A stretch of DNA of 64,000 nt from Patescibacteria group bacterium (GTDB lineage: Bacteria > Patescibacteriota > Microgenomatia > Curtissbacterales > GWA2-41-24): NCBI GenBank assembly GCA_038063735.1, contig JBBTUN010000004.1, positions 106,646 through 170,645 on the forward strand, read 5' to 3'. A program made the translations under genes and the position numbers. The notes under the pieces were generated by a model, which was not told the origin of the DNA, searched no databases, and saw only the letters and a list, made by a program, of their open reading frames with translations. Of this stretch, positions 1-64,000 are shown piece by piece (positions within the stretch are counted from its first letter, which is position 1; the number at the start of each line of letters is the position of its first letter).

Positions 1-683
1 TGGGGGAGTTATATTATTTTGAGCTAATTCTCCTACTCGCAGGTACGTATTCCATAGTTAAAAATAAAGAAAAGTATGCGTTTTTAATTTTCGGGTGGTT
101 ACTTATCTCTCCTCTTGGGCCTGCTACAGCCCGAGAAACACCTCATGCGCTTCGAATGGCCCATATTCTGCCAACTTTTCAGGTAATTTCAGCGTACGGC
201 CTTTACTATTTATTGAATAGATTTAAATTCAGGAAACTTATGATTATTTCAACACCGCTGGTGATCGGTCTTTCTGTTTTTGCCTACTTGCACTTTTACC
301 ACGTCCATTACCCTAAAGAATATTCGGGTGAGTGGCAATATGGGTACAAGGAGGCAATTAACGAGGTAGCAGCTCAGCAGAGCAAGGTAGGCAAAGTCGT
401 AATTTCAAACTATATTGGCAGGGCTTACATAAATTTACTTTTTTATACAAAAGTCGACCCGGCAGATTATATAGCCAAAGCAAACGTTACACGAGACGAG
501 CAATTTTTCTATAATGTCAATAGTTTCGACAAATACATTTTTACGGACCATATTGAAGCATTTAACAGTGCAAATACCCTTTATGTATCCTCACCTGGAC
601 ATTTACCATCTTCGGCGCTTAAGCTTAAAACAGTCTATAACTTAAATAATTACCCTGTCTTTGAGGTAGGAATTATCCCATGA
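1..683 (+). CDS. GT-C glycosyltransferase (PMT/ArnT-like), 5'-truncated by the window start. Only the C-terminal TM region and periplasmic domain are present.
   Basis: The reading frame is open from position 3 to the stop at 681-683. The upstream part (…FGWLLISPLGPATARETPHALR) aligns with the last-TM region of paralogs 2191-3873 and 5665-7251. The C-terminal WQYGYK…YTKVDP block is shared with those paralogs. Confidence 0.6.
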   Translation, partial: GELYYFELILLLAGTYSIVKNKEKYAFLIFGWLLISPLGPATARETPHALRMAHILPTFQVISAYGLYYLLNRFKFRKLMIISTPLVIGLSVFAYLHFYHVHYPKEYSGEWQYGYKEAINEVAAQQSKVGKVVISNYIGRAYINLLFYTKVDPADYIAKANVTRDEQFFYNVNSFDKYIFTDHIEAFNSANTLYVSSPGHLPSSALKLKTVYNLNNYPVFEVGIIP

Positions 684-2194
684 TAAAGTTTATACAGATA
701 ATTAAGTCTAATAAATACGAATTAATAACCTGGGCGGTTCTCCTGCCAGCATTTCTATTAACTCGTCTTGTAAATCTTAAAGTAATTCCAATTTTTACGG
801 ATGAGGCAATTTATAGCTACTGGGCTCAAGTTGCTCTTCATGATCCTGCAAACCGATATATTTCCCTGGAAGACGGTAAGCAACCATTGTTTATCTGGAT
901 TGCAGCGGTTTTTCAATTCTTTATTAAAGATCCATTAGTTGCGACAAGACTCGTCTCGGTGCTTTCGGGCTTTTTAGCGCTTATTGGTATTTACCTCCTC
1001 GCTAGAGAGATTTTTAATAAAACTAGTGCCAAAATTGCTGCCCTAATCTACATACTAATTCCGCTGACTCTTCTTTATGACAGAATGGGACTTTTCGATT
1101 CTTTACTGGCAATGCTTGGTATTTGGGCGGTTTTTTTCTCCATAAAGGTGGCAAAAAATGGCCACCTGGATAATGCCCTTCTCAATGGTTTTGCAATTGG
1201 CCTCGCCACAATAACAAAGTCTTCCGGAAACTTTTTCTTGTATCTATTACCATTCTCACTCGTATTCTTCCCCTTTAAAAGTAAAGGTTTTTTGGAAAAA
1301 ATATTCAAATGGATATTTTTTACATTTGTTACGATAGCATTATCGCAAATAATTTATAACTCACTAAGGCTTTCCCCGCTCTTTTACTTAATAGCCAGGA
1401 AAAATCAAGAGTTTATAAGACCACTATCCGAGGTAATCAACGAACCATTTAAATTCTTTGTCTCCAACACTCATGCAATAACTGAATGGCTAGTGTCATA
1501 TGTAGGCATACCCTTATTTCTCATTTTTTTGACGGGTCTAGCAATAGGGGTTGTTACAAAAGATAAGAGAATTTTTTATCTTGGTGTACTCATCTTTGCA
1601 CCCTTTTTTGCAGAAGCTCTTTTCAACAAGGTTTTATATCCCAGATTCGTATTGTTTTACTTTCCGTACATCATCCTTGTAATCGCCTGCGCCTTCGATT
1701 ATTTATTTACAAGATTTTTATCCCAAAAAAATATAATTGCAGTTGTATTAATATTTGCGCTACTTCAACCTGCGATCAAATCGTTTAAGTTGCTAACAGA
1801 CCCTCCCAGTGCCGGACTAGTCGACGCCGATGCAAGCCAATATCTTAATAGCTGGCCAGCGGGATATGGAGTAGATGAAGTGCTTCAATTCATTCGAAGC
1901 AAGTCACAAGACAAAGCAATATTTATAGGAACCGAAGGAACATTCGGTCTTTTCCCGTTCTCATTAAATATTTACAACTTTAATAATCCCAAGGTGCAAA
2001 TACGCGCTTATTGGCCGGTAAACCCAAGCGATTTGCCAAAAGAAGTTACGGAAATATCGAAAAAAATGCCTACCTATTTTGTCTTTAATGAAAACCAACA
2101 CGAAATAAATAATAGCAGCCTCAAGTTGATTCAGAAAATTAAAAAGGGCAGCGGAGAAAGTTATATGAGGCTTTACCAAGTGATCCCTCGATGA
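680..2194 (+). CDS. GT-C family glycosyltransferase (PMT/ArnT-like, GT39/GT83-like), 504 aa polytopic membrane protein
   Basis: N-terminal TM helix followed by an FTDEAIYSYWA loop-1 'DE' motif. At least 10 predicted TM segments. ATGA overlap with the upstream gene. Confidence 0.6.
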   Translation: MIKFIQIIKSNKYELITWAVLLPAFLLTRLVNLKVIPIFTDEAIYSYWAQVALHDPANRYISLEDGKQPLFIWIAAVFQFFIKDPLVATRLVSVLSGFLALIGIYLLAREIFNKTSAKIAALIYILIPLTLLYDRMGLFDSLLAMLGIWAVFFSIKVAKNGHLDNALLNGFAIGLATITKSSGNFFLYLLPFSLVFFPFKSKGFLEKIFKWIFFTFVTIALSQIIYNSLRLSPLFYLIARKNQEFIRPLSEVINEPFKFFVSNTHAITEWLVSYVGIPLFLIFLTGLAIGVVTKDKRIFYLGVLIFAPFFAEALFNKVLYPRFVLFYFPYIILVIACAFDYLFTRFLSQKNIIAVVLIFALLQPAIKSFKLLTDPPSAGLVDADASQYLNSWPAGYGVDEVLQFIRSKSQDKAIFIGTEGTFGLFPFSLNIYNFNNPKVQIRAYWPVNPSDLPKEVTEISKKMPTYFVFNENQHEINNSSLKLIQKIKKGSGESYMRLYQVIPR

Positions 2195-3873
2195 AAAATT
2201 TTTTCACCAAAAACTGGCTTCTTATTTTTACCATTATTTTGGCAGCAATACTCAGATTAACCTATTTGCAGCAAATTCCTGTAGGGTTTAATGACGACGA
2301 AGCTGCTTTCGGCTACAACGCCTATTCAATTTCAAAAACAGCCAGGGACGAATGGGGCACACTCATGCCTTTCCCCGCATTCGAGAGCTTTGGTGACTGG
2401 AAACTGGTAGGTTATCTTTACCTTGTAGTTCCATTTATATACGCTTTTGGACTCACAGAGTTTGCAACACGCTTCCCTTCTGCCATTATTGGAATTTTGG
2501 CCGTTTTTACAACTTACCTTTTAGCAAAGGAAATTTTTAACAAAAAAACTGCAATAATTGCCTCCTTGTTGTTGGCTATCTCGCCTTGGCATATTGCAGC
2601 ATCCAGAAATGCTTTTGAATCAGATATCTTAATTTTTTTTAACACTCTTTTTATTTTCTTTTTCTACAAATCACTTAACAATTTCAAATACTTCAAATTT
2701 TTTATACTGACTGCAACGATAACTTTTTATATATATAGATCGGCTTGGGTTTTTACACCGCTGCTTGTTTTTTGCTTATTTCTAATCTTTGAGAACAATT
2801 TTAAAAAATACAGAAAAGAGGTACTTAAGTATTTTATTATTTCTTTTGTTTTACTTATCCCAATAATTTTAAGTGCGTTTTCTTTTAGAGGGCAATCCAG
2901 GTTCATTCAAGAAAGCTTTATTTATGGTGTTCAAAATTCCGGTATATCTCAATCTCTAAACGAGCGACTTGGTTTTTGCTCACAACGATACTCGCGCGTA
3001 ATTTGTCGTGTAGTCTACAACAAGCCGACGTTTTTTATAAGTCAGTTCACACAAAATTATATAGAAAACTTATCTCCAAACTTGTACTTCATAAATGGAA
3101 CAAGCGGTTATCAGGGTTTTGCTCCTCGTGGTTTTCTCTATTTTTTTGAATTGCCTCTAGCCTTAGCCGGTTTAATTTATCTTTTAAAAAAATGGTCAAA
3201 TACTACAAAAGTTATTCTTGCTTGGCTGCTTATAGTACCCCTAGCGCCTTCACTAACAAGTGTTGGTAACCCAGGCAGGCTTAATATTTTACTTCCGCTC
3301 CCACAAATTCTCGCTAGCGTGGGTGTGATATTTTTATATTCAAGCGTTAGGCAAAAAGCGTTAAGGCAAGCATTTTTGCTAGTGGTCACGGCAATTATTT
3401 TAATTTCCTTTGTGAGGTTTATTATGGACATAAGTACTATATATCCTATATTCACAGCAAGGTCACAACGTTATGGATACAAGGATGTTTTTAACTACGC
3501 ATATTCTCAAAAAAATAATTATGAGCAAATTGCGATATCCCGAAAAACTGATGACGCCAAGCAATATATTCATTTTCTAATGTACACAAAATACGATCCA
3601 AGTACTTATCACCAAAAGCAAATTCACACAAAAGACAATCAGGGCTGGCAAAATGTCCAAGCAATTGGAAAATTTCATTTTTATGGAAGTACACCGGCAA
3701 TTGAAGAGTTACCGTTAAATAGTTTACTTATAGTGGGTGAAAAAGAGGTAGATTACCCACAAGCCGCACTAAAGTATTATATAAACGATCTAAGAGGAGA
3801 CAGGCTTTTTGAGGTTTATGATATGAATGTAGTCAACAAGATAATTACCGATCAAAATAGAAATATCAATTAA
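2191..3873 (+). CDS. GT-C family glycosyltransferase (PMT/ArnT-like), paralog
   Basis: FNDDEAAFGYNAYSISKTARDEWGTLMPFP loop-1 motif, typical of PMT/GT39. Polytopic, with a C-terminal soluble domain carrying a YGYK…YTKYDP block. ATGA overlap. Confidence 0.7.
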   Translation: MKNFFTKNWLLIFTIILAAILRLTYLQQIPVGFNDDEAAFGYNAYSISKTARDEWGTLMPFPAFESFGDWKLVGYLYLVVPFIYAFGLTEFATRFPSAIIGILAVFTTYLLAKEIFNKKTAIIASLLLAISPWHIAASRNAFESDILIFFNTLFIFFFYKSLNNFKYFKFFILTATITFYIYRSAWVFTPLLVFCLFLIFENNFKKYRKEVLKYFIISFVLLIPIILSAFSFRGQSRFIQESFIYGVQNSGISQSLNERLGFCSQRYSRVICRVVYNKPTFFISQFTQNYIENLSPNLYFINGTSGYQGFAPRGFLYFFELPLALAGLIYLLKKWSNTTKVILAWLLIVPLAPSLTSVGNPGRLNILLPLPQILASVGVIFLYSSVRQKALRQAFLLVVTAIILISFVRFIMDISTIYPIFTARSQRYGYKDVFNYAYSQKNNYEQIAISRKTDDAKQYIHFLMYTKYDPSTYHQKQIHTKDNQGWQNVQAIGKFHFYGSTPAIEELPLNSLLIVGEKEVDYPQAALKYYINDLRGDRLFEVYDMNVVNKIITDQNRNIN

Positions 3874-3876
3874 TAA

Positions 3877-5655
3877 ATGGATTTTTACCATTCATTTCAA
3901 TCATCAGTTCGAGAAAAATTAAACATTTGGATAATTCTAATCCTATTATTAGGATCGTTATTGCGCCTTATCGACCTTGGTGGGATTCCTTCAGGTTTTC
4001 AGTACGACGAAATTCAAAGCGCTTACAACGGATTTTTAATTTCAAAACACTTAAAAAACATTCAAGGCGAATTTTTACCCACAGACATAGACTATTTTAG
4101 AGACTTTAGGCCGGCTTTTAATGCTTATCTCTCAAGTGTAACTGTCAAACTACTAGGCAACCATGAAACTTCAGGACGCCTGCCATCCGCTCTTTTAGGA
4201 ATAATCACAATATTGCTTGTATATTTACTAACTTTAAAGTTTTTTCAAAAAAAACAAATCGCAATCCTTGCAGCTCTGCTTATAGCAATTTCACCGTACC
4301 ATGTTATTTTTTCTCGCAGCTCATCCGATAGCATTATCGACGTAACACTTTCAATCTTCGCAATTTTAATTTCACTAAAATATTTAGGCAAGGGAGACAA
4401 AAAGTTGTTGCCATTGATATTAGTAACTTGGATCTTTAGTTTCTATACATATCAAACAGGCAGAATAATGATACCAATTTTATCTTCTGTAATAATTATT
4501 ATAGATTGGTTGAAAACGAAATCATTTAGCAAATCAAAATGGCTAATATTCACTTTAATAATATTTTTAATTTTCCCCCTAGGATACTCGATAGCAACAA
4601 AAAAAGGCTCAAGTAGATTTAATCAAGTAAGCGTTTTTGCAAACCCAGAAATTCAACGGTCACTAAATCAAATAATCACTGAATCCGGCGTCGTAGGTAT
4701 AAACCCTACAATAGTTCGAGTTTTCAATAACAAATTAATTTCTTACTCGATGCAGGCTTCACAGAATTATTTGTATTTTTTCTCTCCCGAAAATATGTTG
4801 TTTGACAAAAATGTGAAACCGCTAAGATACAAAATACCGCAAGTAGGGCTGATAACAATTACGGAATACCTCGGTCTCTTGGCGGCTTGTTACTTCTTCA
4901 TTAAAGGAAAAAACAAAATTAAGTCATCTTTTCCTTTCATAGCTATATTAATTGCTCCACTACCAGCTGCAATAACGTCCGAAGATTTTCAAAGATCCAT
5001 ATATCTAATACCCTACTGGCAAATTCTAGCTAGTTTTGGCTTATATAACATGATCAAATCTATCACCTCCAAAAAATTGTTATTATTTGGTGTGTCAATT
5101 GTTATTGTAGTAGTAACATACCAGGCATTATTCTTTGCCTATCAATATTTTCTGATTTCACCCGTCCATGAACCTTTTTATAGAACATACGAAAGGAAAG
5201 AATTAGCCATTTTCCTGGGCTCTAACGAAAATATGAACAAAAATGTCTTACTGTCAGAGTACGACGGAACATATATTTACTATCTATACTTTAATAAGTT
5301 GGATATATTTTCTCTGAAATATAAAAAACCAACCAAATACTTCGAGGGTGATTTTACTATGGTAAATATGACATTTAAAAAGAACAGATGCCTGGGAGGA
5401 AATGATTATTTGGAAAATCGATACGATATGTCTATTGAATATGAAGATTGCAAAAAATTTCCTTTTTTAGCGCCAGTCAAGGAATTTAGAAGAAAAGATG
5501 GCTCTTTAGTATTAGTTGCATACAATATAAACGGTTATATCTACGACTTACAAAGGCAGTATCAAGAAACCTGCGAGAAGGATTGGGGACCATCAGACGG
5601 TGATTTACTACAAAGTGCTAATTCCATTAGAACCACTATTAATAATTGTAATTAG
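3877..5655 (+). CDS. GT-C family glycosyltransferase (PMT/ArnT-like), paralog
   Basis: QYDEIQSAYNGFLISK loop-1 motif. Polytopic N-terminal half and a large soluble C-terminal domain. Confidence 0.65.
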   Translation: MDFYHSFQSSVREKLNIWIILILLLGSLLRLIDLGGIPSGFQYDEIQSAYNGFLISKHLKNIQGEFLPTDIDYFRDFRPAFNAYLSSVTVKLLGNHETSGRLPSALLGIITILLVYLLTLKFFQKKQIAILAALLIAISPYHVIFSRSSSDSIIDVTLSIFAILISLKYLGKGDKKLLPLILVTWIFSFYTYQTGRIMIPILSSVIIIIDWLKTKSFSKSKWLIFTLIIFLIFPLGYSIATKKGSSRFNQVSVFANPEIQRSLNQIITESGVVGINPTIVRVFNNKLISYSMQASQNYLYFFSPENMLFDKNVKPLRYKIPQVGLITITEYLGLLAACYFFIKGKNKIKSSFPFIAILIAPLPAAITSEDFQRSIYLIPYWQILASFGLYNMIKSITSKKLLLFGVSIVIVVVTYQALFFAYQYFLISPVHEPFYRTYERKELAIFLGSNENMNKNVLLSEYDGTYIYYLYFNKLDIFSLKYKKPTKYFEGDFTMVNMTFKKNRCLGGNDYLENRYDMSIEYEDCKKFPFLAPVKEFRRKDGSLVLVAYNINGYIYDLQRQYQETCEKDWGPSDGDLLQSANSIRTTINNCN

Positions 5656-5664
5656 AATTAACTT

Positions 5665-7251
5665 ATGAAAAATAAAATTTTAATATTAATAATCGTCCTT
5701 TCCTTTATCTTCAGATTTTACAGATTGGGCGAGATACCTTTAAGCCTTAATTGGGATGAAGTAAGTAATTCTTACAACGCATATTCGATATTAAAAACAG
5801 GTCGGGACGAATACGGCAATTTTTTACCCTTAACTAATCGTTCCTTTGACGATTATAAACCGCCCCTTTACATGTACTTGGACATAGTGCCTGTGGCTCT
5901 GGTGGGACTTAACGAAATTGCTGCAAGGCTTCCTTCCGCACTCTTTGGGGTAATGAGCGTATATGCCATTTATTTATTAACAAAAAGGTTGTCAAAAAAC
6001 GAAAAGACATCTCGCCTAAGCGCACTTCTTTTTTCTATCTCACCTTGGAATTTACTTTTTTCCAGAGTGGGGTTTGAAGCAAATATTGGGCTTTTCTTCT
6101 CAATCATAACTCTTATGCTATTTCACTATGCCCTTCGTTATTCAGAAAACAATCCAACCCCAAAAAACAAACTATTTTTAGTGTTAAGCGCTATCTTTGC
6201 AGCACTTTCTTTATACAGTTACCACTCCGTGAGGATTTTCTTGCCGCTAATTCTTTTTGTCTCGGCAGTGATCTACAGAGAGAATCTCTTAAAATTCGAT
6301 AAAAAGATTCTTTCGGTATCAATTTTGCTAGGTATCGCATTAACACTACCACTCGTACTTCTAAACCCCAAAGAAGCTATCACTGGCAGGTACGCAACAA
6401 CAACCCTAAAAGCAAGGTCCCAGGATTTGGAAAAATCAGTAAGTCTTATAAATGAGGATAGTAACGCCCGTCAATTCTTTGGCAACATAATTCATAACCG
6501 CAGATTAGTTATTCTGGAGTCAACACTTCAAAAATACATCTCTCATTTTGATATTAACTATTTATTTACTTCAGGAGACGACAACCCCAGACATCATCTT
6601 AAAACGAATGGCCTTCTATTCTTGGTTATGTTACCTCCAGTATTGTACGGAGTTTTTTCTTCCTTAAAAAAGAACAGCAAAGAAACACTCTTTTTATTTT
6701 CGTGGCTTATTGTCGCGCCTATTCCTGCCGCATTTGGAGACGCCTTCCCTCACGCCATAAGGAGCTACTTAATGGTTGTTCCCTTAACAATCTTTGGGGC
6801 TATCGGTTTAAAAAAAATAGTTACTTTTGAAAAATTCGCAAAATTTACCCTCGCCCTGTCTTCATTGATTCTTTTAGCAACCGTTGTTGCTTTTCTTCAT
6901 AATTATTTTGCTCACTACAATAAAGAAGAATACTCGTCTTGGCAATATGGCTATAAGGGGGCCGTTTTTGAATCAGCGAAACTTAAGGATCAGTTTGAAA
7001 AAGTTATAATTGATCCCGGCATAGAACAGGGGTACGCTTTTTGGCTTTTCTATTTAAAATACGATCCTAAGGCCTACCAGGAAAGTGGCAACGCCAAAAA
7101 CTTTGATAAATTTTATTTCGAAGATAACTTGCCCAAAGATGATAACAGTCTTTTTGTTTCACCATCAGAAAAATTTCCTGAAAGTTTTATTTTAGTTAAA
7201 ACAATTTACAATTCTGAAAACAATATATTGTTGAAATTGGGACACCCCTAA
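5665..7251 (+). CDS. GT-C family glycosyltransferase (PMT/ArnT-like), paralog
   Basis: NWDEVSNSYNAYSILKTGRDEYGNFLPL loop-1 motif. The C-terminal WQYGYK…YLKYDP block is shared with 1-683 and 2191-3873. Confidence 0.7.
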   Translation: MKNKILILIIVLSFIFRFYRLGEIPLSLNWDEVSNSYNAYSILKTGRDEYGNFLPLTNRSFDDYKPPLYMYLDIVPVALVGLNEIAARLPSALFGVMSVYAIYLLTKRLSKNEKTSRLSALLFSISPWNLLFSRVGFEANIGLFFSIITLMLFHYALRYSENNPTPKNKLFLVLSAIFAALSLYSYHSVRIFLPLILFVSAVIYRENLLKFDKKILSVSILLGIALTLPLVLLNPKEAITGRYATTTLKARSQDLEKSVSLINEDSNARQFFGNIIHNRRLVILESTLQKYISHFDINYLFTSGDDNPRHHLKTNGLLFLVMLPPVLYGVFSSLKKNSKETLFLFSWLIVAPIPAAFGDAFPHAIRSYLMVVPLTIFGAIGLKKIVTFEKFAKFTLALSSLILLATVVAFLHNYFAHYNKEEYSSWQYGYKGAVFESAKLKDQFEKVIIDPGIEQGYAFWLFYLKYDPKAYQESGNAKNFDKFYFEDNLPKDDNSLFVSPSEKFPESFILVKTIYNSENNILLKLGHP

Positions 7252-7273
7252 AAATACTCACAAGGGAGCATAA

Positions 7274-8812
7274 TTACTGGTAGTCTGGGTCGAATTTAGA
7301 CATTATCTTTTTAATCAAAAATTTCCAGAAGTCGTTGCCTGGTTTGGGTATATCTTTTTTCCACCATTCAACGGTATCAATATATATGTCCTCAGCATTT
7401 TGTCTGTACCACGTAATATTTGTATTCGCTCTAACCGCACTATTTAAAACTTGCCAGTTCCCTAGGCAGACCCCAATATTTTCCCCAGCATTGTAATTAA
7501 TACTGTGATTAAGCATTATCAAAGCAACCGGGTAGTTGATATTATTAACATCAGTACTGCAAGAGTACAGATCAATATTTCTGTTGGGAAACTCTACTAT
7601 AATTTCGGAGGCAATTTTTCTGGCTAGTAAATAATCCTTAGCTTTGGCACTAACATTATTAGAAGTCAAAAATAGTGTACAAATTGTTATTAGTAAAACT
7701 AAAATCAGGCCTAAATATCTATTTTTTCCTAGTAACCAGACACAAGTCGATGCGGTAATTAAAAATACCATAGGATAGGAAAATACAGAAAGGTATAATG
7801 CACGCCCACCTCGATAATATTTGAAAAGGAAAATTTCAACTAAAAATGACAAGATCAGGTAAAGATAAACAATGTTTTTTCTGAAGTTAACTATCCTTGT
7901 AGCTGTATATAGTCCGGATAAAAATATAATTAGCATAGCCACAATTTTGTTGCCACCAATTATTATTGCCCAAGTATTTGGCCAAAAGTCAAAAACGTAT
8001 GTTAACCATCGATTAGGAACCCAAAGTTTATTTTGGTCGAAAAGGAGGTAAATAAGTATGCTACGAAAATTGTACCAGCCAAACCTGTAGTCAAAATATA
8101 TTAGCGGGGAAAGTGCGAACAAACACCCGGCTGTCACCAATAGGGCACATATTATAAATTTAGAAAAGGGTCTGACAAGCAGTAGGGCAATAAATAACAT
8201 AGGAATTATTAATATGTTTTGAAAATGTACAGTCCAGGCTAAAAAGACAGAGAAACTTAGCAAAAATATATACACTTCCTTTCTAGTTTTGATAAATTTA
8301 ACAAAAAATAATAATGAGGTTAAAACCAGAATTGGAACAACTGATACATTCCAGGTAGTAAGTGAATTAGCCACCTGAGCTGGAGAGATTGATGCGAAGA
8401 ACGCAGACAGCAGTCCAACTTTTCTGCCAGCAGCATCCTTCCCTAATAGAAAAATTAGCATTATAAAAAGTAAATCAATTAGTGTGCTAAAAAACCAAGG
8501 AACTAAAAGGCCTGGTATAAAACTTATCAACACCAAATACCAGTAGTACCATGGTCCATAGAAAAATGGACCTGCGGATGAAAATTGACCTATCTGAGGA
8601 ATGAGGAAGTTTTTTGCAGCAAACTTTCCAATAATTACGTCCCTGGAATTATCAGCATTGAATGCAATTCTATGAGTATAGTTATATGTTCTAAGAAATA
8701 ACGCACATGCAAATATAAAAATGATTGTGACCGCGAATAATTTTTTCGATGTAGCTTGTTTATTGAGCCTTTTAAAGCTCTTTATTTGATTAAAATCATT
8801 GAACGAAATCAC
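7274..8812 (-). CDS. Polytopic membrane protein, probable GT-C glycosyltransferase (ArnT-like)
   Basis: 512 aa with more than 10 hydrophobic segments. Aromatic-rich periplasmic loops. The genomic context is glycosylation genes. Confidence 0.45.
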   Translation of the reverse strand: MISFNDFNQIKSFKRLNKQATSKKLFAVTIIFIFACALFLRTYNYTHRIAFNADNSRDVIIGKFAAKNFLIPQIGQFSSAGPFFYGPWYYWYLVLISFIPGLLVPWFFSTLIDLLFIMLIFLLGKDAAGRKVGLLSAFFASISPAQVANSLTTWNVSVVPILVLTSLLFFVKFIKTRKEVYIFLLSFSVFLAWTVHFQNILIIPMLFIALLLVRPFSKFIICALLVTAGCLFALSPLIYFDYRFGWYNFRSILIYLLFDQNKLWVPNRWLTYVFDFWPNTWAIIIGGNKIVAMLIIFLSGLYTATRIVNFRKNIVYLYLILSFLVEIFLFKYYRGGRALYLSVFSYPMVFLITASTCVWLLGKNRYLGLILVLLITICTLFLTSNNVSAKAKDYLLARKIASEIIVEFPNRNIDLYSCSTDVNNINYPVALIMLNHSINYNAGENIGVCLGNWQVLNSAVRANTNITWYRQNAEDIYIDTVEWWKKDIPKPGNDFWKFLIKKIMSKFDPDYQ

Positions 8813-8832
8813 TTTAGCTGTATACTAGCATA

Positions 8833-9594
8833 GTGAAAAATATTTCTGTAGCGCTAGCCTGTTACAACGAAGAGACCAATATTGTGGACTGCATTGAGGC
8901 TGCAAAACTCTTGGCAGATGAAATTATAGTAGTCGATGGTCACTCCCGGGATAGAACAGCTGAATTAGCACGCCAGCAAGGCGCAATTGTGGTTGAAGTT
9001 CCCAATAAAAAAATGTTTCACATTAATAAAAATATCGCCATTAAAAATTGCACAAATGAGTGGGTATTCGTATTGGATGCAGACGAGAGAATAACTGAAG
9101 ATCTTGCAATAGAAATAAAAAAAACACTAAGAAAAGTATCCAATGAAAAAGGCTTTTGGATAAATAGAAAAAACTGGTTTTTAGGGGGGTACTTAACAAA
9201 AGGTGGTGCCTACCCCGATGCTGTTATCAGATTATTTAAAAATGGATATGGAATTCATCCTGAAAAAGATGTGCACGAGCAAATTGCAATAAAAGGACCC
9301 CTTGGTCATATAACAAGCCCACTATTGCACTTAGCAGACCCCAATTTCGCAAGATACCTGGAAAGAGCGAATAGATACACCGACGAGACAAAGAGGCATT
9401 TCAAAGAGCAAAAACTAGCTAAAAATTTTCCGAACACAATTTATTATGTAATTATAAAACCAGCAATTACGTTCTTTAAGATTTATGTAAGACACAAAGG
9501 TTATGTGGATGGTTTTAGAGGCTTTGTCTGGGCGCTTTTTTCCTCAGCGCATTATTTTTATGCTTATTCTAAATACCTCACAGACAAAAAATAA
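8833..9594 (+). CDS. GT2 family glycosyltransferase (GT-A fold)
   Basis: VALACYNEE…IIVVDGHSRDRT…VLDADE motifs. GTG start. Divergent from 7274-8812. Confidence 0.7.
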   Translation: MKNISVALACYNEETNIVDCIEAAKLLADEIIVVDGHSRDRTAELARQQGAIVVEVPNKKMFHINKNIAIKNCTNEWVFVLDADERITEDLAIEIKKTLRKVSNEKGFWINRKNWFLGGYLTKGGAYPDAVIRLFKNGYGIHPEKDVHEQIAIKGPLGHITSPLLHLADPNFARYLERANRYTDETKRHFKEQKLAKNFPNTIYYVIIKPAITFFKIYVRHKGYVDGFRGFVWALFSSAHYFYAYSKYLTDKK

Positions 9595-9656
9595 TTTTAA
9601 CGCTTGCAATAATTCGTAAAACTTGATAACAATCTTATACAGTAACTTTTTTAAAA

Positions 9657-9666
9657 AAGGAGGTGA
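9657..9666 (+). promoter_or_regulatory. Strong Shine-Dalgarno AAGGAGGTGA, 9 nt upstream of the ATG at 9676
   Basis: Direct sequence match to the anti-SD. Confidence 0.55.
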
Positions 9667-9675
9667 TTAAAAAAC

Positions 9676-9813
9676 ATGCCCGCAAAGAAAAAATCAAAAC
9701 CTAAGAAAAAAGCTGCAAAAAAGACAACTAAGAAAAAAACCGTAAAAAAAGCTTCAAAGAAGAAAGCGGTAAAAAGGTCAACTAAAAGAAAAGCTACAAA
9801 GAAAAAGAGATAA
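9676..9813 (+). CDS. Small lysine-rich basic protein, 45 aa, histone H1-like or nucleoid-associated-like. Not in the ORF track.
   Basis: Translation is MPAKKKSKPKKKAAKKTTKKKTVKKASKKKAVKRSTKRKATKKKR. It is about 60% K/R. A strong RBS lies upstream and a hairpin plus T-run lies downstream. It sits in the only sizable intergenic gap (9595-9922) in the first 20 kb. Confidence 0.5.
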   Translation: MPAKKKSKPKKKAAKKTTKKKTVKKASKKKAVKRSTKRKATKKKR

Positions 9814-9837
9814 GTTGTTTCTATTCAGTTCGAACTG

Positions 9838-9889
9838 CCCACCTCCAAGTTTTAAAGTGAATCTTTAAAAACATGTAGGTGGGTTTTAT
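9838..9889 (+). terminator. Putative intrinsic terminator with a long loop
   Basis: CCCACCT (9838-9844) pairs with AGGTGGG (9877-9883). It is followed by TTTTATT. Confidence 0.3.
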
Positions 9890-9922
9890 TGTATCTACCA
9901 TCTCCTGATATAATTTTGATTA

Positions 9923-10954
9923 GTGAAAGTTGCATTTAACATATCGCCAAATTCAACAAACCACAAATTTCGGGGCATAGGTGTTTACACCTTATCACTC
10001 CAAAGAGCCCTCAAAGAGCATTCGGGTAAAGAGATTGATATTGAGTTCTTCTCAGCTATCAAAGAACCAGCCGGCTTTGATTTAATTCATTACCCATACT
10101 TCGATTTGTTTTTCCACACACTCCCTATGCAAAAAAAAACTTGCCGAGTTGTAACGATTCATGACGTAATACCACTGATCTTTCCGGATAAATTTCCTGT
10201 GGGTATAAAAGGCAAATTTAACCTGCTTTTGCAAAAACGGGCTCTTAAAAACACGGATGCTGTAATATGTGACTCATATCAATCAAAAAAAGATATTCAA
10301 AAATATCTAAACTTCCCGGAAGAGAAAATACATGTGGTCTACTTGGCAGCGGACAAAATATTTACAAATTTTAGGACCATTCCGCCAGCTATCAGGCTAA
10401 AATACAAGCTCCCTTCCAAATTTGTTCTATATGTTGGAGACGTTAATTATAATAAGAACATACTAAATCTTCTGGATGCTGTAAAAATTACAGGTGTCAA
10501 CCTAGTCATGGTTGGATCAGCAATTATTAACGACAAAATACCCCAGGTGCAAGAAATAAATCACAAAATCTCAAAATTAGGCTTACAAGATAAGATTACT
10601 AAAACAGGCTATATCCCAGACTCGGAACTGGTAGCAATTTACAACCTGGCCATTGTAACTCTAGTGCCGTCATTGTACGAAGGTTTTGGACTACCTTTAG
10701 TAGAAAGTATGTCTTGTGGCACCCCCGTCATTGCCGCTAAAAATTCATCACTAACTGAAATCGGTGGCGAAGCGGCTTTCTATTGCAAAGCAGAAGATCC
10801 AACAGACCTCGCCAATAAAATTAAGAAGGTTGTTGGTCTAAACGAGAAGGAACTCTCAAGCATCAGGCAAAAATCCCTTAAAAACGCAAGAAAATATTCT
10901 TGGTCGAAAACTGCTCAGGAAACTATTAATGTATACAAGTCGGCTATCAAGTGA
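9923..10954 (+). CDS. GT4 family glycosyltransferase (GT-B fold)
   Basis: EGFGLPLVESMSCGTPVIA motif, typical of GT4. GTG start. Confidence 0.75.
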   Translation: MKVAFNISPNSTNHKFRGIGVYTLSLQRALKEHSGKEIDIEFFSAIKEPAGFDLIHYPYFDLFFHTLPMQKKTCRVVTIHDVIPLIFPDKFPVGIKGKFNLLLQKRALKNTDAVICDSYQSKKDIQKYLNFPEEKIHVVYLAADKIFTNFRTIPPAIRLKYKLPSKFVLYVGDVNYNKNILNLLDAVKITGVNLVMVGSAIINDKIPQVQEINHKISKLGLQDKITKTGYIPDSELVAIYNLAIVTLVPSLYEGFGLPLVESMSCGTPVIAAKNSSLTEIGGEAAFYCKAEDPTDLANKIKKVVGLNEKELSSIRQKSLKNARKYSWSKTAQETINVYKSAIK

Positions 10955-12060
10955 AACATAAATTTAATGACATCTATCTAGTAATTTTCCTTTTTATAAC
11001 CTGGCGCCTATTTATATTCACAGTGGCTGCCATTGCACCAAAATTTATACCCAACTTCGGTGGAACATTTCCATATTACAATGAGCGATTAATTTCCACA
11101 GGCTTGCCATATTATATTTGGTCCTTTGGGAATTTCGATGGTGTTCACTATTTAGGTATTGCCAGGGACGCCTACGCTTATCAGTTCACACAAGCCTTCT
11201 TCCCACTTTATCCAATATTAATAAAACTAGTCTCAATGATATTATTTAATAAGTATTTAATATCCGCCCTTCTTATATCAAACATCTGTTTCCTTGCCGC
11301 CCTGCTATTATTTTATAATCTGACAAAACGCATATACTCAAAAAGTGTTGCTCTTTGGTCGTGTGTATTTTTAATTTCTTTCCCAACGTCTTTTTACTTT
11401 GGATCAATCTACACAGAAAGCCTATTTTTACTTTTAGTCGTCCTCTCGTTTTATTTTTTTGAACAAAATAAAATAATTCTCGCCTCACTAATAGGAGGTA
11501 TCGCCTCTTTTTCCAGATTGGTAGGAATATTCTTAGCGCCTGCACTTGTTAAAAAAATCACCATAAAAAACTTAATACCAATTTTGATTGTTCCAACGGG
11601 GTTAATTATTTATATGATTTACTTGCAATATAAATTTCATAATGCGCTCTACTTTCTTACCGCACAAAGCGCCTTCGGGCAAGAAAGAGCAACAACAAAA
11701 ATTGTTTTACTCCCGCAGGTAATTTACCGGTGGATAGCTCAAATCACTTCGTCCCACGGACCCCAATTATTTGTATCAACTTTTGAATTAGCCGCTACCT
11801 TATTTGCCCTGCTGACTTTAATAGTAGGCGCCAGGAAAGTGAAAAGAGAGTGGTTAATTTTTAGCTCCCTTGCGCTTATTACACCAACATTAACGGGCAG
11901 CTTGGCATCTATGCCAAGATATATTCTCGTCGCTTTTCCAATTTTTATCATCCTTGCACATATTAAAAATCTTTATATTAAGCTGTTTATTACGGCGACA
12001 TTTATAATTCTTCTAACATACTGCGTATCTATGTTCACACGTGGTTACTGGATAGCGTAA
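10951..12060 (+). CDS. GT-C mannosyltransferase-like membrane protein (PIG-V/GT76-like)
   Basis: FDGVHYLGIARDAY motif resembling the PIG-V family 'W/FDxxHYLxIAexGY' motif. About 8 TM segments. Confidence 0.5.
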   Translation: MKHKFNDIYLVIFLFITWRLFIFTVAAIAPKFIPNFGGTFPYYNERLISTGLPYYIWSFGNFDGVHYLGIARDAYAYQFTQAFFPLYPILIKLVSMILFNKYLISALLISNICFLAALLLFYNLTKRIYSKSVALWSCVFLISFPTSFYFGSIYTESLFLLLVVLSFYFFEQNKIILASLIGGIASFSRLVGIFLAPALVKKITIKNLIPILIVPTGLIIYMIYLQYKFHNALYFLTAQSAFGQERATTKIVLLPQVIYRWIAQITSSHGPQLFVSTFELAATLFALLTLIVGARKVKREWLIFSSLALITPTLTGSLASMPRYILVAFPIFIILAHIKNLYIKLFITATFIILLTYCVSMFTRGYWIA

Positions 12061-12087
12061 CAAATCAAAATTTGATATCATCCAGTC

Positions 12088-12456
12088 ATGGGTTTTTATC
12101 AACTTCTAGTAGTAAGTGTAATTTTTAATGTAACAGCCAACATTTTACTAAAAAAAGGAGTACTCTCCTTTGGCGGAATGAGTGGCGAAAAATCAAAAAT
12201 AATTGTTGAACTGTCCAAAGCAGCCGTAAATCCATTTGTACTTGTAGGCCTGGTACTGTATGGCCTTTCATTTTTAATATGGCTACGCGTATTGTCATTT
12301 AACGATTTATCAAAATCCTATCCAATATTTGCTACATGTGTTTTCCTCCTAACTACTTTAGGATCATTAAAATTCCTGGGGGAACAAATCACGCTAATGA
12401 GAATTGTGGGAATTGCCGTAATGCTTTTTGGTATTTTTATCGTTTCCCGTTCCTAG
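12088..12456 (+). CDS. Small 4-TM EamA/SMR-like membrane protein (ArnE/ArnF-like candidate polyprenyl-P-sugar flippase subunit)
   Basis: 122 aa with four hydrophobic helices. It lies immediately upstream of a DPM1/ArnC-like GT2. Confidence 0.45.
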   Translation: MGFYQLLVVSVIFNVTANILLKKGVLSFGGMSGEKSKIIVELSKAAVNPFVLVGLVLYGLSFLIWLRVLSFNDLSKSYPIFATCVFLLTTLGSLKFLGEQITLMRIVGIAVMLFGIFIVSRS

Positions 12457-12462
12457 TCATAA

Positions 12463-13143
12463 GTGAATGCAGCAATTGTAATACCTGCTTTTAACGAAGC
12501 AGCTGTCATTTATAAAGTAGTAAAGTTTCTTCCGAAAAAGCTAAAAGGTATTAAAGATATCAGAGTTGTCGTTGTAGACGATGGATCAACAGACGACACA
12601 CGCTTACAAGCTAAAAAAGCTGGGGCTATTGTCCTGAGGCATCCTGTAAACAGAGGTGTTGGTGCAGCAACTAAGACAGGAATCGAATGGGCACGCAAGC
12701 AGTCTATCGATTTACTTATTACTTTCGATGCAGACGGCCAGCATAATCCCATAGATATACCAAGGCTCATTAAACCAATAATTAAAAACGAAGCAGATCT
12801 GGTGATAGGCTCACGGTTCAAAAGGCAGCAAAGTATACCCTTAGACCGGCTCATTTTAAATTGGTCTGCAAACTTAATCACCTTCATGCTATTCGGTATT
12901 TTTTCAACAGATTCACAATCAGGATTAAGAGCAATGTCCAAAAGAGCCATCAGAAATCTGAATTTTAAAAACGATAGAATGGAATTTTCAACGGAGGTCT
13001 TAATTGAGGCCAAGCGAAATAAATTAAAAACACGAGAAGTTCCAACGAGTGCCGTTTACACAGTTTACTCCAGAAAAAAAGGACAAAAAAACACGAACGC
13101 ATTTCCAATCTTTATCCGTTTTCTTGTAAAATGGCTTCGATGA
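12463..13143 (+). CDS. GT2 polyprenyl-phosphate sugar synthase (DPM1/ArnC/GtrB-like)
   Basis: IVIPAFNEA…VVVVDDGSTDDT…TFDADGQH motifs. Confidence 0.7.
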   Translation: MNAAIVIPAFNEAAVIYKVVKFLPKKLKGIKDIRVVVVDDGSTDDTRLQAKKAGAIVLRHPVNRGVGAATKTGIEWARKQSIDLLITFDADGQHNPIDIPRLIKPIIKNEADLVIGSRFKRQQSIPLDRLILNWSANLITFMLFGIFSTDSQSGLRAMSKRAIRNLNFKNDRMEFSTEVLIEAKRNKLKTREVPTSAVYTVYSRKKGQKNTNAFPIFIRFLVKWLR

Positions 13144-14030
13144 AAAAAATACTTGTAACTGGCGCTGGAGGATTTGTAGGCACTCATTTAATTGCTTTCC
13201 TTGCTAAAAAAAATTATCAATTAACAGCACTTGTTATGACTAATAGAGAGAAAAAAAGGTTAAAAGGGACAAGAAGTGTACTGGTTGCAGATTTATCAAA
13301 AAAAGGTACATGGCAAAAGAATTTGACGGGTTACGATCTGGTTATACATCTGGCTGCACAAATTTCGGCAAAAACACCTGATCTCTTTATAAAAAATAAC
13401 GTCGTCGCGACCCAAAATCTCATCGATGCCTTAAAAAAAAGTAAAGTTCCGGAAATAATACATTTTTCCTCCGCGGCGGTGACTTCAATTCGCCTCGATG
13501 ATTACGCCAGAACCAAAAAGACTCAAGAAGAAACAGTTAGAAAATCAAAGCTCAAATACACAGTTCTAAGACCATCTATGATATATGGCCCGGGTGATAC
13601 AAAAAATGTCGGCTGGTTAATTAAGATTGTAAAAAGTCTACCAATCATTCCCCTGCCAGGGGGCGGAGGGTTTGGCAGGCAACCTGTTTTTGTTGAAGAT
13701 ATTTGTAGGATAGTTGAAAAAACTATAAAAACAGGGTCCAAAAACAAAATATATGAAATTCATGGTAAAGAATATGTGAGTATGAAAAGAATGATAAACG
13801 TAATAGTAAAAAAGCTAAAAGCAAAGAGGATCCTAATAAATGTTCCCATCGCACTATTATTATTAGCAGTCAAGGCTAATGAATTCCTCTTGCCAAATCC
13901 TAAATTTACAACGGATCAAATAATGTCGCTTATTTCAGGGGAAAAATTTAAAGGTGATAAATGGTGGATTACGTTTGATATAATACCAACCAAGTTTGAA
14001 ACAGGAGTTGCCAAGATGATAAAAGGATAA
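13131..14030 (+). CDS. NAD-dependent epimerase/dehydratase (SDR). The start may be the ATG at 13140 (ATGA overlap).
   Basis: VTGAGGFVGTHL Rossmann motif. YARTK catalytic Y-x3-K. Confidence 0.65.
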   Translation: MASMKKILVTGAGGFVGTHLIAFLAKKNYQLTALVMTNREKKRLKGTRSVLVADLSKKGTWQKNLTGYDLVIHLAAQISAKTPDLFIKNNVVATQNLIDALKKSKVPEIIHFSSAAVTSIRLDDYARTKKTQEETVRKSKLKYTVLRPSMIYGPGDTKNVGWLIKIVKSLPIIPLPGGGGFGRQPVFVEDICRIVEKTIKTGSKNKIYEIHGKEYVSMKRMINVIVKKLKAKRILINVPIALLLLAVKANEFLLPNPKFTTDQIMSLISGEKFKGDKWWITFDIIPTKFETGVAKMIKG

Positions 14031-14384
14031 ATGCTTACATCAATTCAGATAATCCTAATACTATTCATAATCTTTGCTTTATCTAGAGTAATCTTAAGAC
14101 TTAGAGAAAAAGTAATTTCAACCCTTACTGCGGTTTTTTGGAGCGCAATTTGGCTAGCCGCCTTTGCCGGAATACTTCTGCCTAAAACTACGACAAAAAT
14201 TGCAGAATTTTTCGGCGTCGGAAGAGGGGTGGACGTTATTGTTTACTTATCGCTCGCACTACTTTTTTATTTGGTTTTTAGAGTTTACGTAATGATTGAA
14301 GATATACGCCATGAGATTACAGAAATCGTAAGATTAGTCGCACTCAAAAACACTCCAAAAAAGAAAAAATCTTCCAAGAAATGA
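14031..14384 (+). CDS. Small membrane protein (DUF2304-like), commonly paired with GtrB-like GT2 genes
   Basis: 117 aa with 3 TM helices and a K-rich C-terminus. Confidence 0.4.
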   Translation: MLTSIQIILILFIIFALSRVILRLREKVISTLTAVFWSAIWLAAFAGILLPKTTTKIAEFFGVGRGVDVIVYLSLALLFYLVFRVYVMIEDIRHEITEIVRLVALKNTPKKKKSSKK

Positions 14385-15523
14385 AACTTCTCTTTATCTC
14401 GGAATACTTTCCAAGAGGGAAAGAGTTACGTTTTAGTGGAGGTGTCGAGGCCCGAACATTTTACATTGCCAAGTATCTAGCCAAAAAACATGAAGTTCAT
14501 GTGGTAACTTCAAAATTAAGTGACACAAAATCAAACGAAAAGCTGTTTGGAATCAATGTGCATCGAGTAGGGCCAATAAGAGTTTATAAGCCAGGTGCCG
14601 AAACGTCGTCAATAATTGCCATCATAAATTTCACACGAGAAGCAATTAAAGTAGGTCAAAATTTGAAACCAGATATCGTTGACGGAGGAAATTTCATCAG
14701 TCACACAATTGCAAAAGAGATAGGTAATAAGCTAAAAATTCCAACCGTTTTTTGGTATCCTGACGTCTTTTTGGGTAATTGGGTTAAAACATCAGGATAC
14801 ATTGCGGGACTAGGGGGTTGGCTAAATGAAAAATTTAATCTGCTTAGAGGCGCTGACATGTTTATTGCAATATCTAAAGTAACAAGAGATAAGTTAATAA
14901 AAAACGGCGTAAGTTCATCTAAGATAAGAGTGATACCCTGCGGAGTGGATAAAAAAGAATTTGTGGGTACAAGCCATAAATACAATGAAACCACGATAGT
15001 GTGCGTTAGTAGACTTGTTGGCTACAAACGAATTGAGGATTTAATCTGGGCTTTTGCCTTGTTGCTGAAAGAAAATAAAGGTATCCAGCTAGTAATTATA
15101 GGAAGAGGCCCAACTGAAAATAAAATAAATAACATAATAAAAATGCTAAATATCAAAAAACATGTGACGATTAAATTAAATCTGCCTAGAAAAGAATTAA
15201 TAGAAACTTTAAAGTCTTCACACTTATTTTGTCTTCCATCAGAAATCGAGGGTTTCGGAATAAGTGTAGTCGAAGCTATGGCTGCAAAAATACCTTATGT
15301 AATAAGTAACATTCCTGTGTTTAAAGAAATTACGCACAACGGTAAGGGTGGTTCCGTCTTCAAACTTGGTGATCAGCAAGACCTAAAGTCTAAGTTAAGC
15401 AAATTATTAAGCAATAAATCTTTTTACAACAGTAAGATCAAAGAATCTGAAGGCCTACTGAGCATATATAACTGGGAAAAAATAGCCTCACAAACTGAGT
15501 CTGTCTACAAAAGCCTATTATGA
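14381..15523 (+). CDS. GT4 family glycosyltransferase
   Basis: EGFGISVVEAMAAKIPYVIS motif. Confidence 0.75.
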   Translation: MKLLFISEYFPRGKELRFSGGVEARTFYIAKYLAKKHEVHVVTSKLSDTKSNEKLFGINVHRVGPIRVYKPGAETSSIIAIINFTREAIKVGQNLKPDIVDGGNFISHTIAKEIGNKLKIPTVFWYPDVFLGNWVKTSGYIAGLGGWLNEKFNLLRGADMFIAISKVTRDKLIKNGVSSSKIRVIPCGVDKKEFVGTSHKYNETTIVCVSRLVGYKRIEDLIWAFALLLKENKGIQLVIIGRGPTENKINNIIKMLNIKKHVTIKLNLPRKELIETLKSSHLFCLPSEIEGFGISVVEAMAAKIPYVISNIPVFKEITHNGKGGSVFKLGDQQDLKSKLSKLLSNKSFYNSKIKESEGLLSIYNWEKIASQTESVYKSLL

Positions 15524-16602
15524 AAGTTGCCGTAATCATTGACACTTGGTTTCCTTTTGTGGGCGGCGGTCAGATTAACGCTTGGGAGATTTCAAAAAGA
15601 CTTGCTCACAAGGGTCAAGATGTCGAAATAATTACCAGAAACTGCGGAAAAGATAGCCTCCAAAGCATTAAAAATTTAAAAGTTGCCAAACTTGGCCCAA
15701 AATCAAAAACTGGTAACAATTTTTCCAAAATAATATTTATTTTCAGAGCCTTTTTTTATGTACACAAAAGAGATTTCGATTTAGTTCATGCACATGCTTT
15801 TTTCCCGGGTATCACCGCGAGGCTAGTGACTGTGTTTAAAGGAACCCCAAGCATCTTTACCGTCCATGGTACATCGCTTAATACAAAACTCAATGGTCTA
15901 GCGTCTAGATTAGTTGAAAACTTTATACTAACAAAAATACTTTATTCCGCCCAAATCACTGTATCAAGAGATTTTTATAAAATAAAAAATGTTAACAAGA
16001 ATATAATTTTTATTCCGAACGGTGCATATATAAAAAATTACAATAGTAATACACAAAAAGAAAATTTACTGTGTGCAGCTAGACTTCACCCTCAGAAAAA
16101 CTTAGATAACTTAATAAAAGCATTTAAAATAATAGAAAGAAAATATCCTCATATAAAATTACAGATAGCAGGTGATGGTCCCCAAAAAAAATACCTACAA
16201 GAACTTGTAAAAAATCTGAATTTAAACAACAAAGTGAAATTTTTAGGATTATTGGACAAAAAATCACTTAATAAACTTTACTCAACATCAAAATTATTTA
16301 TTTTATCATCAGTTTACGAAGGACAACCCCTGACGGTTCTGGAGGCATTTGCTGCTAAGCTTCCAGTAGTTGTCACTAGAACCGGAGACCTTCCATATAT
16401 TGTAAAGGAAGGTGTAAACGGTTTTTTTATAAGCGATCCTTTAAATCCTCGGAGTATAGCAACAAGTATAATCAAAGCTTTAAATAATAATAATCTTGGC
16501 AAGCTCGGTAATAACGGATTCAATCTAGTTAAAAATAATTACACTTGGGATAAAATTGGCCAGAAAACATATGAACTATACAGGCAAACAATCAAAAACT
16601 GA
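15520..16602 (+). CDS. GT4 family glycosyltransferase
   Basis: YEGQPLTVLEAFAAKLPVVVTRTG motif. Confidence 0.75.
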   Translation: MKVAVIIDTWFPFVGGGQINAWEISKRLAHKGQDVEIITRNCGKDSLQSIKNLKVAKLGPKSKTGNNFSKIIFIFRAFFYVHKRDFDLVHAHAFFPGITARLVTVFKGTPSIFTVHGTSLNTKLNGLASRLVENFILTKILYSAQITVSRDFYKIKNVNKNIIFIPNGAYIKNYNSNTQKENLLCAARLHPQKNLDNLIKAFKIIERKYPHIKLQIAGDGPQKKYLQELVKNLNLNNKVKFLGLLDKKSLNKLYSTSKLFILSSVYEGQPLTVLEAFAAKLPVVVTRTGDLPYIVKEGVNGFFISDPLNPRSIATSIIKALNNNNLGKLGNNGFNLVKNNYTWDKIGQKTYELYRQTIKN

Positions 16603-17389
16603 AGTAAGCGTAATTATGGCAGTTTATAATGGTATGCCATTTTTAAAGCAGGCCGTAAAAAGCATACTGAATCAAACATTTAAAAACTTCGAATTCATTA
16701 TAGTGGACGACGGATCAAGCGATGGAACATGCGAATACCTTAAAAAAATAAATAACAATAGACTTAAGATTATAAAAAACAAAAAAAACTTTGGCCTTGC
16801 AACATCACTCAACAAGGCATTTAAAGTATCAATTGGTAAGTATGTTGCAAGAATGGATGCTGACGATATAAGTTTGCCAAAACGTCTAGAATTGCAATAC
16901 TATTTTATGAAAAATAAACCTGAGGTTGATATTTGTGGAACTTGGGTGGCAATAATTGATGAAAACGGCAGAAAGATAGGCAAAGTTCATTATCCCGTTG
17001 GCGACAAAGACATTAAAAAAACTTTGAGAAAAGTGACACCTCTCATTCACCCCACATGGTTTTTAAGGCGATCAGTATTTAATGAGCTGAAAGGGTATAA
17101 ACCCGTATGGGATATTGTAGAAGACTACGATTTCTTGCTCCGGGCAAAGAACTTCAAAATGGCCAATATTCCAAAAGAATTAGTTTACTGGCGAACACAA
17201 AAAAATCGTCGGTCAACTAAAGACATACAAAAAATGTACAAAAAAAGCCTAATGCTCCGGCTTGAATATTTTAAACAAGGAAAATTAGATATCTCATACC
17301 TACCTTATGTCGTTAGAAGTGTTATTACAACTTACATTATTCCTCCAAAGCTTAAGATATATTTAAATCAAAAAGCACATTTAATATGA
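16556..17389 (+). CDS. GT2 family glycosyltransferase. The start is uncertain; 16556 and 16571 are both candidates.
   Basis: VSVIMAVYNG…FEFIIVDDGSSDGT…RMDADD motifs. Confidence 0.7.
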   Translation: MARKHMNYTGKQSKTEVSVIMAVYNGMPFLKQAVKSILNQTFKNFEFIIVDDGSSDGTCEYLKKINNNRLKIIKNKKNFGLATSLNKAFKVSIGKYVARMDADDISLPKRLELQYYFMKNKPEVDICGTWVAIIDENGRKIGKVHYPVGDKDIKKTLRKVTPLIHPTWFLRRSVFNELKGYKPVWDIVEDYDFLLRAKNFKMANIPKELVYWRTQKNRRSTKDIQKMYKKSLMLRLEYFKQGKLDISYLPYVVRSVITTYIIPPKLKIYLNQKAHLI

Positions 17390-18279
17390 ATTTAAGCAAT
17401 AAAAAAGTTTTAGTAACAGGAAGTTCGGGCTTCATAGGCGAAAATTTAAAAACAAGACTTATTAAAGAGGGGGCGCAAATAACAATATTTGACAAACGAA
17501 ATGGTGATGACGTCAAAGATGAAAAAAAAATGGCTGGGACTCTAAAAAACAATTTTGACATCATATACCATTTAGCAGGAGTTTCGGGAAGCGCAGGTAG
17601 CAACAAAAATGCGATCGAATCTTTTAAAATCAACACACTTGCCACGATAAAAATGCTTGCATTAGTATGCAAAATATCACCAAAAACAAAAATAATACTC
17701 TCTAGCTCGAGACTAGAATACGGAATACCTAGAAAATTACCTGTTGGGGAAAGTCATCCAACAGAGCCGAATTCAATTTACGGTTTATCAAAATTACTCG
17801 CAACTCAATATGCACTTTTACTCGCCAAAACACAAAAACTAAATGTGACCATTTTTAGGACATCGAACACTTATGGTCCACACGAAAAAGAAAAGTTCCA
17901 CGGTTATAATCTCATAAATCATTTTATCGATTTAGCAAAAAGCAACAAAAAAATAGTAATTTTTGGCCATGGCGATCAGCTTAGGGATTATATTTATATC
18001 GATGATTTAATTGATGCATTCATACTAGCAAATCAAAAAATTGCTTCCGGTAAAATTTACAATTTAGGATACGGAAAAGGTGTTTCACTGATGGAAATGG
18101 CCACTTTGATTGTTGAAAAAACCGGTAATGGCAATATCATTTCTCGGCCGTGGCCGCAAGAATATAAAAACGTCGAAACAGGTAGCTATATTAGTGATAT
18201 AAGGGCAATAAATAATGATCTAAATTTTGTACCTAGAACAACTTTTGTAGAGGGCATTATCAAGACAATTAATAATTAA
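17386..18279 (+). CDS. NAD-dependent sugar epimerase/dehydratase (SDR)
   Basis: VTGSSGFIGENL motif and YGLSK Y-x3-K. Confidence 0.7.
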   Translation: MNLSNKKVLVTGSSGFIGENLKTRLIKEGAQITIFDKRNGDDVKDEKKMAGTLKNNFDIIYHLAGVSGSAGSNKNAIESFKINTLATIKMLALVCKISPKTKIILSSSRLEYGIPRKLPVGESHPTEPNSIYGLSKLLATQYALLLAKTQKLNVTIFRTSNTYGPHEKEKFHGYNLINHFIDLAKSNKKIVIFGHGDQLRDYIYIDDLIDAFILANQKIASGKIYNLGYGKGVSLMEMATLIVEKTGNGNIISRPWPQEYKNVETGSYISDIRAINNDLNFVPRTTFVEGIIKTINN

Positions 18280-19388
18280 TGAGAATATGTTCACCTCAAC
18301 TCGGACTTGCCCCAAATTCAGTACTCGGAGGAGAGGTATTTGATAGACAAATATTACTCGGCTTGGCTAAAAAAGGTGTTAAAGTTGAAGTTATTTTGCC
18401 AAAAAATCTGCCTCATGACAAAAAGGTAAAAAATTGGGATATCACATTTCTGCCAGTCGCCCACTTCCCCGCGGTTTTCGGCAATTTACTTTACTTGCCA
18501 TACCTCTTTAAGATTTATAAGAAGAACAAATTTCAAATATTAAGAATTCATCAACCACAATTTTTAGGAATAGGATGCTTGATTTTTAAGATTTTTAAAA
18601 AAGACGTAAAACTGTTTGCAAATTACCATCGATTTAAAGAGACAAATTTTGGGCCTTTTTCTAAATATATAAATAAGAAATGGGATCATATCATCTGCGA
18701 TAGCGAAAATGTAAAGAAGAAAATTAACCAGTCGTATCAGGTTCCAAAGTCTAAAATTACCGTTATCCATAATGGTATCCCAAGTTACTTGAAGCCGACA
18801 AAAAAGGATCCAAAGTTAATAAAAACACTAAAACTGGAGGGTAAATTTGTGATGCTTTTCATGGGACTCTTTATAAAAAGAAAAAATCCACAATTTTTAA
18901 TTGATGTACTAGATGAATTAGTAAAAAGAGACAAAAACTATGCTGTCCTTTTTTGGGGTGAAGGGCCCTTGAAAGAGAGAATAATTAAAAAGGCCCAAGA
19001 ATTGGGGCTGCTTGAGAATATAAAATTTATTAAGCCAGTATTTGGTGCAAAAAAGAATAAAATCCATAATCTTGCAGATATTTTTGTGCACCCGTCCCTA
19101 GATGAAGGCTTAGCTCTAGCCCCTTTAGAGGCAATGGCTTGCGCCAAACCAATTATTATGACTAGCGGTTACTCATCAAAAGAAATAGTTGAAGATGGGA
19201 AAAATGGCTATATTGTTAGGGCTAATGATATTAAAGACTGGTCAAATAAAATCTATGCACTGAGTAGTAATAAATATTTGTCAACAAGAATGTCAATTCA
19301 CACTTTAAAAAAAGTTGTAAATGATTTTAATTGGTTAAAAAGCGTACAGATAAATTTTGAAGTAATTAAAAAATTAACAAGGATATGA
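18279..19388 (+). CDS. GT4 family glycosyltransferase
   Basis: DEGLALAPLEAMACAKPIIMT motif. TAATG overlap. Confidence 0.65.
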   Translation: MRICSPQLGLAPNSVLGGEVFDRQILLGLAKKGVKVEVILPKNLPHDKKVKNWDITFLPVAHFPAVFGNLLYLPYLFKIYKKNKFQILRIHQPQFLGIGCLIFKIFKKDVKLFANYHRFKETNFGPFSKYINKKWDHIICDSENVKKKINQSYQVPKSKITVIHNGIPSYLKPTKKDPKLIKTLKLEGKFVMLFMGLFIKRKNPQFLIDVLDELVKRDKNYAVLFWGEGPLKERIIKKAQELGLLENIKFIKPVFGAKKNKIHNLADIFVHPSLDEGLALAPLEAMACAKPIIMTSGYSSKEIVEDGKNGYIVRANDIKDWSNKIYALSSNKYLSTRMSIHTLKKVVNDFNWLKSVQINFEVIKKLTRI

Positions 19389-20257
19389 AGAGAGTATTAT
19401 TGATTGGAGCCAGCGGACAATTAGGTACTGATATAGCAATAGCTTTTAAAAAAAAGTACGAGGTGGTATCTGCTAACCATAAAGATGTAGACATTCTTGA
19501 CTCAAAAAAATTGAAAAAAGCTGTATTTAATATAAAGCCAGATATTATTATTAATACAGCTGCTTACCATAAGGTGGATGAAATTCAAAAAAACGCCAAA
19601 AAAGCGTTTTTGGTAAACGCACTAGGGCAAAGAAACGTAGCAAACTTATCATTAAAAATAAACGCTACTGTCGTTTTCATGAGTACTGACTATGTATTTG
19701 GTGCCGATGTGGGCAGAAGAAAAGCCTACACAGAGTTAGATTGTCCTCGCGCAATAAACACGTATGGTGTTACAAAAATAGCAGGAGAAGAATTAACAAA
19801 GATTCATACTAATAAATATTTTATTATCAGAACAAGCGGACTTTATGGTACAAAGGGATCGTCAAACAAAGGGGATAACTTTGTAGAAAAGATGATAAAT
19901 ATGGCCAAAATTGGCAAAGAATTAAACGTGGTAAATGATCAATTCTTAAGCCCTACATACACTAAAAATCTTGCTCAAAACTTACTACTGCTTTTAAAAA
20001 CCACGAGGTTTGGCACCTATCACATGGTTTCTCGTGGATCGTGTTCATGGTGGCAATTTACCAAAGAAATATTTAAACTCCTACACATAAGGGTTATATG
20101 CAATCCTGTAGATTCAAATTACTTTAAAACCGAAGCAAAAAGACCATCTTATAGTGTGCTAGCAAACTGTAATCTATCAAAGATTAAGATAAATAAAATG
20201 AAGCACTGGAAAACAAATCTAAAAGATTATCTAGAAGAAGCAAATCATATCAGTTAA
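19385..20257 (+). CDS. rmlD: dTDP-4-dehydrorhamnose reductase (RmlD family)
   Basis: LLIGASGQLG motif, the STDYVFGAD RmlD signature and YGVTK. Convergent 4-bp overlap with rmlC. Confidence 0.65.
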   Translation: MKRVLLIGASGQLGTDIAIAFKKKYEVVSANHKDVDILDSKKLKKAVFNIKPDIIINTAAYHKVDEIQKNAKKAFLVNALGQRNVANLSLKINATVVFMSTDYVFGADVGRRKAYTELDCPRAINTYGVTKIAGEELTKIHTNKYFIIRTSGLYGTKGSSNKGDNFVEKMINMAKIGKELNVVNDQFLSPTYTKNLAQNLLLLLKTTRFGTYHMVSRGSCSWWQFTKEIFKLLHIRVICNPVDSNYFKTEAKRPSYSVLANCNLSKIKINKMKHWKTNLKDYLEEANHIS

Positions 20258-20880
20258 TTTTTATACGCAAACACAGGAAAATTAAGGTCTTTCTTCCAAG
20301 CTGACAGCGAGATTCCATTAATATCTTTATAAGAAACTATTGCGCCTTTGTTTTTAATTTCGTCAAATTTATTCTTTAAATCTTTGTCAGCTAAACTAAA
20401 ATCTATATCACTTGAAAAAGCAGAAATTCCTCTTTCGCACTCAGGATTGTAAGAACCTGTGCAAAAATACTCTATCAACGTGTCTTCGAGGAAAAAATTG
20501 CCATGAGCAAATCCAGGTGGCAGCCATATCCATTGTCCTTCACCGTCTTTTATATTTTGAGGCATGTCATAAAGAATTGCTTTTCCAAAAGTAGGGGAGT
20601 CTTTTCTTATATCCAAAGCAATATCAACCATGTGGCCGGATATTGTTCTAACCAATTTTCCCATCCTAGGGTTCCATTGAAAATGTAGACCTCGAATCAC
20701 GTTCTTTTTCGAATAGCTCTCATTAGACTGCATAAATTCAAAATCTTTAAAACCGTCTATTGTCTTAAAATCAGAAAGTTTAAAGGATTCGCAGAAATAA
20801 CCTCTCTCGTCCTTAAATTTTGCAAACTTAACTACTTGTAAACCATCAAGCGCTAAGTCAACTCTTTCGAAAATTTTCAT
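20254..20880 (-). CDS. rmlC: dTDP-4-dehydrorhamnose 3,5-epimerase (RmlC, cupin). The ORF-track start at 20952 is probably too long; the likely start is the MKIFERV ATG at 20880.
   Basis: FKDERGYFCE and RGLHFQ motifs characteristic of RmlC. A TATAAT lies immediately upstream of the 20880 ATG. Confidence 0.7.
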   Translation of the reverse strand: MKIFERVDLALDGLQVVKFAKFKDERGYFCESFKLSDFKTIDGFKDFEFMQSNESYSKKNVIRGLHFQWNPRMGKLVRTISGHMVDIALDIRKDSPTFGKAILYDMPQNIKDGEGQWIWLPPGFAHGNFFLEDTLIEYFCTGSYNPECERGISAFSSDIDFSLADKDLKNKFDEIKNKGAIVSYKDINGISLSAWKKDLNFPVFAYKN

Positions 20881-20936
20881 TACACTTATTATATAGCACA
20901 AAACATTGCGAAAAAGGTTGCCAGGGAAGCTAAAAA

Positions 20937-22013
20937 TTGCTACATTACACATCTAAAGTGAGAAAAAGAATTAAAATCATCAACAAAGTAATTCTATTAA
21001 CTGGAGCGGGAGGCTATATTGGCGCCGTTACGACCAAGACTCTATTAAATAAAGGATACGAAGTCAGAGCGTTAGATTCTTTCTACTGGGGCCTTAAACC
21101 TCTTCAGGAATTTAAAAACAATATAGAGATAATAAGAGAAGACATTCGTAACGTTAACCCTAAGATCCTCAATGGTGTACACACAGTAATTCATACTGCA
21201 GGACTATCGAATGATCCAATGGCAGACTTTAACCCTAGCGCCAATTTCGAAATCAACACAACCGCAACTGCTCGACTCGCAAAAATTTGTAAAAAGAACG
21301 GTGTAAAAAAGTTTATCTTTGCATCATCAGCGTCAATATATGATCGAGCCCGTGGAGGAAACATTTTGCAGGACGAAAGTTCTAATGTTAGCCCAGTAGC
21401 TGCCTACTCCCTCTCAAAGTTCAAGGCGGAACAGGAAATAATAAAAATTAAAAACAATGATTTTTGCCCTGTCATATTTAGACAGGGAACTGTCTACGGA
21501 TATTCCCCTCGGTTGAGGTACGATTTAGTAGTAAACACGATGGTTAAGGATGCATTAAACTGCCGAAGAATAAATGTGTTCTGTAAAGGCATGCAGTGGA
21601 GACCACTAGTTGATGTCAGAGATGTAGCAGAAGCCTACGTAAGGGCAATTGAGTGCAAAAATTTAATGATAAATGGACAGGTTTTTAACTTACTTTATAA
21701 AAACTATACAATGATCGAGCTGGCAAGAATTGTAAAAAAAATATTAAAAGAAAAATTTAATCTCGATATAAGAATTGTCATAGACAACACTCCAAAAATT
21801 GGCAGAAATTACAAAATCAGTTCAGAAAAATTGAATAGATATTTTAAATGGAAACCAAAATATTCTGTTGAGGATGCGGTTCAAGACTTAGTAAAGCAGA
21901 TTAAAAGGAACACCAACACGGATTTTACTCATCCCCGATATTATAATATTGAATGGATGAAATTATTAGTAGAAACAAGTCAAATACTTTCTTCAACTGA
22001 CAAAATATTTTAA
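20937..22013 (+). CDS. NAD-dependent epimerase/dehydratase (SDR). The start is uncertain: TTG at 20937 or GTG at 20958.
   Basis: LTGAGGYIG motif and YSLSK Y-x3-K. Confidence 0.65.
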   Translation: MLHYTSKVRKRIKIINKVILLTGAGGYIGAVTTKTLLNKGYEVRALDSFYWGLKPLQEFKNNIEIIREDIRNVNPKILNGVHTVIHTAGLSNDPMADFNPSANFEINTTATARLAKICKKNGVKKFIFASSASIYDRARGGNILQDESSNVSPVAAYSLSKFKAEQEIIKIKNNDFCPVIFRQGTVYGYSPRLRYDLVVNTMVKDALNCRRINVFCKGMQWRPLVDVRDVAEAYVRAIECKNLMINGQVFNLLYKNYTMIELARIVKKILKEKFNLDIRIVIDNTPKIGRNYKISSEKLNRYFKWKPKYSVEDAVQDLVKQIKRNTNTDFTHPRYYNIEWMKLLVETSQILSSTDKIF

Positions 22014-22014
22014 A

Positions 22015-22788
22015 GTGTTTTTTTTCTTAAAAAAGTTATATATATCCGCCCTAAAAAAAATTGAGATTTGTAGCGCAATAGCAGTACGGCTTACTAAGTA
22101 CACAGGGAAATCAAAGGTATTCATTCATCCAAAACACTTTTTAAATGAGAGGCCATGGTTTATTAAATTTCTCGCAAAAAATGACATAGTTTTAGATTTA
22201 GGATCAAGTAGCGGCCAGAATGCTATCAAGTCGTCAAACTATGTAAAAAAAATTGTAGGTATTGAAATAGACAAAACTCTTTTAGATATTTCCAGAAGAA
22301 CAATTGAGGAAAAAAAAATTAAAAATGTAAAATTTATAGAAGGAAATTTAGAAAAAAAATTATCTTTTAAAAATAAGTCATTCGATAAGGTAATATTTCT
22401 TGACGTTTTGGAGCACTTAATAAAGAGAGATCAGATTTTAAGCGAAATACATAGAATTTTAAAATCCAAAGGCCTACTAATAATAGGTGTACCCAATAAA
22501 GAAACATCATGGAAAAAAGCCCAAAGATCGGTAAGTATGTTTTCATACTCCGACCCCGATCATAAAATAGAATTTAGTGAGGCTGAGATTAAAAAATTAC
22601 TAACAAAACACAGTTTTCATATAATTCAATTTAATTATGCACCCTACGACACGCCTTTTAGAGGTTTTTACGATATTATTGGTGTTTTCTCTCTTAGTCT
22701 TTATAAGAAGATTCACGAATGGAGAGCAATAAAATCCCAGAAAAATGGAAAAGAAGCTTCTGGCTTTGAAATTGTTGCAGCCAAATGA
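22015..22788 (+). CDS. Class I SAM-dependent methyltransferase
   Basis: VLDLGSSSGQNAIK motif I and FLDVLEHL. Confidence 0.65.
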   Translation: MFFFLKKLYISALKKIEICSAIAVRLTKYTGKSKVFIHPKHFLNERPWFIKFLAKNDIVLDLGSSSGQNAIKSSNYVKKIVGIEIDKTLLDISRRTIEEKKIKNVKFIEGNLEKKLSFKNKSFDKVIFLDVLEHLIKRDQILSEIHRILKSKGLLIIGVPNKETSWKKAQRSVSMFSYSDPDHKIEFSEAEIKKLLTKHSFHIIQFNYAPYDTPFRGFYDIIGVFSLSLYKKIHEWRAIKSQKNGKEASGFEIVAAK

Positions 22789-24032
22789 AAATACTTTTTT
22801 TGCTTAAGTTCTATCAGCCGTTCGATAGGGGAGGATCAGAATGGAGTAGCCATGACCTAGCAAGGCTTCTAATCAAGGAGGGTCATGATGTAACTATTCT
22901 TACTCCAAACTACGGTGCCAAAAGAGAAGAAGTCATAGAGAAAATAAAGATAATTCGCTTTCCTTTTCCTATAAAACTTAGAAACCGTAAGCAAAAAATA
23001 GCACCTTACTGGACATCAAATATATTTTGGTACGTCTACACTTTCATAGTTTGCGTTTATTACAAAATTAGAGGTGACTATGAAATAATTCACGCCCATA
23101 ATAACGAGTTTATACCAGCAGTGGCGTTGACTGGGCTCACAACAAGAATTCCTACCGTAGCAACCTTTCGAGATTATCAGGCTCTTTGTCCGTTAGGATT
23201 TTGTTTGTGGACAAGCAATATCGCTTGCACTTTACATTCTTATTTTAAAAATGACTATAAGTTTTTTTTCAACAATTACGTAGAGAACAAGAACCCCATA
23301 AACTTCTTTGTTTATTTAGGTGCTGCAATTAGAGCAAGGTTATCTTCATATCTTGTGAAATACTTTGCAAAACAAATAAATGAAAAAGTGGCAGTTTCCA
23401 GTAAGGTAAAAAAAATCTTTCAAACCAACAACGTTAAAGGCTTAAAAATTATTTATAATCCAGTGATCATTAAGACGTCATCAGAACATCGAAACAACAC
23501 TGTTTTGTACGTTGGCAAATTTTCCCCAGGTAAAGGAATAAATTTACTCTTAGAAATATTACCTAAACTAGCTATTCAGCTTCCTGAAGTTACTTTTGTA
23601 TTAATAGGGTCTGGAAACCTTGAGGCAATCGTTCAAAATTTTTTAATAGCACATAATTTAATTCACAGGGTTAAAATTACAGGGCAGTTACCCCACGATA
23701 AAACTCTGCAATATGTAAAAAGAGCGCAATTAGTCATGGTGCCGTCTTTGTGGCCAGAGCCTCTTCCTAGAAGCGTAATTGAAGCAATACTTTCTAGGGT
23801 TCCCGCTATTGCAACAAACACGGGAGGTATTAGCGAAATATTAAAAGATGAAAGGTACGGAATAATGTCAGAAGCAAATTCTAAAAGTTTCTACCGAGGT
23901 GTTTTAAAAGCTTATAAAAATCGTTTAAAACTTAGAGCGAATATCCAAAATGATATTGATGACCTAAAATATTTATATTCTACTCAAACAGTAAATTCCT
24001 ACACCAGTATATATAAAAGTTTACTAAAATGA
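22785..24032 (+). CDS. GT4 family glycosyltransferase
   Basis: GT-B architecture with PEPLPRSVIEAILSRVPAIATNTGG. Confidence 0.7.
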   Translation: MKILFLLKFYQPFDRGGSEWSSHDLARLLIKEGHDVTILTPNYGAKREEVIEKIKIIRFPFPIKLRNRKQKIAPYWTSNIFWYVYTFIVCVYYKIRGDYEIIHAHNNEFIPAVALTGLTTRIPTVATFRDYQALCPLGFCLWTSNIACTLHSYFKNDYKFFFNNYVENKNPINFFVYLGAAIRARLSSYLVKYFAKQINEKVAVSSKVKKIFQTNNVKGLKIIYNPVIIKTSSEHRNNTVLYVGKFSPGKGINLLLEILPKLAIQLPEVTFVLIGSGNLEAIVQNFLIAHNLIHRVKITGQLPHDKTLQYVKRAQLVMVPSLWPEPLPRSVIEAILSRVPAIATNTGGISEILKDERYGIMSEANSKSFYRGVLKAYKNRLKLRANIQNDIDDLKYLYSTQTVNSYTSIYKSLLK

Positions 24033-25117
24033 ATTTAGGTTTAATTTTGGCTATAGGAGAAAGCTTCAGAGATCTTGAAAAAAAAGGTCAGCTGAAGAGG
24101 TTGATAAACTATAACATCAAAAGTTACGCTAGACACTTTGATAAGGTATACATCTTTTCATACAAGAATGACAGGAACTTTAAAATACCAAAAAACTGTG
24201 TGTTAGTAACTAACAAAAGAGGAGTGAATCGTTTCTTTTATAGCTTACTCCTACCTTTTTTAAAAAATAGTGAATTTAAAAACTGTGATGTAATTCGCGG
24301 TCTACAAATAACTGGAGGAATTCCAGCAGTTGTAGCCAAAATATTTCTTGGCAAAAAGTTTGTGATTAATTATGGCTATGATTACGCGAAATTTGCGAGT
24401 ATTGAAAACAAAAAACTGCAGAGCCTCCTTTTCAAAGTAATAGAAATGCCTATATTGAAAACTGCCGAAAGAGTAATAATAACATCAAGTGAAATCTACA
24501 ACAAACTTTCTAAAAAAATAAATAGAAAGAAATTGTTACTAATTCCAAACGGAGTAGATAATAAATTATTTAAGCCCGCTTACAACAAAAAGTCTAATCA
24601 ATTTACTGTAATGTTTATCGGCAGGATAGAGAAACAGAAAAACCTGGAAAATCTTATTATCGCTGCACAAAAATTACCTAAAATCAAAATCATCTTAATA
24701 GGAAATGGGTCCTTGAAAGGACAACTAAAACTTCTGTCAAAAAGAAAAAAAGTAACGATTAAAATCGTTCCACCCGTAGACTATGAGGAAATACCAAAAA
24801 ATTTGGCAAGAGCAGATGTTTTTGCTTTACCATCACTCGTAGAAGGAAATCCTAAAATCCTTCTTGAAGCTATGGCATGCCAAAAAGCCGTAATTGGCAC
24901 CAACGTAGAGGGTATTAGAGAACTAATAATAAACAAATATAATGGTATTTTGACGGATACAGATCACGATAGTATAAGATCAGGCTTAATAGAGCTGTTA
25001 GATGATAAGTTAAGACAAAAACTAGGGAAGCAAGCCAGAAAATTCATAATAGAGAATTATGACATTGAAAAACTTTTAGAAAAAGAAAATCGAATTTTAT
25101 TAAAGCTAGCAAAGTGA
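24029..25117 (+). CDS. GT4 family glycosyltransferase
   Basis: EGNPKILLEAMACQKAVIGTN motif. Confidence 0.7.
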   Translation: MNLGLILAIGESFRDLEKKGQLKRLINYNIKSYARHFDKVYIFSYKNDRNFKIPKNCVLVTNKRGVNRFFYSLLLPFLKNSEFKNCDVIRGLQITGGIPAVVAKIFLGKKFVINYGYDYAKFASIENKKLQSLLFKVIEMPILKTAERVIITSSEIYNKLSKKINRKKLLLIPNGVDNKLFKPAYNKKSNQFTVMFIGRIEKQKNLENLIIAAQKLPKIKIILIGNGSLKGQLKLLSKRKKVTIKIVPPVDYEEIPKNLARADVFALPSLVEGNPKILLEAMACQKAVIGTNVEGIRELIINKYNGILTDTDHDSIRSGLIELLDDKLRQKLGKQARKFIIENYDIEKLLEKENRILLKLAK

Positions 25118-26193
25118 AAAAAGTATTATTTGTTTACAGAACTCCAAGAGGGCAAGTGCTTGAAAATTGGAAAAAAGGAAAAGGTCCAGACAGCCTGCTT
25201 TTTGGGGCCAATCATCTTAAAAGGTTAGGGTACAAAGTTGATTTTTTTGATATCGCATATTCACCTTTGAATATATTTCACCCCCTCTTCTACTTATTTG
25301 AGCACTCGATTATTAATGTCACAAAAATGGGCTTTAAGCTTGATCAGGCAACATTCTTATATTCAAAGTTTTCTAAATACGACGTCATTGTTGCAACGGG
25401 TGATTCGGTGGGTTTACCAATTCTGCTTCTAAAATATATGAAGCTAATTAATAAACCTGTGGTTTTTATGACAGCCGGCCTTGCTGGTGCTCTTAAGGAC
25501 AAGACAAACACTTGGGTTGGAAAATTTTATAAAAAAATTTTACCTAGTGCCGATATATTTACTGCATATTCACAAGTAGAAATTGATTTTTTTGAAAAAG
25601 AGATGAGAATAAAAAACAAAATAAGATACATTCCGCTTGCAACCGATTACGAATACTTTTCTCAAAAGTCATCTTCAGAAAGAACAGTAATTTGTGCAGT
25701 CGGAACTGAGATAGGAAGAGACTACAAAACATTTTTTGAGGCGATAAAGAAATTGCAAATACCTGTAGAAATAGCATGTCACACGGATAACATCAAAGGT
25801 TTAAAAATCCCAAAAAACGTCAAGGTACATATAAACATACCCGAAAGTGAAGTATTAGAACTATATCAAAGATCTTTGCTCTCTGTAATCCCATGCAAAG
25901 AAAGATATAGATCGTCTGGCCAAATGGTTGTTTTAGAATCTGCAGCAGCAGGTCTGCCTATCGTTGCAAGTGGCATCTCTGGGATCACATCTGCTTTTTC
26001 ATTTGAAAATAAAAAGCATATTATTTTCTCAAAACCGCATGATCCGATTGATCTTAAAAATAAAATATCATTTTTGTTAAATAACGGATCAATGGCAAGC
26101 AATCTTGGAAAAAATGCATCAATAAAAGTAAAAGAAGAATACACAACCATGCATTTTGCGAAAACTCTTGCAAAAATGATAGATCATCTATGA
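25114..26193 (+). CDS. GT-B fold glycosyltransferase (GT4-like, divergent)
   Basis: SGQMVVLESAAAGLPIVAS C-terminal motif. Confidence 0.6.
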   Translation: MKKVLFVYRTPRGQVLENWKKGKGPDSLLFGANHLKRLGYKVDFFDIAYSPLNIFHPLFYLFEHSIINVTKMGFKLDQATFLYSKFSKYDVIVATGDSVGLPILLLKYMKLINKPVVFMTAGLAGALKDKTNTWVGKFYKKILPSADIFTAYSQVEIDFFEKEMRIKNKIRYIPLATDYEYFSQKSSSERTVICAVGTEIGRDYKTFFEAIKKLQIPVEIACHTDNIKGLKIPKNVKVHINIPESEVLELYQRSLLSVIPCKERYRSSGQMVVLESAAAGLPIVASGISGITSAFSFENKKHIIFSKPHDPIDLKNKISFLLNNGSMASNLGKNASIKVKEEYTTMHFAKTLAKMIDHL

Positions 26194-27893
26194 AACTGTT
26201 GCTACCATTTTTAGTAATCCTGGTATCGGTCATCTACGGAATGCCTAACGTGATACTCTACTCTAGGTTTAAAAATGAATACACTCCTTTTACACTCTCC
26301 TCAACATCCCCAATCGGTAGAGATGAATCATTCGCTTATGGGCCAGAAGTGAATTATATTTTGTCTGAGAGGAGTTTACTAAAAGAAATTTATATAAAAG
26401 AGTATAGTACAATGCCAACACCCTTCCTTGGAGAGTCAGCCTCAGCAGCAACCCTTTCATTTTTTGCTTTTTTGACAAGTTCAGTACCAAAGGCATTTAT
26501 TATTGCTGATTTTATATTCCCTCCAGTGATATTCATGGGGTTATATTATTTTTCATGTAAATTTATTAACAACCGCGTTTTTGCAGCTTCTGCTGCCTTC
26601 GCAACTGTTATATCCAGAGACTTTATAGCAGTCATACCGTATCCGTTAGAAACTGCAAAATATCTTTTAAATCAAGAAAATCAAAACTACCTACTATATT
26701 TTTCAAGAGCGTTTCAACCACAAATAAGTTTTCTATACTTTTTGTTAGCGTTAATTGCAACATTAAAAATAATAAATGCACCTAAAAAGATAAGCAACAC
26801 AGTATTTCTCGGGATTACTTACGGATTGTTATTTTACACGTACGTTTTTAATTGGAGCCTATTTTCTATTTTCTATTTATGTATCCTCATAATATTTATT
26901 GCTAGAGAAGAGTTAGCAATAGTAAAATCAATGATATTCGCCGGCATAATAGCGTTATGTATCTCAGGCTATTATTTATTTGAAATCTATCAATTTTATA
27001 AGTTACCCAGCATAAACGACTTTGTTGCTAAAAATTCTCTACAAAATGTCCCAATACCGGCAACTTTAATAAGATACAGTTTTCTGGCAATCGCTTTTCT
27101 TCTAACAACCAAAAAAAAAGGTTTGCATGTTTACACACTATTTATTTTACTTGCTACTGGGGTACTAGTAACTCCGATCTCAAAGACATTAATTGGTCAA
27201 GACCTTGAAACATTCCATTATTTAAGAAGAATTATAATGCCTTTTGCCACGATAGCAATGTTCGCGATTATTTACAATTTACAAGCTAAGAAGAAATATC
27301 TGCAAAATGTAACAGCAATTATTTTTATTTTTATTTTTGTAACGTATGGATTTAGAACACAGTTAATTGCAACGGACAAAATTGCTGCTAGTCACAAAAA
27401 GGACACTGACCTGGAAAGTGTATTTTATTGGATAAATCATAATACGCCAAAAAACTCCGTCGTAGCCTCTCTGAATCCAAATTTTTCTTCATTGATCCCA
27501 TTGCATACAAGAAATTATACTTACTTTCCCCCAACCGACAGAACAATAATGCCTACTTATGAAGGAGTAGAGAGGTATAAAATTCTAAACCAGATTTTAG
27601 GTACAGATGAAAATTGGCAGAAAAAGAACATTGATACATTAGTTTCATACATGTTTGTGTATCAATCGTATGACGATATGAGAAACTTACATTTAGACTC
27701 AGAACGGCGACATGAAGCGGAAAGGCAAATGGATATCTTAAATGAAAATGATAACTGGAAAATGAAGGTAAATAAATACCAAATTGACTATATTATTACT
27801 ACCCCTGATGAACTGATTAATATAAATCCTGACCCAAAATATTTGAAATTCATAACGTCAATCAATCAGTATCTGATTTTTAAAAAGATATGA
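26190..27893 (+). CDS. Polytopic membrane protein with a soluble C-terminal domain, GT-C-like
   Basis: PIGRDESFAYGPE loop resembles the DE motif of the PMT-like paralogs. At least 9 TM segments and a roughly 180-aa soluble C-terminal domain. Confidence 0.45.
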   Translation: MKLLLPFLVILVSVIYGMPNVILYSRFKNEYTPFTLSSTSPIGRDESFAYGPEVNYILSERSLLKEIYIKEYSTMPTPFLGESASAATLSFFAFLTSSVPKAFIIADFIFPPVIFMGLYYFSCKFINNRVFAASAAFATVISRDFIAVIPYPLETAKYLLNQENQNYLLYFSRAFQPQISFLYFLLALIATLKIINAPKKISNTVFLGITYGLLFYTYVFNWSLFSIFYLCILIIFIAREELAIVKSMIFAGIIALCISGYYLFEIYQFYKLPSINDFVAKNSLQNVPIPATLIRYSFLAIAFLLTTKKKGLHVYTLFILLATGVLVTPISKTLIGQDLETFHYLRRIIMPFATIAMFAIIYNLQAKKKYLQNVTAIIFIFIFVTYGFRTQLIATDKIAASHKKDTDLESVFYWINHNTPKNSVVASLNPNFSSLIPLHTRNYTYFPPTDRTIMPTYEGVERYKILNQILGTDENWQKKNIDTLVSYMFVYQSYDDMRNLHLDSERRHEAERQMDILNENDNWKMKVNKYQIDYIITTPDELININPDPKYLKFITSINQYLIFKKI

Positions 27894-28624
27894 AGCCAAT
27901 TGCATATAAGGAAATGTACGAGAATGAGCTAAGTCATCCTTGGTACACATATACAAGAAAAAGACTACTGAGAACGTTCAAGACACTTATTAAAACAGAA
28001 GCAAAAATCTTAGATCTAGGGTGCGGTACTGGGGGCACACTCATAAAGTTAAAAGACGCTGGTTTTAAAAACATTTATGGTTTAGATAAAAGCAATGCGG
28101 CGATCGAATATTGTAAAAAAAGAAAACTAGAAAACCTGGTGATAGGGAACATAAATACTTTGCCATATAAGGCAAAGTCATTCGATGCGATAGTTTGTTT
28201 AGACGTCCTATATCACGAAGGAGTGAACTTAGAATTAGCTTTAAATGAAATTTATAGAGTATTAAAAAGAGGTGGCATTTGCTATTTACAAGAACCAGCA
28301 CTAGATTGGCTAAAATCACAACATGACTTAGCGGTCGAAACCAAGACACGGTTTACTAAAACAATTTTAACCAGCGCGTTAAGAAGAAAAAGATTTCGAA
28401 TAATTTACTCAACTTACTATAATACGTTTTTATTGCCGTTTATTATCTTAAAAAGACTGATAGATAAAACAAGAAAAAAAGACCAGGTTTCTTCAGATGT
28501 TTATCAATTACCTCCTGTTATATCAGCAGTTTTTTCATTCGTTCTTAATTTTGAAAATATTATTACCCTGAATTCAGGAAGTTTACCCTTTGGGCTCTCA
28601 ATTATTATAGTTTCTAAAAAATGA
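27890..28624 (+). CDS. Class I SAM-dependent methyltransferase
   Basis: ILDLGCGTGG motif I. Confidence 0.65.
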   Translation: MKPIAYKEMYENELSHPWYTYTRKRLLRTFKTLIKTEAKILDLGCGTGGTLIKLKDAGFKNIYGLDKSNAAIEYCKKRKLENLVIGNINTLPYKAKSFDAIVCLDVLYHEGVNLELALNEIYRVLKRGGICYLQEPALDWLKSQHDLAVETKTRFTKTILTSALRRKRFRIIYSTYYNTFLLPFIILKRLIDKTRKKDQVSSDVYQLPPVISAVFSFVLNFENIITLNSGSLPFGLSIIIVSKK

Positions 28625-30144
28625 AGCATGCACTAATAATAGCCGCTGCCTCATTAGCTGCAATATTTATTCATGGCTACCAGTTCGCCGTGTCAGACCA
28701 AGAGATTTTTATTCCTTACATTCTAAAATGGCAGAACCCTTCACTATTCCCGACAGACTTACTTTTTAACCAGTTTTCTGCAAAAGCCTCCATATTTTAT
28801 CCCATATACGGTTATGTCATAAGATTTGTAGGCATACAGACAGCCTTTTTCATAAGTTATTTATTATTTCAACTTTTTTTCTTCCATGCTATTTACAAAT
28901 TGTCATTCACTCTTTTACGAGATAAAAATCTTGCCTATGTCTCTCTTCTACTCTTTTTGCTACCGAAATTTATCGGAGGAACCGCAACACTGACCTTTGA
29001 TAATTTTTTTGGATACAGATCACTAGGACAAATTTTTTTAATATATTACTTATCTTACTTGATAGAAAAGAAATTCAAAAAAGCAGCCGGCTTTGCTTTA
29101 TTAAGTTTAATCTTTCACCCTCTATCTATTTTGCCAAGTCTTGTCCTGATGCCAGTTTTTCATGAAAGATTTAAATTACTAAACTTTTTTATAAAATACA
29201 AAACCTTTATTTCCATACTTCTCATTATTATTTTTATATTGTTTTTGAATACAAGAGATTACTCGTGGCTTTCAATAATTAAATCTAGAGATGACTACCT
29301 GTTTCCCTCTCAATGGGGAATAAGGGGTTGGCTTTCACTTTTTATGTACTATTCAATAGTTTTAATCTTGACGATGCAATTAACGATAAAATACAAAAAA
29401 ATAGTAACTATTTTAATTTTAATCCTAACCTCATTGTTTATTTTTAACTTCATAGGGCTTGAGGTTTTTCAAAATCCTGCCCTTGCAAGACTACAATTAG
29501 TGAGATCCATCTCGCCAATTGCATATATCGCCTTAGCCATCTCACCACTCTTTTTGGGGGGCAAGAATGCTTTACAAACAATTCTAGGTACATTGTCTAT
29601 TGTTTTTCTTGCCCTGAACCAATTTGAGGTATTCACCCTAGTTCTCATACTTTTTTTACTTTGCCACGCTCTAAGACGCGGAGAACACATAAAGCTAATG
29701 AAACCGTTACCCGTATACTTACTTATTTGTACGGTTATTGGCGTGTCCTTATTTGTGGCTTACCTAAATAATAAAAATTCACTATCTACTATTAATTACC
29801 CAAAGCCCCAAGACGAGTGGGTTGAAGTACAAATATGGGCAAAAAATAATACAAACCAATTTCAATTATTTCTCATTGACCCAAGCTTAACAGGGTTTAG
29901 AATCTTCTCTGAAAGACAAATATCAGGAGACATAAAAGATGGGGCAGTAGTAATTTATGACAGGAGTTATGCAAGATATTGGCAAAACTTAATAAACTCC
30001 ACAAAAGATTTTGATAGTCTCACAGAAGACCAACTCATGAGAATAAATAAAGATGAAAAGTACCAATTTATAGTCACAAAAAAAAATAACCTTACTTTTT
30101 CTAAAACCTTTGAAAACCAGAAATACACAATATATAAGTTTTAA
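28621..30144 (+). CDS. Polytopic membrane protein, possibly a glycan polymerase/ligase or GT-C. Function unclear.
   Basis: 507 aa with about 10 TM segments and a roughly 140-aa soluble C-terminal domain. Glycosylation context. Confidence 0.4.
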   Translation: MKHALIIAAASLAAIFIHGYQFAVSDQEIFIPYILKWQNPSLFPTDLLFNQFSAKASIFYPIYGYVIRFVGIQTAFFISYLLFQLFFFHAIYKLSFTLLRDKNLAYVSLLLFLLPKFIGGTATLTFDNFFGYRSLGQIFLIYYLSYLIEKKFKKAAGFALLSLIFHPLSILPSLVLMPVFHERFKLLNFFIKYKTFISILLIIIFILFLNTRDYSWLSIIKSRDDYLFPSQWGIRGWLSLFMYYSIVLILTMQLTIKYKKIVTILILILTSLFIFNFIGLEVFQNPALARLQLVRSISPIAYIALAISPLFLGGKNALQTILGTLSIVFLALNQFEVFTLVLILFLLCHALRRGEHIKLMKPLPVYLLICTVIGVSLFVAYLNNKNSLSTINYPKPQDEWVEVQIWAKNNTNQFQLFLIDPSLTGFRIFSERQISGDIKDGAVVIYDRSYARYWQNLINSTKDFDSLTEDQLMRINKDEKYQFIVTKKNNLTFSKTFENQKYTIYKF

Positions 30145-30179
30145 CACCATGTGATTAATAGCGTGCTAAAATAAGCACC

Positions 30180-31151
30180 ATGAAAAAAACTACAACAATA
30201 GGCATCACCGGCGTGTGCGGATTTGTCGGGAGTAACCTTGCAGAAAGGCTCGTAAGTATGAACTATCACGTCATTGGAATTGATGATCTTTCCAAAGGGA
30301 ACAGACGAAATATAAATTCTTTAATAGGAAAAAAGAACTTTGAATTTAGAAAGCTCAAAACACAAAATCACAAACAACTAAAAAAGGTTTTTAAAAAAGC
30401 CGAAGTAATTTTTCATCTATCATCTGCAAAAATTCCCCGATACGGGGACCGGCTTCTAACTCTTATAGAAAATTCCAAAGGCATGGAATCAGTTTTAGAA
30501 ACGGCAAGAGTCAATAAGTCTAAAGTAATTTTTACTTCAACTTCAGATGTATACGGTAAAAACACCCAACTTCCCTTTACAGAGGACTCGAACTTAGTCC
30601 TCGGATCCTCTGAGGTAGCTAGGTGGGCTTACGCGGCTACCAAAATATTCGATGAGCATTTATGCTTCGCGTATCAAGAGCAATATAAAACAAAAATAGT
30701 AATTCTTAGATTATTTGGAGTTTACGGCCCAAAACAACATTTAACTTGGTGGGGAGGCCCGCAAGCACTTTTTATAGATAATATTTCAAAAGGGCGTAAT
30801 GTGGAAATACATGGTGACGGTTCTCAAACAAGAACCTTCGTTTACATTGATGATGTCATTGATGCTCTAGTAAAATTAATATCTAATCCTTCCGCAATTG
30901 GCCAAATCATAAACATAGGCACAACTCAAGAAATAACAATAGTTAATTTGGCCAGAATGATTGCAAAAATTCTCAAGAAAAAATTAATCGTAAAACGAGT
31001 CCCCTATAAAAGCTTTACTGGAAAAAAGTACGAAGATGTATTAAAAAGGAAGCCTTCTATAACAAAAGCGAACAAGCTTCTCAATTGGAGTCCTAAAACT
31101 GAACTAAAAAGCGGACTTGAAAAAACTATACAATGGCAACTTGATCAATGA
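30180..31151 (+). CDS. NAD-dependent epimerase/dehydratase (SDR)
   Basis: GVCGFVGSNL motif and YAATK Y-x3-K. Confidence 0.7.
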   Translation: MKKTTTIGITGVCGFVGSNLAERLVSMNYHVIGIDDLSKGNRRNINSLIGKKNFEFRKLKTQNHKQLKKVFKKAEVIFHLSSAKIPRYGDRLLTLIENSKGMESVLETARVNKSKVIFTSTSDVYGKNTQLPFTEDSNLVLGSSEVARWAYAATKIFDEHLCFAYQEQYKTKIVILRLFGVYGPKQHLTWWGGPQALFIDNISKGRNVEIHGDGSQTRTFVYIDDVIDALVKLISNPSAIGQIINIGTTQEITIVNLARMIAKILKKKLIVKRVPYKSFTGKKYEDVLKRKPSITKANKLLNWSPKTELKSGLEKTIQWQLDQ

Positions 31152-31882
31152 TTTATTTTTTAATACCTTCCTACAACGATTCCCACAACTTCCCAAAATT
31201 ATTGTCCAACATTAATAAATCAACACGAAAGGCTAAAAAGGTAATCATCGTGAGCGACGGCTCTACTGATAACACAAAAGAAGTTTTAAAAGGCCTAAGC
31301 TATAAATTCTTAGTAAAACTACTAAGCTATAAGCCCAATAGAGGACCCGGTTTCGCATTTAATCATGGTTTTGAGTACATACTGAATAAAGCTAATTCAA
31401 ATGACGTAATAATTACCATGGAGGCAGATAACACGTCGGACCATAAATTAGTAGAGAAACTTATTAAAGGTCTAGAAAAATCCGAGGTAGTTCTAGCATC
31501 ACCATATGCAAAAAAGGGTGGAGGGATTGTTGGTATAAGTATATTGAGAAAGTTGTTGAGCGTCGTGTCCAACAATTTGGACAAGCTTTTATTCCGAATC
31601 CCCAACGTTAACACGTACACCTCTTTTTTCAGGGCGTATAAGGTTTCCGCTCTATTAAAACTCAAAAAAGGAAATAGAAAAAATTTAATAGATGAAAATG
31701 GTTTTCCGTCGGTAGTAGAAATTTTAATAAGACTTCATAATTCTGGAGCAAATATAACTGAAATACCGTCAACGGTTGATTGGACAAATAAATCTGGTAA
31801 AAGTCACATGAACGTTACGAGAACTATAACCAGACATCTTGTAGTGTATAAAAATTATCTTCAGGGCAATTACAGCAAATGA
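31148..31882 (+). CDS. GT2 glycosyltransferase, likely a polyprenyl-phosphate sugar synthase (DPM1-like)
   Basis: LIPSYNDS…IIVSDGSTDNT…MEADNTSD motifs. Confidence 0.6.
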   Translation: MIYFLIPSYNDSHNFPKLLSNINKSTRKAKKVIIVSDGSTDNTKEVLKGLSYKFLVKLLSYKPNRGPGFAFNHGFEYILNKANSNDVIITMEADNTSDHKLVEKLIKGLEKSEVVLASPYAKKGGGIVGISILRKLLSVVSNNLDKLLFRIPNVNTYTSFFRAYKVSALLKLKKGNRKNLIDENGFPSVVEILIRLHNSGANITEIPSTVDWTNKSGKSHMNVTRTITRHLVVYKNYLQGNYSK

Positions 31883-32913
31883 AAAAAATAATTTCTATAG
31901 TGGGTACTAGGCCAAACTTCATAAAACTAGCGCCAGTAGCAGATAGCTTATTATCGACATATAAACACATCATTGTAAATACAGGTCAACATTACAACAA
32001 AGAACTCTCAAAAAACTTTTTTGATGAGCTAAAACTTCCCGAACCCAAATACAACCTGAAAGTAGGATCCAAAGAAAGCAAATTACAAATAACCAGCATG
32101 TTTATTAAGCTTTGTCCAATTCTAGAGAAAGAAAAACCATCTTTAGTTTTAATTTATGGAGATACAAATAGTAGCTTGGCTGGTAGTCTTGCTTCTGCAT
32201 ATAATCGGATTCCGATTGCTCATATTGAAGCCGGGATTAGATGCTTCGATAATTCTGTGCCTGAAGAGGTTAACAGAGTAATAATTGATCAAATTTCTGC
32301 CCTTTTATTCTGCCCCACTCAAACAGCTGTTGAAAACCTTAAAAAAGAAAGTATTCATAAAAATATACATTTCACTGGAGATGTCATGTATGACATATTC
32401 TTAAAAACAAAACCTCAGCCTATAAAACTTAAGTCGCCCAAGAAGTATTTCCTAGCAACTATCCACAGGCAGGAAAACACAAATAACAATACAAGACTTT
32501 TAAGTATTTTTAAATTCTTAAACAACCAAAGGATAAAAGTAATAATGCCTCTACATCCCAGAACCAAAAAAGTCATAGGAAAATTAACCAAAAATTATAA
32601 AAATATTGCCTTCGTAAAACCAATTTCTCACACTAATTTACTTTCTCTTATAAAAAAATCTTGCGGAGTTATTACGGATTCTGGAGGCATACAAAAAGAG
32701 GCGTACTGGCTGGGGGTACAATGTTATGTAATACGCAAATCAACCGAATGGCCAGAAACATTAAACAATAACAAATTAATAAAAAACATTGATACTGATT
32801 TTAAACTTAGGATAGAAAAAAGGCATCCCATCAATAAAAATTATTTTGGTGACGGAAAAGCAACCAAAAAAATAACATCTATTATTGCAGCTTATTTAAA
32901 CGACCCTGAGTGA
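31879..32913 (+). CDS. wecB: UDP-N-acetylglucosamine 2-epimerase (non-hydrolysing, WecB family)
   Basis: IVGTRPNFIKLAPV N-terminus and the HIEAG…TDSGGIQKEA motif. Confidence 0.75.
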   Translation: MKKIISIVGTRPNFIKLAPVADSLLSTYKHIIVNTGQHYNKELSKNFFDELKLPEPKYNLKVGSKESKLQITSMFIKLCPILEKEKPSLVLIYGDTNSSLAGSLASAYNRIPIAHIEAGIRCFDNSVPEEVNRVIIDQISALLFCPTQTAVENLKKESIHKNIHFTGDVMYDIFLKTKPQPIKLKSPKKYFLATIHRQENTNNNTRLLSIFKFLNNQRIKVIMPLHPRTKKVIGKLTKNYKNIAFVKPISHTNLLSLIKKSCGVITDSGGIQKEAYWLGVQCYVIRKSTEWPETLNNNKLIKNIDTDFKLRIEKRHPINKNYFGDGKATKKITSIIAAYLNDPE

Positions 32914-33658
32914 CTAAGAATATCTGTTTATCGCCTACAGAGATATATGCTGGCTCGAAGGGAGGAAAATCAAGTGCTCGAACAAAGTTATAAAATTTCT
33001 TCGGACTCCATTTTATATTAGCTTTTTTGTCTCTTAACGAGTTACGCGTATAATACCTAGCAATCTTTTCATTTTGAATTCGTGCTTTCACTGTTTTTCC
33101 TTGTTTGGCCTTTTCAATTATTATTGGTAGGTTTTTTGTAAAAACTCCAAGCGCAACTTTTTGTGCTCGCAGGTAGAGGCTGTAGCCCGTATCTTCAATT
33201 GAAATCGGTAAAGTTCCTTGAGCAATTATGGGCCCTGTATCAATACCAGTTTCAATATAATGCATAGTGACCCTATACTCCTTATCTCCATTCATGATCG
33301 CGTGTGCATAGCTATTACAACCTCTATATTCAGGAAGAGGCGCCGGATGTAAATTTATAGCTCCTAACGAACAATTTTCAAGATGTTGCGCTCCAAATAT
33401 ACCGCCATGCAATACACTAAAGGTAATATCAAACATAATATTATTCCACTTGCCCCAAGGAACAGTTTTAAATCCAAGTCTTTTAATTTCGTCCTCATCC
33501 ACCACATCTTTCCACCAAACCTTCTCAGTTTTTTTAGGAAAGCAGACTGCTTTGATTTCAACATCATCTCGTTTGGCAAGAAGCTTAAAACACTCAATGC
33601 CAAGCCATCTCGATCCTGCAAAACCCACAACTATTTTGTTGTTTTTCACAAATGCCAT
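32882..33658 (-). CDS. Formyltransferase (Fmt/ArnA-N/PurN-like), probable sugar N-formyltransferase
   Basis: INLHPAPLPEYRGCNSYAHAIMNG matches the formyl_transf N-domain HxSLLPxxRG-type motif. Convergent overlap with wecB. Confidence 0.7.
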   Translation of the reverse strand: MAFVKNNKIVVGFAGSRWLGIECFKLLAKRDDVEIKAVCFPKKTEKVWWKDVVDEDEIKRLGFKTVPWGKWNNIMFDITFSVLHGGIFGAQHLENCSLGAINLHPAPLPEYRGCNSYAHAIMNGDKEYRVTMHYIETGIDTGPIIAQGTLPISIEDTGYSLYLRAQKVALGVFTKNLPIIIEKAKQGKTVKARIQNEKIARYYTRNSLRDKKANIKWSPKKFYNFVRALDFPPFEPAYISVGDKQIFLVTQGRLNKLQ

Positions 33659-33731
33659 TTTAAAGTATAAACTTCAGATTAAGCAATACAAGTTGAATAG
33701 ATACTAAAAATATTAGACAATACTCGAAATT

Positions 33732-34712
33732 ATGAAGGTCGCAGTCATTGGCTTGGGATACATGGGCCAAAATCATGCTAGAGTACTTTCTCAATTAGAG
33801 GATGTCGAACTTGTTGCAGTGTGTGACATTGATGATTCAAAATCTGAATCATTAGCAAAAAAGTACAAGGTAAACGGATACTCAGATTATAAAAAAATGT
33901 TTAAAAACGAAATGCTTGACGCAGTTTTCATTTGCTTGCCAACGACACGTCATTACCAATCTGCTATTTTTGCTTTAAATTTAAAAATCCCTACATTCAT
34001 TGAAAAACCAATAGCGGCTACTATTACTCAAGCAAAAAAACTAGTTAAAATTTCAAAAACAAAAAAAGTACCTTTAATGATTGGACACATCGAAAGATTC
34101 AATCCTGTAGTTACTGAGATAAAGAATAGAATTAAATCAGGAGAACTAGGAAAAATAATACATATTCACACACAAAGATTTTCTCCACCGCCAACAAGAG
34201 CACAGGATGTCTCTGCCATAGTAGACCTTGGAACCCATGATGTTGATATAGTTAATTTTATAGCAGGTGAACAGCCAATTAGGATATTTGCAGAAACTGA
34301 TACCAAATACCACAAAAAAGAAGATCTTATGTCTGCAATACTCAGATACAAATCAGGAATCATAGGCTTAATAGAAGTAAGCTGGCTTCATCCGACAAAA
34401 ATAAGAAATTTAACAGTTTTGGGTGAAAACGGTATGTATATTGCAAATTACTTAACTCAAGAATTATTTTTTTATAAACAGAATGAATTAATCGTCAAAA
34501 AAACGACAATTCCATCGCCAATTCAAACCTGGGCGGACGTAATAAAAGTAGCTTTTGAAGCTAAAGAACCGCTTCAAATTGAGATAAGATCCTTTGTAAC
34601 TGCACTAAAAAATAAAACTGAAATGCCTGTGACCCCAGCAGAAGGATTGGCAGCATTAGTACTTATTGAAAAAATAACAAAATCAGGTGCTAGATGTAAA
34701 ATTGTAAAATGA
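33732..34712 (+). CDS. Gfo/Idh/MocA family NAD-dependent oxidoreductase (WbpB-like sugar dehydrogenase)
   Basis: MKVAVIGLGYMGQNHARV Rossmann N-terminus and EKP motif. Confidence 0.7.
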   Translation: MKVAVIGLGYMGQNHARVLSQLEDVELVAVCDIDDSKSESLAKKYKVNGYSDYKKMFKNEMLDAVFICLPTTRHYQSAIFALNLKIPTFIEKPIAATITQAKKLVKISKTKKVPLMIGHIERFNPVVTEIKNRIKSGELGKIIHIHTQRFSPPPTRAQDVSAIVDLGTHDVDIVNFIAGEQPIRIFAETDTKYHKKEDLMSAILRYKSGIIGLIEVSWLHPTKIRNLTVLGENGMYIANYLTQELFFYKQNELIVKKTTIPSPIQTWADVIKVAFEAKEPLQIEIRSFVTALKNKTEMPVTPAEGLAALVLIEKITKSGARCKIVK

Positions 34713-35980
34713 AAGTCGCGGTTATTGGCTTAGGTTACGTAGGACTCCCTCTAACGTTGCTATTATCGTCTAAAAATTATAGCGTAGTAGCAATAGACAA
34801 AAGCATAGAAAAAATAGAAAAGCTTTCAAAGGGAGTTCTGCCTTTTTCTCGCAAGGAGCCAGGCATAGTTGATTTTTTTAATAAATCTAAAATTAAACGA
34901 AACATTGTTTACTCAAACTCTTTCGAAAAGCTAAGAGAGGTCAACACTATTCTCGTTTCTGTGGACACTCCCACGCGAGGCAAAAACCCTGATTACAAAT
35001 CATTAAAAAGAGCTCTTCAATCTATAGCAAAAAATTTAAATAAAAAAACAACAATTATTATTGAGTCTACGCTTGCGCCAAAAACCACTAATAATTTAGT
35101 AATACCAATTATTGAGAAATACTCAAGCTACAAAATAAACGAGGAATTTTATGTAGCAGTAGCTCCAGAAAGAATAAGGCCAAACTATATATTTAAGCAG
35201 CTAACTACGTTATCAAGGGTTATAGGAATATCTAGTCCAACAATCAAAAACGCAATCAAAAAACTATATAAGGACATAACAATAGGAGATTTAGATTTTG
35301 TCGATCCCACAACGGCAGAAACTGTCAAAACGGTGGAAAATACTTTTAGAGACGTAAATATAGCGTTTGCCAATCAAGTTGCTATCGCCTGTGAAGAACT
35401 AGGTGTCAACGTGTGGAAAGTAAGAGACCTTGTCAATAAGTCACCTTTCCATAATTTGCATAGACCAGGATCCGGTGTTGGAGGTCATTGTATACCGAAA
35501 GATCCTTGGCTGCTCTCTTCCAGTGTTAGTAACAATAAACTTTCTATGATTAAGGATGCACGGAGAACTAACGATAATATGCCCATGCATTTATTTGAGC
35601 TTTTTCAGCAGGCACTCAAGGAAGAAAATATCGATCCTAAAAAAGCAAAAGTTTGTATTCTTGGTTATTCTTACGTTGAGGACTCTGATGATACAAGAAA
35701 CTCTCCCACAATATTACTGATAGATATTTTAAAAACTAAAAAAATCAATTTTACTCTTCATGACCCAAACGTGGATGGATTAAACGCAAATATTTTGAAT
35801 GCATTAAAAGGAGCTACCTGTTTAATCTTAACTGTTGGACACAAGGAATACAAAGATCTCACTCTTAAGAAGCTAGACAGTCTCCTCAAAAATAAAATAA
35901 TAATAGACGGAAGAAATTTTTTTGATAAAGAATTATTACAAAAATCCGGATTTACCTATAAAGGCATTGGCAATGTTTAG
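34709..35980 (+). CDS. UDP-sugar 6-dehydrogenase (UDP-GlcNAc/ManNAc dehydrogenase, WecC/WbpA-like)
   Basis: MKVAVIGLGYVGLP N-terminus and the catalytic GGHCIPKDP motif. Confidence 0.8.
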   Translation: MKVAVIGLGYVGLPLTLLLSSKNYSVVAIDKSIEKIEKLSKGVLPFSRKEPGIVDFFNKSKIKRNIVYSNSFEKLREVNTILVSVDTPTRGKNPDYKSLKRALQSIAKNLNKKTTIIIESTLAPKTTNNLVIPIIEKYSSYKINEEFYVAVAPERIRPNYIFKQLTTLSRVIGISSPTIKNAIKKLYKDITIGDLDFVDPTTAETVKTVENTFRDVNIAFANQVAIACEELGVNVWKVRDLVNKSPFHNLHRPGSGVGGHCIPKDPWLLSSSVSNNKLSMIKDARRTNDNMPMHLFELFQQALKEENIDPKKAKVCILGYSYVEDSDDTRNSPTILLIDILKTKKINFTLHDPNVDGLNANILNALKGATCLILTVGHKEYKDLTLKKLDSLLKNKIIIDGRNFFDKELLQKSGFTYKGIGNV

Positions 35981-37298
35981 TGCCCTGATAATTTTGGCCT
36001 TTGTTGTTCGATTAGCTTTAATGCCAATATCTGTTCACTCTGATTTATTCTTTATAAATTATTTTCCTAACTTAATTTACACTAAAAATGTTTTTGACAT
36101 ATTTTCCTTTACTCATAATGATTTATCAAAATTAAACGTATCCTACTACCCACCGATTACGTTTTACTTTTTTGGGTTATTTCAGTATTTCTATCATTTT
36201 TTGTCTCAAAGTTTTTCACCATGGATGACCCAGATTTATAACCTTAGGATGAGCGGTGTAAATGGACAATCTTATGATTACCTATCTAAAGCTCCAAATG
36301 AGCACATTTATAAGGATATATTTTTAGCAAAATTTCCATACCTCTTATTTGACCTATCTTCAATTTACGTGATAATGATATATGCAAAAAAACATCTTCT
36401 TAGAAAAAACGCTATTCTAGTTTGGCTCTTTAATCCTGTTATTTTGTATGGTGTTTACTTAATGGGGCAATATGACGTAATTCCAGCATTTTTTGTCCTT
36501 TTAAGTTTTCTGTTAATAAGAAAAAATGTTTATCTTGGAATCATTGTGCTTGGGGTTGCCGCAGCGTTCAAGAATTTTGCCTTTATTTTTATTCTTCCGA
36601 CTATTCTAATTTATATGAAAAGCCCCATCGAGCGCCTCAAGCTTGCAATTGTATCCTTTCTGCCATATTTTGTTTTCCTCTGTCCTACGCTCATTCATGA
36701 CCCAACAGCGGCAATATTTTCGTTCCTTCCTAAAGTTTATTTATCATACCGCAAGCCACTTGAAGACTGGGCACTTTACTCTCAATACATTAAGTATGGG
36801 TTGTTCATGTTAGGGTATGGAGTATTTTTGACTATGTCTTTTTCATTAAAAAGCAGAGATAAGTGGAGACTTGCTGTTGGACTTTGTTTGGCTTCCATTT
36901 TGCTCTTTTTTTCCTTTGCACCAAGAATCTCATTTCATTATCTTCTTTGGGGTGTTCCATTAATAATTATTTGGTATAAAAATTCAAAGACATCATTTTT
37001 AATAATATTAATCCAATCAATAAGCTTAGCCTCTTACAAATTATTGGCGATACAACTGCAACTAGGACTATTTGCTCCAATAAACCTCGCTTTTTCAGTA
37101 TCAACAACGTTTAATGGTTACGTAAATAATTTTTTCCCTTATCGGATAATTAGTACAATGGGATATTTTATTTTTCTTTTTACAAATCTATTTTTAATTA
37201 CTCAAATTATTTTAAACCTATTATTTAGCGAGCCTGCTCTCGTTAAAAATATTGAGAAGAAAAGAGAAAGAAAACAACTTATTTTTCAATCAAGTTAA
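35973..37298 (+). CDS. Polytopic membrane protein (GT-C-like, paralog of 51957-53333). The start is moved to the ATG at 35973, which overlaps the stop of the upstream gene.
   Basis: At least 10 TM segments. It shares a …YYPP… block with 51957-53333 (TTDYPPFAF). Confidence 0.45.
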   Translation: MFSALIILAFVVRLALMPISVHSDLFFINYFPNLIYTKNVFDIFSFTHNDLSKLNVSYYPPITFYFFGLFQYFYHFLSQSFSPWMTQIYNLRMSGVNGQSYDYLSKAPNEHIYKDIFLAKFPYLLFDLSSIYVIMIYAKKHLLRKNAILVWLFNPVILYGVYLMGQYDVIPAFFVLLSFLLIRKNVYLGIIVLGVAAAFKNFAFIFILPTILIYMKSPIERLKLAIVSFLPYFVFLCPTLIHDPTAAIFSFLPKVYLSYRKPLEDWALYSQYIKYGLFMLGYGVFLTMSFSLKSRDKWRLAVGLCLASILLFFSFAPRISFHYLLWGVPLIIIWYKNSKTSFLIILIQSISLASYKLLAIQLQLGLFAPINLAFSVSTTFNGYVNNFFPYRIISTMGYFIFLFTNLFLITQIILNLLFSEPALVKNIEKKRERKQLIFQSS

Positions 37299-38787
37299 AA
37301 ACTACGTAGTTATCATTATCAGCTATTGTTGTGTACTTCTTGTACATATAGTCACTAAAATTTTTATTTAAAAGAAGTTGGTTTTTGTATGAGCTAGCAA
37401 ATATTACCGCCCCCTGGCTCCTTAGCTTTTCTACTTCATCGATAGCATCAGAGACAACCATGTTACTAACTCCATAGAAACTAAAGTTCTCTAAGATCTT
37501 ATTCCTCTGCACATCGAATCCCCATCCCCTTCGTTGTGAATAAAAGACTAACGCTGGGCCTGCATCCATAGATCCAATAACAAGGTCATTCGGCCCTGTA
37601 TTCTTATTAATTACATCAGCAGTCTCTATTACGTAATTAAATCTATCTATTGGCTTATAAGCACGTTGATAAGTTGGTGCAAGCATTGTGATCAAAGTAA
37701 AAGCTACCAAAACAAAAATTATCAAACTCGGTTTAACACTTATTCTCCTTATTAAAGAAGACCACATATTTTCGCATGCAATTCCAATAAAAAGACATGC
37801 AATAGGCAACATTGGCAAGTGATAATACTCATGTGTCATATTGTGTTTGTTAAAAATTATAAAATAAGCAAATACACCGAACAACCAAAAATAAAGGAAT
37901 CTCTGATCAGGTTTCAGTTTTTGAAAAATGCCAACTATAAAGAGCAAAATGCCTGTAGGTAAAAGAACTAAATGATATTCAAACCCGAATACATTATAAT
38001 AATATTGGCGATTCCAAAATAAATTAATGCCGAACCAATTCCCAACAGAGAAGGCACTATGAGAAACCCCACTAAAATCTTTTAGCAAAAATCCATAAGC
38101 CGTCCACACTCCAACAGGTAGGCACGCAACAAAAAAGTATAAAAAAAAGAGCCTACCGATTTTGAGTTTAGTGGTTAAGATTAATAATAGTAATGGGAAA
38201 AGTAAGAAAATAATTGCTGGCAACTTTGTAAGTATTGCCAAAGATGCAAATATTGAACTAATTACAAAGTAAACTACTTTCTTGTTTTTGGTCCATTTCA
38301 AAAGCGTAAAAATCGCCGCCAAAGAAAAAGTGATCATCCATTGATCTGGCTGAAAACTTTTACTAATTAGAACAGATAAAGGAGAAAAAGTATAAAAATA
38401 TAAAGCAGTCAACGAACCGATATTTTTGGTAAACATTCTCGAAATTGAATATATAAGAAAAGCGGCAATCAACCACGCCCATACAGACACAGCTCGCCCA
38501 AGTGTTTCGTTTACACCGCCAAAAATTTTATATGTTAACACTACAATTGAGTTATAGATAGGCGCCTCCAAAAGAAAAATTTTTTTCTCAGGACCTAAAT
38601 AACTCACTTTTGGTTTTAGAAATTCACTATCATAAAAAAGATTTTTGGTAATTTCTGCTGTCTGAATTTGTCTTGAAGGATAAAATTCAAGAAGAGGAAT
38701 ATCTATTTTATAAAGTCTAACTGATAAACCGAAAAGCAAGATTATTAGAAATAATTTCTGATACGAGGTACTTTTAATTAAGTTCAT
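37279..38787 (-). CDS. GT-C family glycosyltransferase (ArnT/PMT-like). Last gene of the nonulosonic-acid operon.
   Basis: 502 aa with about 11 TM segments and a roughly 130-aa soluble C-terminal domain. Overlaps the upstream gene by 14 bp. Confidence 0.55.
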   Translation of the reverse strand: MNLIKSTSYQKLFLIILLFGLSVRLYKIDIPLLEFYPSRQIQTAEITKNLFYDSEFLKPKVSYLGPEKKIFLLEAPIYNSIVVLTYKIFGGVNETLGRAVSVWAWLIAAFLIYSISRMFTKNIGSLTALYFYTFSPLSVLISKSFQPDQWMITFSLAAIFTLLKWTKNKKVVYFVISSIFASLAILTKLPAIIFLLFPLLLLILTTKLKIGRLFFLYFFVACLPVGVWTAYGFLLKDFSGVSHSAFSVGNWFGINLFWNRQYYYNVFGFEYHLVLLPTGILLFIVGIFQKLKPDQRFLYFWLFGVFAYFIIFNKHNMTHEYYHLPMLPIACLFIGIACENMWSSLIRRISVKPSLIIFVLVAFTLITMLAPTYQRAYKPIDRFNYVIETADVINKNTGPNDLVIGSMDAGPALVFYSQRRGWGFDVQRNKILENFSFYGVSNMVVSDAIDEVEKLRSQGAVIFASSYKNQLLLNKNFSDYMYKKYTTIADNDNYVVFNLIEK

Positions 38788-40489
38788 ACTCTGTTCGTTT
38801 CAACATATTAAATATTTTGTCCGATGAGTTAGTTCCAAAAGAACAATAATCCAACAAAAACTTAGCTATCTTACTGTTTTTAGTCGCACTTCTACTCCTT
38901 AGTATTGTCTCTAGACAATGGTTAAGCTCTGATTTATTCTTTGCGACAGATACACCACTGTTTTCTAAGAACTTCTTGGGAAAAATCATTGAAGGAAAGT
39001 AGATAACAGGTTTGCCCATCAAAAGTGCGTATAAAGTTGCTGTGGTTGTCTGCCCGATGATTACATCTGAGCCTCCCAGTAAGTTTACCAAATCCGAATT
39101 TTCATCAAAGTATATTTTTAGTTTTTCTTTTTTTGCAATCGCCTTTAAGACTTTATCGGAAGTTCTCGGATGCAATCGAACAATAATGTTCGCGTTAATT
39201 GCAGTATCTCTCAAAGAGGCTAAAATGATTTTAAAAGTTTTCTCGGTGTTATTGAATTTGTACTGAGAAGAAAAGCCTTCAGCTTGGTGGTGTAAATACA
39301 ATATTTCTAGTCTAGATGACTTGAAGTCTCTTTTTGAATTAAATTTATTTAATTTATCAAAATTTGGCCAACCGCCAACGATTAATCTTTTTGCATCAAT
39401 CCCAAATTTCCCACACAACTTTTTAGTACTTTCTCCCCATACTTCAAAAATGTTAGCCACTAAGTATTTACTATCAATCCCGACATGAAGTCCGTGCTGA
39501 ATCTCAAGAGTTGGAATTTTATTTTTGTTAGCTTCTCTCAGCATTATTTGATTTGTCGAGTCGTTTGTAACTGCCACAACTTGTTTAACATTTATATTGC
39601 GCAGAAGATAGGAAAAAAAAGATTTGTAATTTTCAAGATTAAGCGCATCAACAATTACAACTGAAATTAATTTATCACTAAAAATTGGGTACAAGTCAAA
39701 ATTTTTGTACTTATAGATAGATCTAGATATTGACCGAAGCAAAATGAAATACCTAAACTTTAAAACCAAGTTAAAAATTAATGAAGATAAGTTAACTTCG
39801 CCGGTGTAGTTTAAAAACCTAATGCCACTTTTTACTAGCTCTGGTTCAGCCTGGCCAACTCTGCCTACAACTAAAAGAGAATTTTTCTCAAACTTTTTAA
39901 TTAGTGGAAAGCACCCTAGGATGTGGTAATGGTGAGCCAAAAAAAGCGTAACATCTTCATCTCCAAACACCGCAAAACTATTAAGTGATTTAATTTTTGG
40001 AGGCTTAAAAAGTTGTATCAGATGCTTGATTAAATTGATTTCTACAGTTTTGTTTTTTTTTACTCTTATTCCTTTTTCTTTACAAAGAAACTCGATAAGT
40101 GGTGATAGTGTTTCATGATCAAAGACAAAAAAACTTTTTACACCTTTCTTTTCTCTATCTATATAAACTGTAGTAGGCCGTTCTTTATCTAGTAGTGAAT
40201 TCAAACTTTCAAGTAAATATAAACGTTTGGCAAAAAAATGATGCAGACTGAGATTCAGAGAGCGCAAAACGTCACTTTCTTCACTAACCCAATCTCTGGC
40301 CCAGATCTCTGAGTGTTTACTGATAACATCTTTATTCGCTCGGTCGTAAAAGTCTTCAAAGTTCAAATATCTGATATTTTTATTTATCAAGTAAGTCTTG
40401 ACATCGTCATTTAGCGGTACTAGATGGTTTTTGTCATCGAAGTTAGACAAACTACTAATGTTTGACACGAAGGTAATGTTTTTTGCCAT
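38774..40489 (-). CDS. Soluble GT-B-like protein of the capsule-biosynthesis / TagF / sialyltransferase superfamily. Candidate CMP-nonulosonate transferase.
   Basis: 571 aa. An LHPR 'HP' motif followed by DVIIGQTTTATLYALLMGKPVIYFP. Co-operonic with the CMP-sugar synthetase. Confidence 0.35.
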   Translation of the reverse strand: MAKNITFVSNISSLSNFDDKNHLVPLNDDVKTYLINKNIRYLNFEDFYDRANKDVISKHSEIWARDWVSEESDVLRSLNLSLHHFFAKRLYLLESLNSLLDKERPTTVYIDREKKGVKSFFVFDHETLSPLIEFLCKEKGIRVKKNKTVEINLIKHLIQLFKPPKIKSLNSFAVFGDEDVTLFLAHHYHILGCFPLIKKFEKNSLLVVGRVGQAEPELVKSGIRFLNYTGEVNLSSLIFNLVLKFRYFILLRSISRSIYKYKNFDLYPIFSDKLISVVIVDALNLENYKSFFSYLLRNINVKQVVAVTNDSTNQIMLREANKNKIPTLEIQHGLHVGIDSKYLVANIFEVWGESTKKLCGKFGIDAKRLIVGGWPNFDKLNKFNSKRDFKSSRLEILYLHHQAEGFSSQYKFNNTEKTFKIILASLRDTAINANIIVRLHPRTSDKVLKAIAKKEKLKIYFDENSDLVNLLGGSDVIIGQTTTATLYALLMGKPVIYFPSMIFPKKFLENSGVSVAKNKSELNHCLETILRSRSATKNSKIAKFLLDYCSFGTNSSDKIFNMLKRTEYELN

Positions 40490-40490
40490 C

Positions 40491-41918
40491 TTACTGAAGC
40501 GAGCTTAAAAGGCCTGGGGAGTTGAAAGCCATTTTTTTTAAATTATTAATATCGCTCTTCTTAATATTTCTATTCATTTCAAGTATTCCTTCTTCAATTC
40601 CGATTTCTGTGTGGAAATCCAAAACTCTGTTGATTTTAGAAAAAGAAACTCTATAATTTCTTTTGTCTCCGACTGAATTTAAATTTTTAATAACGACATC
40701 TTTAGATAGTTTTTTTATCGTTTCGGCAATCTCGTTGATCGTGAAATTTGAATTATTTGAGCCTACATTAAAAATCTCGCCACTAATACTTTTAATCGGA
40801 GATTGCAAAACCATTTCTATTGCTCTTGCTGCATCCCTTACATGCAAGAACGGTCGCCATTGGTCACCTCCGTTAACCGGAATACCCTTACCTTGGCTAG
40901 CCAGTAATGTAAAAAAATTAACTACGAGATCAAACCTCGGCCTATGTGACCAACCAAACAAAGTTGAAAGTCTCAAAACGGTTGGTGAAAAATTCTGATC
41001 ACTTAATCTCAAGAGTTCAATTTCACTTTCAATCTTTGATTGAGCATACAGAGATACAGGTATAAGAGGAGATGTCTCTGCTAACAAATTTTCTGATTCG
41101 CTTGCTCCGTATACAGAACAGGTTGAAGTGAAAACTAACCTATTGATTTGAAACTTTTTACAAGTATGAGCAAGATTGATTGTGGCAAGGGTGTTGTCCG
41201 ATATAGCCAAAGTCGGATTAGCACTTGAAGCTTCATCTCCCACTATTGCTGCTAAGTGAACCACCGCATCAACATCCTTTGCAGCTTCTACCACTTCGTC
41301 AATATGCAAAACATCCCCCACAACTAAGTCAAATCCCTTATGCGCCCAAATTTTACTTAACGATTCCTTCCCAAAGCTTAAATTGTCCAAAACCTTAACT
41401 TTATACCCACTGTTTAAAAGCTTGCGAACTAAAACTGATCCTAAGTAGCCGGCACCACCAGTAACAAGAATTTTTTCAACTCGTTTTTCTGTCGATTTAG
41501 CCAAGGTAGTAAGATAGCTGAGTTTTCCGTCTGTATCAATTATTGCTACATCGATTGGTCTTCGGTGCTTATCGAGGATAGGCACCTGAATTATTCCGCC
41601 CGTTGTAGATAGCTTTGAAAGTGAAAGTGCTTTAATCCTTCTATCATTATCGCCCTTGTTTGCTGTAATTGGCCTCCTATTATATATATCCTTTATTTTG
41701 TCACTGTCGGCATGCCCCTCAAGAAGAGACCTTCTTAAGTCCCCAAAAGAAAGGACTCCCTCAAGCTTACCGCTGGATGAACACACAAGGACAATCTTTG
41801 CCCCCGCCTCGTCCATCATTCTTGCAGCTTTCTTAATAGTAGTAGATTCTTTTAGTAATATCTTCTTAAAATTTTTAATCACGTTATTTTTGAATTTTAA
41901 TAGGCACTCCAAACGCAA
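40491..41918 (-). CDS. CBS-domain pair fused to an NAD-dependent sugar epimerase/dehydratase (SDR)
   Basis: The N-terminal roughly 130 aa have CBS-like features (VLSFGDLRR, VAIIDTD). The C-terminal part has KILVTGGAGYLGS and YAQSK. Confidence 0.65.
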   Translation of the reverse strand: MRLECLLKFKNNVIKNFKKILLKESTTIKKAARMMDEAGAKIVLVCSSSGKLEGVLSFGDLRRSLLEGHADSDKIKDIYNRRPITANKGDNDRRIKALSLSKLSTTGGIIQVPILDKHRRPIDVAIIDTDGKLSYLTTLAKSTEKRVEKILVTGGAGYLGSVLVRKLLNSGYKVKVLDNLSFGKESLSKIWAHKGFDLVVGDVLHIDEVVEAAKDVDAVVHLAAIVGDEASSANPTLAISDNTLATINLAHTCKKFQINRLVFTSTCSVYGASESENLLAETSPLIPVSLYAQSKIESEIELLRLSDQNFSPTVLRLSTLFGWSHRPRFDLVVNFFTLLASQGKGIPVNGGDQWRPFLHVRDAARAIEMVLQSPIKSISGEIFNVGSNNSNFTINEIAETIKKLSKDVVIKNLNSVGDKRNYRVSFSKINRVLDFHTEIGIEEGILEMNRNIKKSDINNLKKMAFNSPGLLSSLQ

Positions 41919-42279
41919 TTTTTCCGGCTGGTATGTTTTTGTTTACAAAACTGTGGGCGCCAATTATTGCGTTTTTGCCAATAGTTATGTTGGGCATAAT
42001 CGTGGTGTGGCTTCCTATTCTAGCACCACTCTCAATTTTTACCGGCCCTCTTTTATTATCTATTGTAGACTCGGAGTATATAGAACAATGCGAACCAATC
42101 TGTACATCTTCTCCTATAAAAACTCCGTGTTTTGCATTGATATATGTGAAAGCGCCTATATCTGCACCACTATCAATTGTTAAATTCTTTCTGTTTTGGC
42201 ACATCCACTGCCATTTAGTCATACCTAATCTATTAAACTTGGGTTGTTTCCAGTGAACAAAACGCTGTGAGTTCTTCAT
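41884..42279 (-). CDS. Hexapeptide-repeat (left-handed beta-helix) sugar N-acetyltransferase (PglD/LegH/NeuD-like)
   Basis: Repeated [LIV]G-x4 hexapeptides: IGEDVQIGSHCSI…IGSHTTI…IGKNAIIGAHSFV. Confidence 0.7.
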   Translation of the reverse strand: MKNSQRFVHWKQPKFNRLGMTKWQWMCQNRKNLTIDSGADIGAFTYINAKHGVFIGEDVQIGSHCSIYSESTIDNKRGPVKIESGARIGSHTTIMPNITIGKNAIIGAHSFVNKNIPAGKIAFGVPIKIQK

Positions 42280-43418
42280 CTTCTTGCTCGTTCAACAGCT
42301 TTCTCAAGCGACAGGCAAACTTTTTCAATATCCGATTGCTTCATGTCTGTATAAAGCGGTAATGCTAAGCTGGATGCGCTTGTCGACTCACTGACAGGAA
42401 ATCTACCAGCAGAAGCATTAATTTTTTTCCAATAAGGTTGCAAATGAATTGATGGAAGATACGGCTTTGACTGGATTTTATTCTTTTTTAGTATAGCCAT
42501 TGTCTTGTTCCTATCAATGCTCTTGTCTAATAATACAATAAATGCCTGCCAGCTTCTGCTATAAACAGTATCGTCATCACGTAAAGTTTTAATTAAATTA
42601 TTCTTTTTAAGAATTCTCTTGTAGTAAAGTGCAGCCTTTTTTCTTGATGAAAGTATATATTTGATTTTTTTCATCTGCATCAAACCTACAGCAGCGCTCA
42701 TTTCATCCATTCTGTAGTTGAAGCCAAGTTTATCATGAGAAAGCCATTGTCCCGAATCACCCCTTCCCTGATTAATCAGGCTCTTCAAAAGAGTATAGTC
42801 CTCTTTGTTATTAGTCACAATCATACCCCCTTCTCCTGTTGTAATTTGTTTATTCGGGTAAAAAGCAAAAACTGCCAAATTGCCAAAATTGCCAACTTTT
42901 TTCCCTTTATATGTTGCTCCCAACGATTCACATGCATCCTCCACAATTTTCAATTTGTATTTTTCTGCAAGCTTTTTTATTTTTGCATAATTAATAGGGT
43001 AGCCAAATATATGAACGGGCAATATGGCCTTTGTGCTTTTTGTAATAGCCGACTCGATATTTTCGGGGTTAATATTCAAAGTTTCAGGATCTATATCGAC
43101 AAAGACTGGTTTAGCTTGGCAATATAAAATTGCATTTGCAGAAGAAACAAACGAAAATGGAGATGTAATAACTTCATCGCCAGGCTTAAGCCCTAAGGTA
43201 ACAACTGAGGCATGAAGGCCGGCTGTTCCCGAAGAGACAGCAATGGCATATTTTGTTCCGACAAAATCGGCAATACTTTTTTCAAATGCCTCCAGGTATT
43301 TTCCAAGTCCAAGAATTCCGGATCGTAAAACTTTCTGTACAGCTTTCTCCTCGTCAGTTGTAATAAATGGTGGACTCAATGGAATTAACTCTTGTGGTAA
43401 TTTATTAATTCTTTTCAT
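42276..43418 (-). CDS. DegT/DnrJ/EryC1/StrS family PLP-dependent sugar aminotransferase (LegC/PglE-like)
   Basis: 380 aa. AVSSGTAGLH motif and the family-typical length and composition. Confidence 0.8.
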   Translation of the reverse strand: MKRINKLPQELIPLSPPFITTDEEKAVQKVLRSGILGLGKYLEAFEKSIADFVGTKYAIAVSSGTAGLHASVVTLGLKPGDEVITSPFSFVSSANAILYCQAKPVFVDIDPETLNINPENIESAITKSTKAILPVHIFGYPINYAKIKKLAEKYKLKIVEDACESLGATYKGKKVGNFGNLAVFAFYPNKQITTGEGGMIVTNNKEDYTLLKSLINQGRGDSGQWLSHDKLGFNYRMDEMSAAVGLMQMKKIKYILSSRKKAALYYKRILKKNNLIKTLRDDDTVYSRSWQAFIVLLDKSIDRNKTMAILKKNKIQSKPYLPSIHLQPYWKKINASAGRFPVSESTSASSLALPLYTDMKQSDIEKVCLSLEKAVERARR

Positions 43419-44553
43419 AAAAATGTTTTTGAATTAAATTAAGATGTAAATTAATTTTTTCCAGTATTTTTGCGATTTTCTTACCGCTATGCCCATTGCC
43501 GTAAATATTGTCCTTTTTAAACCTTTTTTTGCCCTTGATTATTTTACTTATAGCAGTCTCTATTCTTAAAGCATCGTAGTCAATATCCACCACGTTACTG
43601 TTTCTTTCTCTGCCTTCCTGTCTAGTACCGACATTAACAACTGGCAACCCAAAGGATGAAGCTTCAATTATTCCGCTGGATGAGTTACCAACAAGAACAT
43701 TCGCAATTCTCAGAGTGTTAGCATAAATTCTTCTGTCCATATTTCTTAAGACTAGGTAGTCTTTTTTCGAACTGAATTTTTCAAGCTCATTGGCAATAGC
43801 GTTAGAACCAGGATCTCCATTAGGATAAATCAAAATTCTCGTGCACTTGATGTTTGATACAGCTTTTAATGTTTCTCTTATCTCTCGCCTTGCTGTAGTC
43901 GGAGATGTTGAAACAGGGTGTTGTAACAGAATTATTAAAGTGTTACCAATTTTGACACCCAACTTCTTAGAGAGTTCACCCTTGCTAATTACAGGTTCGC
44001 TCATAAGTTCATCAAGCCCGGGTGCGCCCACTAAAAATACATTTTTTGGATTTTCTCCCATCCTTAAAATCCTATTCATACTTTTTTTTGTCGCGGGAAA
44101 GTGGAAATGGGCAAGTTTTGTAATAGCGTGTCTTATAGACTCATCAAACCCGGCTTTAGAAAGATCCCCACCGTGGATATGAGCAATTGGGATTGGAATA
44201 AAAGCTGCAGAAACTGCGCAAGCAAGCGCTTCACTCCTGTCGCCACTTAAAACGACTAAATCTGGCTTAAGCCTTAAAAGAATTTTGGTAAATTCTAGTA
44301 TCCCGTTGCCTATCTCGAGACTAACCTTCCCCTCAATCTCTTCGTCTATAACAATGTTTACCTTAGCATCTATTGAAAAACCATCTCTATTAATCAGCTC
44401 GATTGTGGAGCCATATTTCTTAAGAAGATGAACTCCGGAGACAATAAGTTGTAAATCAAGACTTTTAGATTCGCTAATCGCGGTAACTACAGGCCTAAGA
44501 ATTCCATACTCAGATCTTCCGCCAGTAAAAACTGCAATACGTTTCCTTTTCAT
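43405..44553 (-). CDS. UDP-N-acetylglucosamine 2-epimerase, hydrolysing type (NeuC/LegG-like)
   Basis: IAVFTGGRSEYGILRPV N-terminus and GDRSEALACAVSAAFIPIPIAHIHGGD. Confidence 0.7.
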   Translation of the reverse strand: MKRKRIAVFTGGRSEYGILRPVVTAISESKSLDLQLIVSGVHLLKKYGSTIELINRDGFSIDAKVNIVIDEEIEGKVSLEIGNGILEFTKILLRLKPDLVVLSGDRSEALACAVSAAFIPIPIAHIHGGDLSKAGFDESIRHAITKLAHFHFPATKKSMNRILRMGENPKNVFLVGAPGLDELMSEPVISKGELSKKLGVKIGNTLIILLQHPVSTSPTTARREIRETLKAVSNIKCTRILIYPNGDPGSNAIANELEKFSSKKDYLVLRNMDRRIYANTLRIANVLVGNSSSGIIEASSFGLPVVNVGTRQEGRERNSNVVDIDYDALRIETAISKIIKGKKRFKKDNIYGNGHSGKKIAKILEKINLHLNLIQKHFYEKN

Positions 44554-45434
44554 AAGAGCCTATCGCCAATTTTAATTTTTCTTGGCTGCCACTTAGTAAC
44601 ATAAATCGCACCATCTCGGCATTTAACGATAAAACCACCCTTTTTCTTTTTTACAACCTCGCCATTTGCTCCTGGAAAGGTTTCATGCATTTTTCTTGCT
44701 TGCCATATTATTAACTTTTTTTCGCCAAACGTACAAAATGCGCCCGGATACGGCCGGGTTGTTGCTCTTATTAGCTTATCAATTCGGTCTAAACTCCAGG
44801 ACCATTTTATTTTTCCGTCCATTGGTTCTCTAGCTGGCCAATAATTACTCCTAGCCGGCTGCATAATTATTTTTATTGTTCCGTTTTCAATTTGGGGTAA
44901 AACTTTGTTAACCATTATTTTTCCAACAGCAATCATTTTTTTGTAAATACTAGCAGCGTCATCCTTAGAAGTAATCTTCCATTTCATTTGATATACAACG
45001 TCTCCGGTGTCTGCGCCTTCATCCAAATACATAAATGTCAGTCCGGAGACTTTTAATCCTTTTATTATCGACCAGGGTATTGGTGATCTACCCCGATTTT
45101 TTGGAAGAAGAGCCGGGTGAGTTCCAAGAACACCGATTGATGGTAACGTCAGTAATGTTTTTTTAACAATTTGTGAGAGGCCAAAAACCAACATCAAATC
45201 TGGTTTTAGTTTTCTTATCAAACTCACATTTTTATTTTCATTAATGTTTTTAAACCAAAAGTGCGGAATCTTATATTTTTTAGCAAGGTCAGATTGATCT
45301 CTGTAATCAGAGATGTTTTTTGAAAAATCTGGATGGACGTTGAAAACGCCAACTACATCGGCAAGTTTTTTTTCTAAAATCTCGTTCAGGCAGTACCAAG
45401 AGAACTCAATGCTGCCTATATAAACGACTCTCAT
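44550..45434 (-). CDS. Formyltransferase (Fmt-like), probable sugar N-formyltransferase
   Basis: GVLGTHPALLPKNRGRSPIPWSIIKG (HxxLLPxxRG motif). The C-terminal domain is Fmt-like. Confidence 0.7.
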   Translation of the reverse strand: MRVVYIGSIEFSWYCLNEILEKKLADVVGVFNVHPDFSKNISDYRDQSDLAKKYKIPHFWFKNINENKNVSLIRKLKPDLMLVFGLSQIVKKTLLTLPSIGVLGTHPALLPKNRGRSPIPWSIIKGLKVSGLTFMYLDEGADTGDVVYQMKWKITSKDDAASIYKKMIAVGKIMVNKVLPQIENGTIKIIMQPARSNYWPAREPMDGKIKWSWSLDRIDKLIRATTRPYPGAFCTFGEKKLIIWQARKMHETFPGANGEVVKKKKGGFIVKCRDGAIYVTKWQPRKIKIGDRLL

Positions 45435-45436
45435 AA

Positions 45437-46099
45437 TTAATCATTTCTGGCGTATAAAATTGAAAAAACTTCTGCATATTTATACCCGGATCTTAGACCT
45501 CTTTCCGAGGCAAGTATCGTTAACCCTTTTAAGGATCTGGGATGAGGGTATTCTTTTAATTCTGATTTGTAAAAACTCATAACCTCCAGCTTATTTTTAA
45601 AATTTAAAGAAATGTTCTCGAAGTAATTAAAAACCTGCTTGTTACTTTTTATTTCCGAAAAATTTGTTGTGACTGGAATCTCATAGCTAATAATCTGTTT
45701 AACTTCACTTCCATTCCATGGTCTAACAACGGAAAGAACATTACCGGTCACAATTTCATGGTCCAAATGGCAATCGAAAAGCGGTGGCGTGTAAATAACC
45801 TCGGCCCTTGTTGACTTGACTGCATTTGAAATTGTATCGGCTATCTCAAGTTGAGGATAACTGGAAAGAGAAGCTGCTTTGAACTTAGCATTAATAACTT
45901 TCCGAAATCCATAATAACTCCCAACTTTTTTTATCTCCTTTTTTTTTGCAGTTATATAACGGGCATCCCATTTCGGAGTAAAAGCGCGAGTCACAATGAG
46001 CCAGGACAAGCTATGGCCGCGAGATGAAAGTTTTGAGAGAGTTCCCCCCATTCCTATTGTCTCATCATCTGGATGAGCAGAAATTATAAGAATATTCAT
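45437..46099 (-). CDS. PIG-L/LmbE family N-acetyl-sugar deacetylase
   Basis: LIISAHPDDETIGMGGT signature. Confidence 0.7.
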   Translation of the reverse strand: MNILIISAHPDDETIGMGGTLSKLSSRGHSLSWLIVTRAFTPKWDARYITAKKKEIKKVGSYYGFRKVINAKFKAASLSSYPQLEIADTISNAVKSTRAEVIYTPPLFDCHLDHEIVTGNVLSVVRPWNGSEVKQIISYEIPVTTNFSEIKSNKQVFNYFENISLNFKNKLEVMSFYKSELKEYPHPRSLKGLTILASERGLRSGYKYAEVFSILYARND

Positions 46100-47208
46100 T
46101 CGACCATTTCTGAAGTAATTTCTTGGTCGGCGACAACAGAAGTTTTCAAATTCTTGTCCAGTAACTGTTCAAAGTCCATCGGTGATTGTCTGCCACGAGT
46201 TCTTTTAGGAATAAGCAAGTCAATAGTGACCTTGTCTCCTTCGGCCATATCATTCCTTGCCCTGACAGCTTTTCTAAAAAACTCTATATTATTTACCTCA
46301 GATGGTTGTACTTTTTTTACTCCATCGCCAAGTGCTTCGGGGTGTTTTATTTCTTTTGAAGGGGATGATTCGGCTTCTCTTATTAAATTAACCATTTCAC
46401 GAAACTCTTCTGTATTAAGAGAAGCTCTATGGTCGGGACCGTCCATTTTCTTGTCGAGTGTCATATGTTTTTCAATAGAAACCGCTCCAAGTCTGACTGC
46501 ATCTGCCGGTACAATCATGTCGTCGCCGTTATCGGAAAATCCCACCAATACACCATATTTTTGAGAAAGCTTTTCTTTAAATGTTTTAATAACATCGAGG
46601 TTTTGTTCTCGTGTAGGAGTAGGATAAGAAGATGTACAGTGGTAAACAAGGATCGTGCCTTCAAAACCATGTTCTTGTAAAAATACTAGGGATCTCTCAA
46701 CGTCTTCAAGTGTTCCACCCCCTGTTGAAAGGAACAATGGCTTAGATTTTAAATCAGGATGTTTTGCGATCTTATATAATAAAAGTCCGTTATTTAAATC
46801 CGGAGACGCAATTTTAATTACAGGTAAGTTTAATCTGGCTAATATATCTACACTTGTCAGATCGTGGGGTGTAGCATAGAAAATTATCCCCTTCTGCCAA
46901 GAATATTGCTGTAGTTGGACAAGTTGGTCTTCTGAAAGTGAAAGTTTTTTTAACATCTCGCGTTGGCTTTCGCCTTCGCCAGTGGTCTCTTTTTGGTAAT
47001 TCCCTTTGGATGCATCCTTAGTTGCAATCTCATCCGGGATAAAAATCTGAAATTTGACAGCGTCTGCGCCGACAGCTTTTGCTTGATCAATAAGTTTTCT
47101 TGCCAAATCCACTTGTCCATTGTGATTGACACCTGCTTCTGCAACGATAAAGCATGGTTGGCCAATTCCTACAGACTTATCCCCAATGCTTATATTTTGT
47201 CTTTTCAT
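46096..47208 (-). CDS. Nonulosonic acid synthase (NeuB/LegI/PseI family) with a C-terminal SAF domain
   Basis: GQPCFIVAEAGVNHNGQ and AVKFQ motifs. About 370 aa. Confidence 0.8.
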   Translation of the reverse strand: MKRQNISIGDKSVGIGQPCFIVAEAGVNHNGQVDLARKLIDQAKAVGADAVKFQIFIPDEIATKDASKGNYQKETTGEGESQREMLKKLSLSEDQLVQLQQYSWQKGIIFYATPHDLTSVDILARLNLPVIKIASPDLNNGLLLYKIAKHPDLKSKPLFLSTGGGTLEDVERSLVFLQEHGFEGTILVYHCTSSYPTPTREQNLDVIKTFKEKLSQKYGVLVGFSDNGDDMIVPADAVRLGAVSIEKHMTLDKKMDGPDHRASLNTEEFREMVNLIREAESSPSKEIKHPEALGDGVKKVQPSEVNNIEFFRKAVRARNDMAEGDKVTIDLLIPKRTRGRQSPMDFEQLLDKNLKTSVVADQEITSEMVE

Positions 47209-47246
47209 ATCGACGACATTGTAATTAATTGTTTAGTCAAATACAA

Positions 47247-47954
47247 TCAACCCTTTTTATATGCAAATAAAGCTCTGGCTATGTTTAGGTCTTCCATATC
47301 ATCTACGTCAATTGATTCTAACTTACTAGTAAGAATGTAACCAGACCGATTTTTAGCAAAAGGATACCTAAGCGCTTTTTTAATAAAATCCTTCTTATAA
47401 ACGTACAAAACGCCATCTATTTCATAATTCTTATCAAAATCTTGTCCACGGATTTTTGAAAAATCATTTGCATAGATAAACTCCAATAGTTCTTTGTTTA
47501 TTTTAAGAATCCAGTTAGAAGGGAATTTAGTTTGTTTTACAGAAAATATTGCGTCAAGCTTATCCCAATTCCCCCAAAGCTTTTTAATGCCAGAGATGAT
47601 GGTAGTTGCTGATCTAAAAGGGGAAGTGGGTTGTAACAAGACTACCGTGTCGAATCGCACCCCTTCCTCTTCCAGTGCCTCAACAGAATGTTTCAAAACG
47701 GACAAGGTCGAAGATTTGTCTTTAGCATGTTGGTTAGGTCTTTTTATAATCTTTGCTTCATACCTGGTAGCAGTTTGAGCAATTTCTGCATCATCTGTAG
47801 AAACATAAATCCGACTAGGGAAGTACTTAGAGATTTTGGCAGATAAAATAGTGTATGCAATTAACGGTTTACCATCGATATCTACGACATTTTTTTTAGG
47901 AATTCTCTTCGATCCACCCCGCGCAGGAATAATTGCAATGGCACGGTGTTTCAT
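47247..47954 (-). CDS. CMP-nonulosonic acid synthetase (acylneuraminate cytidylyltransferase, NeuA/LegF family)
   Basis: AIIPARGGSKRIPKKN N-terminal signature. Confidence 0.8.
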   Translation of the reverse strand: MKHRAIAIIPARGGSKRIPKKNVVDIDGKPLIAYTILSAKISKYFPSRIYVSTDDAEIAQTATRYEAKIIKRPNQHAKDKSSTLSVLKHSVEALEEEGVRFDTVVLLQPTSPFRSATTIISGIKKLWGNWDKLDAIFSVKQTKFPSNWILKINKELLEFIYANDFSKIRGQDFDKNYEIDGVLYVYKKDFIKKALRYPFAKNRSGYILTSKLESIDVDDMEDLNIARALFAYKKG

Positions 47955-47960
47955 AAGTAA

Positions 47961-49244
47961 TTATTCTTCAATATCTTTGCTCTTCAATATTCTAGGGATG
48001 GGAAGAGGAATTATAAAATCACCTCGGAAACCATTTTTTTTAATTTTAGGAGCCAACTCATCTGCAATATGCCATGATAAAAGAAGTGCATAATCCGGTT
48101 GGTCGCTATAAAGCCTATCTTCATCAAGAACGGGAATTACAGTACCAGGGACGTACTTACCAATCTTATGTGAACCTTTTATTTCTAAAACACAATCCAA
48201 AATACCATCATCAATTCCAACGTAATTTATTAGTGTACTGGCTCGTGACGGGGCCCCGATTCCATAAATAACCTTATTTTGTATTTTTAATTTTTCCAAA
48301 AGGGACATGATCTTAAGTTTTGATAAAGTCACTTCTTTTTGGAATCTAATTAAATTTGCTTTATTAGTAACCGCAGCTTTCTCTTTCTTAAGCATATCCC
48401 CAACACTCTTCCCAATTTTTCGAGTGTCTTTCTTGGCAGCGTATACTCTGATTGAGCCACCGTGAGACGGAATGTTTTTTGCATGAAATACCTCAAGCCC
48501 ATGCATAGCAAGGAGATACTTTAAACTGTGGAGTGAATAATATCTCATATGTTCATGATAAATAGTATCATATTGTAAAGTTTTAATTAACGAATAAAGA
48601 TAATGAGACTCAGATATAAATACACCGCCTGGTTTTATGAGTCGAATAATATTTTTCAAAGCTTCATGAATATTTTCCATATGTGCAAAAACATTTGTGG
48701 CAGTGACGACTGTCGCTTTTCCTCTAGTTTTGATAATTTTATCAACAACTTTTGCAGTAAAATAATCTATTATAGTATCAATCCCTTTTTTAACCGCGAG
48801 TTTCCCAATTTCTTCGGGTGTTACCCCGAGAACTTTATGCTCATTAACAAAGTTAGAAAGAAGATTTCCATCATTTGATCCAATGTCTACAATCAAATCC
48901 TCACTTTTAAGTGATAGTAATTTTGAAGATTCGCGATATAATTCCTCAAAATTTTCTCTTAAAACCCTCGTGGTGCTACTCGTGTAAGGGTATTCTGGAG
49001 GGAATAAAATTTTTGGATCAACGATAAGTCCAAGCTGGACTAGATGACATTTTCGACAGTACAACCATTGAGCAGGGTAGCTGGGTTCCTCAGACGGTCT
49101 AGTGCCAATCTTTGGCATCGTGTTGACAGGGGGCAAGTATCCTAGAAAAAGGATAGAGGATAGTTTAGGGTTTTCACATATTTGACATTTTTTTACCACC
49201 ACGCTGGAACCGGTACCAAAAGCAAAGGAAGAATTCTTAGTCAT
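47961..49244 (-). CDS. Putative sugar C-methyltransferase (Zn-ribbon Methyltransf_13 N-domain + SAM MTase, TylCIII/NovU-like)
   Basis: CQIC…CRKC zinc ribbon, a DIGSNDGNLL SAM motif and a C-terminal Methyltransf_14-like region. Confidence 0.55.
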   Translation of the reverse strand: MTKNSSFAFGTGSSVVVKKCQICENPKLSSILFLGYLPPVNTMPKIGTRPSEEPSYPAQWLYCRKCHLVQLGLIVDPKILFPPEYPYTSSTTRVLRENFEELYRESSKLLSLKSEDLIVDIGSNDGNLLSNFVNEHKVLGVTPEEIGKLAVKKGIDTIIDYFTAKVVDKIIKTRGKATVVTATNVFAHMENIHEALKNIIRLIKPGGVFISESHYLYSLIKTLQYDTIYHEHMRYYSLHSLKYLLAMHGLEVFHAKNIPSHGGSIRVYAAKKDTRKIGKSVGDMLKKEKAAVTNKANLIRFQKEVTLSKLKIMSLLEKLKIQNKVIYGIGAPSRASTLINYVGIDDGILDCVLEIKGSHKIGKYVPGTVIPVLDEDRLYSDQPDYALLLSWHIADELAPKIKKNGFRGDFIIPLPIPRILKSKDIEE

Positions 49245-49271
49245 TAGATAATATTCGCTTCTCCATACATC

Positions 49272-49322
49272 ATTTATTCTAAATTATATTCACTTCGCTT
49301 ATGTAATTTATTCTAAATTATA
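49272..49322. repeat. 17-bp perfect direct repeat ATTTATTCTAAATTATA, two copies at 49272-49288 and 49306-49322
   Basis: Seen directly in the sequence. The second copy overlaps the stop codon of 49313-50302. Confidence 0.8.
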
Positions 49323-50302
49323 AGGGCAGGGGGTTTTAAATGAGCGTTATTATTATACCAATCGGCAGTAATTTGTAAACCTTCGTAAAAACTAAATTTC
49401 GGCTGATAGCCAAGTTTTCTAATCTTCGAAATATCTGGAAGACGTCGATTAGTACCGCCTTTTTGTATCTTTCCGGGAATTATTTTTATTTTTTGTCCAA
49501 AAAAATCCGCCACCCCCTGTGCCACCTCATTAATAGCAATTTCCTGATCCGTGCCGATGTTATATATCTCTAAATGTTTGCCATGCTTAATTATAGTTTC
49601 CAGCCCTTTCACAAAATCATCAATGTACACAAATGCTCTCGTCTCCTTGCCGGAACCCTGAATATGAAATTTTACAAGTCCATGATCCTTTTTAGATAAC
49701 TCTCTCATTCTGATAACGAATTGTGGGATTACATGTTCCCACCCCATCTCTGGGCCGAATACATTATGGGGACGGAAAATCATTGCACGTCTAAAATATT
49801 TTCTACCATAATTCGCGACAAAAAGTTCACTTATTATTTTCCCTCCCCCGTAAGAATAGCGGGGGTTTAACAAATCAGGAACAATTAAACGAACATTTTC
49901 CGGCGTCGGCACAACTGGGGGAGTTTGATAAACTTCAGAACTTGAAGCGAAATAAATTTCATCTACACCGTTCCATAAACATGAATCAATTACATTAATA
50001 ATTCCACGCGTGGACACATCTAATACAACTTCTGGCATCGAATAAAAAAACTTAGTGCCGTTTACAGCGGCAAGATGAATTACTCCATCAACACCCTTGC
50101 ATGCGATATTGACAATTTTTGGATCCCTAACGTCGCCGGAAATAAATTCAAAATCATTTACGATATCCTTTAAGCTCTCTAAATTACCTCTCGAATTGTT
50201 ATCTAAAACTCTGGTAGTATAGCCGTTTCTTACCATAGCCCTCGTGACATTCCTACCGATAAACCCGGTGCCTCCAGTCACTAAATATTTTTTTGCAAAC
50301 AT
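49313..50302 (-). CDS. NAD-dependent epimerase/dehydratase (SDR). First gene of the minus-strand nonulosonic-acid operon.
   Basis: VTGGTGFIGRNV motif and YSYGGGK. Confidence 0.7.
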   Translation of the reverse strand: MFAKKYLVTGGTGFIGRNVTRAMVRNGYTTRVLDNNSRGNLESLKDIVNDFEFISGDVRDPKIVNIACKGVDGVIHLAAVNGTKFFYSMPEVVLDVSTRGIINVIDSCLWNGVDEIYFASSSEVYQTPPVVPTPENVRLIVPDLLNPRYSYGGGKIISELFVANYGRKYFRRAMIFRPHNVFGPEMGWEHVIPQFVIRMRELSKKDHGLVKFHIQGSGKETRAFVYIDDFVKGLETIIKHGKHLEIYNIGTDQEIAINEVAQGVADFFGQKIKIIPGKIQKGGTNRRLPDISKIRKLGYQPKFSFYEGLQITADWYNNNAHLKPPALII

Positions 50303-50323
50303 TTTGCTTATCGGCAGTCTTTC

Positions 50324-51241
50324 ATGTATATTCTATGCGATATGTCAAGGCAAAAAATACTCGTTTACGGAATTACAGGGATGACAGGCACAAGATTTGC
50401 CGAACTGGTCAGAGATAAATTTAAAATTATTGGCCCTCCTCGTTTCATTGTCGACCTCACAAATAAGAAACAAGTGAAAAAAAATATCCGAGATGTTAGT
50501 CCAGATCAGATACTTTATTTAGCAGGAATCACTAAAGTAGATGAGGCACAGCAAAATCCTAAAAACGCATATTTACTTAATTCGGAAGCTGTAAAATATG
50601 CTGCGAAAGAGTCAGCTCTCCTAAACATCCCTTTTCATTATGTTTCTACTGATGCTGTGTTTGACGGCAAACTAAAAAACAGACTGTATAAAGAAAATGA
50701 TAAAACTAATCCGATTTCCATTTATGGTAAAAGTAAATTAGCTGGGGAAAAAGTTGTATTAGAATTTTCAAATAAGAATTCTGTCATCAGGACAATAATG
50801 ATATATTCTCCAAATTATCCGCATAAAAAAGATTTTGCCAAGTTTGCTTACGAATCACTAAAATACAAAAAACCAATAACTGGAATAATCGATCAATTTA
50901 TAAATCCAACCTATGTGGACGATTTGGTAAATGGCATCTGCAAAATATTGCAAAAAAGAGAAAGTGGCATTTACCATGTTGCAGCAACAGACAGTACCAC
51001 TAACTTTGAATTTCTAAAAAAAATAGAGAAAACTTTCAAATTCAATAAAAATCTTATTACAGAAACAACATTTAATGAATTTTTCAAAGATAAAACCGCG
51101 CCTAGACAGCAATACAGTAGACTTTCAACCGAAAAATTTAGAAAAAAATTTGGAAACGGAATCCTTCACAAAATAGATCAAGGAATCAATGAATTTAAAA
51201 AACAGATGTCAAAACTAGAAACGCAACCTATTGACGTTTAG
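50324..51241 (+). CDS. RmlD-like NAD(P)H sugar reductase (dTDP-4-dehydrorhamnose reductase family). The start is possibly the ATG at 50342.
   Basis: ILVYGITGMTG motif, a VSTDAVFDG signature and YGKSK. Confidence 0.6.
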   Translation: MYILCDMSRQKILVYGITGMTGTRFAELVRDKFKIIGPPRFIVDLTNKKQVKKNIRDVSPDQILYLAGITKVDEAQQNPKNAYLLNSEAVKYAAKESALLNIPFHYVSTDAVFDGKLKNRLYKENDKTNPISIYGKSKLAGEKVVLEFSNKNSVIRTIMIYSPNYPHKKDFAKFAYESLKYKKPITGIIDQFINPTYVDDLVNGICKILQKRESGIYHVAATDSTTNFEFLKKIEKTFKFNKNLITETTFNEFFKDKTAPRQQYSRLSTEKFRKKFGNGILHKIDQGINEFKKQMSKLETQPIDV

Positions 51242-51994
51242 TCTCACTAAGATCCCGTATAAATACCATCGTACATACTTGGGCAGCCACTTCAATAGTT
51301 TAAATTTAGATTTTCCCACTGTTCTATCTCTCCAAACTGTTGGCACATCTCCGATTTTAAAACCGGCATGATACGCTTTTATTATTATCTCGCAAGAGTA
51401 TTCCCAGCCACCTGTTGACTCGATTTTTATCTTGTCGAAAATATTTCTTTTATACATCTTAAAACCGTTTGATATATCTGTTGTTGGAATTCCCAGTAGA
51501 AAAGGACTAAGCTGGCCAGCAAATCTGGAAAGCAAAGTTTTTAAAAAACCTCCACCAATCTTTTTACCACCTTTTCCATATCTGGATGCACATACAATAT
51601 CAAAGCCATCCTCCATTTTCGTGTACATCTTATTCACTGTTTTCGGTTCATCAGCTAAATCCGCAGGCATGATCACAACCACTTTCCCTTTTGCATTCTT
51701 AATTCCGGTTTTAACTGCGTTTATCACCCCTTTTCCAAAATTGTTTTTCACCAAAATTACGCTTTTAAATTTGCGTTGAAGTTTTCTTGCATATGGAATA
51801 GTATTATCTTCATCAAAATCATAAACGATTAAGATTTCATGAGGGTTTATTACATCTTTTTCTAAAGCAATTATTTGTGTTGTAATGTTCTCACCTTCGT
51901 TATAAACAGGCAAGACAATACTTAAATCAAAATGCTTATTCGAAGAAAAGCTTTGCTTATTCACTTCCAGCCAAATACTTTCTAAGATAAACAA
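51215..51994 (-). CDS. GT2 polyprenyl-phosphate sugar synthase (DPM1-like)
   Basis: LSIVLPVYNEGENI…VIMPADLAD motifs. Confidence 0.7.
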   Translation of the reverse strand: MFILESIWLEVNKQSFSSNKHFDLSIVLPVYNEGENITTQIIALEKDVINPHEILIVYDFDEDNTIPYARKLQRKFKSVILVKNNFGKGVINAVKTGIKNAKGKVVVIMPADLADEPKTVNKMYTKMEDGFDIVCASRYGKGGKKIGGGFLKTLLSRFAGQLSPFLLGIPTTDISNGFKMYKRNIFDKIKIESTGGWEYSCEIIIKAYHAGFKIGDVPTVWRDRTVGKSKFKLLKWLPKYVRWYLYGILVRLNVNRLRF

Positions 51995-53333
51995 GATAAA
52001 TCAAAACGTGGATAGCAGCCAGTAGTGTCAGAAGCCAGTAATGCAAGAGATTTTCAGGAAATGCGACAAAACCACCCCTGACGGGAAATCCGTGAGTTAA
52101 GACTGGGCTTAAGCCAAAAAATATCAGTATTAAATACAGCCTAATATTACTCTTATTAGTGTTGATTATGGCCAAACATAAAGCGGCTAATATCGTGATG
52201 AATAAGTGGTTCGCGTGCACGCCGGTTCTCAAGATAAAATAACTCCAACTTATCATCAAGCTCGCCTGCAACAAACTGCCAACGTCTTTCTTTTTTATTA
52301 AGAAACTCTTCAAGATTGCTATATCAACTAACAGAAAAATCACTCCAGTAATTAATGAAAAAATATGGAGATTATTTTTAATAACCATTACGTACGTCTC
52401 TGGGTAAAATGGTATAAGGACACCATATTGAATAAGATACACGAAATTTAAAGACCCTATTTCAAAATACCAAACGCCATGACTGAAAGCTTTTCTTAAG
52501 GATTCAGCTAAAGAAAATAAAGATAAATGATTTACCAAAAAAACAATAATTAACAAGACAAATACTGACGTAAAGGCCACCAAGAATTTGAATATTGGCA
52601 TGTCAATTTTATATTCGCTCGCAGAATGCCCTAGGCTATTAATCCACGGATGAATGCGAGAGAATACATACTTTCGAGGACTGCTGTGTATTTTTGCTCG
52701 CTCATGTAAACTTAAAGAATAATACCGATGACTTTCAGTCTTCGGAAGTTTATACCGCTGCCCATTTTTTATTATGAAATAAAACAGAAACACTGGTAGC
52801 ATCATAATAGCAATCCATTTCACCAATACCGCCAAAGCAAAACAAATTCCGGAAGGAAGATACTTCCGTCGAGCGAATAAGGCCAAAGAGAAAATTACAT
52901 ATGGCGCAAAGGTAATATCTAAAGTGGTGAATGCCTGCGAAATAATGGCAAAATACAATCCCCCCAAATAAAGTCCAGAGACAACAGCAATGCTTGTCCA
53001 AATTGATTTTCGCCTCAAAATAGTAGATAAGTAAATTAAAGAAACCCATGTTGCTAAATAATAGACCAGCAACATTAGTTTTATCCCTATCATCCAGCTG
53101 ACGCCAAAAACTGCAGCTGCTTTCATTGCAAGCCAGAGATTAATGAAAGCGAAAGGCGGGTAATCAGTAGTCCAATAATTGTAGTTGGCATTAATACTGT
53201 TACTAATAATAGTGTCACTAACACTGGTATTGATAATAGAATAAGCATTCAGGGGACCCCATCTATCAATATGAGCTGTCCATTCCAGCCAAACGTCCAT
53301 ATTCCCCAGTACCATAATTTGGGAAAAAGACAA
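51957..53333 (-). CDS. Polytopic membrane protein (GT-C-like). The N-terminus is probably incomplete or frameshifted; see the 53266-53448 ORF.
   Basis: At least 11 TM segments. The annotated start is TTG, and the nearest ATG is at 53315. An upstream out-of-frame ORF encodes a TM helix. Confidence 0.4.
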   Translation of the reverse strand: MSFSQIMVLGNMDVWLEWTAHIDRWGPLNAYSIINTSVSDTIISNSINANYNYWTTDYPPFAFINLWLAMKAAAVFGVSWMIGIKLMLLVYYLATWVSLIYLSTILRRKSIWTSIAVVSGLYLGGLYFAIISQAFTTLDITFAPYVIFSLALFARRKYLPSGICFALAVLVKWIAIMMLPVFLFYFIIKNGQRYKLPKTESHRYYSLSLHERAKIHSSPRKYVFSRIHPWINSLGHSASEYKIDMPIFKFLVAFTSVFVLLIIVFLVNHLSLFSLAESLRKAFSHGVWYFEIGSLNFVYLIQYGVLIPFYPETYVMVIKNNLHIFSLITGVIFLLVDIAILKSFLIKKKDVGSLLQASLMISWSYFILRTGVHANHLFITILAALCLAIINTNKSNIRLYLILIFFGLSPVLTHGFPVRGGFVAFPENLLHYWLLTLLAAIHVLIYLVYLRKYLAGSE

Positions 53334-53584
53334 TTATGGGCAAAGACAAAAATATGAGAGCAAAAACAATTAATAATCTCTTAATTTGAACCATAATAGA
53401 TGAAAATAGTTTGAGTATTACATTGTTTGAAGAAAAAAATATTTTCAAATCTCTTGTAGCAAGTTACTTTACATCCATGCAATATCAATACCAAATTCAC
53501 TTCCTCAAACAAACTCTCTTGATTTTTTAATACCACCTATTTGGTATTATTTCTCTCATTAAAACCGATAAAGTAATAGATAAC

Positions 53585-54319
53585 TTAACTTTTTTTCATC
53601 CCAAAACCAACCACCCACGCACCAAAAAACCGAGCAAAAGGAGTTTTTCCTAAAATGCCGTCTATAACATTGTAACATTTAAGCAAAGGTTTAGTTTTCC
53701 CCGCGATATAACAAAAGGCTATACCTGATTTTATTTGAATTTTTGTATCAAACCCTGCTTTTGAAAAAGTTTCCCCAATTTCTTTTGCTGTCAACAACCT
53801 TTCGTTAGATGTTATTCCTATATTCGAATGCAAAGGGGATGATTTAGAACGATAAATCCAAAATGCCGGGTTAAAATAATGAGGATCGTAAGAAAAGAAT
53901 GTTCCTCTAGGTCTTAAAATACGATGACCCTCTTTTGCAACTAGTTCGAAATTGGGAAAATGGTGTAATATACCAGAATAACAGGCAACGTCTACAGAAG
54001 AAGATTTTATTCTTAAATTTTCTATGTCTCCAACCATAAAATCAATTTTGGGAAAGTCCTTTTGTGCTCTTTTGATGCAACCACGCGAAATATCAACCCC
54101 GATAATCTTGCAGTTAGGATATGCTTGATATAAGTGGCTGGTGAACGCCCCGCTTCCGCAACCCAAATCGTAAATAATTTTATTTTTTCGTGGTGGGATA
54201 AGATCAGTCATCCACGATATCATTTCTAAATATCCGTCTTTATCAAAAACGTCATATCCACCTTGCTTGTCAAAGTGGTCAAAAAATTTTATTTCTGCCT
54301 TTTTATTTTGCAATATCAT
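53585..54319 (-). CDS. Class I SAM-dependent methyltransferase
   Basis: IIYDLGCGSGAFT motif I. Confidence 0.65.
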   Translation of the reverse strand: MILQNKKAEIKFFDHFDKQGGYDVFDKDGYLEMISWMTDLIPPRKNKIIYDLGCGSGAFTSHLYQAYPNCKIIGVDISRGCIKRAQKDFPKIDFMVGDIENLRIKSSSVDVACYSGILHHFPNFELVAKEGHRILRPRGTFFSYDPHYFNPAFWIYRSKSSPLHSNIGITSNERLLTAKEIGETFSKAGFDTKIQIKSGIAFCYIAGKTKPLLKCYNVIDGILGKTPFARFFGAWVVGFGMKKS

Positions 54320-54377
54320 TAGGTAATAATTCGTTAATTTTACATATTTTCTGACTCTGGATGATAGAGATCAGCTT

Positions 54378-54386
54378 TGTTATCAT
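54378..54386 (+). promoter_or_regulatory. Candidate extended -10 promoter element TGtTATCAT upstream of 54411
   Basis: TGnTATcAT lies about 25 nt upstream of the ATG, in a divergent intergenic region. Confidence 0.2.
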
Positions 54387-54410
54387 ATTGGGCACAACTT
54401 TCAAAGGACA

Positions 54411-56090
54411 ATGAATTTTTCTAAAAGGATACCTTTCGTATTTATTATTTCGACACTTTTTGTTAGTTTTGCCTTAAGGTTTTATGCATTAGGTCAAGTG
54501 CCGAATGGTTTGTCGCCAGATGAAGTTGATGTCGGCTACAACGCTTTTTCTATAATCAAAACTCACAAAGATGTCTACGGGAGAGCCTTCCCGCTATTTT
54601 TCCAATCACTTGACGACTATAAAGCTGGGCTTCCGATATACCTTTCGGTAATCGGTATAAAATTGTTTGGATTATCAGATTATTCAATAAGAGCGATCCC
54701 GGCACTTTTTGGCGCACTTACCCCGATTCTATTTTTCTTTTTTGCCAAATTGCTTTATCCAGAGAAGAAAAAATTTCCTTTTGTCATAATGATTTTAGCC
54801 ACATTTGAACCTTGGGGTATAGCAATTTCAAGAGCCATGATTTTTTACTCGGAATATGTCTTTTTGTGTTTACTAGTTTTAATTACATTTTTAATAGGTA
54901 TGAAAAAAAATATGAAGAATGTTTTATATGTCTCAGGAGCACTTTTGGGCCTTACGCCTTACGTTTATTATTCGTCATTTATTTATATGCCGCTTCTCTT
55001 TGTAGCAGTAAGTTTAATTTATAAGGATTTTATATTTAAAAATTTAAAGACTTGCACTATTAGCTTATTGTTTGTTCTTGTTGTTTCTTTTCCGGCCATA
55101 TCTCTTTACTTAAATCCTCAAAACAGAAACCGTTTTAACGCAATTTCTCTCTTTAATCCAGATACCACTTTGACGCTTTCCATAAAAGAGCAGACGAGCG
55201 ACATTGAAGAAAAGTTACCTTTTTCCGGCTATGTTCATAATCGCAGAATTATTTATGCAAGCGCATTCCTTGATAATTACTTCGATTACTTCAATTTAGA
55301 TTATCTTTTTGTTAATGCAAAAAACATACGTTATTTTTATACAAACTATGTCGGTCTTTTTTACCTTTTTGCTATACCCTTCTTTTTGTTTGGTCTATTT
55401 AAAATAATCACAAGAAGGAAAAAAGATGACTTATTCATTTTAGCTTTAATTATAATCGGACCTATTTCAGCAGCTGTCACACTTGGCTCACCCTTTCCCC
55501 ATCGTGGACTGCTTTTTTTGATAGGAGTTCAAGTCGTTTGTGCGCTTGGACTAACTGCTTTTTTTGATAATTTCTTAAAAAGAAAGCAATGGCAATATAA
55601 AGCCGCAATCATTCTTATAATTTTTGCTTATTTTTTAAATGTGTACTTTTTCATTCACCAATACTTTATTCATTCACCACAAGAATTTAACGCTGAAAGT
55701 AATAACGGAGCTTGGTTTGCAACTGTTAGGGACGTTATGCCATTTGTAAGAAAGAATAAATCCAATTACGAAACTATCATATTTTCGTGGTCTTACAGAA
55801 AATTAGTCCCGGGAGTTTATTACGCATTTTATAACAAGACATCACCTTTTGTTTTTCAATCCAAGTCTGCTCTTTGGACTAACGAACCACCATCATATAG
55901 GCAAATATACGATAAGATCGAAAACATTGAATTCAGACCAATAGATTGGGAAAACGACAAAAGCAGAATTAAAACACTTTTGATCGGATACCCGGAAGAG
56001 TTTCCTCCTGACGTAAAAAATGTGGTTAACAAAACATACTTACCCAATGGTCAAATACATCTCCTTTTTGTTGAAGTGAAAAAAGACTAG
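54411..56090 (+). CDS. GT-C family glycosyltransferase (PMT/ArnT-like)
   Basis: LSPDEVDVGYNAFSIIKTHKDVYGRAFPLFF loop-1 motif, highly similar to the 2191/5665 paralogs. Confidence 0.65.
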   Translation: MNFSKRIPFVFIISTLFVSFALRFYALGQVPNGLSPDEVDVGYNAFSIIKTHKDVYGRAFPLFFQSLDDYKAGLPIYLSVIGIKLFGLSDYSIRAIPALFGALTPILFFFFAKLLYPEKKKFPFVIMILATFEPWGIAISRAMIFYSEYVFLCLLVLITFLIGMKKNMKNVLYVSGALLGLTPYVYYSSFIYMPLLFVAVSLIYKDFIFKNLKTCTISLLFVLVVSFPAISLYLNPQNRNRFNAISLFNPDTTLTLSIKEQTSDIEEKLPFSGYVHNRRIIYASAFLDNYFDYFNLDYLFVNAKNIRYFYTNYVGLFYLFAIPFFLFGLFKIITRRKKDDLFILALIIIGPISAAVTLGSPFPHRGLLFLIGVQVVCALGLTAFFDNFLKRKQWQYKAAIILIIFAYFLNVYFFIHQYFIHSPQEFNAESNNGAWFATVRDVMPFVRKNKSNYETIIFSWSYRKLVPGVYYAFYNKTSPFVFQSKSALWTNEPPSYRQIYDKIENIEFRPIDWENDKSRIKTLLIGYPEEFPPDVKNVVNKTYLPNGQIHLLFVEVKKD

Positions 56091-56091
56091 A

Positions 56092-57768
56092 TCAGTCTAT
56101 TACCCCCAGTACATCAATATAGGGACCTGGTCTTATGAGTCTAAAATATGGGAATATTGCTGTTGTGTCAAAAAGAGCCTCGGGGATATCGGTATCGTAG
56201 ATCTTGCTCCCAGTAGGACTAAAATGTGCAACCAGCCTGTAACGTTTCGGATCAAGCTCTAATAATCTGTCCGAAGATGAATTGTAATTGTCAATAACAA
56301 TTCTTGAGTTGCTTATTAACAAAGCTTTATTTGTATAATTTACCTTGCTATCGCCTGCTGTAGAAATTGCGTTAGCATACATTATATCTCTAACGTTGTC
56401 GGCATATGTATTCCCACTAAGTTTTGCAGCTCTTCCATAATATCCCGGGTTCATCTCCTGCACTTTTTTTATAACAAGCGCATTCGGAACATACCCATAA
56501 TACCTGTGAGACGTAGCTACGAGCGGGGTGCTCTTTTCTATATTCTGGTCCAACCATTGTCTTATAAGATCATAGGTCGATGTTTGAACAAGAACCAAGT
56601 TAAAATAAACAGAATTAAAAAAAGTTAAAATCATAACAATCACAAAAAACAAGTGTCTATATCTGACTCGTAGTACAAATTCATAAAAAACATATCCGGC
56701 CAACACTGGTAAAAAACAAAAAGAAATCAATAAATAGCGACTAAGGGGGGGAAAAAAAAGAACCCATATTAAAATATTTATAACAAAAAAAAGTATAAAA
56801 GCCCGATGTATCCCGTGCTTTTTGTATTTTGTAAGTGCAAAAATCACAAAAAAAAGAATGATAATTGGATCTGTAAAAAAAACATTAAGAATCGACTTGC
56901 CAGCGTTTAAAAAAGAATTTAGGTCCGTTATATTTAACTTAACCAATTCAACGCTGTCCGACCGGTTTGTCGGATCCAAAATTCGAAATACTTTTGACCC
57001 TAAACTAACTAAATTTAGAACGAATACAATCATGGTATAAAAAGTTAGCCCGGCAAGTAATCCTCTAATATATTTTTTAATTTTAAGTTCAGAAAAAAAA
57101 ATGATTAGGCAAATAAGTAATGCGCTCATCGCCCCAAACTGATGGAAACCAAAGGAAACAGCGCTAAAAAAAAATGAAACTAACACATACTTTGGGAACT
57201 TGTTTTTGGTTTTTACGGCTTTTACTGCCCAGTAAACAGCAACTATTGAGAAGAAAACTGCTTCTGACCAAGGTCTTGCTTGATGTGAAATTAAGACAAG
57301 ATTATATGAGGCAGCTGTAAGTAGAGAGCTAAATAATGCGACTTCCTTTTTATAAAACAGTAGTCTAGCAAGTTTATAACTAACCAATATTGCCAAAACA
57401 CCAAATAATGCCGAAATAACCCTAGGTATAAATAGAAAATATCCTTCGTGAGTTACTATCAGAAATTCTAAATCAGAAATAGAATGAATCTTGCCAGTGA
57501 TAAATAAAACAAATGATGCAAGAGCTATGAATGGAATTTGAAGATAGGCACCTAAAGGACCGTAGTTTCCTAAGGTAAATAGTGTTTTGCTAGCAAGCAT
57601 ATTAAGAGCGCTAAGGTGGTAAACAGCTTCATCACCCGAAGCATATAATATTGGAAAACCAATAGTTAAATTAATTGTTCTTAACAATAAACCAATTGCA
57701 ATGATAAAAAGAAGCAAATATTTATCTGGAATATTGGTAACAATACTCTTCAAACTTTGAAACAACAT
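56092..57768 (-). CDS. GT-C family glycosyltransferase (ArnT/PMT-like). Contains a G7A8 homopolymeric tract.
   Basis: ILYASGDEAVYHLSALNML loop-1 DE motif. About 12 TM segments and a roughly 170-aa C-terminal soluble domain. Confidence 0.6.
   Translation of the reverse strand: MLFQSLKSIVTNIPDKYLLLFIIAIGLLLRTINLTIGFPILYASGDEAVYHLSALNMLASKTLFTLGNYGPLGAYLQIPFIALASFVLFITGKIHSISDLEFLIVTHEGYFLFIPRVISALFGVLAILVSYKLARLLFYKKEVALFSSLLTAASYNLVLISHQARPWSEAVFFSIVAVYWAVKAVKTKNKFPKYVLVSFFFSAVSFGFHQFGAMSALLICLIIFFSELKIKKYIRGLLAGLTFYTMIVFVLNLVSLGSKVFRILDPTNRSDSVELVKLNITDLNSFLNAGKSILNVFFTDPIIILFFVIFALTKYKKHGIHRAFILFFVINILIWVLFFPPLSRYLLISFCFLPVLAGYVFYEFVLRVRYRHLFFVIVMILTFFNSVYFNLVLVQTSTYDLIRQWLDQNIEKSTPLVATSHRYYGYVPNALVIKKVQEMNPGYYGRAAKLSGNTYADNVRDIMYANAISTAGDSKVNYTNKALLISNSRIVIDNYNSSSDRLLELDPKRYRLVAHFSPTGSKIYDTDIPEALFDTTAIFPYFRLIRPGPYIDVLGVID
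56745..56759. repeat. Homopolymeric tract GGGGGGGAAAAAAAA (G7 then A8) inside the CDS 56092-57768. It encodes FFPP on the minus strand.
   Basis: Seen directly. It is the longest G/C run in the 64-kb window, and the genome is about 30% GC. Confidence 0.8.
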
Positions 57769-59023
57769 ATTTTAATTCAACTTTTCCGATTCCAGGATAA
57801 ACGCCCATCCAAAAACCATTGCTCATAATCTTATCACTAAATTTTAGATTTCCAACCACCCTATGTTTTATTTTGCAATATGCTGGATGACGCAATAAAT
57901 TTCCTGCAAAAAGACTTCTAGTTTCTATTTTGTTACTTTGCAAATAATTAACTATCGCTAGCCTATTAAATGGTGCGTTGTCTCGAATCGCCAACATAAA
58001 TCCAAACCAACATGGATCAGATTTAATATCCCACTTCGGCAGAACAAAAAAGTTATCAAATTTCTTAAGTTCCTCGTATAGAAACTGGTGGTTTTCTTGT
58101 CTTGCTTTGATAAAACCGGGGAGCTTATCAAGCTGTGCGACTCCTATTGCAGCCTGAATGTCTGTAGCCTTTAAATTAAATCCAATATGTGAATATGTAT
58201 ACTTATGGTCATATCCATAAGGTAACTTGCCAAGTTTGAAAGAAAACCGTCTACCACACCTGTTATCCTGACCTGTCCTGCACCAGCAGTCTCGTCCCCA
58301 CTCGCAAAAGGAATTTACAAGAACATGTAAATCGGGGTTACTGGTAACAACAGCTCCGCCTTCCCCCATTGTTATTTGATGGGCAGGGTAAAAGGAAAAA
58401 GTGCCTATGTCCCCAAACGTAGATACATAACGGCCGGCAAACTTTGAACCCAATGCGTCACAGCAATCTTCAATAAGCCAGAGTCCGTGCTTCTTGGCAA
58501 TTTTAGCTACTTTCTCAGCGTCAAATGGATTCCCGAGGGTATGGGCAAGTATTATAGCCTTCGTTTTGTTTGTGATCGCTTTTTCGATCATTTCAACTTC
58601 AGCGTTTCTTGTTTCAAGGTTAACGTCAACAAAAACAGGTACAGCGCCAAATTGAATGATTGGGTTTACTGTTGTAGGGAAAGAGCAAGCTGCCGTGATA
58701 ACCTCGTCCCCGGGTAAAATTCTCCTTTTGCCAAGTTTTGGAGAAGTCAACGCATAAAAAGCGGCTAAGTTGGCGCTTGAACCGGAATTTGTTATAGTCA
58801 CTAACTTTACGCCCAAAAAATTTCCTAATTTTTTGCAAAACTCTTCAGCATAATGACCTTCAGTTAACCAAAATTCCAATGATGCCTCGACAGCCTTTTC
58901 AATTTCATTATGATCAAAGACACGTCCTGCAACTTTTACAGGAGTGACCCTAGGAATAAATATCTGTTTTTTATGATTTTCGGTATAATACCTACGAATA
59001 AATGCCTGAAGCTGTTTGTCCAT
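57722..59023 (-). CDS. CDP-4-keto-6-deoxyhexose 3-dehydrase (E1; RfbH/DdhC/AscC family of the DegT superfamily)
   Basis: The N-terminus resembles RfbH (…ASLEFWLTEGHYAEEF…NSGSSANL). The exact E1 [2Fe-2S] spacing C-X57-C-X1-C-X7-C is present: DCC…(57)…CWCRTGQDNRC. Confidence 0.7.
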   Translation of the reverse strand: MDKQLQAFIRRYYTENHKKQIFIPRVTPVKVAGRVFDHNEIEKAVEASLEFWLTEGHYAEEFCKKLGNFLGVKLVTITNSGSSANLAAFYALTSPKLGKRRILPGDEVITAACSFPTTVNPIIQFGAVPVFVDVNLETRNAEVEMIEKAITNKTKAIILAHTLGNPFDAEKVAKIAKKHGLWLIEDCCDALGSKFAGRYVSTFGDIGTFSFYPAHQITMGEGGAVVTSNPDLHVLVNSFCEWGRDCWCRTGQDNRCGRRFSFKLGKLPYGYDHKYTYSHIGFNLKATDIQAAIGVAQLDKLPGFIKARQENHQFLYEELKKFDNFFVLPKWDIKSDPCWFGFMLAIRDNAPFNRLAIVNYLQSNKIETRSLFAGNLLRHPAYCKIKHRVVGNLKFSDKIMSNGFWMGVYPGIGKVELKYVVSKFEEYCYQYSR

Positions 59024-59064
59024 ACGCTATATATTAGCTGCCAAACAAAAACAAGTAAATATTA

Positions 59065-59997
59065 ATGAAAAAAATAAGTATTGTTACCCCCCTCTTTAAC
59101 GAAGAAGAAAATGTCAAAGAGCTTTATAAACAAATAAGCGATTTGATGGCAAAAGAAAAAAACTATCAATTCGAAATTATAGCGGTTGAACACGGTTCAA
59201 GCGATTCTACGTTCAAAATCTTAAAATCCATACGCAAAAAAGATCCAAGGCTGAAAATTATTCAACTTTCTAGAAATTTCGGTAATGTTGATGCAGCAAT
59301 TAGCGCCGGACTCAATTTTTCAAGCGGGGATGCAGCTGTGATTTTAATGGGAGACCTACAAGAACCACCCGCACTCATTTCGAGTTTCTTAAGAAAGTGG
59401 GAAGAAGGTTACGAGATTGTATACGGAACGATTAAAAAAAGAGCAGATAATTCACTTATTCGTAAATTTAACTCCCTACTGTTCTATAAAATATTAAGGT
59501 TTGCAACCGGAAAAATGTTTCCTGAAAATGCGTCAGATTATAGGCTTGTCGATAAAAAAGTATACGAGGTGATAAATAGCATGGGGGAAAGAAACAAATT
59601 CCTTAAAGGACTAACATTCTGGACTGGCTTTACTCAAATTGGTATCCCATACAATAGATCGCCGAGATTTGCTGGCGAGTCTAAAGCAGATTTCATTACT
59701 GTGCTTAAGGTAGCCGTAAATGGGATATTATCATTTTCCTACATACCGCTAAGGCTAGTGACAATATTGGGGTTTGTACTTGCAATAGCTTCTTTCTTCA
59801 TACTGTCTTTAGAAATCATTTTATTTTTAGCCTTGGGTAGAGAAGCAAAAGGAGTTCTAACAATTGTAGTTTTAATTAGCTTTTTGTTTGGCATGTTATT
59901 TGTGATCCTTGGTGTTATTGGAGAATATATTGCCAGAATTTACGACGAAGTTAAGCAAAGACCAATTTATATAGTCAAGAAAAAAATTGGTATCTAA
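59065..59997 (+). CDS. GT2 polyprenyl-phosphate sugar synthase with C-terminal TM helices (ArnC/GtrB-like)
   Basis: SIVTPLFNEEENV…IIAVEHGSSDST…DLQEPP motifs. Two hydrophobic helices at the C-terminus. Confidence 0.7.
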   Translation: MKKISIVTPLFNEEENVKELYKQISDLMAKEKNYQFEIIAVEHGSSDSTFKILKSIRKKDPRLKIIQLSRNFGNVDAAISAGLNFSSGDAAVILMGDLQEPPALISSFLRKWEEGYEIVYGTIKKRADNSLIRKFNSLLFYKILRFATGKMFPENASDYRLVDKKVYEVINSMGERNKFLKGLTFWTGFTQIGIPYNRSPRFAGESKADFITVLKVAVNGILSFSYIPLRLVTILGFVLAIASFFILSLEIILFLALGREAKGVLTIVVLISFLFGMLFVILGVIGEYIARIYDEVKQRPIYIVKKKIGI

Positions 59998-60635
59998 GAA
60001 GACAAGTGCCCAATGTTCACCATTCTGACATAGGATCTATCGGCAACACCATTAGCACTTTTAGGAAGCTTCACCCACTTAACATCTCCGTTTACAACTG
60101 TCTCCATAAGAGGTATTTTCCTCACAGTTTTAAATCCGCAACGTTTATAAAGATTCACTGCTCTTACATTATCATTAAATGTTATTAAATAGAGCCTGTC
60201 TATATTTAAATTTTTAAAACCCCAACTGACTAAGGTGGTAACACATGTAGTCATCAGCCCAGGAATATTTTTTAAACCTCTCACGACATTATCTAACTCG
60301 CATGAGTTATCCCTTCGTCTGTACCTATAAAAACCTAGATGCCCATAAAACCTACCGTACTCATCCTCAATTGCGAACAAAATCCTGTCCTGATTATCAA
60401 TGACTAAATCCTTTAACCATTTTTTTGTCCTTTTGACAGTAACTTTAAACGTGTCACCAAACCAGAAAGCCTCCCTCCTTCTCCACAAAGCTATATTCTT
60501 TATAAGAATTTTATTTTCAACATCTGCATTGTTTATTACGCGAAGAAAAATTATTATTGAGTGAATTTTGCCAACTTTAATAACAAATTTAGGCCTCTTC
60601 TTCAGAGCGTTTATTTTACTTGAATAATGAGACAT
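59994..60635 (-). CDS. GNAT-family N-acetyltransferase-like protein
   Basis: 213 aa. The C-terminal NVRAVNLYKRCGFK is a GNAT motif A/B-like region. Confidence 0.5.
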   Translation of the reverse strand: MSHYSSKINALKKRPKFVIKVGKIHSIIIFLRVINNADVENKILIKNIALWRRREAFWFGDTFKVTVKRTKKWLKDLVIDNQDRILFAIEDEYGRFYGHLGFYRYRRRDNSCELDNVVRGLKNIPGLMTTCVTTLVSWGFKNLNIDRLYLITFNDNVRAVNLYKRCGFKTVRKIPLMETVVNGDVKWVKLPKSANGVADRSYVRMVNIGHLSS

Positions 60636-60646
60636 TAATTTAGAGC

Positions 60647-61756
60647 TTATTTAGTTAGCTTGCGGACTAAACAGTCTGAAATATAATTTACTTGTTCTTC
60701 CGTAAGATTCACACCACTTGGAAGATTAATACCATTTAGGCCAAGATGATGGGCGACAGGTGTGTTAATTTCCTTATACATAGGAAACATGCTAACCGGA
60801 TAGAAAAATGGCCTTGTGTCAACGAGCTGTTTAGCCATTGCCCTCATTAATTGATCGCGGGTATATTCAAATTTTTTGTCTAAAACAATAGATGACATCC
60901 ATTTATTTGACCTAGTATTTGTTTTGTCAGGATTCATGGATATTCCTCCTAATTTGCCAAGTTTGCGAGCATACCATTTAAATATTTTATTCTTTCTTCT
61001 GACAAACTCCTCAATACGCTCAATTTGAGCCAGTGCGAGGGCTGCTTGGATATTGGACATGTGATAGCTATATCCCACCCGTATTTGCCAAAATTTTCGC
61101 TTCGGATCTTTTCCATGCTCGTTTAGCATTCTTGCTTTGTCCAAATTCTTTTTGCTATTTGTAACGAGCATCCCACCAATTCCAGAAATAGCTATTTTTG
61201 CCCCCTGAAAGCTATATGCTCCAAAATCTCCGAATGTGCCAGGCTTTTTCCCCTTATATATAGAGCCTAATGCTGGAGCAGCATCCTCAACTACATAAAG
61301 TCCATGCTTTTTCGCTATGTTCATAATCTCATCCATCTCACAAAGATTTCCGTACATGTAAACAGGCATAATAGCTTTAGTACGGCTACTGATAGCCTTT
61401 TTAATTTTATCTGGGTCAATGCACCATGTGTCTGGCAAAACATCTATAAAAATTGGTTTTGCTCCAAGACGCATAACTACATCGGAAGCTGCGTAAAAAG
61501 CTAAATCAGGCAAAATAACTTCATCCCCCGGCTTGATATCCAAGCAGGCAAGTGCAAGTTGCATAGCGCCGGTCGCCCCAGACACAGCCATTACGTATTT
61601 GGAACCAATATAATTTGCAAATTTTCTTTCAAGTTTTTCTTTGTAATCAAACATATGATAATTCCACCCGTTAGTGACTGCATCATTTACATAATTAATT
61701 TCTTTTTGAGTAATAGAAGGGCCAGCCGTTAATATCATCCCGTGTGGTCTATACAT
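60647..61756 (-). CDS. DegT/DnrJ/EryC1/StrS family PLP-dependent sugar aminotransferase
   Basis: 369 aa with family-typical organisation: GDEVILPD…AIMPVYMYG…GGMLVTN. Confidence 0.8.
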   Translation of the reverse strand: MYRPHGMILTAGPSITQKEINYVNDAVTNGWNYHMFDYKEKLERKFANYIGSKYVMAVSGATGAMQLALACLDIKPGDEVILPDLAFYAASDVVMRLGAKPIFIDVLPDTWCIDPDKIKKAISSRTKAIMPVYMYGNLCEMDEIMNIAKKHGLYVVEDAAPALGSIYKGKKPGTFGDFGAYSFQGAKIAISGIGGMLVTNSKKNLDKARMLNEHGKDPKRKFWQIRVGYSYHMSNIQAALALAQIERIEEFVRRKNKIFKWYARKLGKLGGISMNPDKTNTRSNKWMSSIVLDKKFEYTRDQLMRAMAKQLVDTRPFFYPVSMFPMYKEINTPVAHHLGLNGINLPSGVNLTEEQVNYISDCLVRKLTK

Positions 61757-61778
61757 GATAAGTAATAAATGTTACAAG

Positions 61779-63581
61779 CTATAAGTTATTTTCAGCAGTT
61801 GATTTTACAATCATATTGGATTCTAGCTCCTTGGGCAATAGCAAAGGAAAAAGATCCTCATATGGTCTGGATACCATAGAACCGTCCGCCCGTTTCACCG
61901 AATGAATTCTAGGCACAACCAATTGCCAATGCCCTGACCTAACGTCACACAATACTGGGCCAGGATAAGAGAGTACTTGTTTTATCTTTTTGTCGATTTC
62001 TCGAGTGTTGTTAATTCTTATTCCACGAATTCCATAAGAGCTAGCTATTTTCAAAATATCTGGAAACCACAATCCCGTTTTTGGGCTCTCACCCATGAGT
62101 CGACCGGCCATATGTGTTTTTTGAGTATGTCTAATTAGCAAATAGCCATTATTGTTAATGACAAAAATTTTAATAGGCAAATTGTTTTGCTTTACTGTAG
62201 CCAGTTCTTGAATATTCATTTGTAAACAGCCATCCCCCGTTACAACAATCGTTCTTTTACCTCCAGAAGCTATACATGCTCCTACGCTACTTGGCCAGTA
62301 TCCCATTGTTGAAATTCCTCCTGTCGTGATAAACCTTTGACCCTTTTTTAAATTCCACGTTTGGCAAACAACATGAAATGGGGAGCTGGTATCAACAACT
62401 ATGGTGTCACGATCGGATGCAAATTTAGATAACCGTTCTGTAAAGTAATACGAATTTACTAGAGCCTCTCTTTTGTAATGGGGCAAAACCATAGGATATT
62501 TTTTTCTCCAGGAAGCACATACACGAGTCCAATTATCAAAGCCTGGAAGCCTCTTTCTATTGATAGATTTTAGTAGTTTTTCAAGAAATACTTTTACGTC
62601 TTTATTTATTTTAAAGTCGATATTGATACCTGGTTTATTTAATTCGAAAACATCTATGTCGACTACAATTTTTTTTGCATGTCTACCCCAATCCTTAGCA
62701 TCATAACCAATAATACCTGTATCAAGCCTTGTTCCCAGGCAGATAATTAAATCGGCATTTTGAATAGCAAAATTTGCAGCTCGCTCTGGGTATAGTCCCG
62801 GCCTGCCAACAAAAAGTGGGTTAGTGCTTTCAATAAGGTCAATGCCAAGTCTTGTTGTTTCAACTGGAATTTTTAAAGTTGAGACTACTTCTTTAAAAAG
62901 TTTCTCGGCCATTCCTGTTCTAATGCCCTGACCAGCCAAGATAAGTGGTCGGCGTGATTTATAGATTATTTCCAAAACTCTGTTTATCTCCTCACTGGAA
63001 ATTTCAGCTATTTTAGGAAATTTTGGTTCAACAAATTTTTGTAAAAGCTTTTCGGGAACTTCCATCCTTTGAATGTCCAGTGGTACCTCTATCCATACAG
63101 GACCGCGCCTTCCAGACATCGCCCAAAAATAAGCCTCCTCCATGTAATGCTTAACACTTGCAGGGTCATCTATTGTTTTAAAGTACTTGGTTACAGATTT
63201 GGCAATTGGTGCGATGTTAATCCCTTGAAGGCCGAACTGCCTAATTTTTGTTTCCTGCATATAAGAAACCGTAGAGTGTGATGATTGCCCGGAAATGACC
63301 AGCATAGGGGCAGAATCTACATACGCGCCAACAACCCCATTTAAGACATTTATTGCTCCCGGGCCTGCCGTTACCATAGCCACACCCATTTTCCCACTAA
63401 TTCTGCCATATGCTTCAGCCGCCATTCCGGTCGCTTGTTCATGATGATTGAATACAGGTTTAATTTTTTTATTTCGAAAGACCGCATCATTTAAAAACAT
63501 TGCCTGTCCGCCAGTAACCATAAACACAGTGTCAACTCCTCTGCTTTCCAAGAATTTCACAATGTAGTCAGATACAGTCAT
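61779..63581 (-). CDS. Thiamine-diphosphate-dependent enzyme of the acetolactate synthase/YerE family
   Basis: 600 aa. N-terminal TPP_enzyme_N (GVDTVFMVTGGQAM…HHEQATGMAAEAYGR), a central domain and a C-terminal TPP-binding domain (GDGCLQMNIQELAT). Confidence 0.75.
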   Translation of the reverse strand: MTVSDYIVKFLESRGVDTVFMVTGGQAMFLNDAVFRNKKIKPVFNHHEQATGMAAEAYGRISGKMGVAMVTAGPGAINVLNGVVGAYVDSAPMLVISGQSSHSTVSYMQETKIRQFGLQGINIAPIAKSVTKYFKTIDDPASVKHYMEEAYFWAMSGRRGPVWIEVPLDIQRMEVPEKLLQKFVEPKFPKIAEISSEEINRVLEIIYKSRRPLILAGQGIRTGMAEKLFKEVVSTLKIPVETTRLGIDLIESTNPLFVGRPGLYPERAANFAIQNADLIICLGTRLDTGIIGYDAKDWGRHAKKIVVDIDVFELNKPGINIDFKINKDVKVFLEKLLKSINRKRLPGFDNWTRVCASWRKKYPMVLPHYKREALVNSYYFTERLSKFASDRDTIVVDTSSPFHVVCQTWNLKKGQRFITTGGISTMGYWPSSVGACIASGGKRTIVVTGDGCLQMNIQELATVKQNNLPIKIFVINNNGYLLIRHTQKTHMAGRLMGESPKTGLWFPDILKIASSYGIRGIRINNTREIDKKIKQVLSYPGPVLCDVRSGHWQLVVPRIHSVKRADGSMVSRPYEDLFPLLLPKELESNMIVKSTAENNL

Positions 63582-63586
63582 CTAAT

Positions 63587-64000
63587 TTATATTAATGCTT
63601 CAATTGGGTTTTCTCTCTCTATGGCGCTTTTTTTCTGTTTTAGGTTTGCCGCAATATCCACAATTATATCTTCTTGGCCAGCCACTATCTTCCTTCGCCC
63701 CAGTTCAACAAGTATGTCTCGGGCATCCACACCAAATCTTTTCGCAGCCATTCTAGCATGTGGAGCAAATCCACTAAAAACTCCGGCAAGTCCACTCGTA
63801 AGGCTGATGGCACTTATTTCCTGCGGTTTTTTCATAATCTTTGCGGTTATCTTTTCGCTATTGTCCATAAGTTTAAAAAGATCAAGATCTAATTTGTAGC
63901 CCTTCCTCATTAGAACGGCAACGATTACTTCAAGCTGACAATTACCTGCGCCTGCCCCCAACCCCCTAGATGTAGTGTCGATTATCTTAGCACCAGCCTC
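63587..64000 (-). CDS. 4-hydroxy-2-oxovalerate aldolase (DmpG/MhpE/BphI family), C-terminal part. The gene continues beyond the window end.
   Basis: The frame is open to position 64000. It has GLGAGAGNCQLE and DARDILVELGRRKIVAGQEDIIVDIA, matching the DmpG catalytic-domain end and the DmpG_comm domain. Confidence 0.65.
   Translation of the reverse strand, partial: EAGAKIIDTTSRGLGAGAGNCQLEVIVAVLMRKGYKLDLDLFKLMDNSEKITAKIMKKPQEISAISLTSGLAGVFSGFAPHARMAAKRFGVDARDILVELGRRKIVAGQEDIIVDIAANLKQKKSAIERENPIEALI

Follow-up and report, generated by a model that had tools for sequence, protein, structure and literature searches.

The analysed window, a stretch of 64,000 nt from a Patescibacteria group bacterium, carries towards its end a run of genes around an open reading frame (57722-59023) that begins with ATG and is predicted to encode an E1-type (RfbH/DdhC/AscC) sugar 3-dehydrase (Table 1). 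A gene for a membrane glycosyltransferase of the GT-C type starts 47 nt before the RfbH stop, an overlap found unchanged in the relatives' loci L016, L020, L021 and L023. On the other side, 41 bp from the RfbH start and on the opposite strand, lies a GT2 gene that keeps this position in most relatives; its best NCBIfam matches, PgfS (243 bits) and ArnC-type (171.7 bits), both fall under their cutoffs. Beyond it come genes for a GNAT N-acetyltransferase, a second DegT-family protein, an enzyme dependent on thiamine diphosphate (ThDP) and an aldolase, which passes the window end and is represented here by the C-terminal 137 codons and stop of a 347-aa protein. A promoter and terminator scan of 55500-64000 was uninformative, with fewer sites than in shuffled sequences (18 versus 27.6 and 3 versus 6.6, respectively).

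Contig L001 shares 8373 bp with the window at 100% identity and continues past base 64000; the C-terminus of its aldolase equals the fragment in the window. There the operon adds homologs of glucose-1-phosphate cytidylyltransferase and NDP-hexose 4,6-dehydratase, an acylating acetaldehyde dehydrogenase (AcDH; BphJ/ErwJ-like, TIGR03215 362.7 bits against a cutoff of 282.25) and the full 4-hydroxy-2-oxovalerate aldolase.

Table 1 Predicted genes and residues at the RfbH locus. Positions are those of the window unless prefixed with L001.
Feature	Position	Strand	Length or basis
GT-C-type (PMT_2/ArnT-like) membrane glycosyltransferase	56092..57768	(-)	Pfam PMT_2, 29.6 bits
RfbH/DdhC/AscC-type (E1) PMP- and [2Fe-2S]-dependent NDP-4-keto-6-deoxyhexose 3-dehydrase (predicted)	57722..59023	(-)	433 aa
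Cluster and cofactor motif segment of RfbH	58256..58462	(-)	Regular expression and codon check, alignment to E1
C256 codon of RfbH	58256-58258	(-)	
C248 codon of RfbH	58280-58282	(-)	
C246 codon of RfbH	58286-58288	(-)	
H215 codon of RfbH	58379-58381	(-)	
C188 codon of RfbH	58460-58462	(-)	
GT2, polyprenyl-phosphate sugar transferase type (PgfS/ArnC-like)	59065..59997	(+)	Pfam Glycos_transf_2
GNAT N-acetyltransferase (Acetyltransf_3)	59994..60635	(-)	Pfam
Ordinary DegT-family sugar aminotransferase, Lys kept	60647..61756	(-)	Pfam, 356.9 bits
YerE/ErwE-like ThDP-dependent carboligase (predicted)	61779..63581	(-)	600 aa; Pfam TPP_enzyme N, M and C domains
4-hydroxy-2-oxovalerate aldolase (DmpG/BphI/ErwI-like), 3' 414 nt	63587..64000	(-)	Pfam DmpG_comm
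Cytidylyltransferase homolog (RfbF-like)	L001:1764-2513		TIGR02623, 262.6 bits, full length (curated cutoff 300.25)
4,6-dehydratase homolog	L001:2507-3463		dTDP model 172.6, CDP model 159.6, both under cutoff
4-hydroxy-2-oxovalerate aldolase, full gene	L001:4394-5437		TIGR03217, 409.8 bits (cutoff 286)

The product of 57722-59023 scored 663.9 bits against the NCBIfam RfbH equivalog NF011936 (cutoff 423), the next family being PseC with 183.9 (cutoff 423.5), and matched Pfam DegT_DnrJ_EryC1 (PF01041) across residues 39-424 with 308.6 bits, indicating a full-length fold-type-I scaffold. In a phmmer search of the PDB it matched the Yersinia pseudotuberculosis E1 (3bcx) over its full length (E=9.2e-150), with 54% identity over 399 aa by BLASTP. 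Given this E-value and a motif that aligns column for column, the resemblance reflects homology and not chance. An identical protein (100%) from a Patescibacteria MAG at NCBI already bears the name RfbH. The gene product is, as far as its sequence can tell, the E1-type sugar 3-dehydrase that the first-pass annotation had proposed, an ordinary and already automatically annotated textbook enzyme that by itself brings nothing new. The ‘LPS’ label is probably a misnomer, since the host is a Patescibacteria (CPR) bacterium and such bacteria are not known to have LPS.

A regular expression for C-X57-C-X1-C-X7-C matched the RfbH translation once (C188...C246-W-C248-RTGQDNR-C256) and also matched the E1 chain, at residue 193; as a literal string it had no match in a literature text search. 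The spacing first described as DCC-(57 aa)-CWC holds with C188, the latter residue of the CC pair, as its starting point; C187 just before it lacks conservation in distant homologs and is often Asn there. C188, C246, C248 and C256 align to Cys193, Cys251, Cys253 and Cys261 of E1, residues that Agnihotri et al. reportedly assigned in 2004 as its [2Fe-2S] ligands. Being in register with these, the four Cys of RfbH, carried by C188 and a 25-residue loop, are predicted to bind the same type of cluster. E1 Cys257 is replaced by Gln252. At the cofactor site, the alignment to Yersinia E1 bore out the expected His-for-Lys exchange: His215, which sits within FYPAHQITMGEGG, aligns to E1 His220 and takes the place of the Lys that forms the Schiff base within the SF(x)3K motif of ordinary DegT aminotransferases. 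The E1 H220K variant (PDB 3bb8) differs from 3bcx at exactly this column.

These features are shared across the homolog family, the opposite of the retained Lys and unconserved Cys ligands that the first-pass annotation had named as grounds for dropping its assignment. Among close homologs, H215, C246, C248 and C256 are kept in 120 of 120 and C188 in 116 of 120; among distant representatives (37-64% identity), all five residues are kept in about 115 of 150. As a paralog control, the two other DegT proteins of the window have Lys at the His215 position and lack the Cys loop. That the RfbH score misleads and the protein is an ordinary DegT aminotransferase, or that it is a redox-independent 3-dehydratase like ColD (GDP-4-keto-6-deoxymannose 3-dehydratase, PDB 2gms), strikes us as very improbable indeed. 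All of these have the DegT fold, and ColD shares with RfbH the His in place of Lys as well; yet RfbH lacks the aminotransferase Lys, and its match to ColD (E=1.3e-50) is some 100 orders of magnitude weaker than that to E1 (9e-150). ColD, moreover, carries no Fe-S cluster and relies on glutamate to regenerate PMP. According to a review (PMC8987622), it is without the four Fe-S Cys that are present and conserved in RfbH.

The first-pass annotation had placed the CDP-glucose synthase, the dehydratase and the partner E3 reductase outside the window, which is literally true, and had pointed to the flank beyond 64000. Homologs of ddhA and ddhB do lie there, only 1.6-3.3 kb past base 64000 and in the same operon as RfbH. 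Six SDR genes of the window were considered as CDP-glucose 4,6-dehydratase candidates (49313-50302, 50324-51241, 30180-31151, 20937-22013, 17386-18279 and 13131-14030) and none qualified. Co-encoded homologs of cytidylyltransferase and 4,6-dehydratase are a point of likeness to the E1/AscC/DdhC/RfbH systems of Yersinia and Salmonella, whose dehydrases share the His and the Cys spacing described above. The CDP nucleotide itself is not proven, because the cytidylyltransferase homolog stays under its cutoff and the dTDP model fits the dehydratase slightly better than the CDP model does.

An E3-type reductase was not found in the roughly 68 kb of window plus L001: no gene among the window ORFs of at least 90 aa and the L001 genes matched Fer2 (PF00111), FAD_binding_6 (PF00970) or NAD_binding_1 (PF00175) by Pfam. 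Neither window nor L001 contained a plant-type or 4Fe-4S ferredoxin motif, and none of eight relatives' loci had an E3 gene within 10 kb of RfbH. Long RfbH homologs were considered as possible RfbH-E3 fusions, which could have pointed to the electron donor; in 10 of 10 the fusion partner proved to be an SDR domain (RmlD-like or epimerase/dehydratase), and in no case a reductase domain. The locus differs here from classical E1 systems, where E3 (AscD/DdhD/RfbI) is adjacent. It differs from them also in its CPR host and in its setting: theirs is a Wzx/Wzy O-antigen cluster, whereas this RfbH is flanked by a GT2 of the polyprenyl-phosphate type and a GT-C transferase. The missing E3 is a trait of the classical operon and not of the enzyme, for SpnQ, the E1-family TDP-4-keto-2,6-dideoxyglucose 3-dehydrase of Saccharopolyspora spinosa, also lacks a dedicated E3; its reduction is E3-independent, general ferredoxin/flavodoxin reductases being sufficient (PMC8987622). 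With no dedicated E3 nearby, a general ferredoxin or flavodoxin system is the probable electron source here too.

SpnQ, which we compared by its published description, also shares the His and the Cys motif of RfbH (PMC8987622), and the enzyme could resemble it in substrate as well, acting entirely with housekeeping ferredoxin/flavodoxin reductases on another nucleotide sugar (for example a dTDP- or 2-deoxy-4-keto-6-deoxyhexose) and not as a strict DdhC. The absence of E3 here and in the relatives would fit, as would the marginally higher dTDP-glucose score of the 4,6-dehydratase, whose top PDB match is a putative dTDP-glucose dehydratase. Even so, we regard this as improbable: the operon's only nucleotidyltransferase is clearly RfbF-like (PDB 1tzf, E=1.8e-57; other classes at 4e-13 or weaker), the RfbH equivalog cutoff is passed, and neither a 2,3-dehydratase nor a 3-ketoreductase gene of the kind that 2-deoxygenation requires came to light. 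SpnQ itself acts on a dTDP-2,6-dideoxy sugar in a polyketide pathway.

Taking the enzyme as an E1-type dehydrase with a CDP-linked substrate, the cytidylyltransferase and 4,6-dehydratase homologs, first in the operon, would supply CDP-4-keto-6-deoxy-D-glucose. By analogy with the Yersinia enzyme, bound PMP would condense with this sugar at its C4 keto group to a Schiff base, His215 would take the C4' proton and the 3-OH would be expelled; the resulting glucoseen-PMP adduct would be reduced by two one-electron transfers via the [2Fe-2S] cluster, with electrons probably drawn from a general system, as SpnQ has been shown to do, to give CDP-4-keto-3,6-dideoxy-D-glucose.

The fate of that product is suggested by the adjacent ThDP enzyme, which falls under the cutoff of every acetolactate synthase (ALS) model and has as top PDB match 8rph (E=2.1e-115, against 4e-74 for ALS), the YerE-like enzyme JanthE (PMC12188165). 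Its homologs in several phyla adjoin cytidylyltransferase, dehydratase and RfbH genes. Erwiniose is a C4-branched 3,6-dideoxyhexose, made in Pectobacterium atrosepticum by a cluster of ErwE, ErwF, ErwI and ErwJ with ddh genes (Steitz et al. 2022, PMC9306805). The present operon follows the same gene logic, with cytidylyltransferase, 4,6-dehydratase, E1 dehydrase, BphJ-like AcDH, BphI-like aldolase and YerE-like ThDP enzyme; the likeness is one of gene content, ErwE having been compared by description. The ThDP enzyme most likely consumes the dehydrase product, and would add to it a C4 unit from 4-hydroxy-2-oxovalerate, made by the co-encoded AcDH and aldolase, to yield an erwiniose-type branched sugar. 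Joined to an E1-type 3-dehydrase and a CDP substrate supplied by the operon, this is in our judgement a highly probable explanation of the locus. The GT2 could then load the sugar on polyprenyl phosphate and the GT-C transfer it to a cell-surface acceptor; what the operon makes is, most likely, a 3,6-dideoxy sugar with a carbon branch, destined for the cell surface. The CDP-dideoxyhexose branch read from RfbH in the first-pass annotation is supported, in a refined form: a YerE-like ThDP enzyme, the 3' end of an aldolase and an aminotransferase with GNAT as neighbours favour a ThDP-branched (erwiniose/yersiniose-type) and/or aminated derivative over plain abequose, tyvelose or paratose.

Two differences from the erwiniose cluster stand out, namely the missing E3 and the aminotransferase with GNAT found here in place of the ErwF-like reductase. 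Such a reductase, an SDR of about 300 aa, follows the ThDP gene in the relatives' loci L016, L019, L021, L022, L023 and L025; window and L001 hold no ortholog, the best match being 27% identical to generic SDRs. Close CPR relatives L019, L021 and L022, in which an AcDH-aldolase-ThDP module 62-73% identical to this one adjoins RfbH, have the reductase version of the erwiniose-type cluster, unlike the present locus. The GNAT has only weak PDB matches, to spermidine acetyltransferases, and its pairing with the aminotransferase recurs in L020, L023, L024, L025 and L026. The two could either act on the branched sugar or serve to produce another one, a 4-acetamido sugar. Across the relatives' loci, the comparison shows a constant GT2-RfbH-GT-C core surrounded by exchangeable cassettes with predicted tailoring roles (reductase, aminotransferase with GNAT, or split transketolase).

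The aminotransferase bears on whether any branch is made at all. Its nearest structures are C4 aminotransferases, led by GDP-perosamine synthase (3bn1, E=1.2e-82). It would draw on the same 4-keto group as the ThDP enzyme, in competition with it. RfbH, aminotransferase and GNAT might then produce an unbranched 4-acetamido-3,4,6-trideoxyhexose, with AcDH, aldolase and ThDP enzyme serving a second sugar or turning 4-hydroxy-2-oxovalerate, by decarboxylation and CoA-acylating oxidation, into a 3-hydroxybutyryl donor. The contiguous order of cytidylyltransferase, dehydratase, aminotransferase and N-acyltransferase in L020, L026 and L027 resembles the classical 4-acylamido-sugar pathway, and L023 and L025 hold both a reductase and GT2 module and an aminotransferase, GNAT and GT2 module, as would suit the making of two distinct sugars. 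We consider this quite possible but lean against it: all seven loci having this aminotransferase also carry a ThDP enzyme, either ALS-like or a split transketolase; the YerE clade of ALS-like enzymes consists of carboligases (PMC9306805, PMC12247030); and the AcDH-aldolase-ThDP genes remain intact without the reductase both here and in L024, which speaks for a joint function with the genes that are there.

If the aminotransferase and GNAT instead act on the branched sugar, the ErwE-like enzyme would attach a C4 branch of the 3-hydroxybutyryl type at C4, and transamination and N-acetylation of the branch ketone would replace ErwF-type reduction. The product would be an undescribed amino-branched sugar, 4-C-(1-acetamido-3-hydroxybutyl)-3,6-dideoxyhexose, made by an E1 without dedicated E3 and borne on the surface by way of GT2, polyprenyl phosphate and GT-C; we put this forward tentatively, as an unlikely outcome. 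The number of GT2 genes per tailoring module was considered as an argument for aminotransferase action on the branch ketone and rejected as weak, because the island has many other GT2 genes and because of the contiguous gene order in L020, L026 and L027.

CPR/Patescibacteria have minimal metabolism and their surface glycans are little known, and the modest value of this locus lies in its gene context, which places genes predicted for a rare radical-type PMP/[2Fe-2S] deoxygenation, together with those for the recently described ThDP-dependent branching of sugars, in this group. The consistent absence of E3 offers a concrete test of the electron donor for E1-type enzymes in such reduced genomes, and the amino-branched sugar, if true, would stand on the surface of an ultrasmall bacterium without LPS.

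The first-pass annotation had read the 433-aa RfbH protein as an E1-type sugar 3-dehydrase with an exact C-X57-C-X1-C-X7-C [2Fe-2S] motif. The motif is indeed present: a regular expression matched the translation once, at C188, C246, C248 and C256, with the 57-residue spacer counted from the latter Cys of 'DCC', while His215 lies within FYPAHQITMGEGG. The protein scored 663.9 bits against the RfbH equivalog NF011936 in NCBIfam (cutoff 423), the second-best family, PseC, reaching 183.9 bits and falling below its cutoff of 423.5; the Pfam domain DegT_DnrJ_EryC1 spans its full length. Among all PDB sequences, its top matches were the Yersinia pseudotuberculosis 3-dehydrase E1, as wild type (3bcx, E = 9.2e-150) and H220K variant (3bb8, E = 1.6e-148), with ColD far weaker (E = 1.3e-50), and the sole column at which 3bcx and 3bb8 differ is that aligned with His215. 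Identity with E1 was 54% over 399 residues (BLASTP); His215 and the four Cys align with His220 and Cys193, Cys251, Cys253 and Cys261 of E1, which the same regular expression matches at residue 193. E1 Cys257 is replaced by Gln252, as in 115 of 120 close homologs, which fits the position of Cys257 outside the motif.

Conservation was assessed in a close set of 120 sequences (119 homologs at 60–100% identity, plus E1) and in the best 150 matches (37–64% identity) from an HMMER search run exhaustively over 1.84 billion cluster representatives. His215, Cys246, Cys248 and Cys256 were invariant in the close set, where Cys188 was kept in 116 and Cys187 in 118 sequences. About 115 of the 150 distant matches retained C188, H215, C246, C248 and C256 together, those lacking the full set being mostly fragments or intein-split proteins; position 187 was frequently Asn. 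Two DegT paralogs in the window (the operon aminotransferase and 42276–43418) carry Lys at the His215 column and Ala for Cys188, and are without the 25-residue Cys loop. The predicted His-for-Lys substitution at the cofactor site was thus confirmed against E1 His220 and these paralogs, and neither homolog set showed a conserved Lys or a general loss of the Cys ligands. Family match, PDB relatives, aligned residues and conservation all agree with the 3-dehydrase interpretation, which was correct.

Inteins split many RfbH homologs exactly at functional residues (...HN before the junction, C after it), immediately before the first Cys ligand, C188 (P0106, P0130, P0141, P0151, P0198), before the CxC pair at C246 (P0138, P0140, P0145) or right behind the catalytic His215 motif (P0126, P0171). 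Precomputed Pfam results include Hint and intein domains in P0106, and Intein_splicing and LAGLIDADG domains in a relative's locus, L026, with a split homolog at L026:14630–17326.

Features of the RfbH operon and membrane glycosyltransferase genes, in window coordinates
Feature	Position	Strand	Remarks
RfbH ORF	57722–59023	−	433 aa; ATG start
Codon C188	58460–58462	−	
Codon H215	58379–58381	−	
Codon C246	58286–58288	−	
Codon C248	58280–58282	−	
Codon C256	58256–58258	−	
Cytidylyltransferase homolog	equivalent of 66511–67260 (contig L001)		TIGR02623, 262.6 bits full length, just below cutoff 300.25
NDP-hexose 4,6-dehydratase homolog	contig L001		dTDP model 172.6 bits, CDP model 159.6 bits; both under cutoff
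Acylating acetaldehyde dehydrogenase (AcDH)	contig L001		362.7 bits (cutoff 282.25)
4-Hydroxy-2-oxovalerate aldolase	3′ 414 nt at 63587–64000, rest on L001		409.8 bits (cutoff 286)
ThDP enzyme	61779–63581		600 aa
DegT aminotransferase	60647–61756		
GNAT	59994–60635		
GT2, PgfS/ArnC-like	59065–59997		orientation opposite to operon
GT-C/PMT_2 transferase	56092–57768		shares 47 nt with RfbH; convergent pair with 54411–56090
GT-C/PMT_2 gene	54411–56090		convergent pair with 56092–57768
GT-C/PMT_2 genes, four in tandem	680–7251		
GT-C/PMT_2 gene	7274–8812		
GT-C/PMT_2 gene	37279–38787		

Pfam searches of every ORF ≥90 aa showed the whole 64-kb window to be a glycan-synthesis island, in which no sugar-1-phosphate nucleotidylyltransferase was found save a CMP-nonulosonate synthetase-type gene. 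The exact RfbH protein is present on six public contigs. Over an 8373-bp overlap, contig L001 matches the window at 100% identity, and it reaches about 5 kb beyond base 64000 (window = 69024 − L001). There, the cytidylyltransferase and 4,6-dehydratase homologs sought outside the window were found, but an E3 (ascD) homolog was not; against the PDB the former matched 1tzf (E = 1.8e-57; following match 4e-13). In the direction of transcription the order is cytidylyltransferase, dehydratase, AcDH, aldolase, ThDP enzyme, aminotransferase, GNAT, GT2 (opposite strand), RfbH and GT-C. RmlC/RmlD-like genes also occur at 19385–20952, the first nucleotidylyltransferase gene being the cytidylyltransferase homolog. 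The 47-nt overlap between the rfbH 3′ end and the GT-C start (57722–57768) is kept in L016, L020, L021 and L023 (only 74–81% identical), which suggests translational coupling of the pair.

The operon shares its gene logic (AcDH, aldolase, ThDP enzyme, E1) with the erwiniose cluster of Pectobacterium atrosepticum, in which acetaldehyde dehydrogenase ErwJ and aldolase ErwI produce 4-hydroxy-2-oxopentanoate, ThDP enzyme ErwE joins this to the E1 product, CDP-4-keto-3,6-dideoxyglucose, and ErwF reduces the branch ketone (Steitz et al., PMC9306805). The closest solved relative of the ThDP enzyme was 8rph (E = 2.1e-115, versus 4e-74 for acetolactate synthase, an identity rejected with scores below every cutoff for that enzyme); 8rph is JanthE, a YerE-like carboligase (PMC12188165). 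The nearest relatives of the window's ThDP enzyme (58–74% identity) adjoin the same dehydrogenase/aldolase pair. In MAGs of Oscillospiraceae, Lachnospiraceae, Bdellovibrionales, Legionellaceae and Thiotrichales, its homologs neighbour genes for a cytidylyltransferase, a dehydratase and an RfbH-like protein. A second, diverged YerE-like paralog (39–46% identity) shares the locus in two relatives (L004:8787–10553, L021:8107–9888), which hints at two distinct branch donors there.

The sequence itself shows that RfbH has the E1 scaffold with its His and four Cys, and which partners its operon encodes. If it works as the Yersinia enzyme does, the 4-keto group would condense with PMP to a Schiff base, His would take the C4′ proton with expulsion of the 3-OH, and the glucoseen-PMP intermediate would be reduced by two single electrons via the [2Fe-2S] cluster (PMC8987622). 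By the same analogy, the product would be CDP-4-keto-3,6-dideoxyglucose. The flanking genes suggest that the PgfS/ArnC-like GT2 and the GT-C would pass the finished sugar first to polyprenyl phosphate and from there to an acceptor outside the cytoplasm.

Neither the window (ORFs ≥90 aa) nor L001 showed a protein with a Fer2, FAD_binding_6 or NAD_binding_1 domain, and no Cys motif of a ferredoxin was found in them, so the claim that the window holds no E3, the dedicated ferredoxin/FNR-like reductase partner of E1, stands. Such proteins and motifs were also absent from the 10 kb around RfbH in the eight related loci of Patescibacteria. In the loci inspected outside the candidate phyla radiation (CPR), the surroundings of RfbH held neither a Cys motif of the ferredoxin type nor an ORF that was obviously of the E3 type. 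Long RfbH homologs proved to be SDR fusions (RmlD-like 4-reductase or epimerase/dehydratase, at either terminus: P0121, P0122, P0125, P0128, P0129, P0132, P0133, P0134, P0137, P0147), none with an E3-type reductase. This absence, though notable, is not unprecedented, because SpnQ, an E1-family enzyme, likewise has no dedicated E3 and works with ferredoxin or flavodoxin reductases of general function (PMC8987622).

Loci L019, L021 and L022 (RfbH 75–79% identity) encode a cytidylyltransferase, dehydratase, AcDH, aldolase, ThDP enzyme, ~300-aa SDR, GT2, RfbH and GT-C, with module proteins 62–73% identical to those of the window operon. No ortholog of this SDR was found in the window or on L001 (best match 27% identity), and its slot is occupied here by the aminotransferase and GNAT. 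L024 has the same arrangement as the window; L023 and L025 hold both tailoring modules, with a GT2 after each; in L020 and L026 a split transketolase accompanies the aminotransferase and GNAT, and L027 has a split transketolase together with the aminotransferase and an N-formyltransferase. The role of aminotransferase and GNAT can be read in two ways. Their substrate may be the branch ketone that the ThDP enzyme leaves behind: a ThDP enzyme occurs in all seven loci carrying this aminotransferase, and two diverged genomes keep the ThDP module intact although its reductase is missing. Or the C4 keto group may be their target, the product then being a separate 4-acetamido sugar; this is suggested by the four genes lying contiguously in the same order in L020, L026 and L027 and by the C4-aminotransferase ancestry of the enzyme (best solved relative GDP-perosamine synthase, E = 1.2e-82). 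The pathway variant around RfbH is speculative and testable.

Membrane glycosyltransferase genes of the GT-C/PMT_2 type number at least eight in the window, which is unusually dense for a single island. A nonulosonic-acid cluster (40491–47954, −) comprises a CBS-domain SDR, hexapeptide acyltransferase, PseC/LegC-like aminotransferase, UDP-GlcNAc 2-epimerase, formyltransferase, PIG-L deacetylase, NeuB (326.6 bits, under the cutoff of 399.65) and CMP-sugar synthetase, the formyltransferase and deacetylase hinting at an N-formyl variant. The adjacent block at 47961–51241 (sugar C-methyltransferase with Methyltransf_13/14, SDR, RmlD-like reductase) recurs in L016, L022 and L024 and probably forms a C-methyl deoxysugar module of its own. 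Four ORFs of 175–567 aa had no Pfam match at E ≤ 0.001: 51957–53333 (−), 35922–37298 (+), 26190–27893 (+) and 156–683 (+).

The identical protein is named 'MAG: lipopolysaccharide biosynthesis protein RfbH [Patescibacteria group bacterium]' in NCBI, with the same annotation on near relatives in Candidatus Curtissbacteria, and our literature search found no paper tying erwiniose or yersiniose to Patescibacteria. At the enzyme level RfbH is ordinary; only two aspects are mildly new, namely the cassette swap, in which aminotransferase and GNAT replace the reductase, and the CPR host.

Follow-up and report, generated by a model that had tools for sequence, protein, structure and literature searches.

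Which sugar does a membrane-anchored GT2 glycosyltransferase handle when its gene lies among genes for sugar synthesis, and does it belong with them in function or in position only? The question is raised by a locus from an uncultured groundwater bacterium, which we analyzed within a stretch of 64,000 nucleotides (hereafter, the window). An earlier note on this DNA had combined the GT2 gene with genes for a DegT-family aminotransferase, a GNAT N-acyltransferase and two GT-C enzymes into an Arn-like module, in which an aminated sugar would be acylated, loaded onto undecaprenyl phosphate and transferred by a GT-C; all of these genes are indeed in place (Table 1). Here, we compare the encoded proteins and their gene neighborhoods with those of bacterial and archaeal relatives, and favor, with moderate confidence, the interpretation that the region accounts for the loading and transfer steps of a three-component system of the Gtr type, which would handle a CDP-activated, C-4 acyl-branched 3,6-dideoxyhexose.

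Table 1. Genes around the GT2 gene and the matches or features behind their assignment (coordinates are those of the window)
Feature	Coordinates	Strand	Evidence and remarks
Second GT-C-like membrane protein, 559 aa	54411..56090	+	PMT_2 24.3 bits, 4e-5, just below cut-off
GT-C fold glycosyltransferase (GT39/PMT_2-like), 558 aa	56092..57768	-	PMT_2 29.6 bits, above cut-off
RfbH/E1, CDP-6-deoxy-4-hexulose 3-dehydrase	57722..59023	-	NF011936 664 bits, cut-off 423
GT2, GtrB/ArnC-family polyprenyl-phosphate glycosyltransferase, 310 aa	59065..59997	+	GT-A domain, juxtamembrane helix, two C-terminal TM helices; distinct clade
GNAT N-acyltransferase, 213 aa	59994..60635	-	Acetyltransf_3 1.4e-11, also Acetyltransf_4/1; closes the minus-strand sugar operon
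DegT-family PLP sugar aminotransferase, 369 aa	60647..61756	-	Pfam 1.8e-106
YerE/ErwE-like ThDP-dependent carboligase, 600 aa	61779..63581	-	TPP_enzyme_N/M/C (Pfam)
4-hydroxy-2-oxovalerate aldolase (DmpG/BphI/ErwI-like), 3' part	63587..64000	-	DmpG_comm 2.4e-28; runs beyond the window end

The GT2 enzyme, the GT-C enzymes and the layout of the locus

The Pfam domain Glycos_transf_2 covers residues 5-168 of the GT2 protein. In phmmer searches, the protein aligns over its full length (residues 3-306) with solved GtrB (5EKE/5EKP; 8e-74, 36-38% identity), including the GtrB transmembrane (TM) helices, and likewise over its full length with solved ArnC (6e-46); the nearest solved structure is GtrB of Synechocystis (sll0501). 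Among NCBIfam models, the best match is PgfS (4e-72) and ArnC scores 2e-50 (171.7 bits, cut-off 529), both over the full length and both below cut-off; neither the GT2 nor the GNAT nor the two GT-C proteins reach the cut-off of any NCBIfam model. Hydropathy analysis places two hydrophobic segments at about 225-257 and 262-293, and in the AlphaFold2 model (pLDDT 79.7) a juxtamembrane helix spanning 210-224 precedes long helices at 227-257 and 263-297, which bears out the ArnC/GtrB-like C-terminal TM helices that had been described and for which topology prediction had been proposed as a check. The top 22 Foldseek matches of this model are all GtrB or ArnC; the alignments extend across about 310 columns and have TM-scores of 0.61-0.73, except for the apo-octamer GtrB entry 9nye_A (0.55-0.56). 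With GT-A domain homology to GtrB and ArnC over its full length and a C-terminal TM hairpin, the protein is, judging from sequence and model, a GtrB/ArnC-type lipid-phosphate glycosyltransferase by class, nearer to GtrB than to ArnC, and is predicted to transfer a sugar from a nucleotide donor to polyprenyl phosphate.

The GT2 gene is the lone plus-strand gene between those for RfbH and GNAT. It diverges from the former, with 41 bp between the starts, and converges on the latter, with a 4-bp overlap; on the strand opposite to its neighbors, it therefore shares no operon and is not co-transcribed with them. Promoter and terminator scans of positions 53300-64000 returned fewer sites than in shuffled sequence and are therefore uninformative on transcription units. 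The aminotransferase and N-acyltransferase genes that had been said to flank the GT2 gene are both present, but they adjoin it on one side only; the DegT-family gene beyond its opposite end was rejected as an aminotransferase, its product being the E1 dehydrase RfbH by score, by a histidine (H215) in place of the lysine and by the iron-sulfur motif C246-x-C248-x7-C256. This protein matches Yersinia E1 (3BCX) at 9e-150. Beyond it lie the two GT-C genes, the nearer of which overlaps the RfbH gene by 47 bp on the same strand, tying the CDP pathway to a GT-C; the two are probably co-transcribed.

Both neighbors that the earlier note had classed as GT-C deserve the name, on different grounds. For the 558-residue protein, the AlphaFold2 model (pLDDT 88.8, pTM 0.90) confirms the GT-C fold: the top Foldseek matches are all GT-C (AglB, STT3, ArnT, ALG9 and Pmt4), with ArnT (5F15) no nearer than OST, ALG9 or PMT, and D46-E47 in loop 1 is invariant; this enzyme is a candidate user of the lipid-linked sugar. 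The 559-residue protein, encoded convergently, has a PDEVD motif after TM1 and is a clear paralog (tblastn 1e-48) of the product of 5665-7251, which matches PMT_2 and PMT; the four GT-C genes that stand in tandem at 680-7251 are paralogous to it. In the window as a whole, GT-C-like genes, which need lipid-linked donors, number at least nine. Searches of the window by tblastn with archaeal proteins detected no counterpart of GtrA, YfhO or DUF6044; an SMR-like gene (12088-12456) is located 47 kb from the GT2 module.

A GT2 clade linked to branched-sugar genes

The GT2 protein carries the residue signature E42-H43, M95-G96-D97 replacing DxD, I123 and A208. Retained are the metal-binding residues D97 and Q99 (the second Asp and the Gln of DxDLQ), the lipid-phosphate arginines R126, R198 and R201, and D158; R133 corresponds to GtrB K132. 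Much of this signature characterizes an entire clade, in which GtrB D43, a contact of the nucleotide sugar, is replaced by N or H next to a conserved E42, R122 (I123 here) by I or V, and the gate residue W207 by A (residue roles from PMC12698845 and PMC12690121). The first DxD Asp (GtrB D94) has given way to M, N, A or C in most of the clade, with D in a single member of 28 (L021), whereas it is D in all 57 relatives outside the clade, as in GtrB and ArnC; the GT2 of the window thus does not have both DxD aspartates of the family. In GtrB, ArnC and DPMS alike, this residue has been proposed as catalytic base and described as conserved in the whole family (PMC12698845, PMC12690121). Without it and R122, the chemistry of the clade could depart from the family model.

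Every one of the 25 GT2 relatives with a branched-sugar context belongs to this clade, whose 28 members come from CPR bacteria, methanogens, DPANN archaea and Actinomycetota. In a sample of 80 GTDB loci, RfbF/RfbG/RfbH/ThDP genes lie within 10 kb of the GT2 gene in 19 of the 22 in-clade loci and in none of the 57 outside the clade (Fisher p = 1.7e-15); gene positions in the high-GC actinobacterial loci L026 and L031 come from tblastn only. Of the three in-clade loci without these genes, one is a contig of 2 kb and another is L021, where the context consists of split-transketolase and radical-SAM branched-sugar genes. The steady partners of the GT2 are RfbF/RfbG/RfbH and the YerE/ErwE-like ThDP branching enzyme, accompanied by a DmpFG-like aldolase/dehydrogenase pair. 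The earlier remark that the E1 and ThDP enzymes point to a sugar other than L-Ara4N was correct and turns out to be central.

The arrangement of the locus is kept in relatives with 66-79% identical GT2: there, as in the window, the GT2 gene invariably has the RfbH gene on one side and the 3' end of the sugar operon on the other, whichever tailoring genes are present. Because the association is specific to the clade and crosses domains of life, a chance effect of a very large glycan locus was rejected; given the conserved arrangement and the recurrent link to the sugar pathway, the position of the GT2 gene by the sugar genes is more than chance. The CPR loci come from related genomes, and part of their synteny is inherited rather than independently selected. 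The earlier note would have given up its reading for a GT2 devoid of TM helices or for independently transcribed genes with unrelated functions; the helices are there, and the GT2 gene is transcribed independently, yet the comparative evidence argues for related functions.

In methanogens, the GT2 gene lies within a same-strand operon, RfbF-GtrA-RfbG-GT2-ThDP-DmpF-DmpG-SDR-SDR-RfbH, with GtrA and YfhO/DUF6044-type membrane proteins close by; GtrA was found in relatives L013, L016, L018, L025 and L035. That the GtrB-like enzyme is the sole glycosyltransferase of this operon in the Methanoregulaceae bears on an alternative that we regard as unlikely but in need of weighing. The GT2 could be an ordinary GtrB-like enzyme that converts UDP-sugar into polyprenyl-P-glucose or -GlcNAc for the GT-Cs of the locus, and a soluble Leloir glycosyltransferase would build the CDP-branched sugar into a cytoplasmic polymer that Wzm/Wzt exports; adjacency would then reflect only a shared surface-glycan locus. 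A second, soluble GT2 in the window (51215-51994) could be such a Leloir transferase for the CDP-sugar and is conserved nearby in L005 and L011, ABC-transporter genes stand at the operon end in L001, and the numerous GT-C-like genes of the window call for lipid-linked donors. Furthermore, in the open-access literature UDP- or GDP-sugars are the donors of all characterized GtrB-type enzymes, and none that depends on a CDP-sugar was found, and for erwiniose incorporation a conventional glycosyltransferase has been proposed (PMC9306805). This alternative leaves unaccounted for, besides the methanogen operon, the RfbF/G/H and ThDP link that is shared by all four groups of the clade and by none of the 57 distant relatives, and the clade-wide replacement of the nucleotide-contacting Asp and other donor-site residues; a Gtr-type enzyme for the CDP-branched sugar is the preferred reading. 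Open-access papers contained nothing relevant on a GT2/branched-sugar system in CPR bacteria, and the clade appears to be a previously undescribed branch of the GtrB-type family, spread over bacteria and archaea.

The predicted sugar and its tailoring

The best PDB match of the ThDP enzyme is the YerE-like JanthE (8RPH, 2e-115), followed by PpYerE (8e-66); by analogy, it is predicted to put an acyl branch on C-4 of a CDP-4-keto-3,6-dideoxyhexose. Its gene adjoins a DmpG/DmpF pair, as in the erwiniose cluster, where the ErwE substrate is 4-hydroxy-2-oxopentanoate and not pyruvate (PMC9306805). Upstream of the aldolase in the same minus-strand operon, L001 has genes for an acetaldehyde dehydrogenase (DmpF/ErwJ-like), an NDP-hexose 4,6-dehydratase and a glucose-1-P cytidylyltransferase, which places RfbF and RfbG just past the window end; further on, a plus-strand methyltransferase gene is followed by Wzm/Wzt-type ABC transporter genes. 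Full-length L001 genes score 409.8, 362.7 and 262.6 bits against NCBIfam: the DmpG-like and DmpF-like proteins are above the cut-offs, and RfbF has glucose-1-P cytidylyltransferase as its top match (262.6 bits, just below the cut-off of 300), while the 4,6-dehydratase has generic family matches only. Pfam annotation of the window and of L001 yielded no E3 reductase partner for E1 (FNR-type, AscD/RfbI).

The DegT protein has the Schiff-base lysine (K187, in the motif SFQGAK) and is most similar in PDB to GDP-perosamine synthase (3BN1/3DR4, 1e-82), ahead of ArnB (6.5e-40; NCBIfam ArnB 195.9 bits, cut-off 631). The GNAT matches PDB entries weakly (SpeG 1e-7, PseH 7e-3); apart from SpeG-like structures and, weakly, PseH, no characterized sugar N-acetyltransferase related to it was found. 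The named sources of its 20 homologs are all Patescibacteria or Curtissbacteria, none outside CPR, and its gene always adjoins the DegT gene in the loci compared. DegT, GNAT and GT2 do not form a module as had been supposed: in the relatives with 66% identical GT2 (L009-L012), one SDR reductase occupies the position of the pair, and in L093 it occurs with a branching transketolase and without a GtrB-like GT2. The reductase of L009-L012 is the ErwF/YerF-type enzyme for the branch carbonyl, which is absent from its position in the window, where DegT and GNAT are found instead. Because one reductase replaces the pair in close relatives, the pair most likely tailors the acyl branch of the sugar, with the GNAT predicted to N-acetylate the aminated product; amination on the branch rather than at C-4 is uncertain, because the DegT protein is most similar to a C-4 aminotransferase.

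That similarity also speaks for an improbable variant of the same system, in which DegT would aminate C-4 like perosamine synthase, the ThDP enzyme and DmpFG would supply a 3-hydroxybutanoyl group and the GNAT would join it to the amine, giving an N-(3-hydroxybutanoyl) amino sugar that is not C-branched. Such amino sugars are common in bacterial glycans, and the ThDP enzyme belongs to the same fold family as enzymes of the pyruvate oxidase type. However, its nearest solved relative is a ketone-accepting carboligase, its orthologs in L009-L012 (64-65% identical) accompany DmpFG and a reductase, in the erwiniose layout, with neither aminotransferase nor GNAT, and the GNAT-DegT pair of L006 and L093 goes with a transketolase-type brancher instead. 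Very improbable is a true Arn-type resistance module, with a transient N-acyl protecting group removed after lipid loading and a cationic amino sugar on the lipid anchor lowering surface charge: the gene types resemble ArnB (DegT), ArnC (GT2) and ArnT (GT-C) and acylation would follow amination as in the Arn pathway, but the ArnC and ArnB scores are far below the NCBIfam cut-offs, the module is without an ArnA-like formyltransferase/decarboxylase, a deacylase or ArnE/F, the amination/acylation pair is dispensable in relatives and the donor pathway is based on a CDP-hexose.

In the preferred reading, that of a Gtr-type system with a CDP-activated branched sugar, RfbF, RfbG and RfbH/E1, identified by homology, would produce CDP-4-keto-3,6-dideoxy-D-glucose, and the DmpF/DmpG-like pair would make 4-hydroxy-2-oxopentanoate from acetyl-CoA and pyruvate, which the ErwE-like ThDP enzyme, if it follows the erwiniose scheme (PMC9306805), would add as a 3-hydroxybutanoyl branch at C-4. 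In relatives, the branch carbonyl would then be reduced by the ErwF/YerF-like enzyme; in the window organism, as the gene replacement at the same position suggests, DegT would aminate it and the GNAT would N-acetylate the amine, so that the predicted sugar is acetamido-branched. The GT2, homologous to enzymes of this class, would transfer the finished sugar from its putative CDP donor to polyprenyl phosphate at the cytoplasmic face; the lipid-linked sugar would be flipped across the membrane, and the adjacent enzymes of GT-C fold would pass it to the proposed acceptor, either a glycan or a protein at the surface.

We tentatively extend this proposal to the whole clade, whose members may load polyprenyl or dolichyl phosphate with CDP-activated, ThDP-branched deoxyhexoses without the first DxD Asp, the sugar in the window, with an acetamido group on the acyl branch, being an undescribed one. 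If so, three-component extracytoplasmic glycosylation would reach CDP-sugars and C-branched deoxyhexoses, and an incorporation route would be assigned to many YerE-like branched-sugar clusters without known products. The clade members are natural variants that test the proposed role of the first DxD Asp as catalytic base in GtrB, ArnC and DPMS, and the proposal offers an assayable surface-glycan prediction for unculturable CPR bacteria and DPANN archaea, and for methanogens.

Comparison with known systems

The Arn system (PmrHFIJKLM), which attaches L-Ara4N to lipid A, shares with this locus the order of amination, N-acylation, loading onto polyprenyl phosphate by a GtrB/ArnC-type GT2 and use of a GT-C, as well as a GT2 that aligns over its full length with ArnC. 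The analogy drawn in the earlier note holds for this logic, in which a modified nucleotide sugar goes to polyprenyl phosphate, is flipped and reaches a GT-C, and which is the best fit; it does not extend to membership in Arn. The GT2 is below the ArnC cut-off and nearer to GtrB, a GNAT takes the place of the formyltransferase, the precursor is a CDP-hexose and the predicted donor a CDP-sugar rather than a UDP-sugar, and in relatives a reductase can stand in for the aminotransferase/GNAT pair. Neither ArnA (formyltransferase and UDP-GlcA decarboxylase) nor ArnD or ArnE/F is encoded at 53585-64000 or further along in L001.

Gtr systems include GtrA/GtrB/Gtr* of Shigella and Salmonella O-antigen glucosylation and, in Gram-positive bacteria, CsbB/GtcA/YfhO, GacI/GacL and PgfS/PgfM. 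Like them, the locus combines a GT2 made of a GT-A domain, juxtamembrane helices and two TM helices with GT-C-fold partners, here the two adjacent GT-C proteins, and GtrA is found in the same operon in the archaeal and Paceibacterota relatives. Unlike them, the window has no GtrA gene, and no flippase of another kind was identified near its GT2 either; this GT2 lies within a nucleotide-sugar biosynthesis cluster rather than a small gtr cassette, a CDP-linked C-branched 3,6-dideoxyhexose is predicted as its donor in place of UDP-Glc or UDP-GlcNAc, and residues D94, D43, R122 and the W207-type gate residue of GtrB are replaced across its clade.

The sugar pathway itself resembles those of erwiniose (ErwE/ErwF/ErwI/ErwJ, Pectobacterium atrosepticum) and yersiniose (YerE/YerF, Yersinia pseudotuberculosis) (PMC9306805). 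The set of E1 (RfbH), CDP-glucose synthase and 4,6-dehydratase for CDP-4-keto-3,6-dideoxyglucose, identified by homology, occurs together with a YerE/ErwE-like carboligase; as for erwiniose, a BphI/BphJ-like (ErwI/ErwJ-like) aldolase and acetaldehyde dehydrogenase pair would supply 4-hydroxy-2-oxopentanoate, and the relatives L009-L012 have the ErwF-like reductase. The differences are that an aminotransferase and a GNAT replace this reductase in the window, that a lipid-phosphate carrier and GT-C route is predicted here rather than a cytoplasmic Leloir glycosyltransferase, and that the hosts are CPR bacteria and archaea, not Gram-negative producers of LPS.

Gene layout around the glycosyltransferase

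The window has a low GC content (~35%), and its genes are almost wholly devoted to surface glycans. An identical GT2 protein is encoded on Hainich groundwater contigs and on contigs from other metagenomes, and its closest named relatives belong to Candidatus Curtissbacteria and Gottesmanbacteria. NCBI lists proteins with 100% identity to the GT-C and to the GNAT under "Patescibacteria group bacterium", and together these matches point to an uncultured CPR bacterium of the Microgenomates type. Homology assigns the genes of the region to a GtrB-type GT2, GT-C, an E1 dehydrase, a YerE-like ThDP enzyme, an aldolase/dehydrogenase pair, a DegT aminotransferase and a GNAT. An earlier note had described an Arn-like module consisting of the GT2, GNAT and DegT beside two GT-C genes; all of these are present, and the GtrB/ArnC-type C-terminal transmembrane (TM) helices of the GT2 are borne out by hydropathy, an AlphaFold2 model and a full-length match to solved GtrB/ArnC. 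The DegT-family gene 5' of the GT2 encodes the E1 dehydrase RfbH rather than an aminotransferase.

Selected features of the window and the basis of their assignment
Feature	Coordinates	Strand	Assignment or content
GT2	59065-59997	+	GtrB/ArnC-type; Pfam match, and two NCBIfam matches that stay under their cut-offs
GNAT	59994-60635	-	
DegT aminotransferase	60647-61756	-	Catalytic lysine K187 present
RfbH (E1 dehydrase)	57722-59023	-	
GT-C fold enzyme	56092-57768	-	Fold; D46-E47 invariant in first loop
Second GT-C	54411-56090	+	PMT_2 just under cut-off; clearly paralogous to the PMT_2/PMT-positive genes at 680-7251
ThDP enzyme	61779-63581	-	Closest to JanthE (8RPH, 2e-115), a YerE-like ketone-accepting carboligase
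4-Hydroxy-2-oxovalerate aldolase	63587-64000		Incomplete in window; exceeds NCBIfam equivalog cut-off
Soluble GT2	51215-51994		
Four tandem PMT_2-type GT-C paralogs	680-2194, 2191-3873, 3877-5655, 5665-7251	+	
Fifth paralog	7274-8812	-	
Further GT-C-like genes	37279-38787, 51957-53333 (weak)		
GT2-DUF2304 row	12088-14384	+	4-TM SMR/EamA-like protein (122 aa), TM-less GT2 (226 aa), SDR, DUF2304 membrane protein (117 aa)
More literally Arn-like block	30180-38787		SDR/decarboxylase-like epimerase, 244-aa GT2, UDP-GlcNAc 2-epimerase-like gene, formyltransferase, GFO oxidoreductase, UDP-glucose dehydrogenase, membrane protein of no assigned family, PMT_2 GT-C
Nonulosonic-acid (legionaminic/pseudaminic-type) pathway	40491-47954	-	CBS-dehydratase, DegT, hydrolysing 2-epimerase, formyltransferase, PIG-L deacetylase, NeuB, CMP-transferase
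C-methyltransferase block	47961-51241		NDP-hexose C-methyltransferase (Methyltransf_13/14 domains), two SDRs

The GT2 shares no operon with its neighbors. It is the sole plus-strand gene between RfbH and GNAT, its start diverging from that of RfbH at a distance of 41 bp and its end converging on GNAT with a 4-bp overlap at the GNAT stop, which excludes co-transcription with any neighbor. The likely transcription units are a minus-strand RfbF-RfbG-DmpF-DmpG-ThDP-DegT-GNAT operon, with gaps of 5-22 bp within the window; the GT2 alone; RfbH with the adjoining GT-C, which overlap by 47 bp; and the second GT-C. The outer part of the first unit is seen in L001, a locus that carries the contig on beyond the window end and contains the full aldolase gene. 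On the upstream side of this gene, rightward in window coordinates, the operon encodes an acetylating acetaldehyde dehydrogenase, above its NCBIfam equivalog cut-off, an NDP-hexose 4,6-dehydratase and a glucose-1-phosphate cytidylyltransferase, which scores 262.6 bits against a cut-off of 300, with Wzm/Wzt-type ABC transporter genes farther out, beyond a plus-strand methyltransferase gene.

The density of GT-C-like genes is very high, at least nine in 64 kb. The block at 30180-38787 is probably the first Arn-like module that the earlier note presupposes in calling the GT2 region the second. The pairing of a GT2 with DUF2304 recalls the mycobacterial polyprenyl-P-GalNAc synthase PpgS and its small partner Rv3632, and because of this resemblance the row at 12088-14384 may encode another lipid-phosphate sugar synthase, of a different kind, together with a candidate flippase resembling ArnE/F. 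The formyltransferase and deacetylase of the nonulosonic-acid block, which in the relative L007 adjoins the GT2 region, suggest an N-formyl variant. The C-methyltransferase block, kept in L005 and L011, gives the locus another branched-sugar pathway, in this case with a methyl branch.

A predicted branched nucleotide sugar and its proposed tailoring

The gene set of the cluster matches the published scheme for erwiniose of Pectobacterium atrosepticum, so that it encodes a variant of erwiniose/yersiniose synthesis. In erwiniose synthesis, the BphI/BphJ-like aldolase and dehydrogenase ErwI/ErwJ yield 4-hydroxy-2-oxopentanoate, which the ThDP enzyme ErwE, not accepting pyruvate, joins at C-4 to the branching acceptor CDP-4-keto-3,6-dideoxyglucose; the branch carbonyl is then reduced by ErwF, and transaminases are known modifiers of acyl branches of this sugar type (PMC9306805). 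No recognizable E3 (AscD/RfbI-type) reductase partner for the E1 was found in the window, L001 or the archaeal operons.

Relatives with a GT2 75-79% identical to that of the window (L005, L007) have the same layout beside it. In L006 (78%), a split transketolase takes the place of the ThDP/DmpFG trio and DegT and GNAT are kept; in L009-L012 (66%), the trio is kept and DegT and GNAT give way to a single SDR (297-302 aa) beside the ThDP gene, the position of ErwF. No more than 20 homologs of the GNAT could be detected, and the few with a source name are from Patescibacteria or Curtissbacteria; the remotest (L093) has a DegT as neighbor, along with a split transketolase and an E1-like gene, and no GtrB-like GT2 was found within 10 kb of it. 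Because relatives swap either the pair or the branching enzyme, DegT and GNAT behave like exchangeable enzymes that tailor a branched nucleotide sugar. On the simplest reading, they would turn the branch carbonyl, the substrate of ErwF, into an acetamido group. Amination at C-4 instead stays a rival, since the best match of the DegT is perosamine synthase, a C-4 aminotransferase (1e-82).

A GT2 clade in branched-sugar contexts

A scan covering one genome per GTDB species gave 80 loci; we searched these with the window proteins and built a neighbor-joining tree of the GT2s. Homologs of RfbF, RfbG, RfbH or the ThDP enzyme lie within 10 kb of 25 sequences, all of which belong to a single 28-member clade that includes the window GT2. 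Such a context accompanies none of the 57 sequences outside it, which share 38-45% identity with the window GT2. When the count is restricted to the GTDB loci (19/3/0/57), Fisher's exact test on sequences that are not independent gives p = 1.7e-15. The clade spans archaea (Methanoregula, Methanosarcinaceae, Methanoperedens, Methanocella, Methanotrichaceae, Nanoarchaeota and Woesearchaeota) and bacteria (Roizmanbacteria, Paceibacterota and Actinomycetota). Two high-GC loci with a clade GT2, RfbF/G/H and a ThDP enzyme (L026, L033) are labeled in GTDB as 'Bifidobacterium breve' MAGs. Since their sequences cluster with those of Solirubrobacteraceae and further Actinomycetota, this label looks doubtful.

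Three members lack the context: L024, a 2-kb contig; L029, from Omnitrophota and rich in 10-11-TM proteins; and L021, from Nanoarchaeota, where the GT2 has radical-SAM/B12 enzymes, SDRs and a split transketolase as neighbors, along with a DUF2079 membrane protein. The last is another branched-sugar context: at 913-8723 of that locus, the GT2 is flanked by the split transketolase and by three radical-SAM enzymes, of which two have B12-binding domains, which suggests a heavily C-modified sugar. In methanogens, the GT2 is embedded in a same-strand operon, RfbF-GtrA-RfbG-GT2-ThDP-DmpF-DmpG-SDR-SDR-RfbH, after which come either Wzm/Wzt or another GtrA with a YfhO-type protein. On a Methanoregulaceae chromosome, unrelated housekeeping genes lie upstream and the GtrB-like enzyme is the operon's only glycosyltransferase. 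The Methanoregulaceae operon of L013 also encodes (18671-20874) a Wzt ATPase with a Wzt_C carbohydrate-binding domain, which implies that an archaeon recognizes a terminal modification on a glycan.

The clade was aligned with the other relatives and GtrB, and residue roles were assigned according to published structural work on GtrB and ArnC. GtrB D43 (ArnC D48), among the listed substrate-coordinating residues, is N or H in the clade; D94 (ArnC D100), the proposed catalytic base, with which the "universally conserved" DxD begins, is M, N, A or C; the lipid-phosphate contact R122 (ArnC R128) is I or V; and the gate aromatic W207 is A. Kept are the metal ligands D96 and Q98, the lipid-phosphate contacts R125, K132 (as R) and R197, R200, depicted with the key active-site residues, and the candidate catalytic residue D157; position 42 is glutamate in 27 of the 28 members. 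The clade thus lacks one feature held to define the family. This pattern fits the same enzyme class with a changed donor, the catalytic base possibly being relocated.

Proposed lipid loading and known systems

On balance, we lean toward a Gtr-type three-component system for which the region supplies the lipid-loading and transfer steps, its cargo a CDP-activated, C-4 acyl-branched 3,6-dideoxyhexose. The CDP-sugar made by the cluster would serve as the GT2 donor once DegT and GNAT had acted on the branch carbonyl, and the adjacent GT-Cs would use the GT2 product on a putative acceptor; no GtrA flippase was found in the window. A CDP-sugar cargo for a GtrB-type system is suggested by comparative genomics; GtrB-type enzymes use UDP-sugar donors, according to a recent review of three-component systems, and a search of open-access papers turned up no CDP-dependent member. 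The main rival, in which the GT2 produces an ordinary polyprenyl-P-hexose and the soluble GT2 installs the CDP-sugar in the cytoplasm, seems rather unlikely.

Of the L-Ara4N-like reading in the earlier note, the general carrier-lipid logic stands; the module boundaries and the family assignment do not, the ArnB and ArnC models not being passed and DegT and GNAT being swapped in relatives. Several defining components of Arn are absent here, and it is GtrA/GtrB/Gtr* and the Gram-positive counterparts, rather than Arn, that form the closest system by sequence and logic.

Follow-up and report, generated by a model that had tools for sequence, protein, structure and literature searches.

The gene at positions 61779..63581 of the window (the whole 64-kb stretch of DNA analysed here) appears to encode a YerE-like, ketone-accepting ThDP-dependent carboligase of the JanthE/ErwE lineage that lies inside an erwiniose-type branched-sugar cassette, a reading to which sequence comparisons lead us to assign a probability of roughly 0.8. 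Its most likely job would be to extend a CDP-linked dideoxy sugar with a C4 side chain. Domain families, motifs, phylogenetic placement and gene-neighbourhood conservation were observed directly; all substrates and products named below we infer. The genes concerned are as follows:

54411..56090, (+) strand: second GT-C fold (PMT_2-like) membrane glycosyltransferase (Pfam PMT_2, E 4e-5; at 24.3 bits slightly under the gathering score of 26.1)
56092..57768, (-) strand: GT-C fold (PMT_2/ArnT-like) membrane glycosyltransferase (Pfam PMT_2, E 1e-6)
57722..59023, (-) strand: E1, CDP-6-deoxy-L-threo-D-glycero-4-hexulose 3-dehydrase (PMP, [2Fe-2S]; NCBIfam RfbH, 664 against a cut-off of 423)
59065..59997, (+) strand: GtrB/ArnC/PgfS-like GT2 of 310 aa whose C-terminal part carries membrane helices (under the NCBIfam cut-offs for PgfS, at 243 bits, and ArnC, at 172 bits)
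59994..60635, (-) strand: GNAT (Acetyltransf_3) N-acyltransferase, 213 aa (Pfam)
60647..61756, (-) strand: DegT-family PLP aminotransferase, perosamine-synthase-like, 369 aa, Lys187 present (Pfam DegT, E 2e-107)
61779..63581, (-) strand: putative JanthE/ErwE-type (YerE-like) ThDP-dependent carboligase, 600 aa, ATG start (Pfam domains, PDB match and tree)
63587..64000, (-) strand: DmpG/BphI/ErwI-type 4-hydroxy-2-oxovalerate (pyruvate) aldolase, 3' end (~137 C-terminal codons), cut by the window end (DmpG_comm, E 2e-28)

Sequence features and phylogeny of the ThDP-dependent enzyme

The original prediction, which had been made from the DNA letters alone, described an acetolactate synthase (ALS)-like ThDP gene at this position, and the gene is indeed a real one: the ORF is intact and its three-domain product matches TPP_enzyme_N, TPP_enzyme_M and TPP_enzyme_C (Pfam; E 1e-28 to 1e-35). 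At least six independent metagenome contigs encode an identical protein. The cofactor-binding and catalytic residues are intact (Glu48, GDG449-451 and NN476-477, in agreement with the pattern GDG-x(24-27)-NN). The score against TIGR00118 was 370 bits with a cut-off of 538, and other models for acetohydroxyacid synthase (AHAS) or ALS gave 226-346 with cut-offs of 509-1084, so that none was passed (NCBIfam). The top PDB match was JanthE (8rph, 390 bits), compared with about 250 bits (at most 253) for plant AHAS structures and 237 bits for that of Escherichia coli; blastp identity was 35% to JanthE, 27-29% to AHAS and 29% to PpYerE.

JanthE of Janthinobacterium sp. HH01 (8rph/8rpi/8rpj; PMC12188165, PMC12247030) shares with the window protein the HHEQ motif and the C-terminal tail ...RADGxxVSxPxEDLxPL (residues 564-580 here), and its Tyr268 and Tyr297 correspond to Tyr264 and Tyr293. 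On the other hand, JanthE has an unusual CDG where the window protein has the canonical GDG, and V121, P293 and K567 of JanthE are replaced by Leu118, Gly289 and Arg558. JanthE accepts ketones as acceptors and 4-hydroxy-2-oxovalerate as a donor (PMC12188165). It should be noted that JanthE, at 35% identity, is the sole characterised relative, and that its own physiological substrates are not established (PMC12188165).

In a neighbor-joining (NJ) tree, the only type computed, the ThDP enzyme, JanthE and all relatives linked to RfbF, RfbG and E1 formed one clade with 100% bootstrap support; IlvB, IlvI, plant AHAS and Gcl branched outside it. The phylogenetic check proposed originally thus sets the protein apart from IlvB, and the tree, the sub-cut-off AHAS scores and the sugar-related neighbors all agree with the predicted role in a sugar locus rather than in amino-acid biosynthesis. 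The label YerE-like is correct for the type of enzyme, a ketone-accepting carboligase, but not for the lineage, which is that of JanthE/ErwE and not of YerE/PpYerE. A scan of genome contigs with the ThDP protein as the single query returned 12 loci, none from Pectobacterium, Yersinia, Janthinobacterium or Mycobacterium; ErwE, YpYerE and MMAR_2332 are outside the tree because the scan did not reach their genera. Since no ErwE or YpYerE sequence entered the comparison, the kinship with ErwE rests on gene context rather than sequence.

The relatives that have DmpF-DmpG upstream formed a subclade, also with 100% bootstrap support. Among loci with a ThDP protein of 58% identity or more, DmpG lay directly upstream in every one where that region was visible, and DmpF was there too wherever the contig extended far enough (about 10 distinct DmpG-linked loci from Patescibacteria, Omnitrophica, Acidoferrales and Gammaproteobacteria). 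No conserved aldolase adjoined the genes of more distant JanthE-type relatives (33-42% identity), whose neighbors were NeuB-family, radical SAM and AMP-binding genes.

Neighboring genes and the proposed pathway

The sequence beyond the window end was obtained from a contig (L001) that matches the window without a mismatch over 6627 nt and adds 9.6 kb (73.6 kb in total). Just outside the window, where an ALS small subunit or an ilv operon had been named in advance as evidence against a sugar role, neither was present; instead, the genes directly upstream of the ThDP gene on L001 encode a DmpG-like aldolase and a DmpF-like dehydrogenase, together with an NDP-hexose 4,6-dehydratase and a glucose-1-phosphate cytidylyltransferase. 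The full aldolase gene (347 aa, L001 8952-9995) scored 410 bits on TIGR03217 (cut-off 286) and ends 5 nt ahead of the ThDP start codon. The adjacent gene, which overlaps it by 4 nt, encodes a DmpF-type acetaldehyde dehydrogenase (363 with a cut-off of 282, NCBIfam equivalog). Catalytic motifs known from the DmpFG/BphIJ literature are kept in both proteins (LRDGSHA and HAHNNLG in DmpG, SCGGQ in DmpF). The cytidylyltransferase (268 with a cut-off of 300) and the 4,6-dehydratase both scored under their curated cut-offs, and CDP is therefore the likely, though not certain, nucleotide carrier.

The same gene logic is found in the erwiniose cluster of Pectobacterium atrosepticum SCRI1043 (ErwE/ErwF/ErwI/ErwJ), in which, as here, a BphI/DmpG-type pyruvate aldolase (ErwI), a BphJ/DmpF-type acylating acetaldehyde dehydrogenase (ErwJ) and an ALS-like ThDP enzyme (ErwE) stand beside genes for CDP-4-keto-3,6-dideoxyglucose (PMC9306805). 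ErwE uses 4-hydroxy-2-oxopentanoate as donor and rejects pyruvate (PMC9306805). The shared logic implies the same donor and acceptor in the window, and the aldolase and dehydrogenase pair adjoining the ThDP gene thus makes 4-hydroxy-2-oxopentanoate, contributing a C4 unit, the likely donor by analogy, rather than pyruvate. The two systems differ in three respects: the erwiniose cluster has an ErwF-type NAD(P)H reductase, whereas DegT and GNAT genes follow the ThDP gene here; it has an O-antigen glycosyltransferase, whereas delivery here is apparently by a GtrB-like GT2 and GT-C enzymes; and the host here is an uncultured Microgenomates-like (candidate phyla radiation) bacterium. A literature search on the four-gene combination together with O-antigen gave no match.

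With regard to the acceptor, the original prediction had placed an E1 dehydrase two genes from the ThDP gene. It is present on the same strand, but DegT, GNAT and GT2 lie between, so that it is the fourth gene away. Its score against Yersinia pseudotuberculosis E1 (3bcx) was 502 bits, and the two features that define E1, an active-site His where PLP enzymes have their Lys and a four-Cys [2Fe-2S] motif (PMC8987622), were both found: the His aligns with that of 3bcx (sequence SFYPAHQITMGEGG), and Cys188, Cys246, Cys248 and Cys256 align with the 3bcx cysteines in all four cases. The gene at 57722-59023 is, as predicted from these residues, a genuine Fe-S E1. The set of acceptor genes consists of an RfbF-like protein, the 4,6-dehydratase and this E1, with no E3-type reductase by motif search within the 73.6 kb; the plant-type ferredoxin Cys motif of E3/AscD-type reductases was absent from all ORFs >200 aa in the window and 23 loci (a motif search without profiles). 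SpnQ-type 3-dehydratases work with general ferredoxin systems (PMC8987622), and by analogy such a system could take the place of E3 here.

On the basis of these genes, the cytidylyltransferase and 4,6-dehydratase would form CDP-4-keto-6-deoxyglucose, from which E1 would strip the 3-hydroxyl group to give CDP-4-keto-3,6-dideoxyglucose. In parallel, the DmpF-like dehydrogenase would convert acetyl-CoA into acetaldehyde, which the DmpG-like aldolase would join to pyruvate to give 4-hydroxy-2-oxopentanoate. The ThDP enzyme would then decarboxylate this donor to a C4 acyl-anion equivalent, which would attack CDP-4-keto-3,6-dideoxyglucose at its C-4 ketone; the predicted product is a tertiary alcohol with a 3-hydroxybutanoyl branch, the erwiniose precursor. 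Finally, the GtrB-like GT2 (59065..59997), homologues of which are present in most related cassettes, would put the finished sugar on polyprenyl phosphate, and the GT-C enzymes, in particular that at 56092..57768, would hand the lipid-linked sugar to a cell-surface acceptor outside the membrane. A second locus, L021, has the same arrangement around this GT-C gene and a counterpart of that at 54411..56090.

The reductase and the aminotransferase-acyltransferase pair

A YerF-like ketoreductase, for which the original prediction suggested looking beyond the window, was found neither there nor in the window. We used the short-chain dehydrogenase/reductase (SDR) encoded after the ThDP gene in L007 as a probe, standing in for the YerF and ErwF sequences; no orthologue was detected in the window or L001 (best score 36 bits), whereas the SDRs that follow the ThDP gene in L004, L007, L009, L010, L015 and L023 scored 180-657 bits. 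A reductase of the YerF/ErwF type is a feature of the pathway and not of the ThDP enzyme.

The aminotransferase and GNAT neighbors expected from the first reading are both there, on the same strand as the ThDP gene. The best PDB match of the aminotransferase was perosamine synthetase (281 bits). The enzyme may act either on a CDP-4-keto sugar, at the ketone of ring C-4, or on the branched product, at the ketone of the side chain. The GNAT is presumably its partner; the two are also paired in L021, L028/29, L030, L082, L083, L084 and L085. Together they may make a separate 4-acetamido sugar or aminate the side-chain ketone, which would be novel.

The first of these options falls somewhat short of an even chance. 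Here DegT and GNAT would draw on the shared CDP-4-keto intermediate in a parallel branch that leads to a CDP-4-acetamido-4,6-dideoxy (or 3,4,6-trideoxy) hexose, and the ThDP product would stay in the keto (acyl-branched) form or be reduced by a non-orthologous SDR encoded elsewhere; several other SDR genes do occur elsewhere in the window. The perosamine-synthase-like character of the aminotransferase is consistent with such a branch, and so are the RfbF-RfbG-DegT triads that occur without branching enzymes and the gene order in L081, where RfbF-RfbG and DegT are followed by a sugar N-formyltransferase. However, the cassettes of the window and L021 each have just one GtrB-like GT2, which groups with the GT2 beside DegT/GNAT in L028, and there is no evident reason why two diverged genomes would keep DmpF, DmpG and the ThDP enzyme without the reductase and GT2 module.

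The second option is more tentative, although a realistic one: DegT would aminate the C-1' ketone of the side chain and GNAT would acetylate the amine, giving 4-C-(1-acetamido-3-hydroxybutyl)-3,6-dideoxyhexose instead of erwiniose. This would fit the position of DegT-GNAT, which occupy, after the ThDP gene and before the GT2(-)/E1 pair, the slot that the SDR holds in L023, L004 and L007, and the joint absence of the SDR and its associated GT2 from the window and L021 (ThDP proteins 72% identical), in both of which DmpF, DmpG and the ThDP gene are intact. In all eight distinct loci with DegT orthologues (55-76% identical), an E1-like dehydratase, an N-acyltransferase and a C-C-forming ThDP enzyme, either ALS-like or a split transketolase, were present as well, but this co-occurrence may not discriminate, depending on how often ThDP enzymes occur in the CDP-sugar loci of these bacteria in general. 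Amination of an exocyclic carbonyl is possible for the DegT family, and the Kdo8N transaminase 5k8b was among the PDB matches; nevertheless, the nearest relatives of solved structure, among them perosamine synthetase, aminate C-4 of the ring. DegT homologues (43-50% identity) also occur in RfbF-RfbG-DegT triads whose visible flanks lack a branching enzyme, a DegT orthologue directly follows RfbF-RfbG in L081 and L082, and SDR, DegT and GNAT are all found together in L028/L029. A group-specific substitution beside the PLP site, Pro161 for Glu, speaks for this option, although one clean position between aminotransferases linked and unlinked to branching enzymes is too little to decide the substrate. 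If DegT does act on the branch ketone, the sugar would be a new amino-branched one and its amination a new tailoring step. We know of no report of N-acetylated amino-branched octose-type sugars of this kind.

Alternative functions of the ThDP-dependent enzyme

The enzyme might also act strictly as YerE does in the yersiniose A pathway of Y. pseudotuberculosis, with the C2 (acetyl) unit of pyruvate added to the 4-keto-3,6-dideoxy sugar and DmpF/DmpG serving another purpose. The proposed type of reaction, in which an acyl anion formed on ThDP attacks CDP-4-keto-3,6-dideoxyglucose at its C-4 ketone, is indeed common to both systems, as is the acceptor pathway through RfbF, RfbG and E1, and pyruvate is among the donors taken by JanthE (PMC12188165). 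We consider this function unlikely. YerE uses pyruvate or 2-oxobutyrate, has no aldolase partner and works with the YerF reductase, of which no counterpart was detected in the window or L001; moreover, the subclade of the window protein is invariably in one operon with DmpF-DmpG, with the close spacing noted above, ErwE rejects pyruvate in a cluster of the same gene logic (PMC9306805), and PpYerE (5ahk; 229 bits) belongs to another lineage, about as distant as AHAS. The C2 unit from pyruvate that the original prediction proposed is thus at odds with the adjoining aldolase and dehydrogenase, which point to the C4 donor.

A very unlikely alternative involves no C-branch: the ThDP enzyme would release 3-hydroxybutanal, DmpF would convert it into 3-hydroxybutanoyl-CoA, and GNAT would use this to N-acylate a 4-amino sugar. 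Such a scheme would employ all five operon genes in a redox-neutral way, and bacterial glycans commonly contain N-(3-hydroxybutanoyl) amino sugars. However, most orthologous DmpF-DmpG-ThDP cassettes (ThDP proteins 59-74% identical) have an SDR and a 3-dehydratase with neither aminotransferase nor acyltransferase, and the characterised enzymes JanthE and ErwE are carboligases (PMC9306805, PMC12188165).

A genuine biosynthetic or catabolic acetolactate synthase (IlvB/IlvG/IlvI/AlsS), suggested by the names of the top NCBIfam matches and by the three-domain ThDP decarboxylase-superfamily fold, catalytic Glu and GDG...NN that the protein shares with AHAS large subunits (IlvB/IlvI/IlvG, plant), can practically be dismissed. 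AHAS differs in its regulatory subunit, its RFDDR motif (RLDTG at the aligned position here) and the Trp574 region, whereas the window protein has an extra C-terminal tail and a sugar context. The second Arg of RFDDR, which in AHAS holds the 2-oxo acid acceptor by its carboxylate, is lost. Among ORFs of 70 aa or more in the window and the 9.6 kb beyond, none matched IlvN/IlvH even at E<=10, all annotated ORFs of the window are glycan-biosynthesis genes, and the earlier statement that no ilvC, ilvD or ilvN lies near this sugar operon is correct. A bona fide AHAS was accordingly rejected by curated cut-offs, operon context, motifs and position in the tree.

Occurrence of the cassette in uncultured bacteria

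To our knowledge, branched-chain (acyl-branched) sugars made by YerE-like enzymes have so far been known from a small number of proteobacteria and mycobacteria, where they occur in surface glycans, and the surface glycans of Microgenomates/Patescibacteria, Omnitrophica and Acidoferrales are essentially uncharacterised. Our results suggest that the same branching chemistry is widely encoded in ultra-small uncultured Microgenomates/Patescibacteria and also in Omnitrophica and Acidoferrales, and the cassette predicts a rare sugar in those organisms, a prediction open to testing. Candidate-phyla bacteria may combine the DegT/N-acyltransferase module with ThDP branching enzymes of two unrelated kinds, ALS-like and split transketolase, and so diversify their surface glycans. 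In addition, the ThDP enzyme, as a natural catalyst that probably accepts a functionalised C5 keto acid as donor, would be of relevance for the biocatalytic synthesis of tertiary alcohols. L016, a comparable locus, contains a PpYerE-type relative that scored 451 bits against 5ahk.

Identity of the ThDP-dependent enzyme

The ThDP ORF (61779-63581, minus strand) is intact, starts with ATG and encodes 600 aa carrying the Pfam domains TPP_enzyme_N, TPP_enzyme_M and TPP_enzyme_C (E-values 1e-28 to 1e-35). Because at least six metagenome contigs encode an identical protein, it represents a real, conserved gene. The best-named NCBIfam matches were AHAS models, all far under their cut-offs (TIGR00118: 370, cut-off 538). 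Among solved structures, the top match by a wide margin was 8rph (390 bits), the carboligase JanthE of Janthinobacterium sp. HH01, with plant AHAS (∼253 bits), E. coli IlvB (237 bits) and PpYerE (5ahk, 226 bits) lower; in blastp, JanthE was 35% identical, AHAS and PpYerE 27-29%. JanthE is YerE-like, joins 2-oxo acids as donors to ketone acceptors and can take 4-hydroxy-2-oxovalerate (PMC12188165). In a neighbor-joining tree (26 sequences, 100 bootstraps), our protein, JanthE and Legionellaceae, Bdellovibrionales and Clostridia MAG relatives formed one clade with 100% support, outside which lay IlvB, IlvI, Arabidopsis AHAS and Gcl; a second YerE-like lineage consisted of PpYerE and a Thiotrichales relative. 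The motifs are consistent with this placement: catalytic Glu48 is present, the GDG...NN motif is complete, RLDTG stands where AHAS has RFDDR, and the C-terminal tail is common only to the JanthE-type clade. JanthE Tyr268 and Tyr297 are kept, whereas Val121, Pro293 and Lys567 are replaced by Leu, Gly and Arg.

Cut-offs, structure matches, tree and motifs together make an acetolactate synthase very unlikely. The enzyme is a further member of a known group, of the ErwE/JanthE type rather than the YerE type. The original prediction of branched-sugar rather than amino-acid biosynthesis is thus supported by cut-offs, JanthE match, tree and sugar operon, and its YerE-like label holds for the carboligase lineage in the broad sense. 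As it had also stated, ilv genes are absent nearby: no IlvN/IlvH-like ORF was found in the window or on the overlapping contig L001, even at E<=10.

Gene context and proposed pathway

L001 has an identical ThDP gene, overlaps the window end by 6627 nt with 0 mismatch and adds 9581 nt. Its operon runs from the cytidylyltransferase-like gene through 4,6-dehydratase, acetaldehyde dehydrogenase and aldolase to the ThDP gene.

Genes around the ThDP gene on L001 and in the window
L001: glucose-1-phosphate cytidylyltransferase-like (268 bits, cut-off 300)
L001: NDP-hexose 4,6-dehydratase (under cut-offs)
L001: acylating acetaldehyde dehydrogenase, DmpF (363 bits, cut-off 282)
L001: 4-hydroxy-2-oxovalerate aldolase, DmpG (410 bits, cut-off 286)
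63587-64000: short window-edge ORF, C-terminus of DmpG-type aldolase (DmpG_comm domain)
60647-61756, minus: DegT aminotransferase, downstream of ThDP gene, gap 22 nt
59994-60635, minus: GNAT, 3' of DegT, gap 11 nt
59065-59997, plus (opposite to ThDP gene): GtrB/PgfS-like GT2, after GNAT
57722-59023: RfbH/E1, after GT2
Beyond E1: two PMT_2-type GT-C membrane glycosyltransferases

E1 had been placed two genes away and is in fact the fourth gene from the ThDP gene; the description was otherwise accurate. It scored 664 against RfbH (cut-off 423) and 502 bits to Y. pseudotuberculosis E1. With the defining features (PMC8987622) present, His replacing the PLP Lys and 4/4 cluster cysteines aligned, it is, judged by sequence, a genuine E1. 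A Cys-motif search for an E3-type reductase found none; for SpnQ-type dehydratases, general ferredoxin systems serve as reductant source (PMC8987622).

In the erwiniose cluster of Pectobacterium atrosepticum, genes for CDP-4-keto-3,6-dideoxyglucose accompany those for a ThDP enzyme (ErwE), a reductase (ErwF) and a BphI/BphJ-like pair, the aldolase ErwI and the acetaldehyde dehydrogenase ErwJ (PMC9306805). ErwE uses 4-hydroxy-2-oxopentanoate as donor and rejects pyruvate (PMC9306805; reviewed in PMC12247030). The window and L001 together match this gene set (aldolase, acetaldehyde dehydrogenase, ThDP enzyme and acceptor genes), and we therefore infer a C4-donor pathway. DmpF and DmpG would convert acetyl-CoA and pyruvate into 4-hydroxy-2-oxopentanoate. 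The ThDP enzyme would decarboxylate this keto acid and attach the remaining C4 unit at C-4, the keto carbon of the E1 product. Delivery of the sugar via a polyprenyl-phosphate carrier would then fall to the GT-C enzymes and the GtrB-like GT2. All these substrates and products are predicted. The expected sugar branching is supported; the donor, predicted as a C2 unit from pyruvate, is probably a C4 unit in view of the DmpFG neighbours and the ErwE parallel.

All annotated ORFs in the 64-kb window were glycan-biosynthesis genes. The entire window is a glycan island with many GT4 and GT2 genes, rmlC/rmlD-like genes (19385-20952) and seven PMT_2/ArnT-like GT-C genes (680-7251, 37279-38787, 54411-57768), four in tandem. 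A nonulosonic-acid-type block (42276-49244, minus strand: DegT aminotransferase, UDP-GlcNAc 2-epimerase, formyltransferase, PIG-L deacetylase, NeuB and CMP-sugar cytidylyltransferase) and, after it, a TylC3-like sugar C-methyltransferase (47961-49244) suggest a second unusual sugar, methyl-branched or N-formylated.

Missing reductase and the aminotransferase-GNAT pair

Most related cassettes have a 284-298-aa SDR, presumably the ErwF/YerF equivalent, directly after the ThDP gene or elsewhere within the cassette. The YerF-like ketoreductase sought beyond the window did not appear: the window and L001 contain no orthologue of this SDR (best 36 bits, vs 180-657 bits elsewhere). Whereas the erwiniose cluster has ErwF, an aminotransferase and a GNAT follow the ThDP gene here, as also in locus L021 (ThDP 72% identical) and in L028/L029, which have the SDR and a second GtrB-like GT2 in addition. 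The cassette is a variant form of the known erwiniose-type system, with the reductase missing, aminotransferase and GNAT present, and a candidate-phyla host.

The DegT protein has PLP Lys187, and its nearest match is perosamine synthetase (281 bits). Two readings of its role are almost equally probable. One, ahead by a narrow margin (probability about 0.40), is two sugars, DegT aminating ring C-4 to give a separate 4-acetamido sugar, since its homologues at 43-50% identity lie in RfbF-RfbG-DegT triads with no branching enzyme in the visible flanks. The other, only slightly less probable, is an amino-branched sugar, with DegT aminating the branch ketone. Pointing to it, all eight distinct loci with orthologues at 55-76% identity encode a C-C-forming ThDP enzyme (ALS-like or split transketolase) together with an E1-like dehydratase and an N-acyltransferase, the DegT-GNAT pair takes the SDR's position, and the window and L021 retain only the DegT/GNAT-associated GT2 type.

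Residue 161 of DegT, beside the PLP site, is Pro (EDAA-P-ALG motif), as in orthologues accompanied by branching enzymes; homologues from RfbF-RfbG-only loci have Glu. At L085, a PanB-like (Pantoate_transf) gene (9099-10004) lies directly upstream of the DegT orthologue.

Conservation among relatives

Neighbourhoods of relatives were annotated with Pfam tables and local phmmer, using window proteins as probes. Wherever the ThDP protein was at least 58% identical and the upstream region visible, DmpG was immediately upstream; DmpF was also present where the contig extended far enough, and RfbF, RfbG and a 3-dehydratase were close by. These loci came from Patescibacteria (Daviesbacteria, 74%; Microgenomates), Omnitrophica, Acidoferrales and a gammaproteobacterial MAG. 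At 33-42% identity, relatives still had RfbF, RfbG and E1 but no DmpFG.

Among distant JanthE-type loci, L013 has a NeuB-family condensing enzyme upstream in place of DmpFG (8817-9974), which could be the source of a longer 2-oxo acid donor, and in L011 two radical-SAM genes and one NUDIX gene are found there (6994-9504). L009 (8778-10580) and L023 (11922-13748) each have a second, divergent JanthE-type paralogue that shares 43-46% identity with the window protein; in L023 it is accompanied by Ldh_2, HAD hydrolase, cupin, DJ-1 and one additional nucleotidyltransferase. Some cassettes may therefore make more elaborate branched sugars. The 3-dehydratases of SDR-type cassettes (L007 12688-13908; L004 12666-13880) have the active-site His, a single Cys and no Fe-S motif, and are therefore ColD-like and reductase-independent. 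Thus, the same ThDP clade is served by two 3-deoxygenation solutions, ColD-like and, in the window, genuine Fe-S E1.

Split transketolase pairs (Transketolase_N plus Transket_pyr/Transketolase_C) were found in CDP-sugar loci, adjoining E1-like dehydratases, GtrB-like GT2s and orthologues of the window aminotransferase and N-acyltransferase.

Split transketolase pairs
L081 5514-7243
L082 11923-13679
L083 5043-6763
L085 11820-13576
L010 3860-5607
L084 15525-17480

With these pairs, candidate-phyla bacteria may make C-branched surface sugars by a second route, of the transketolase type. In L082, an intein splits an E1-like DegT-family gene (14630-17326, 898 aa): Intein_splicing and LAGLIDADG_3 domains separate its two DegT halves.
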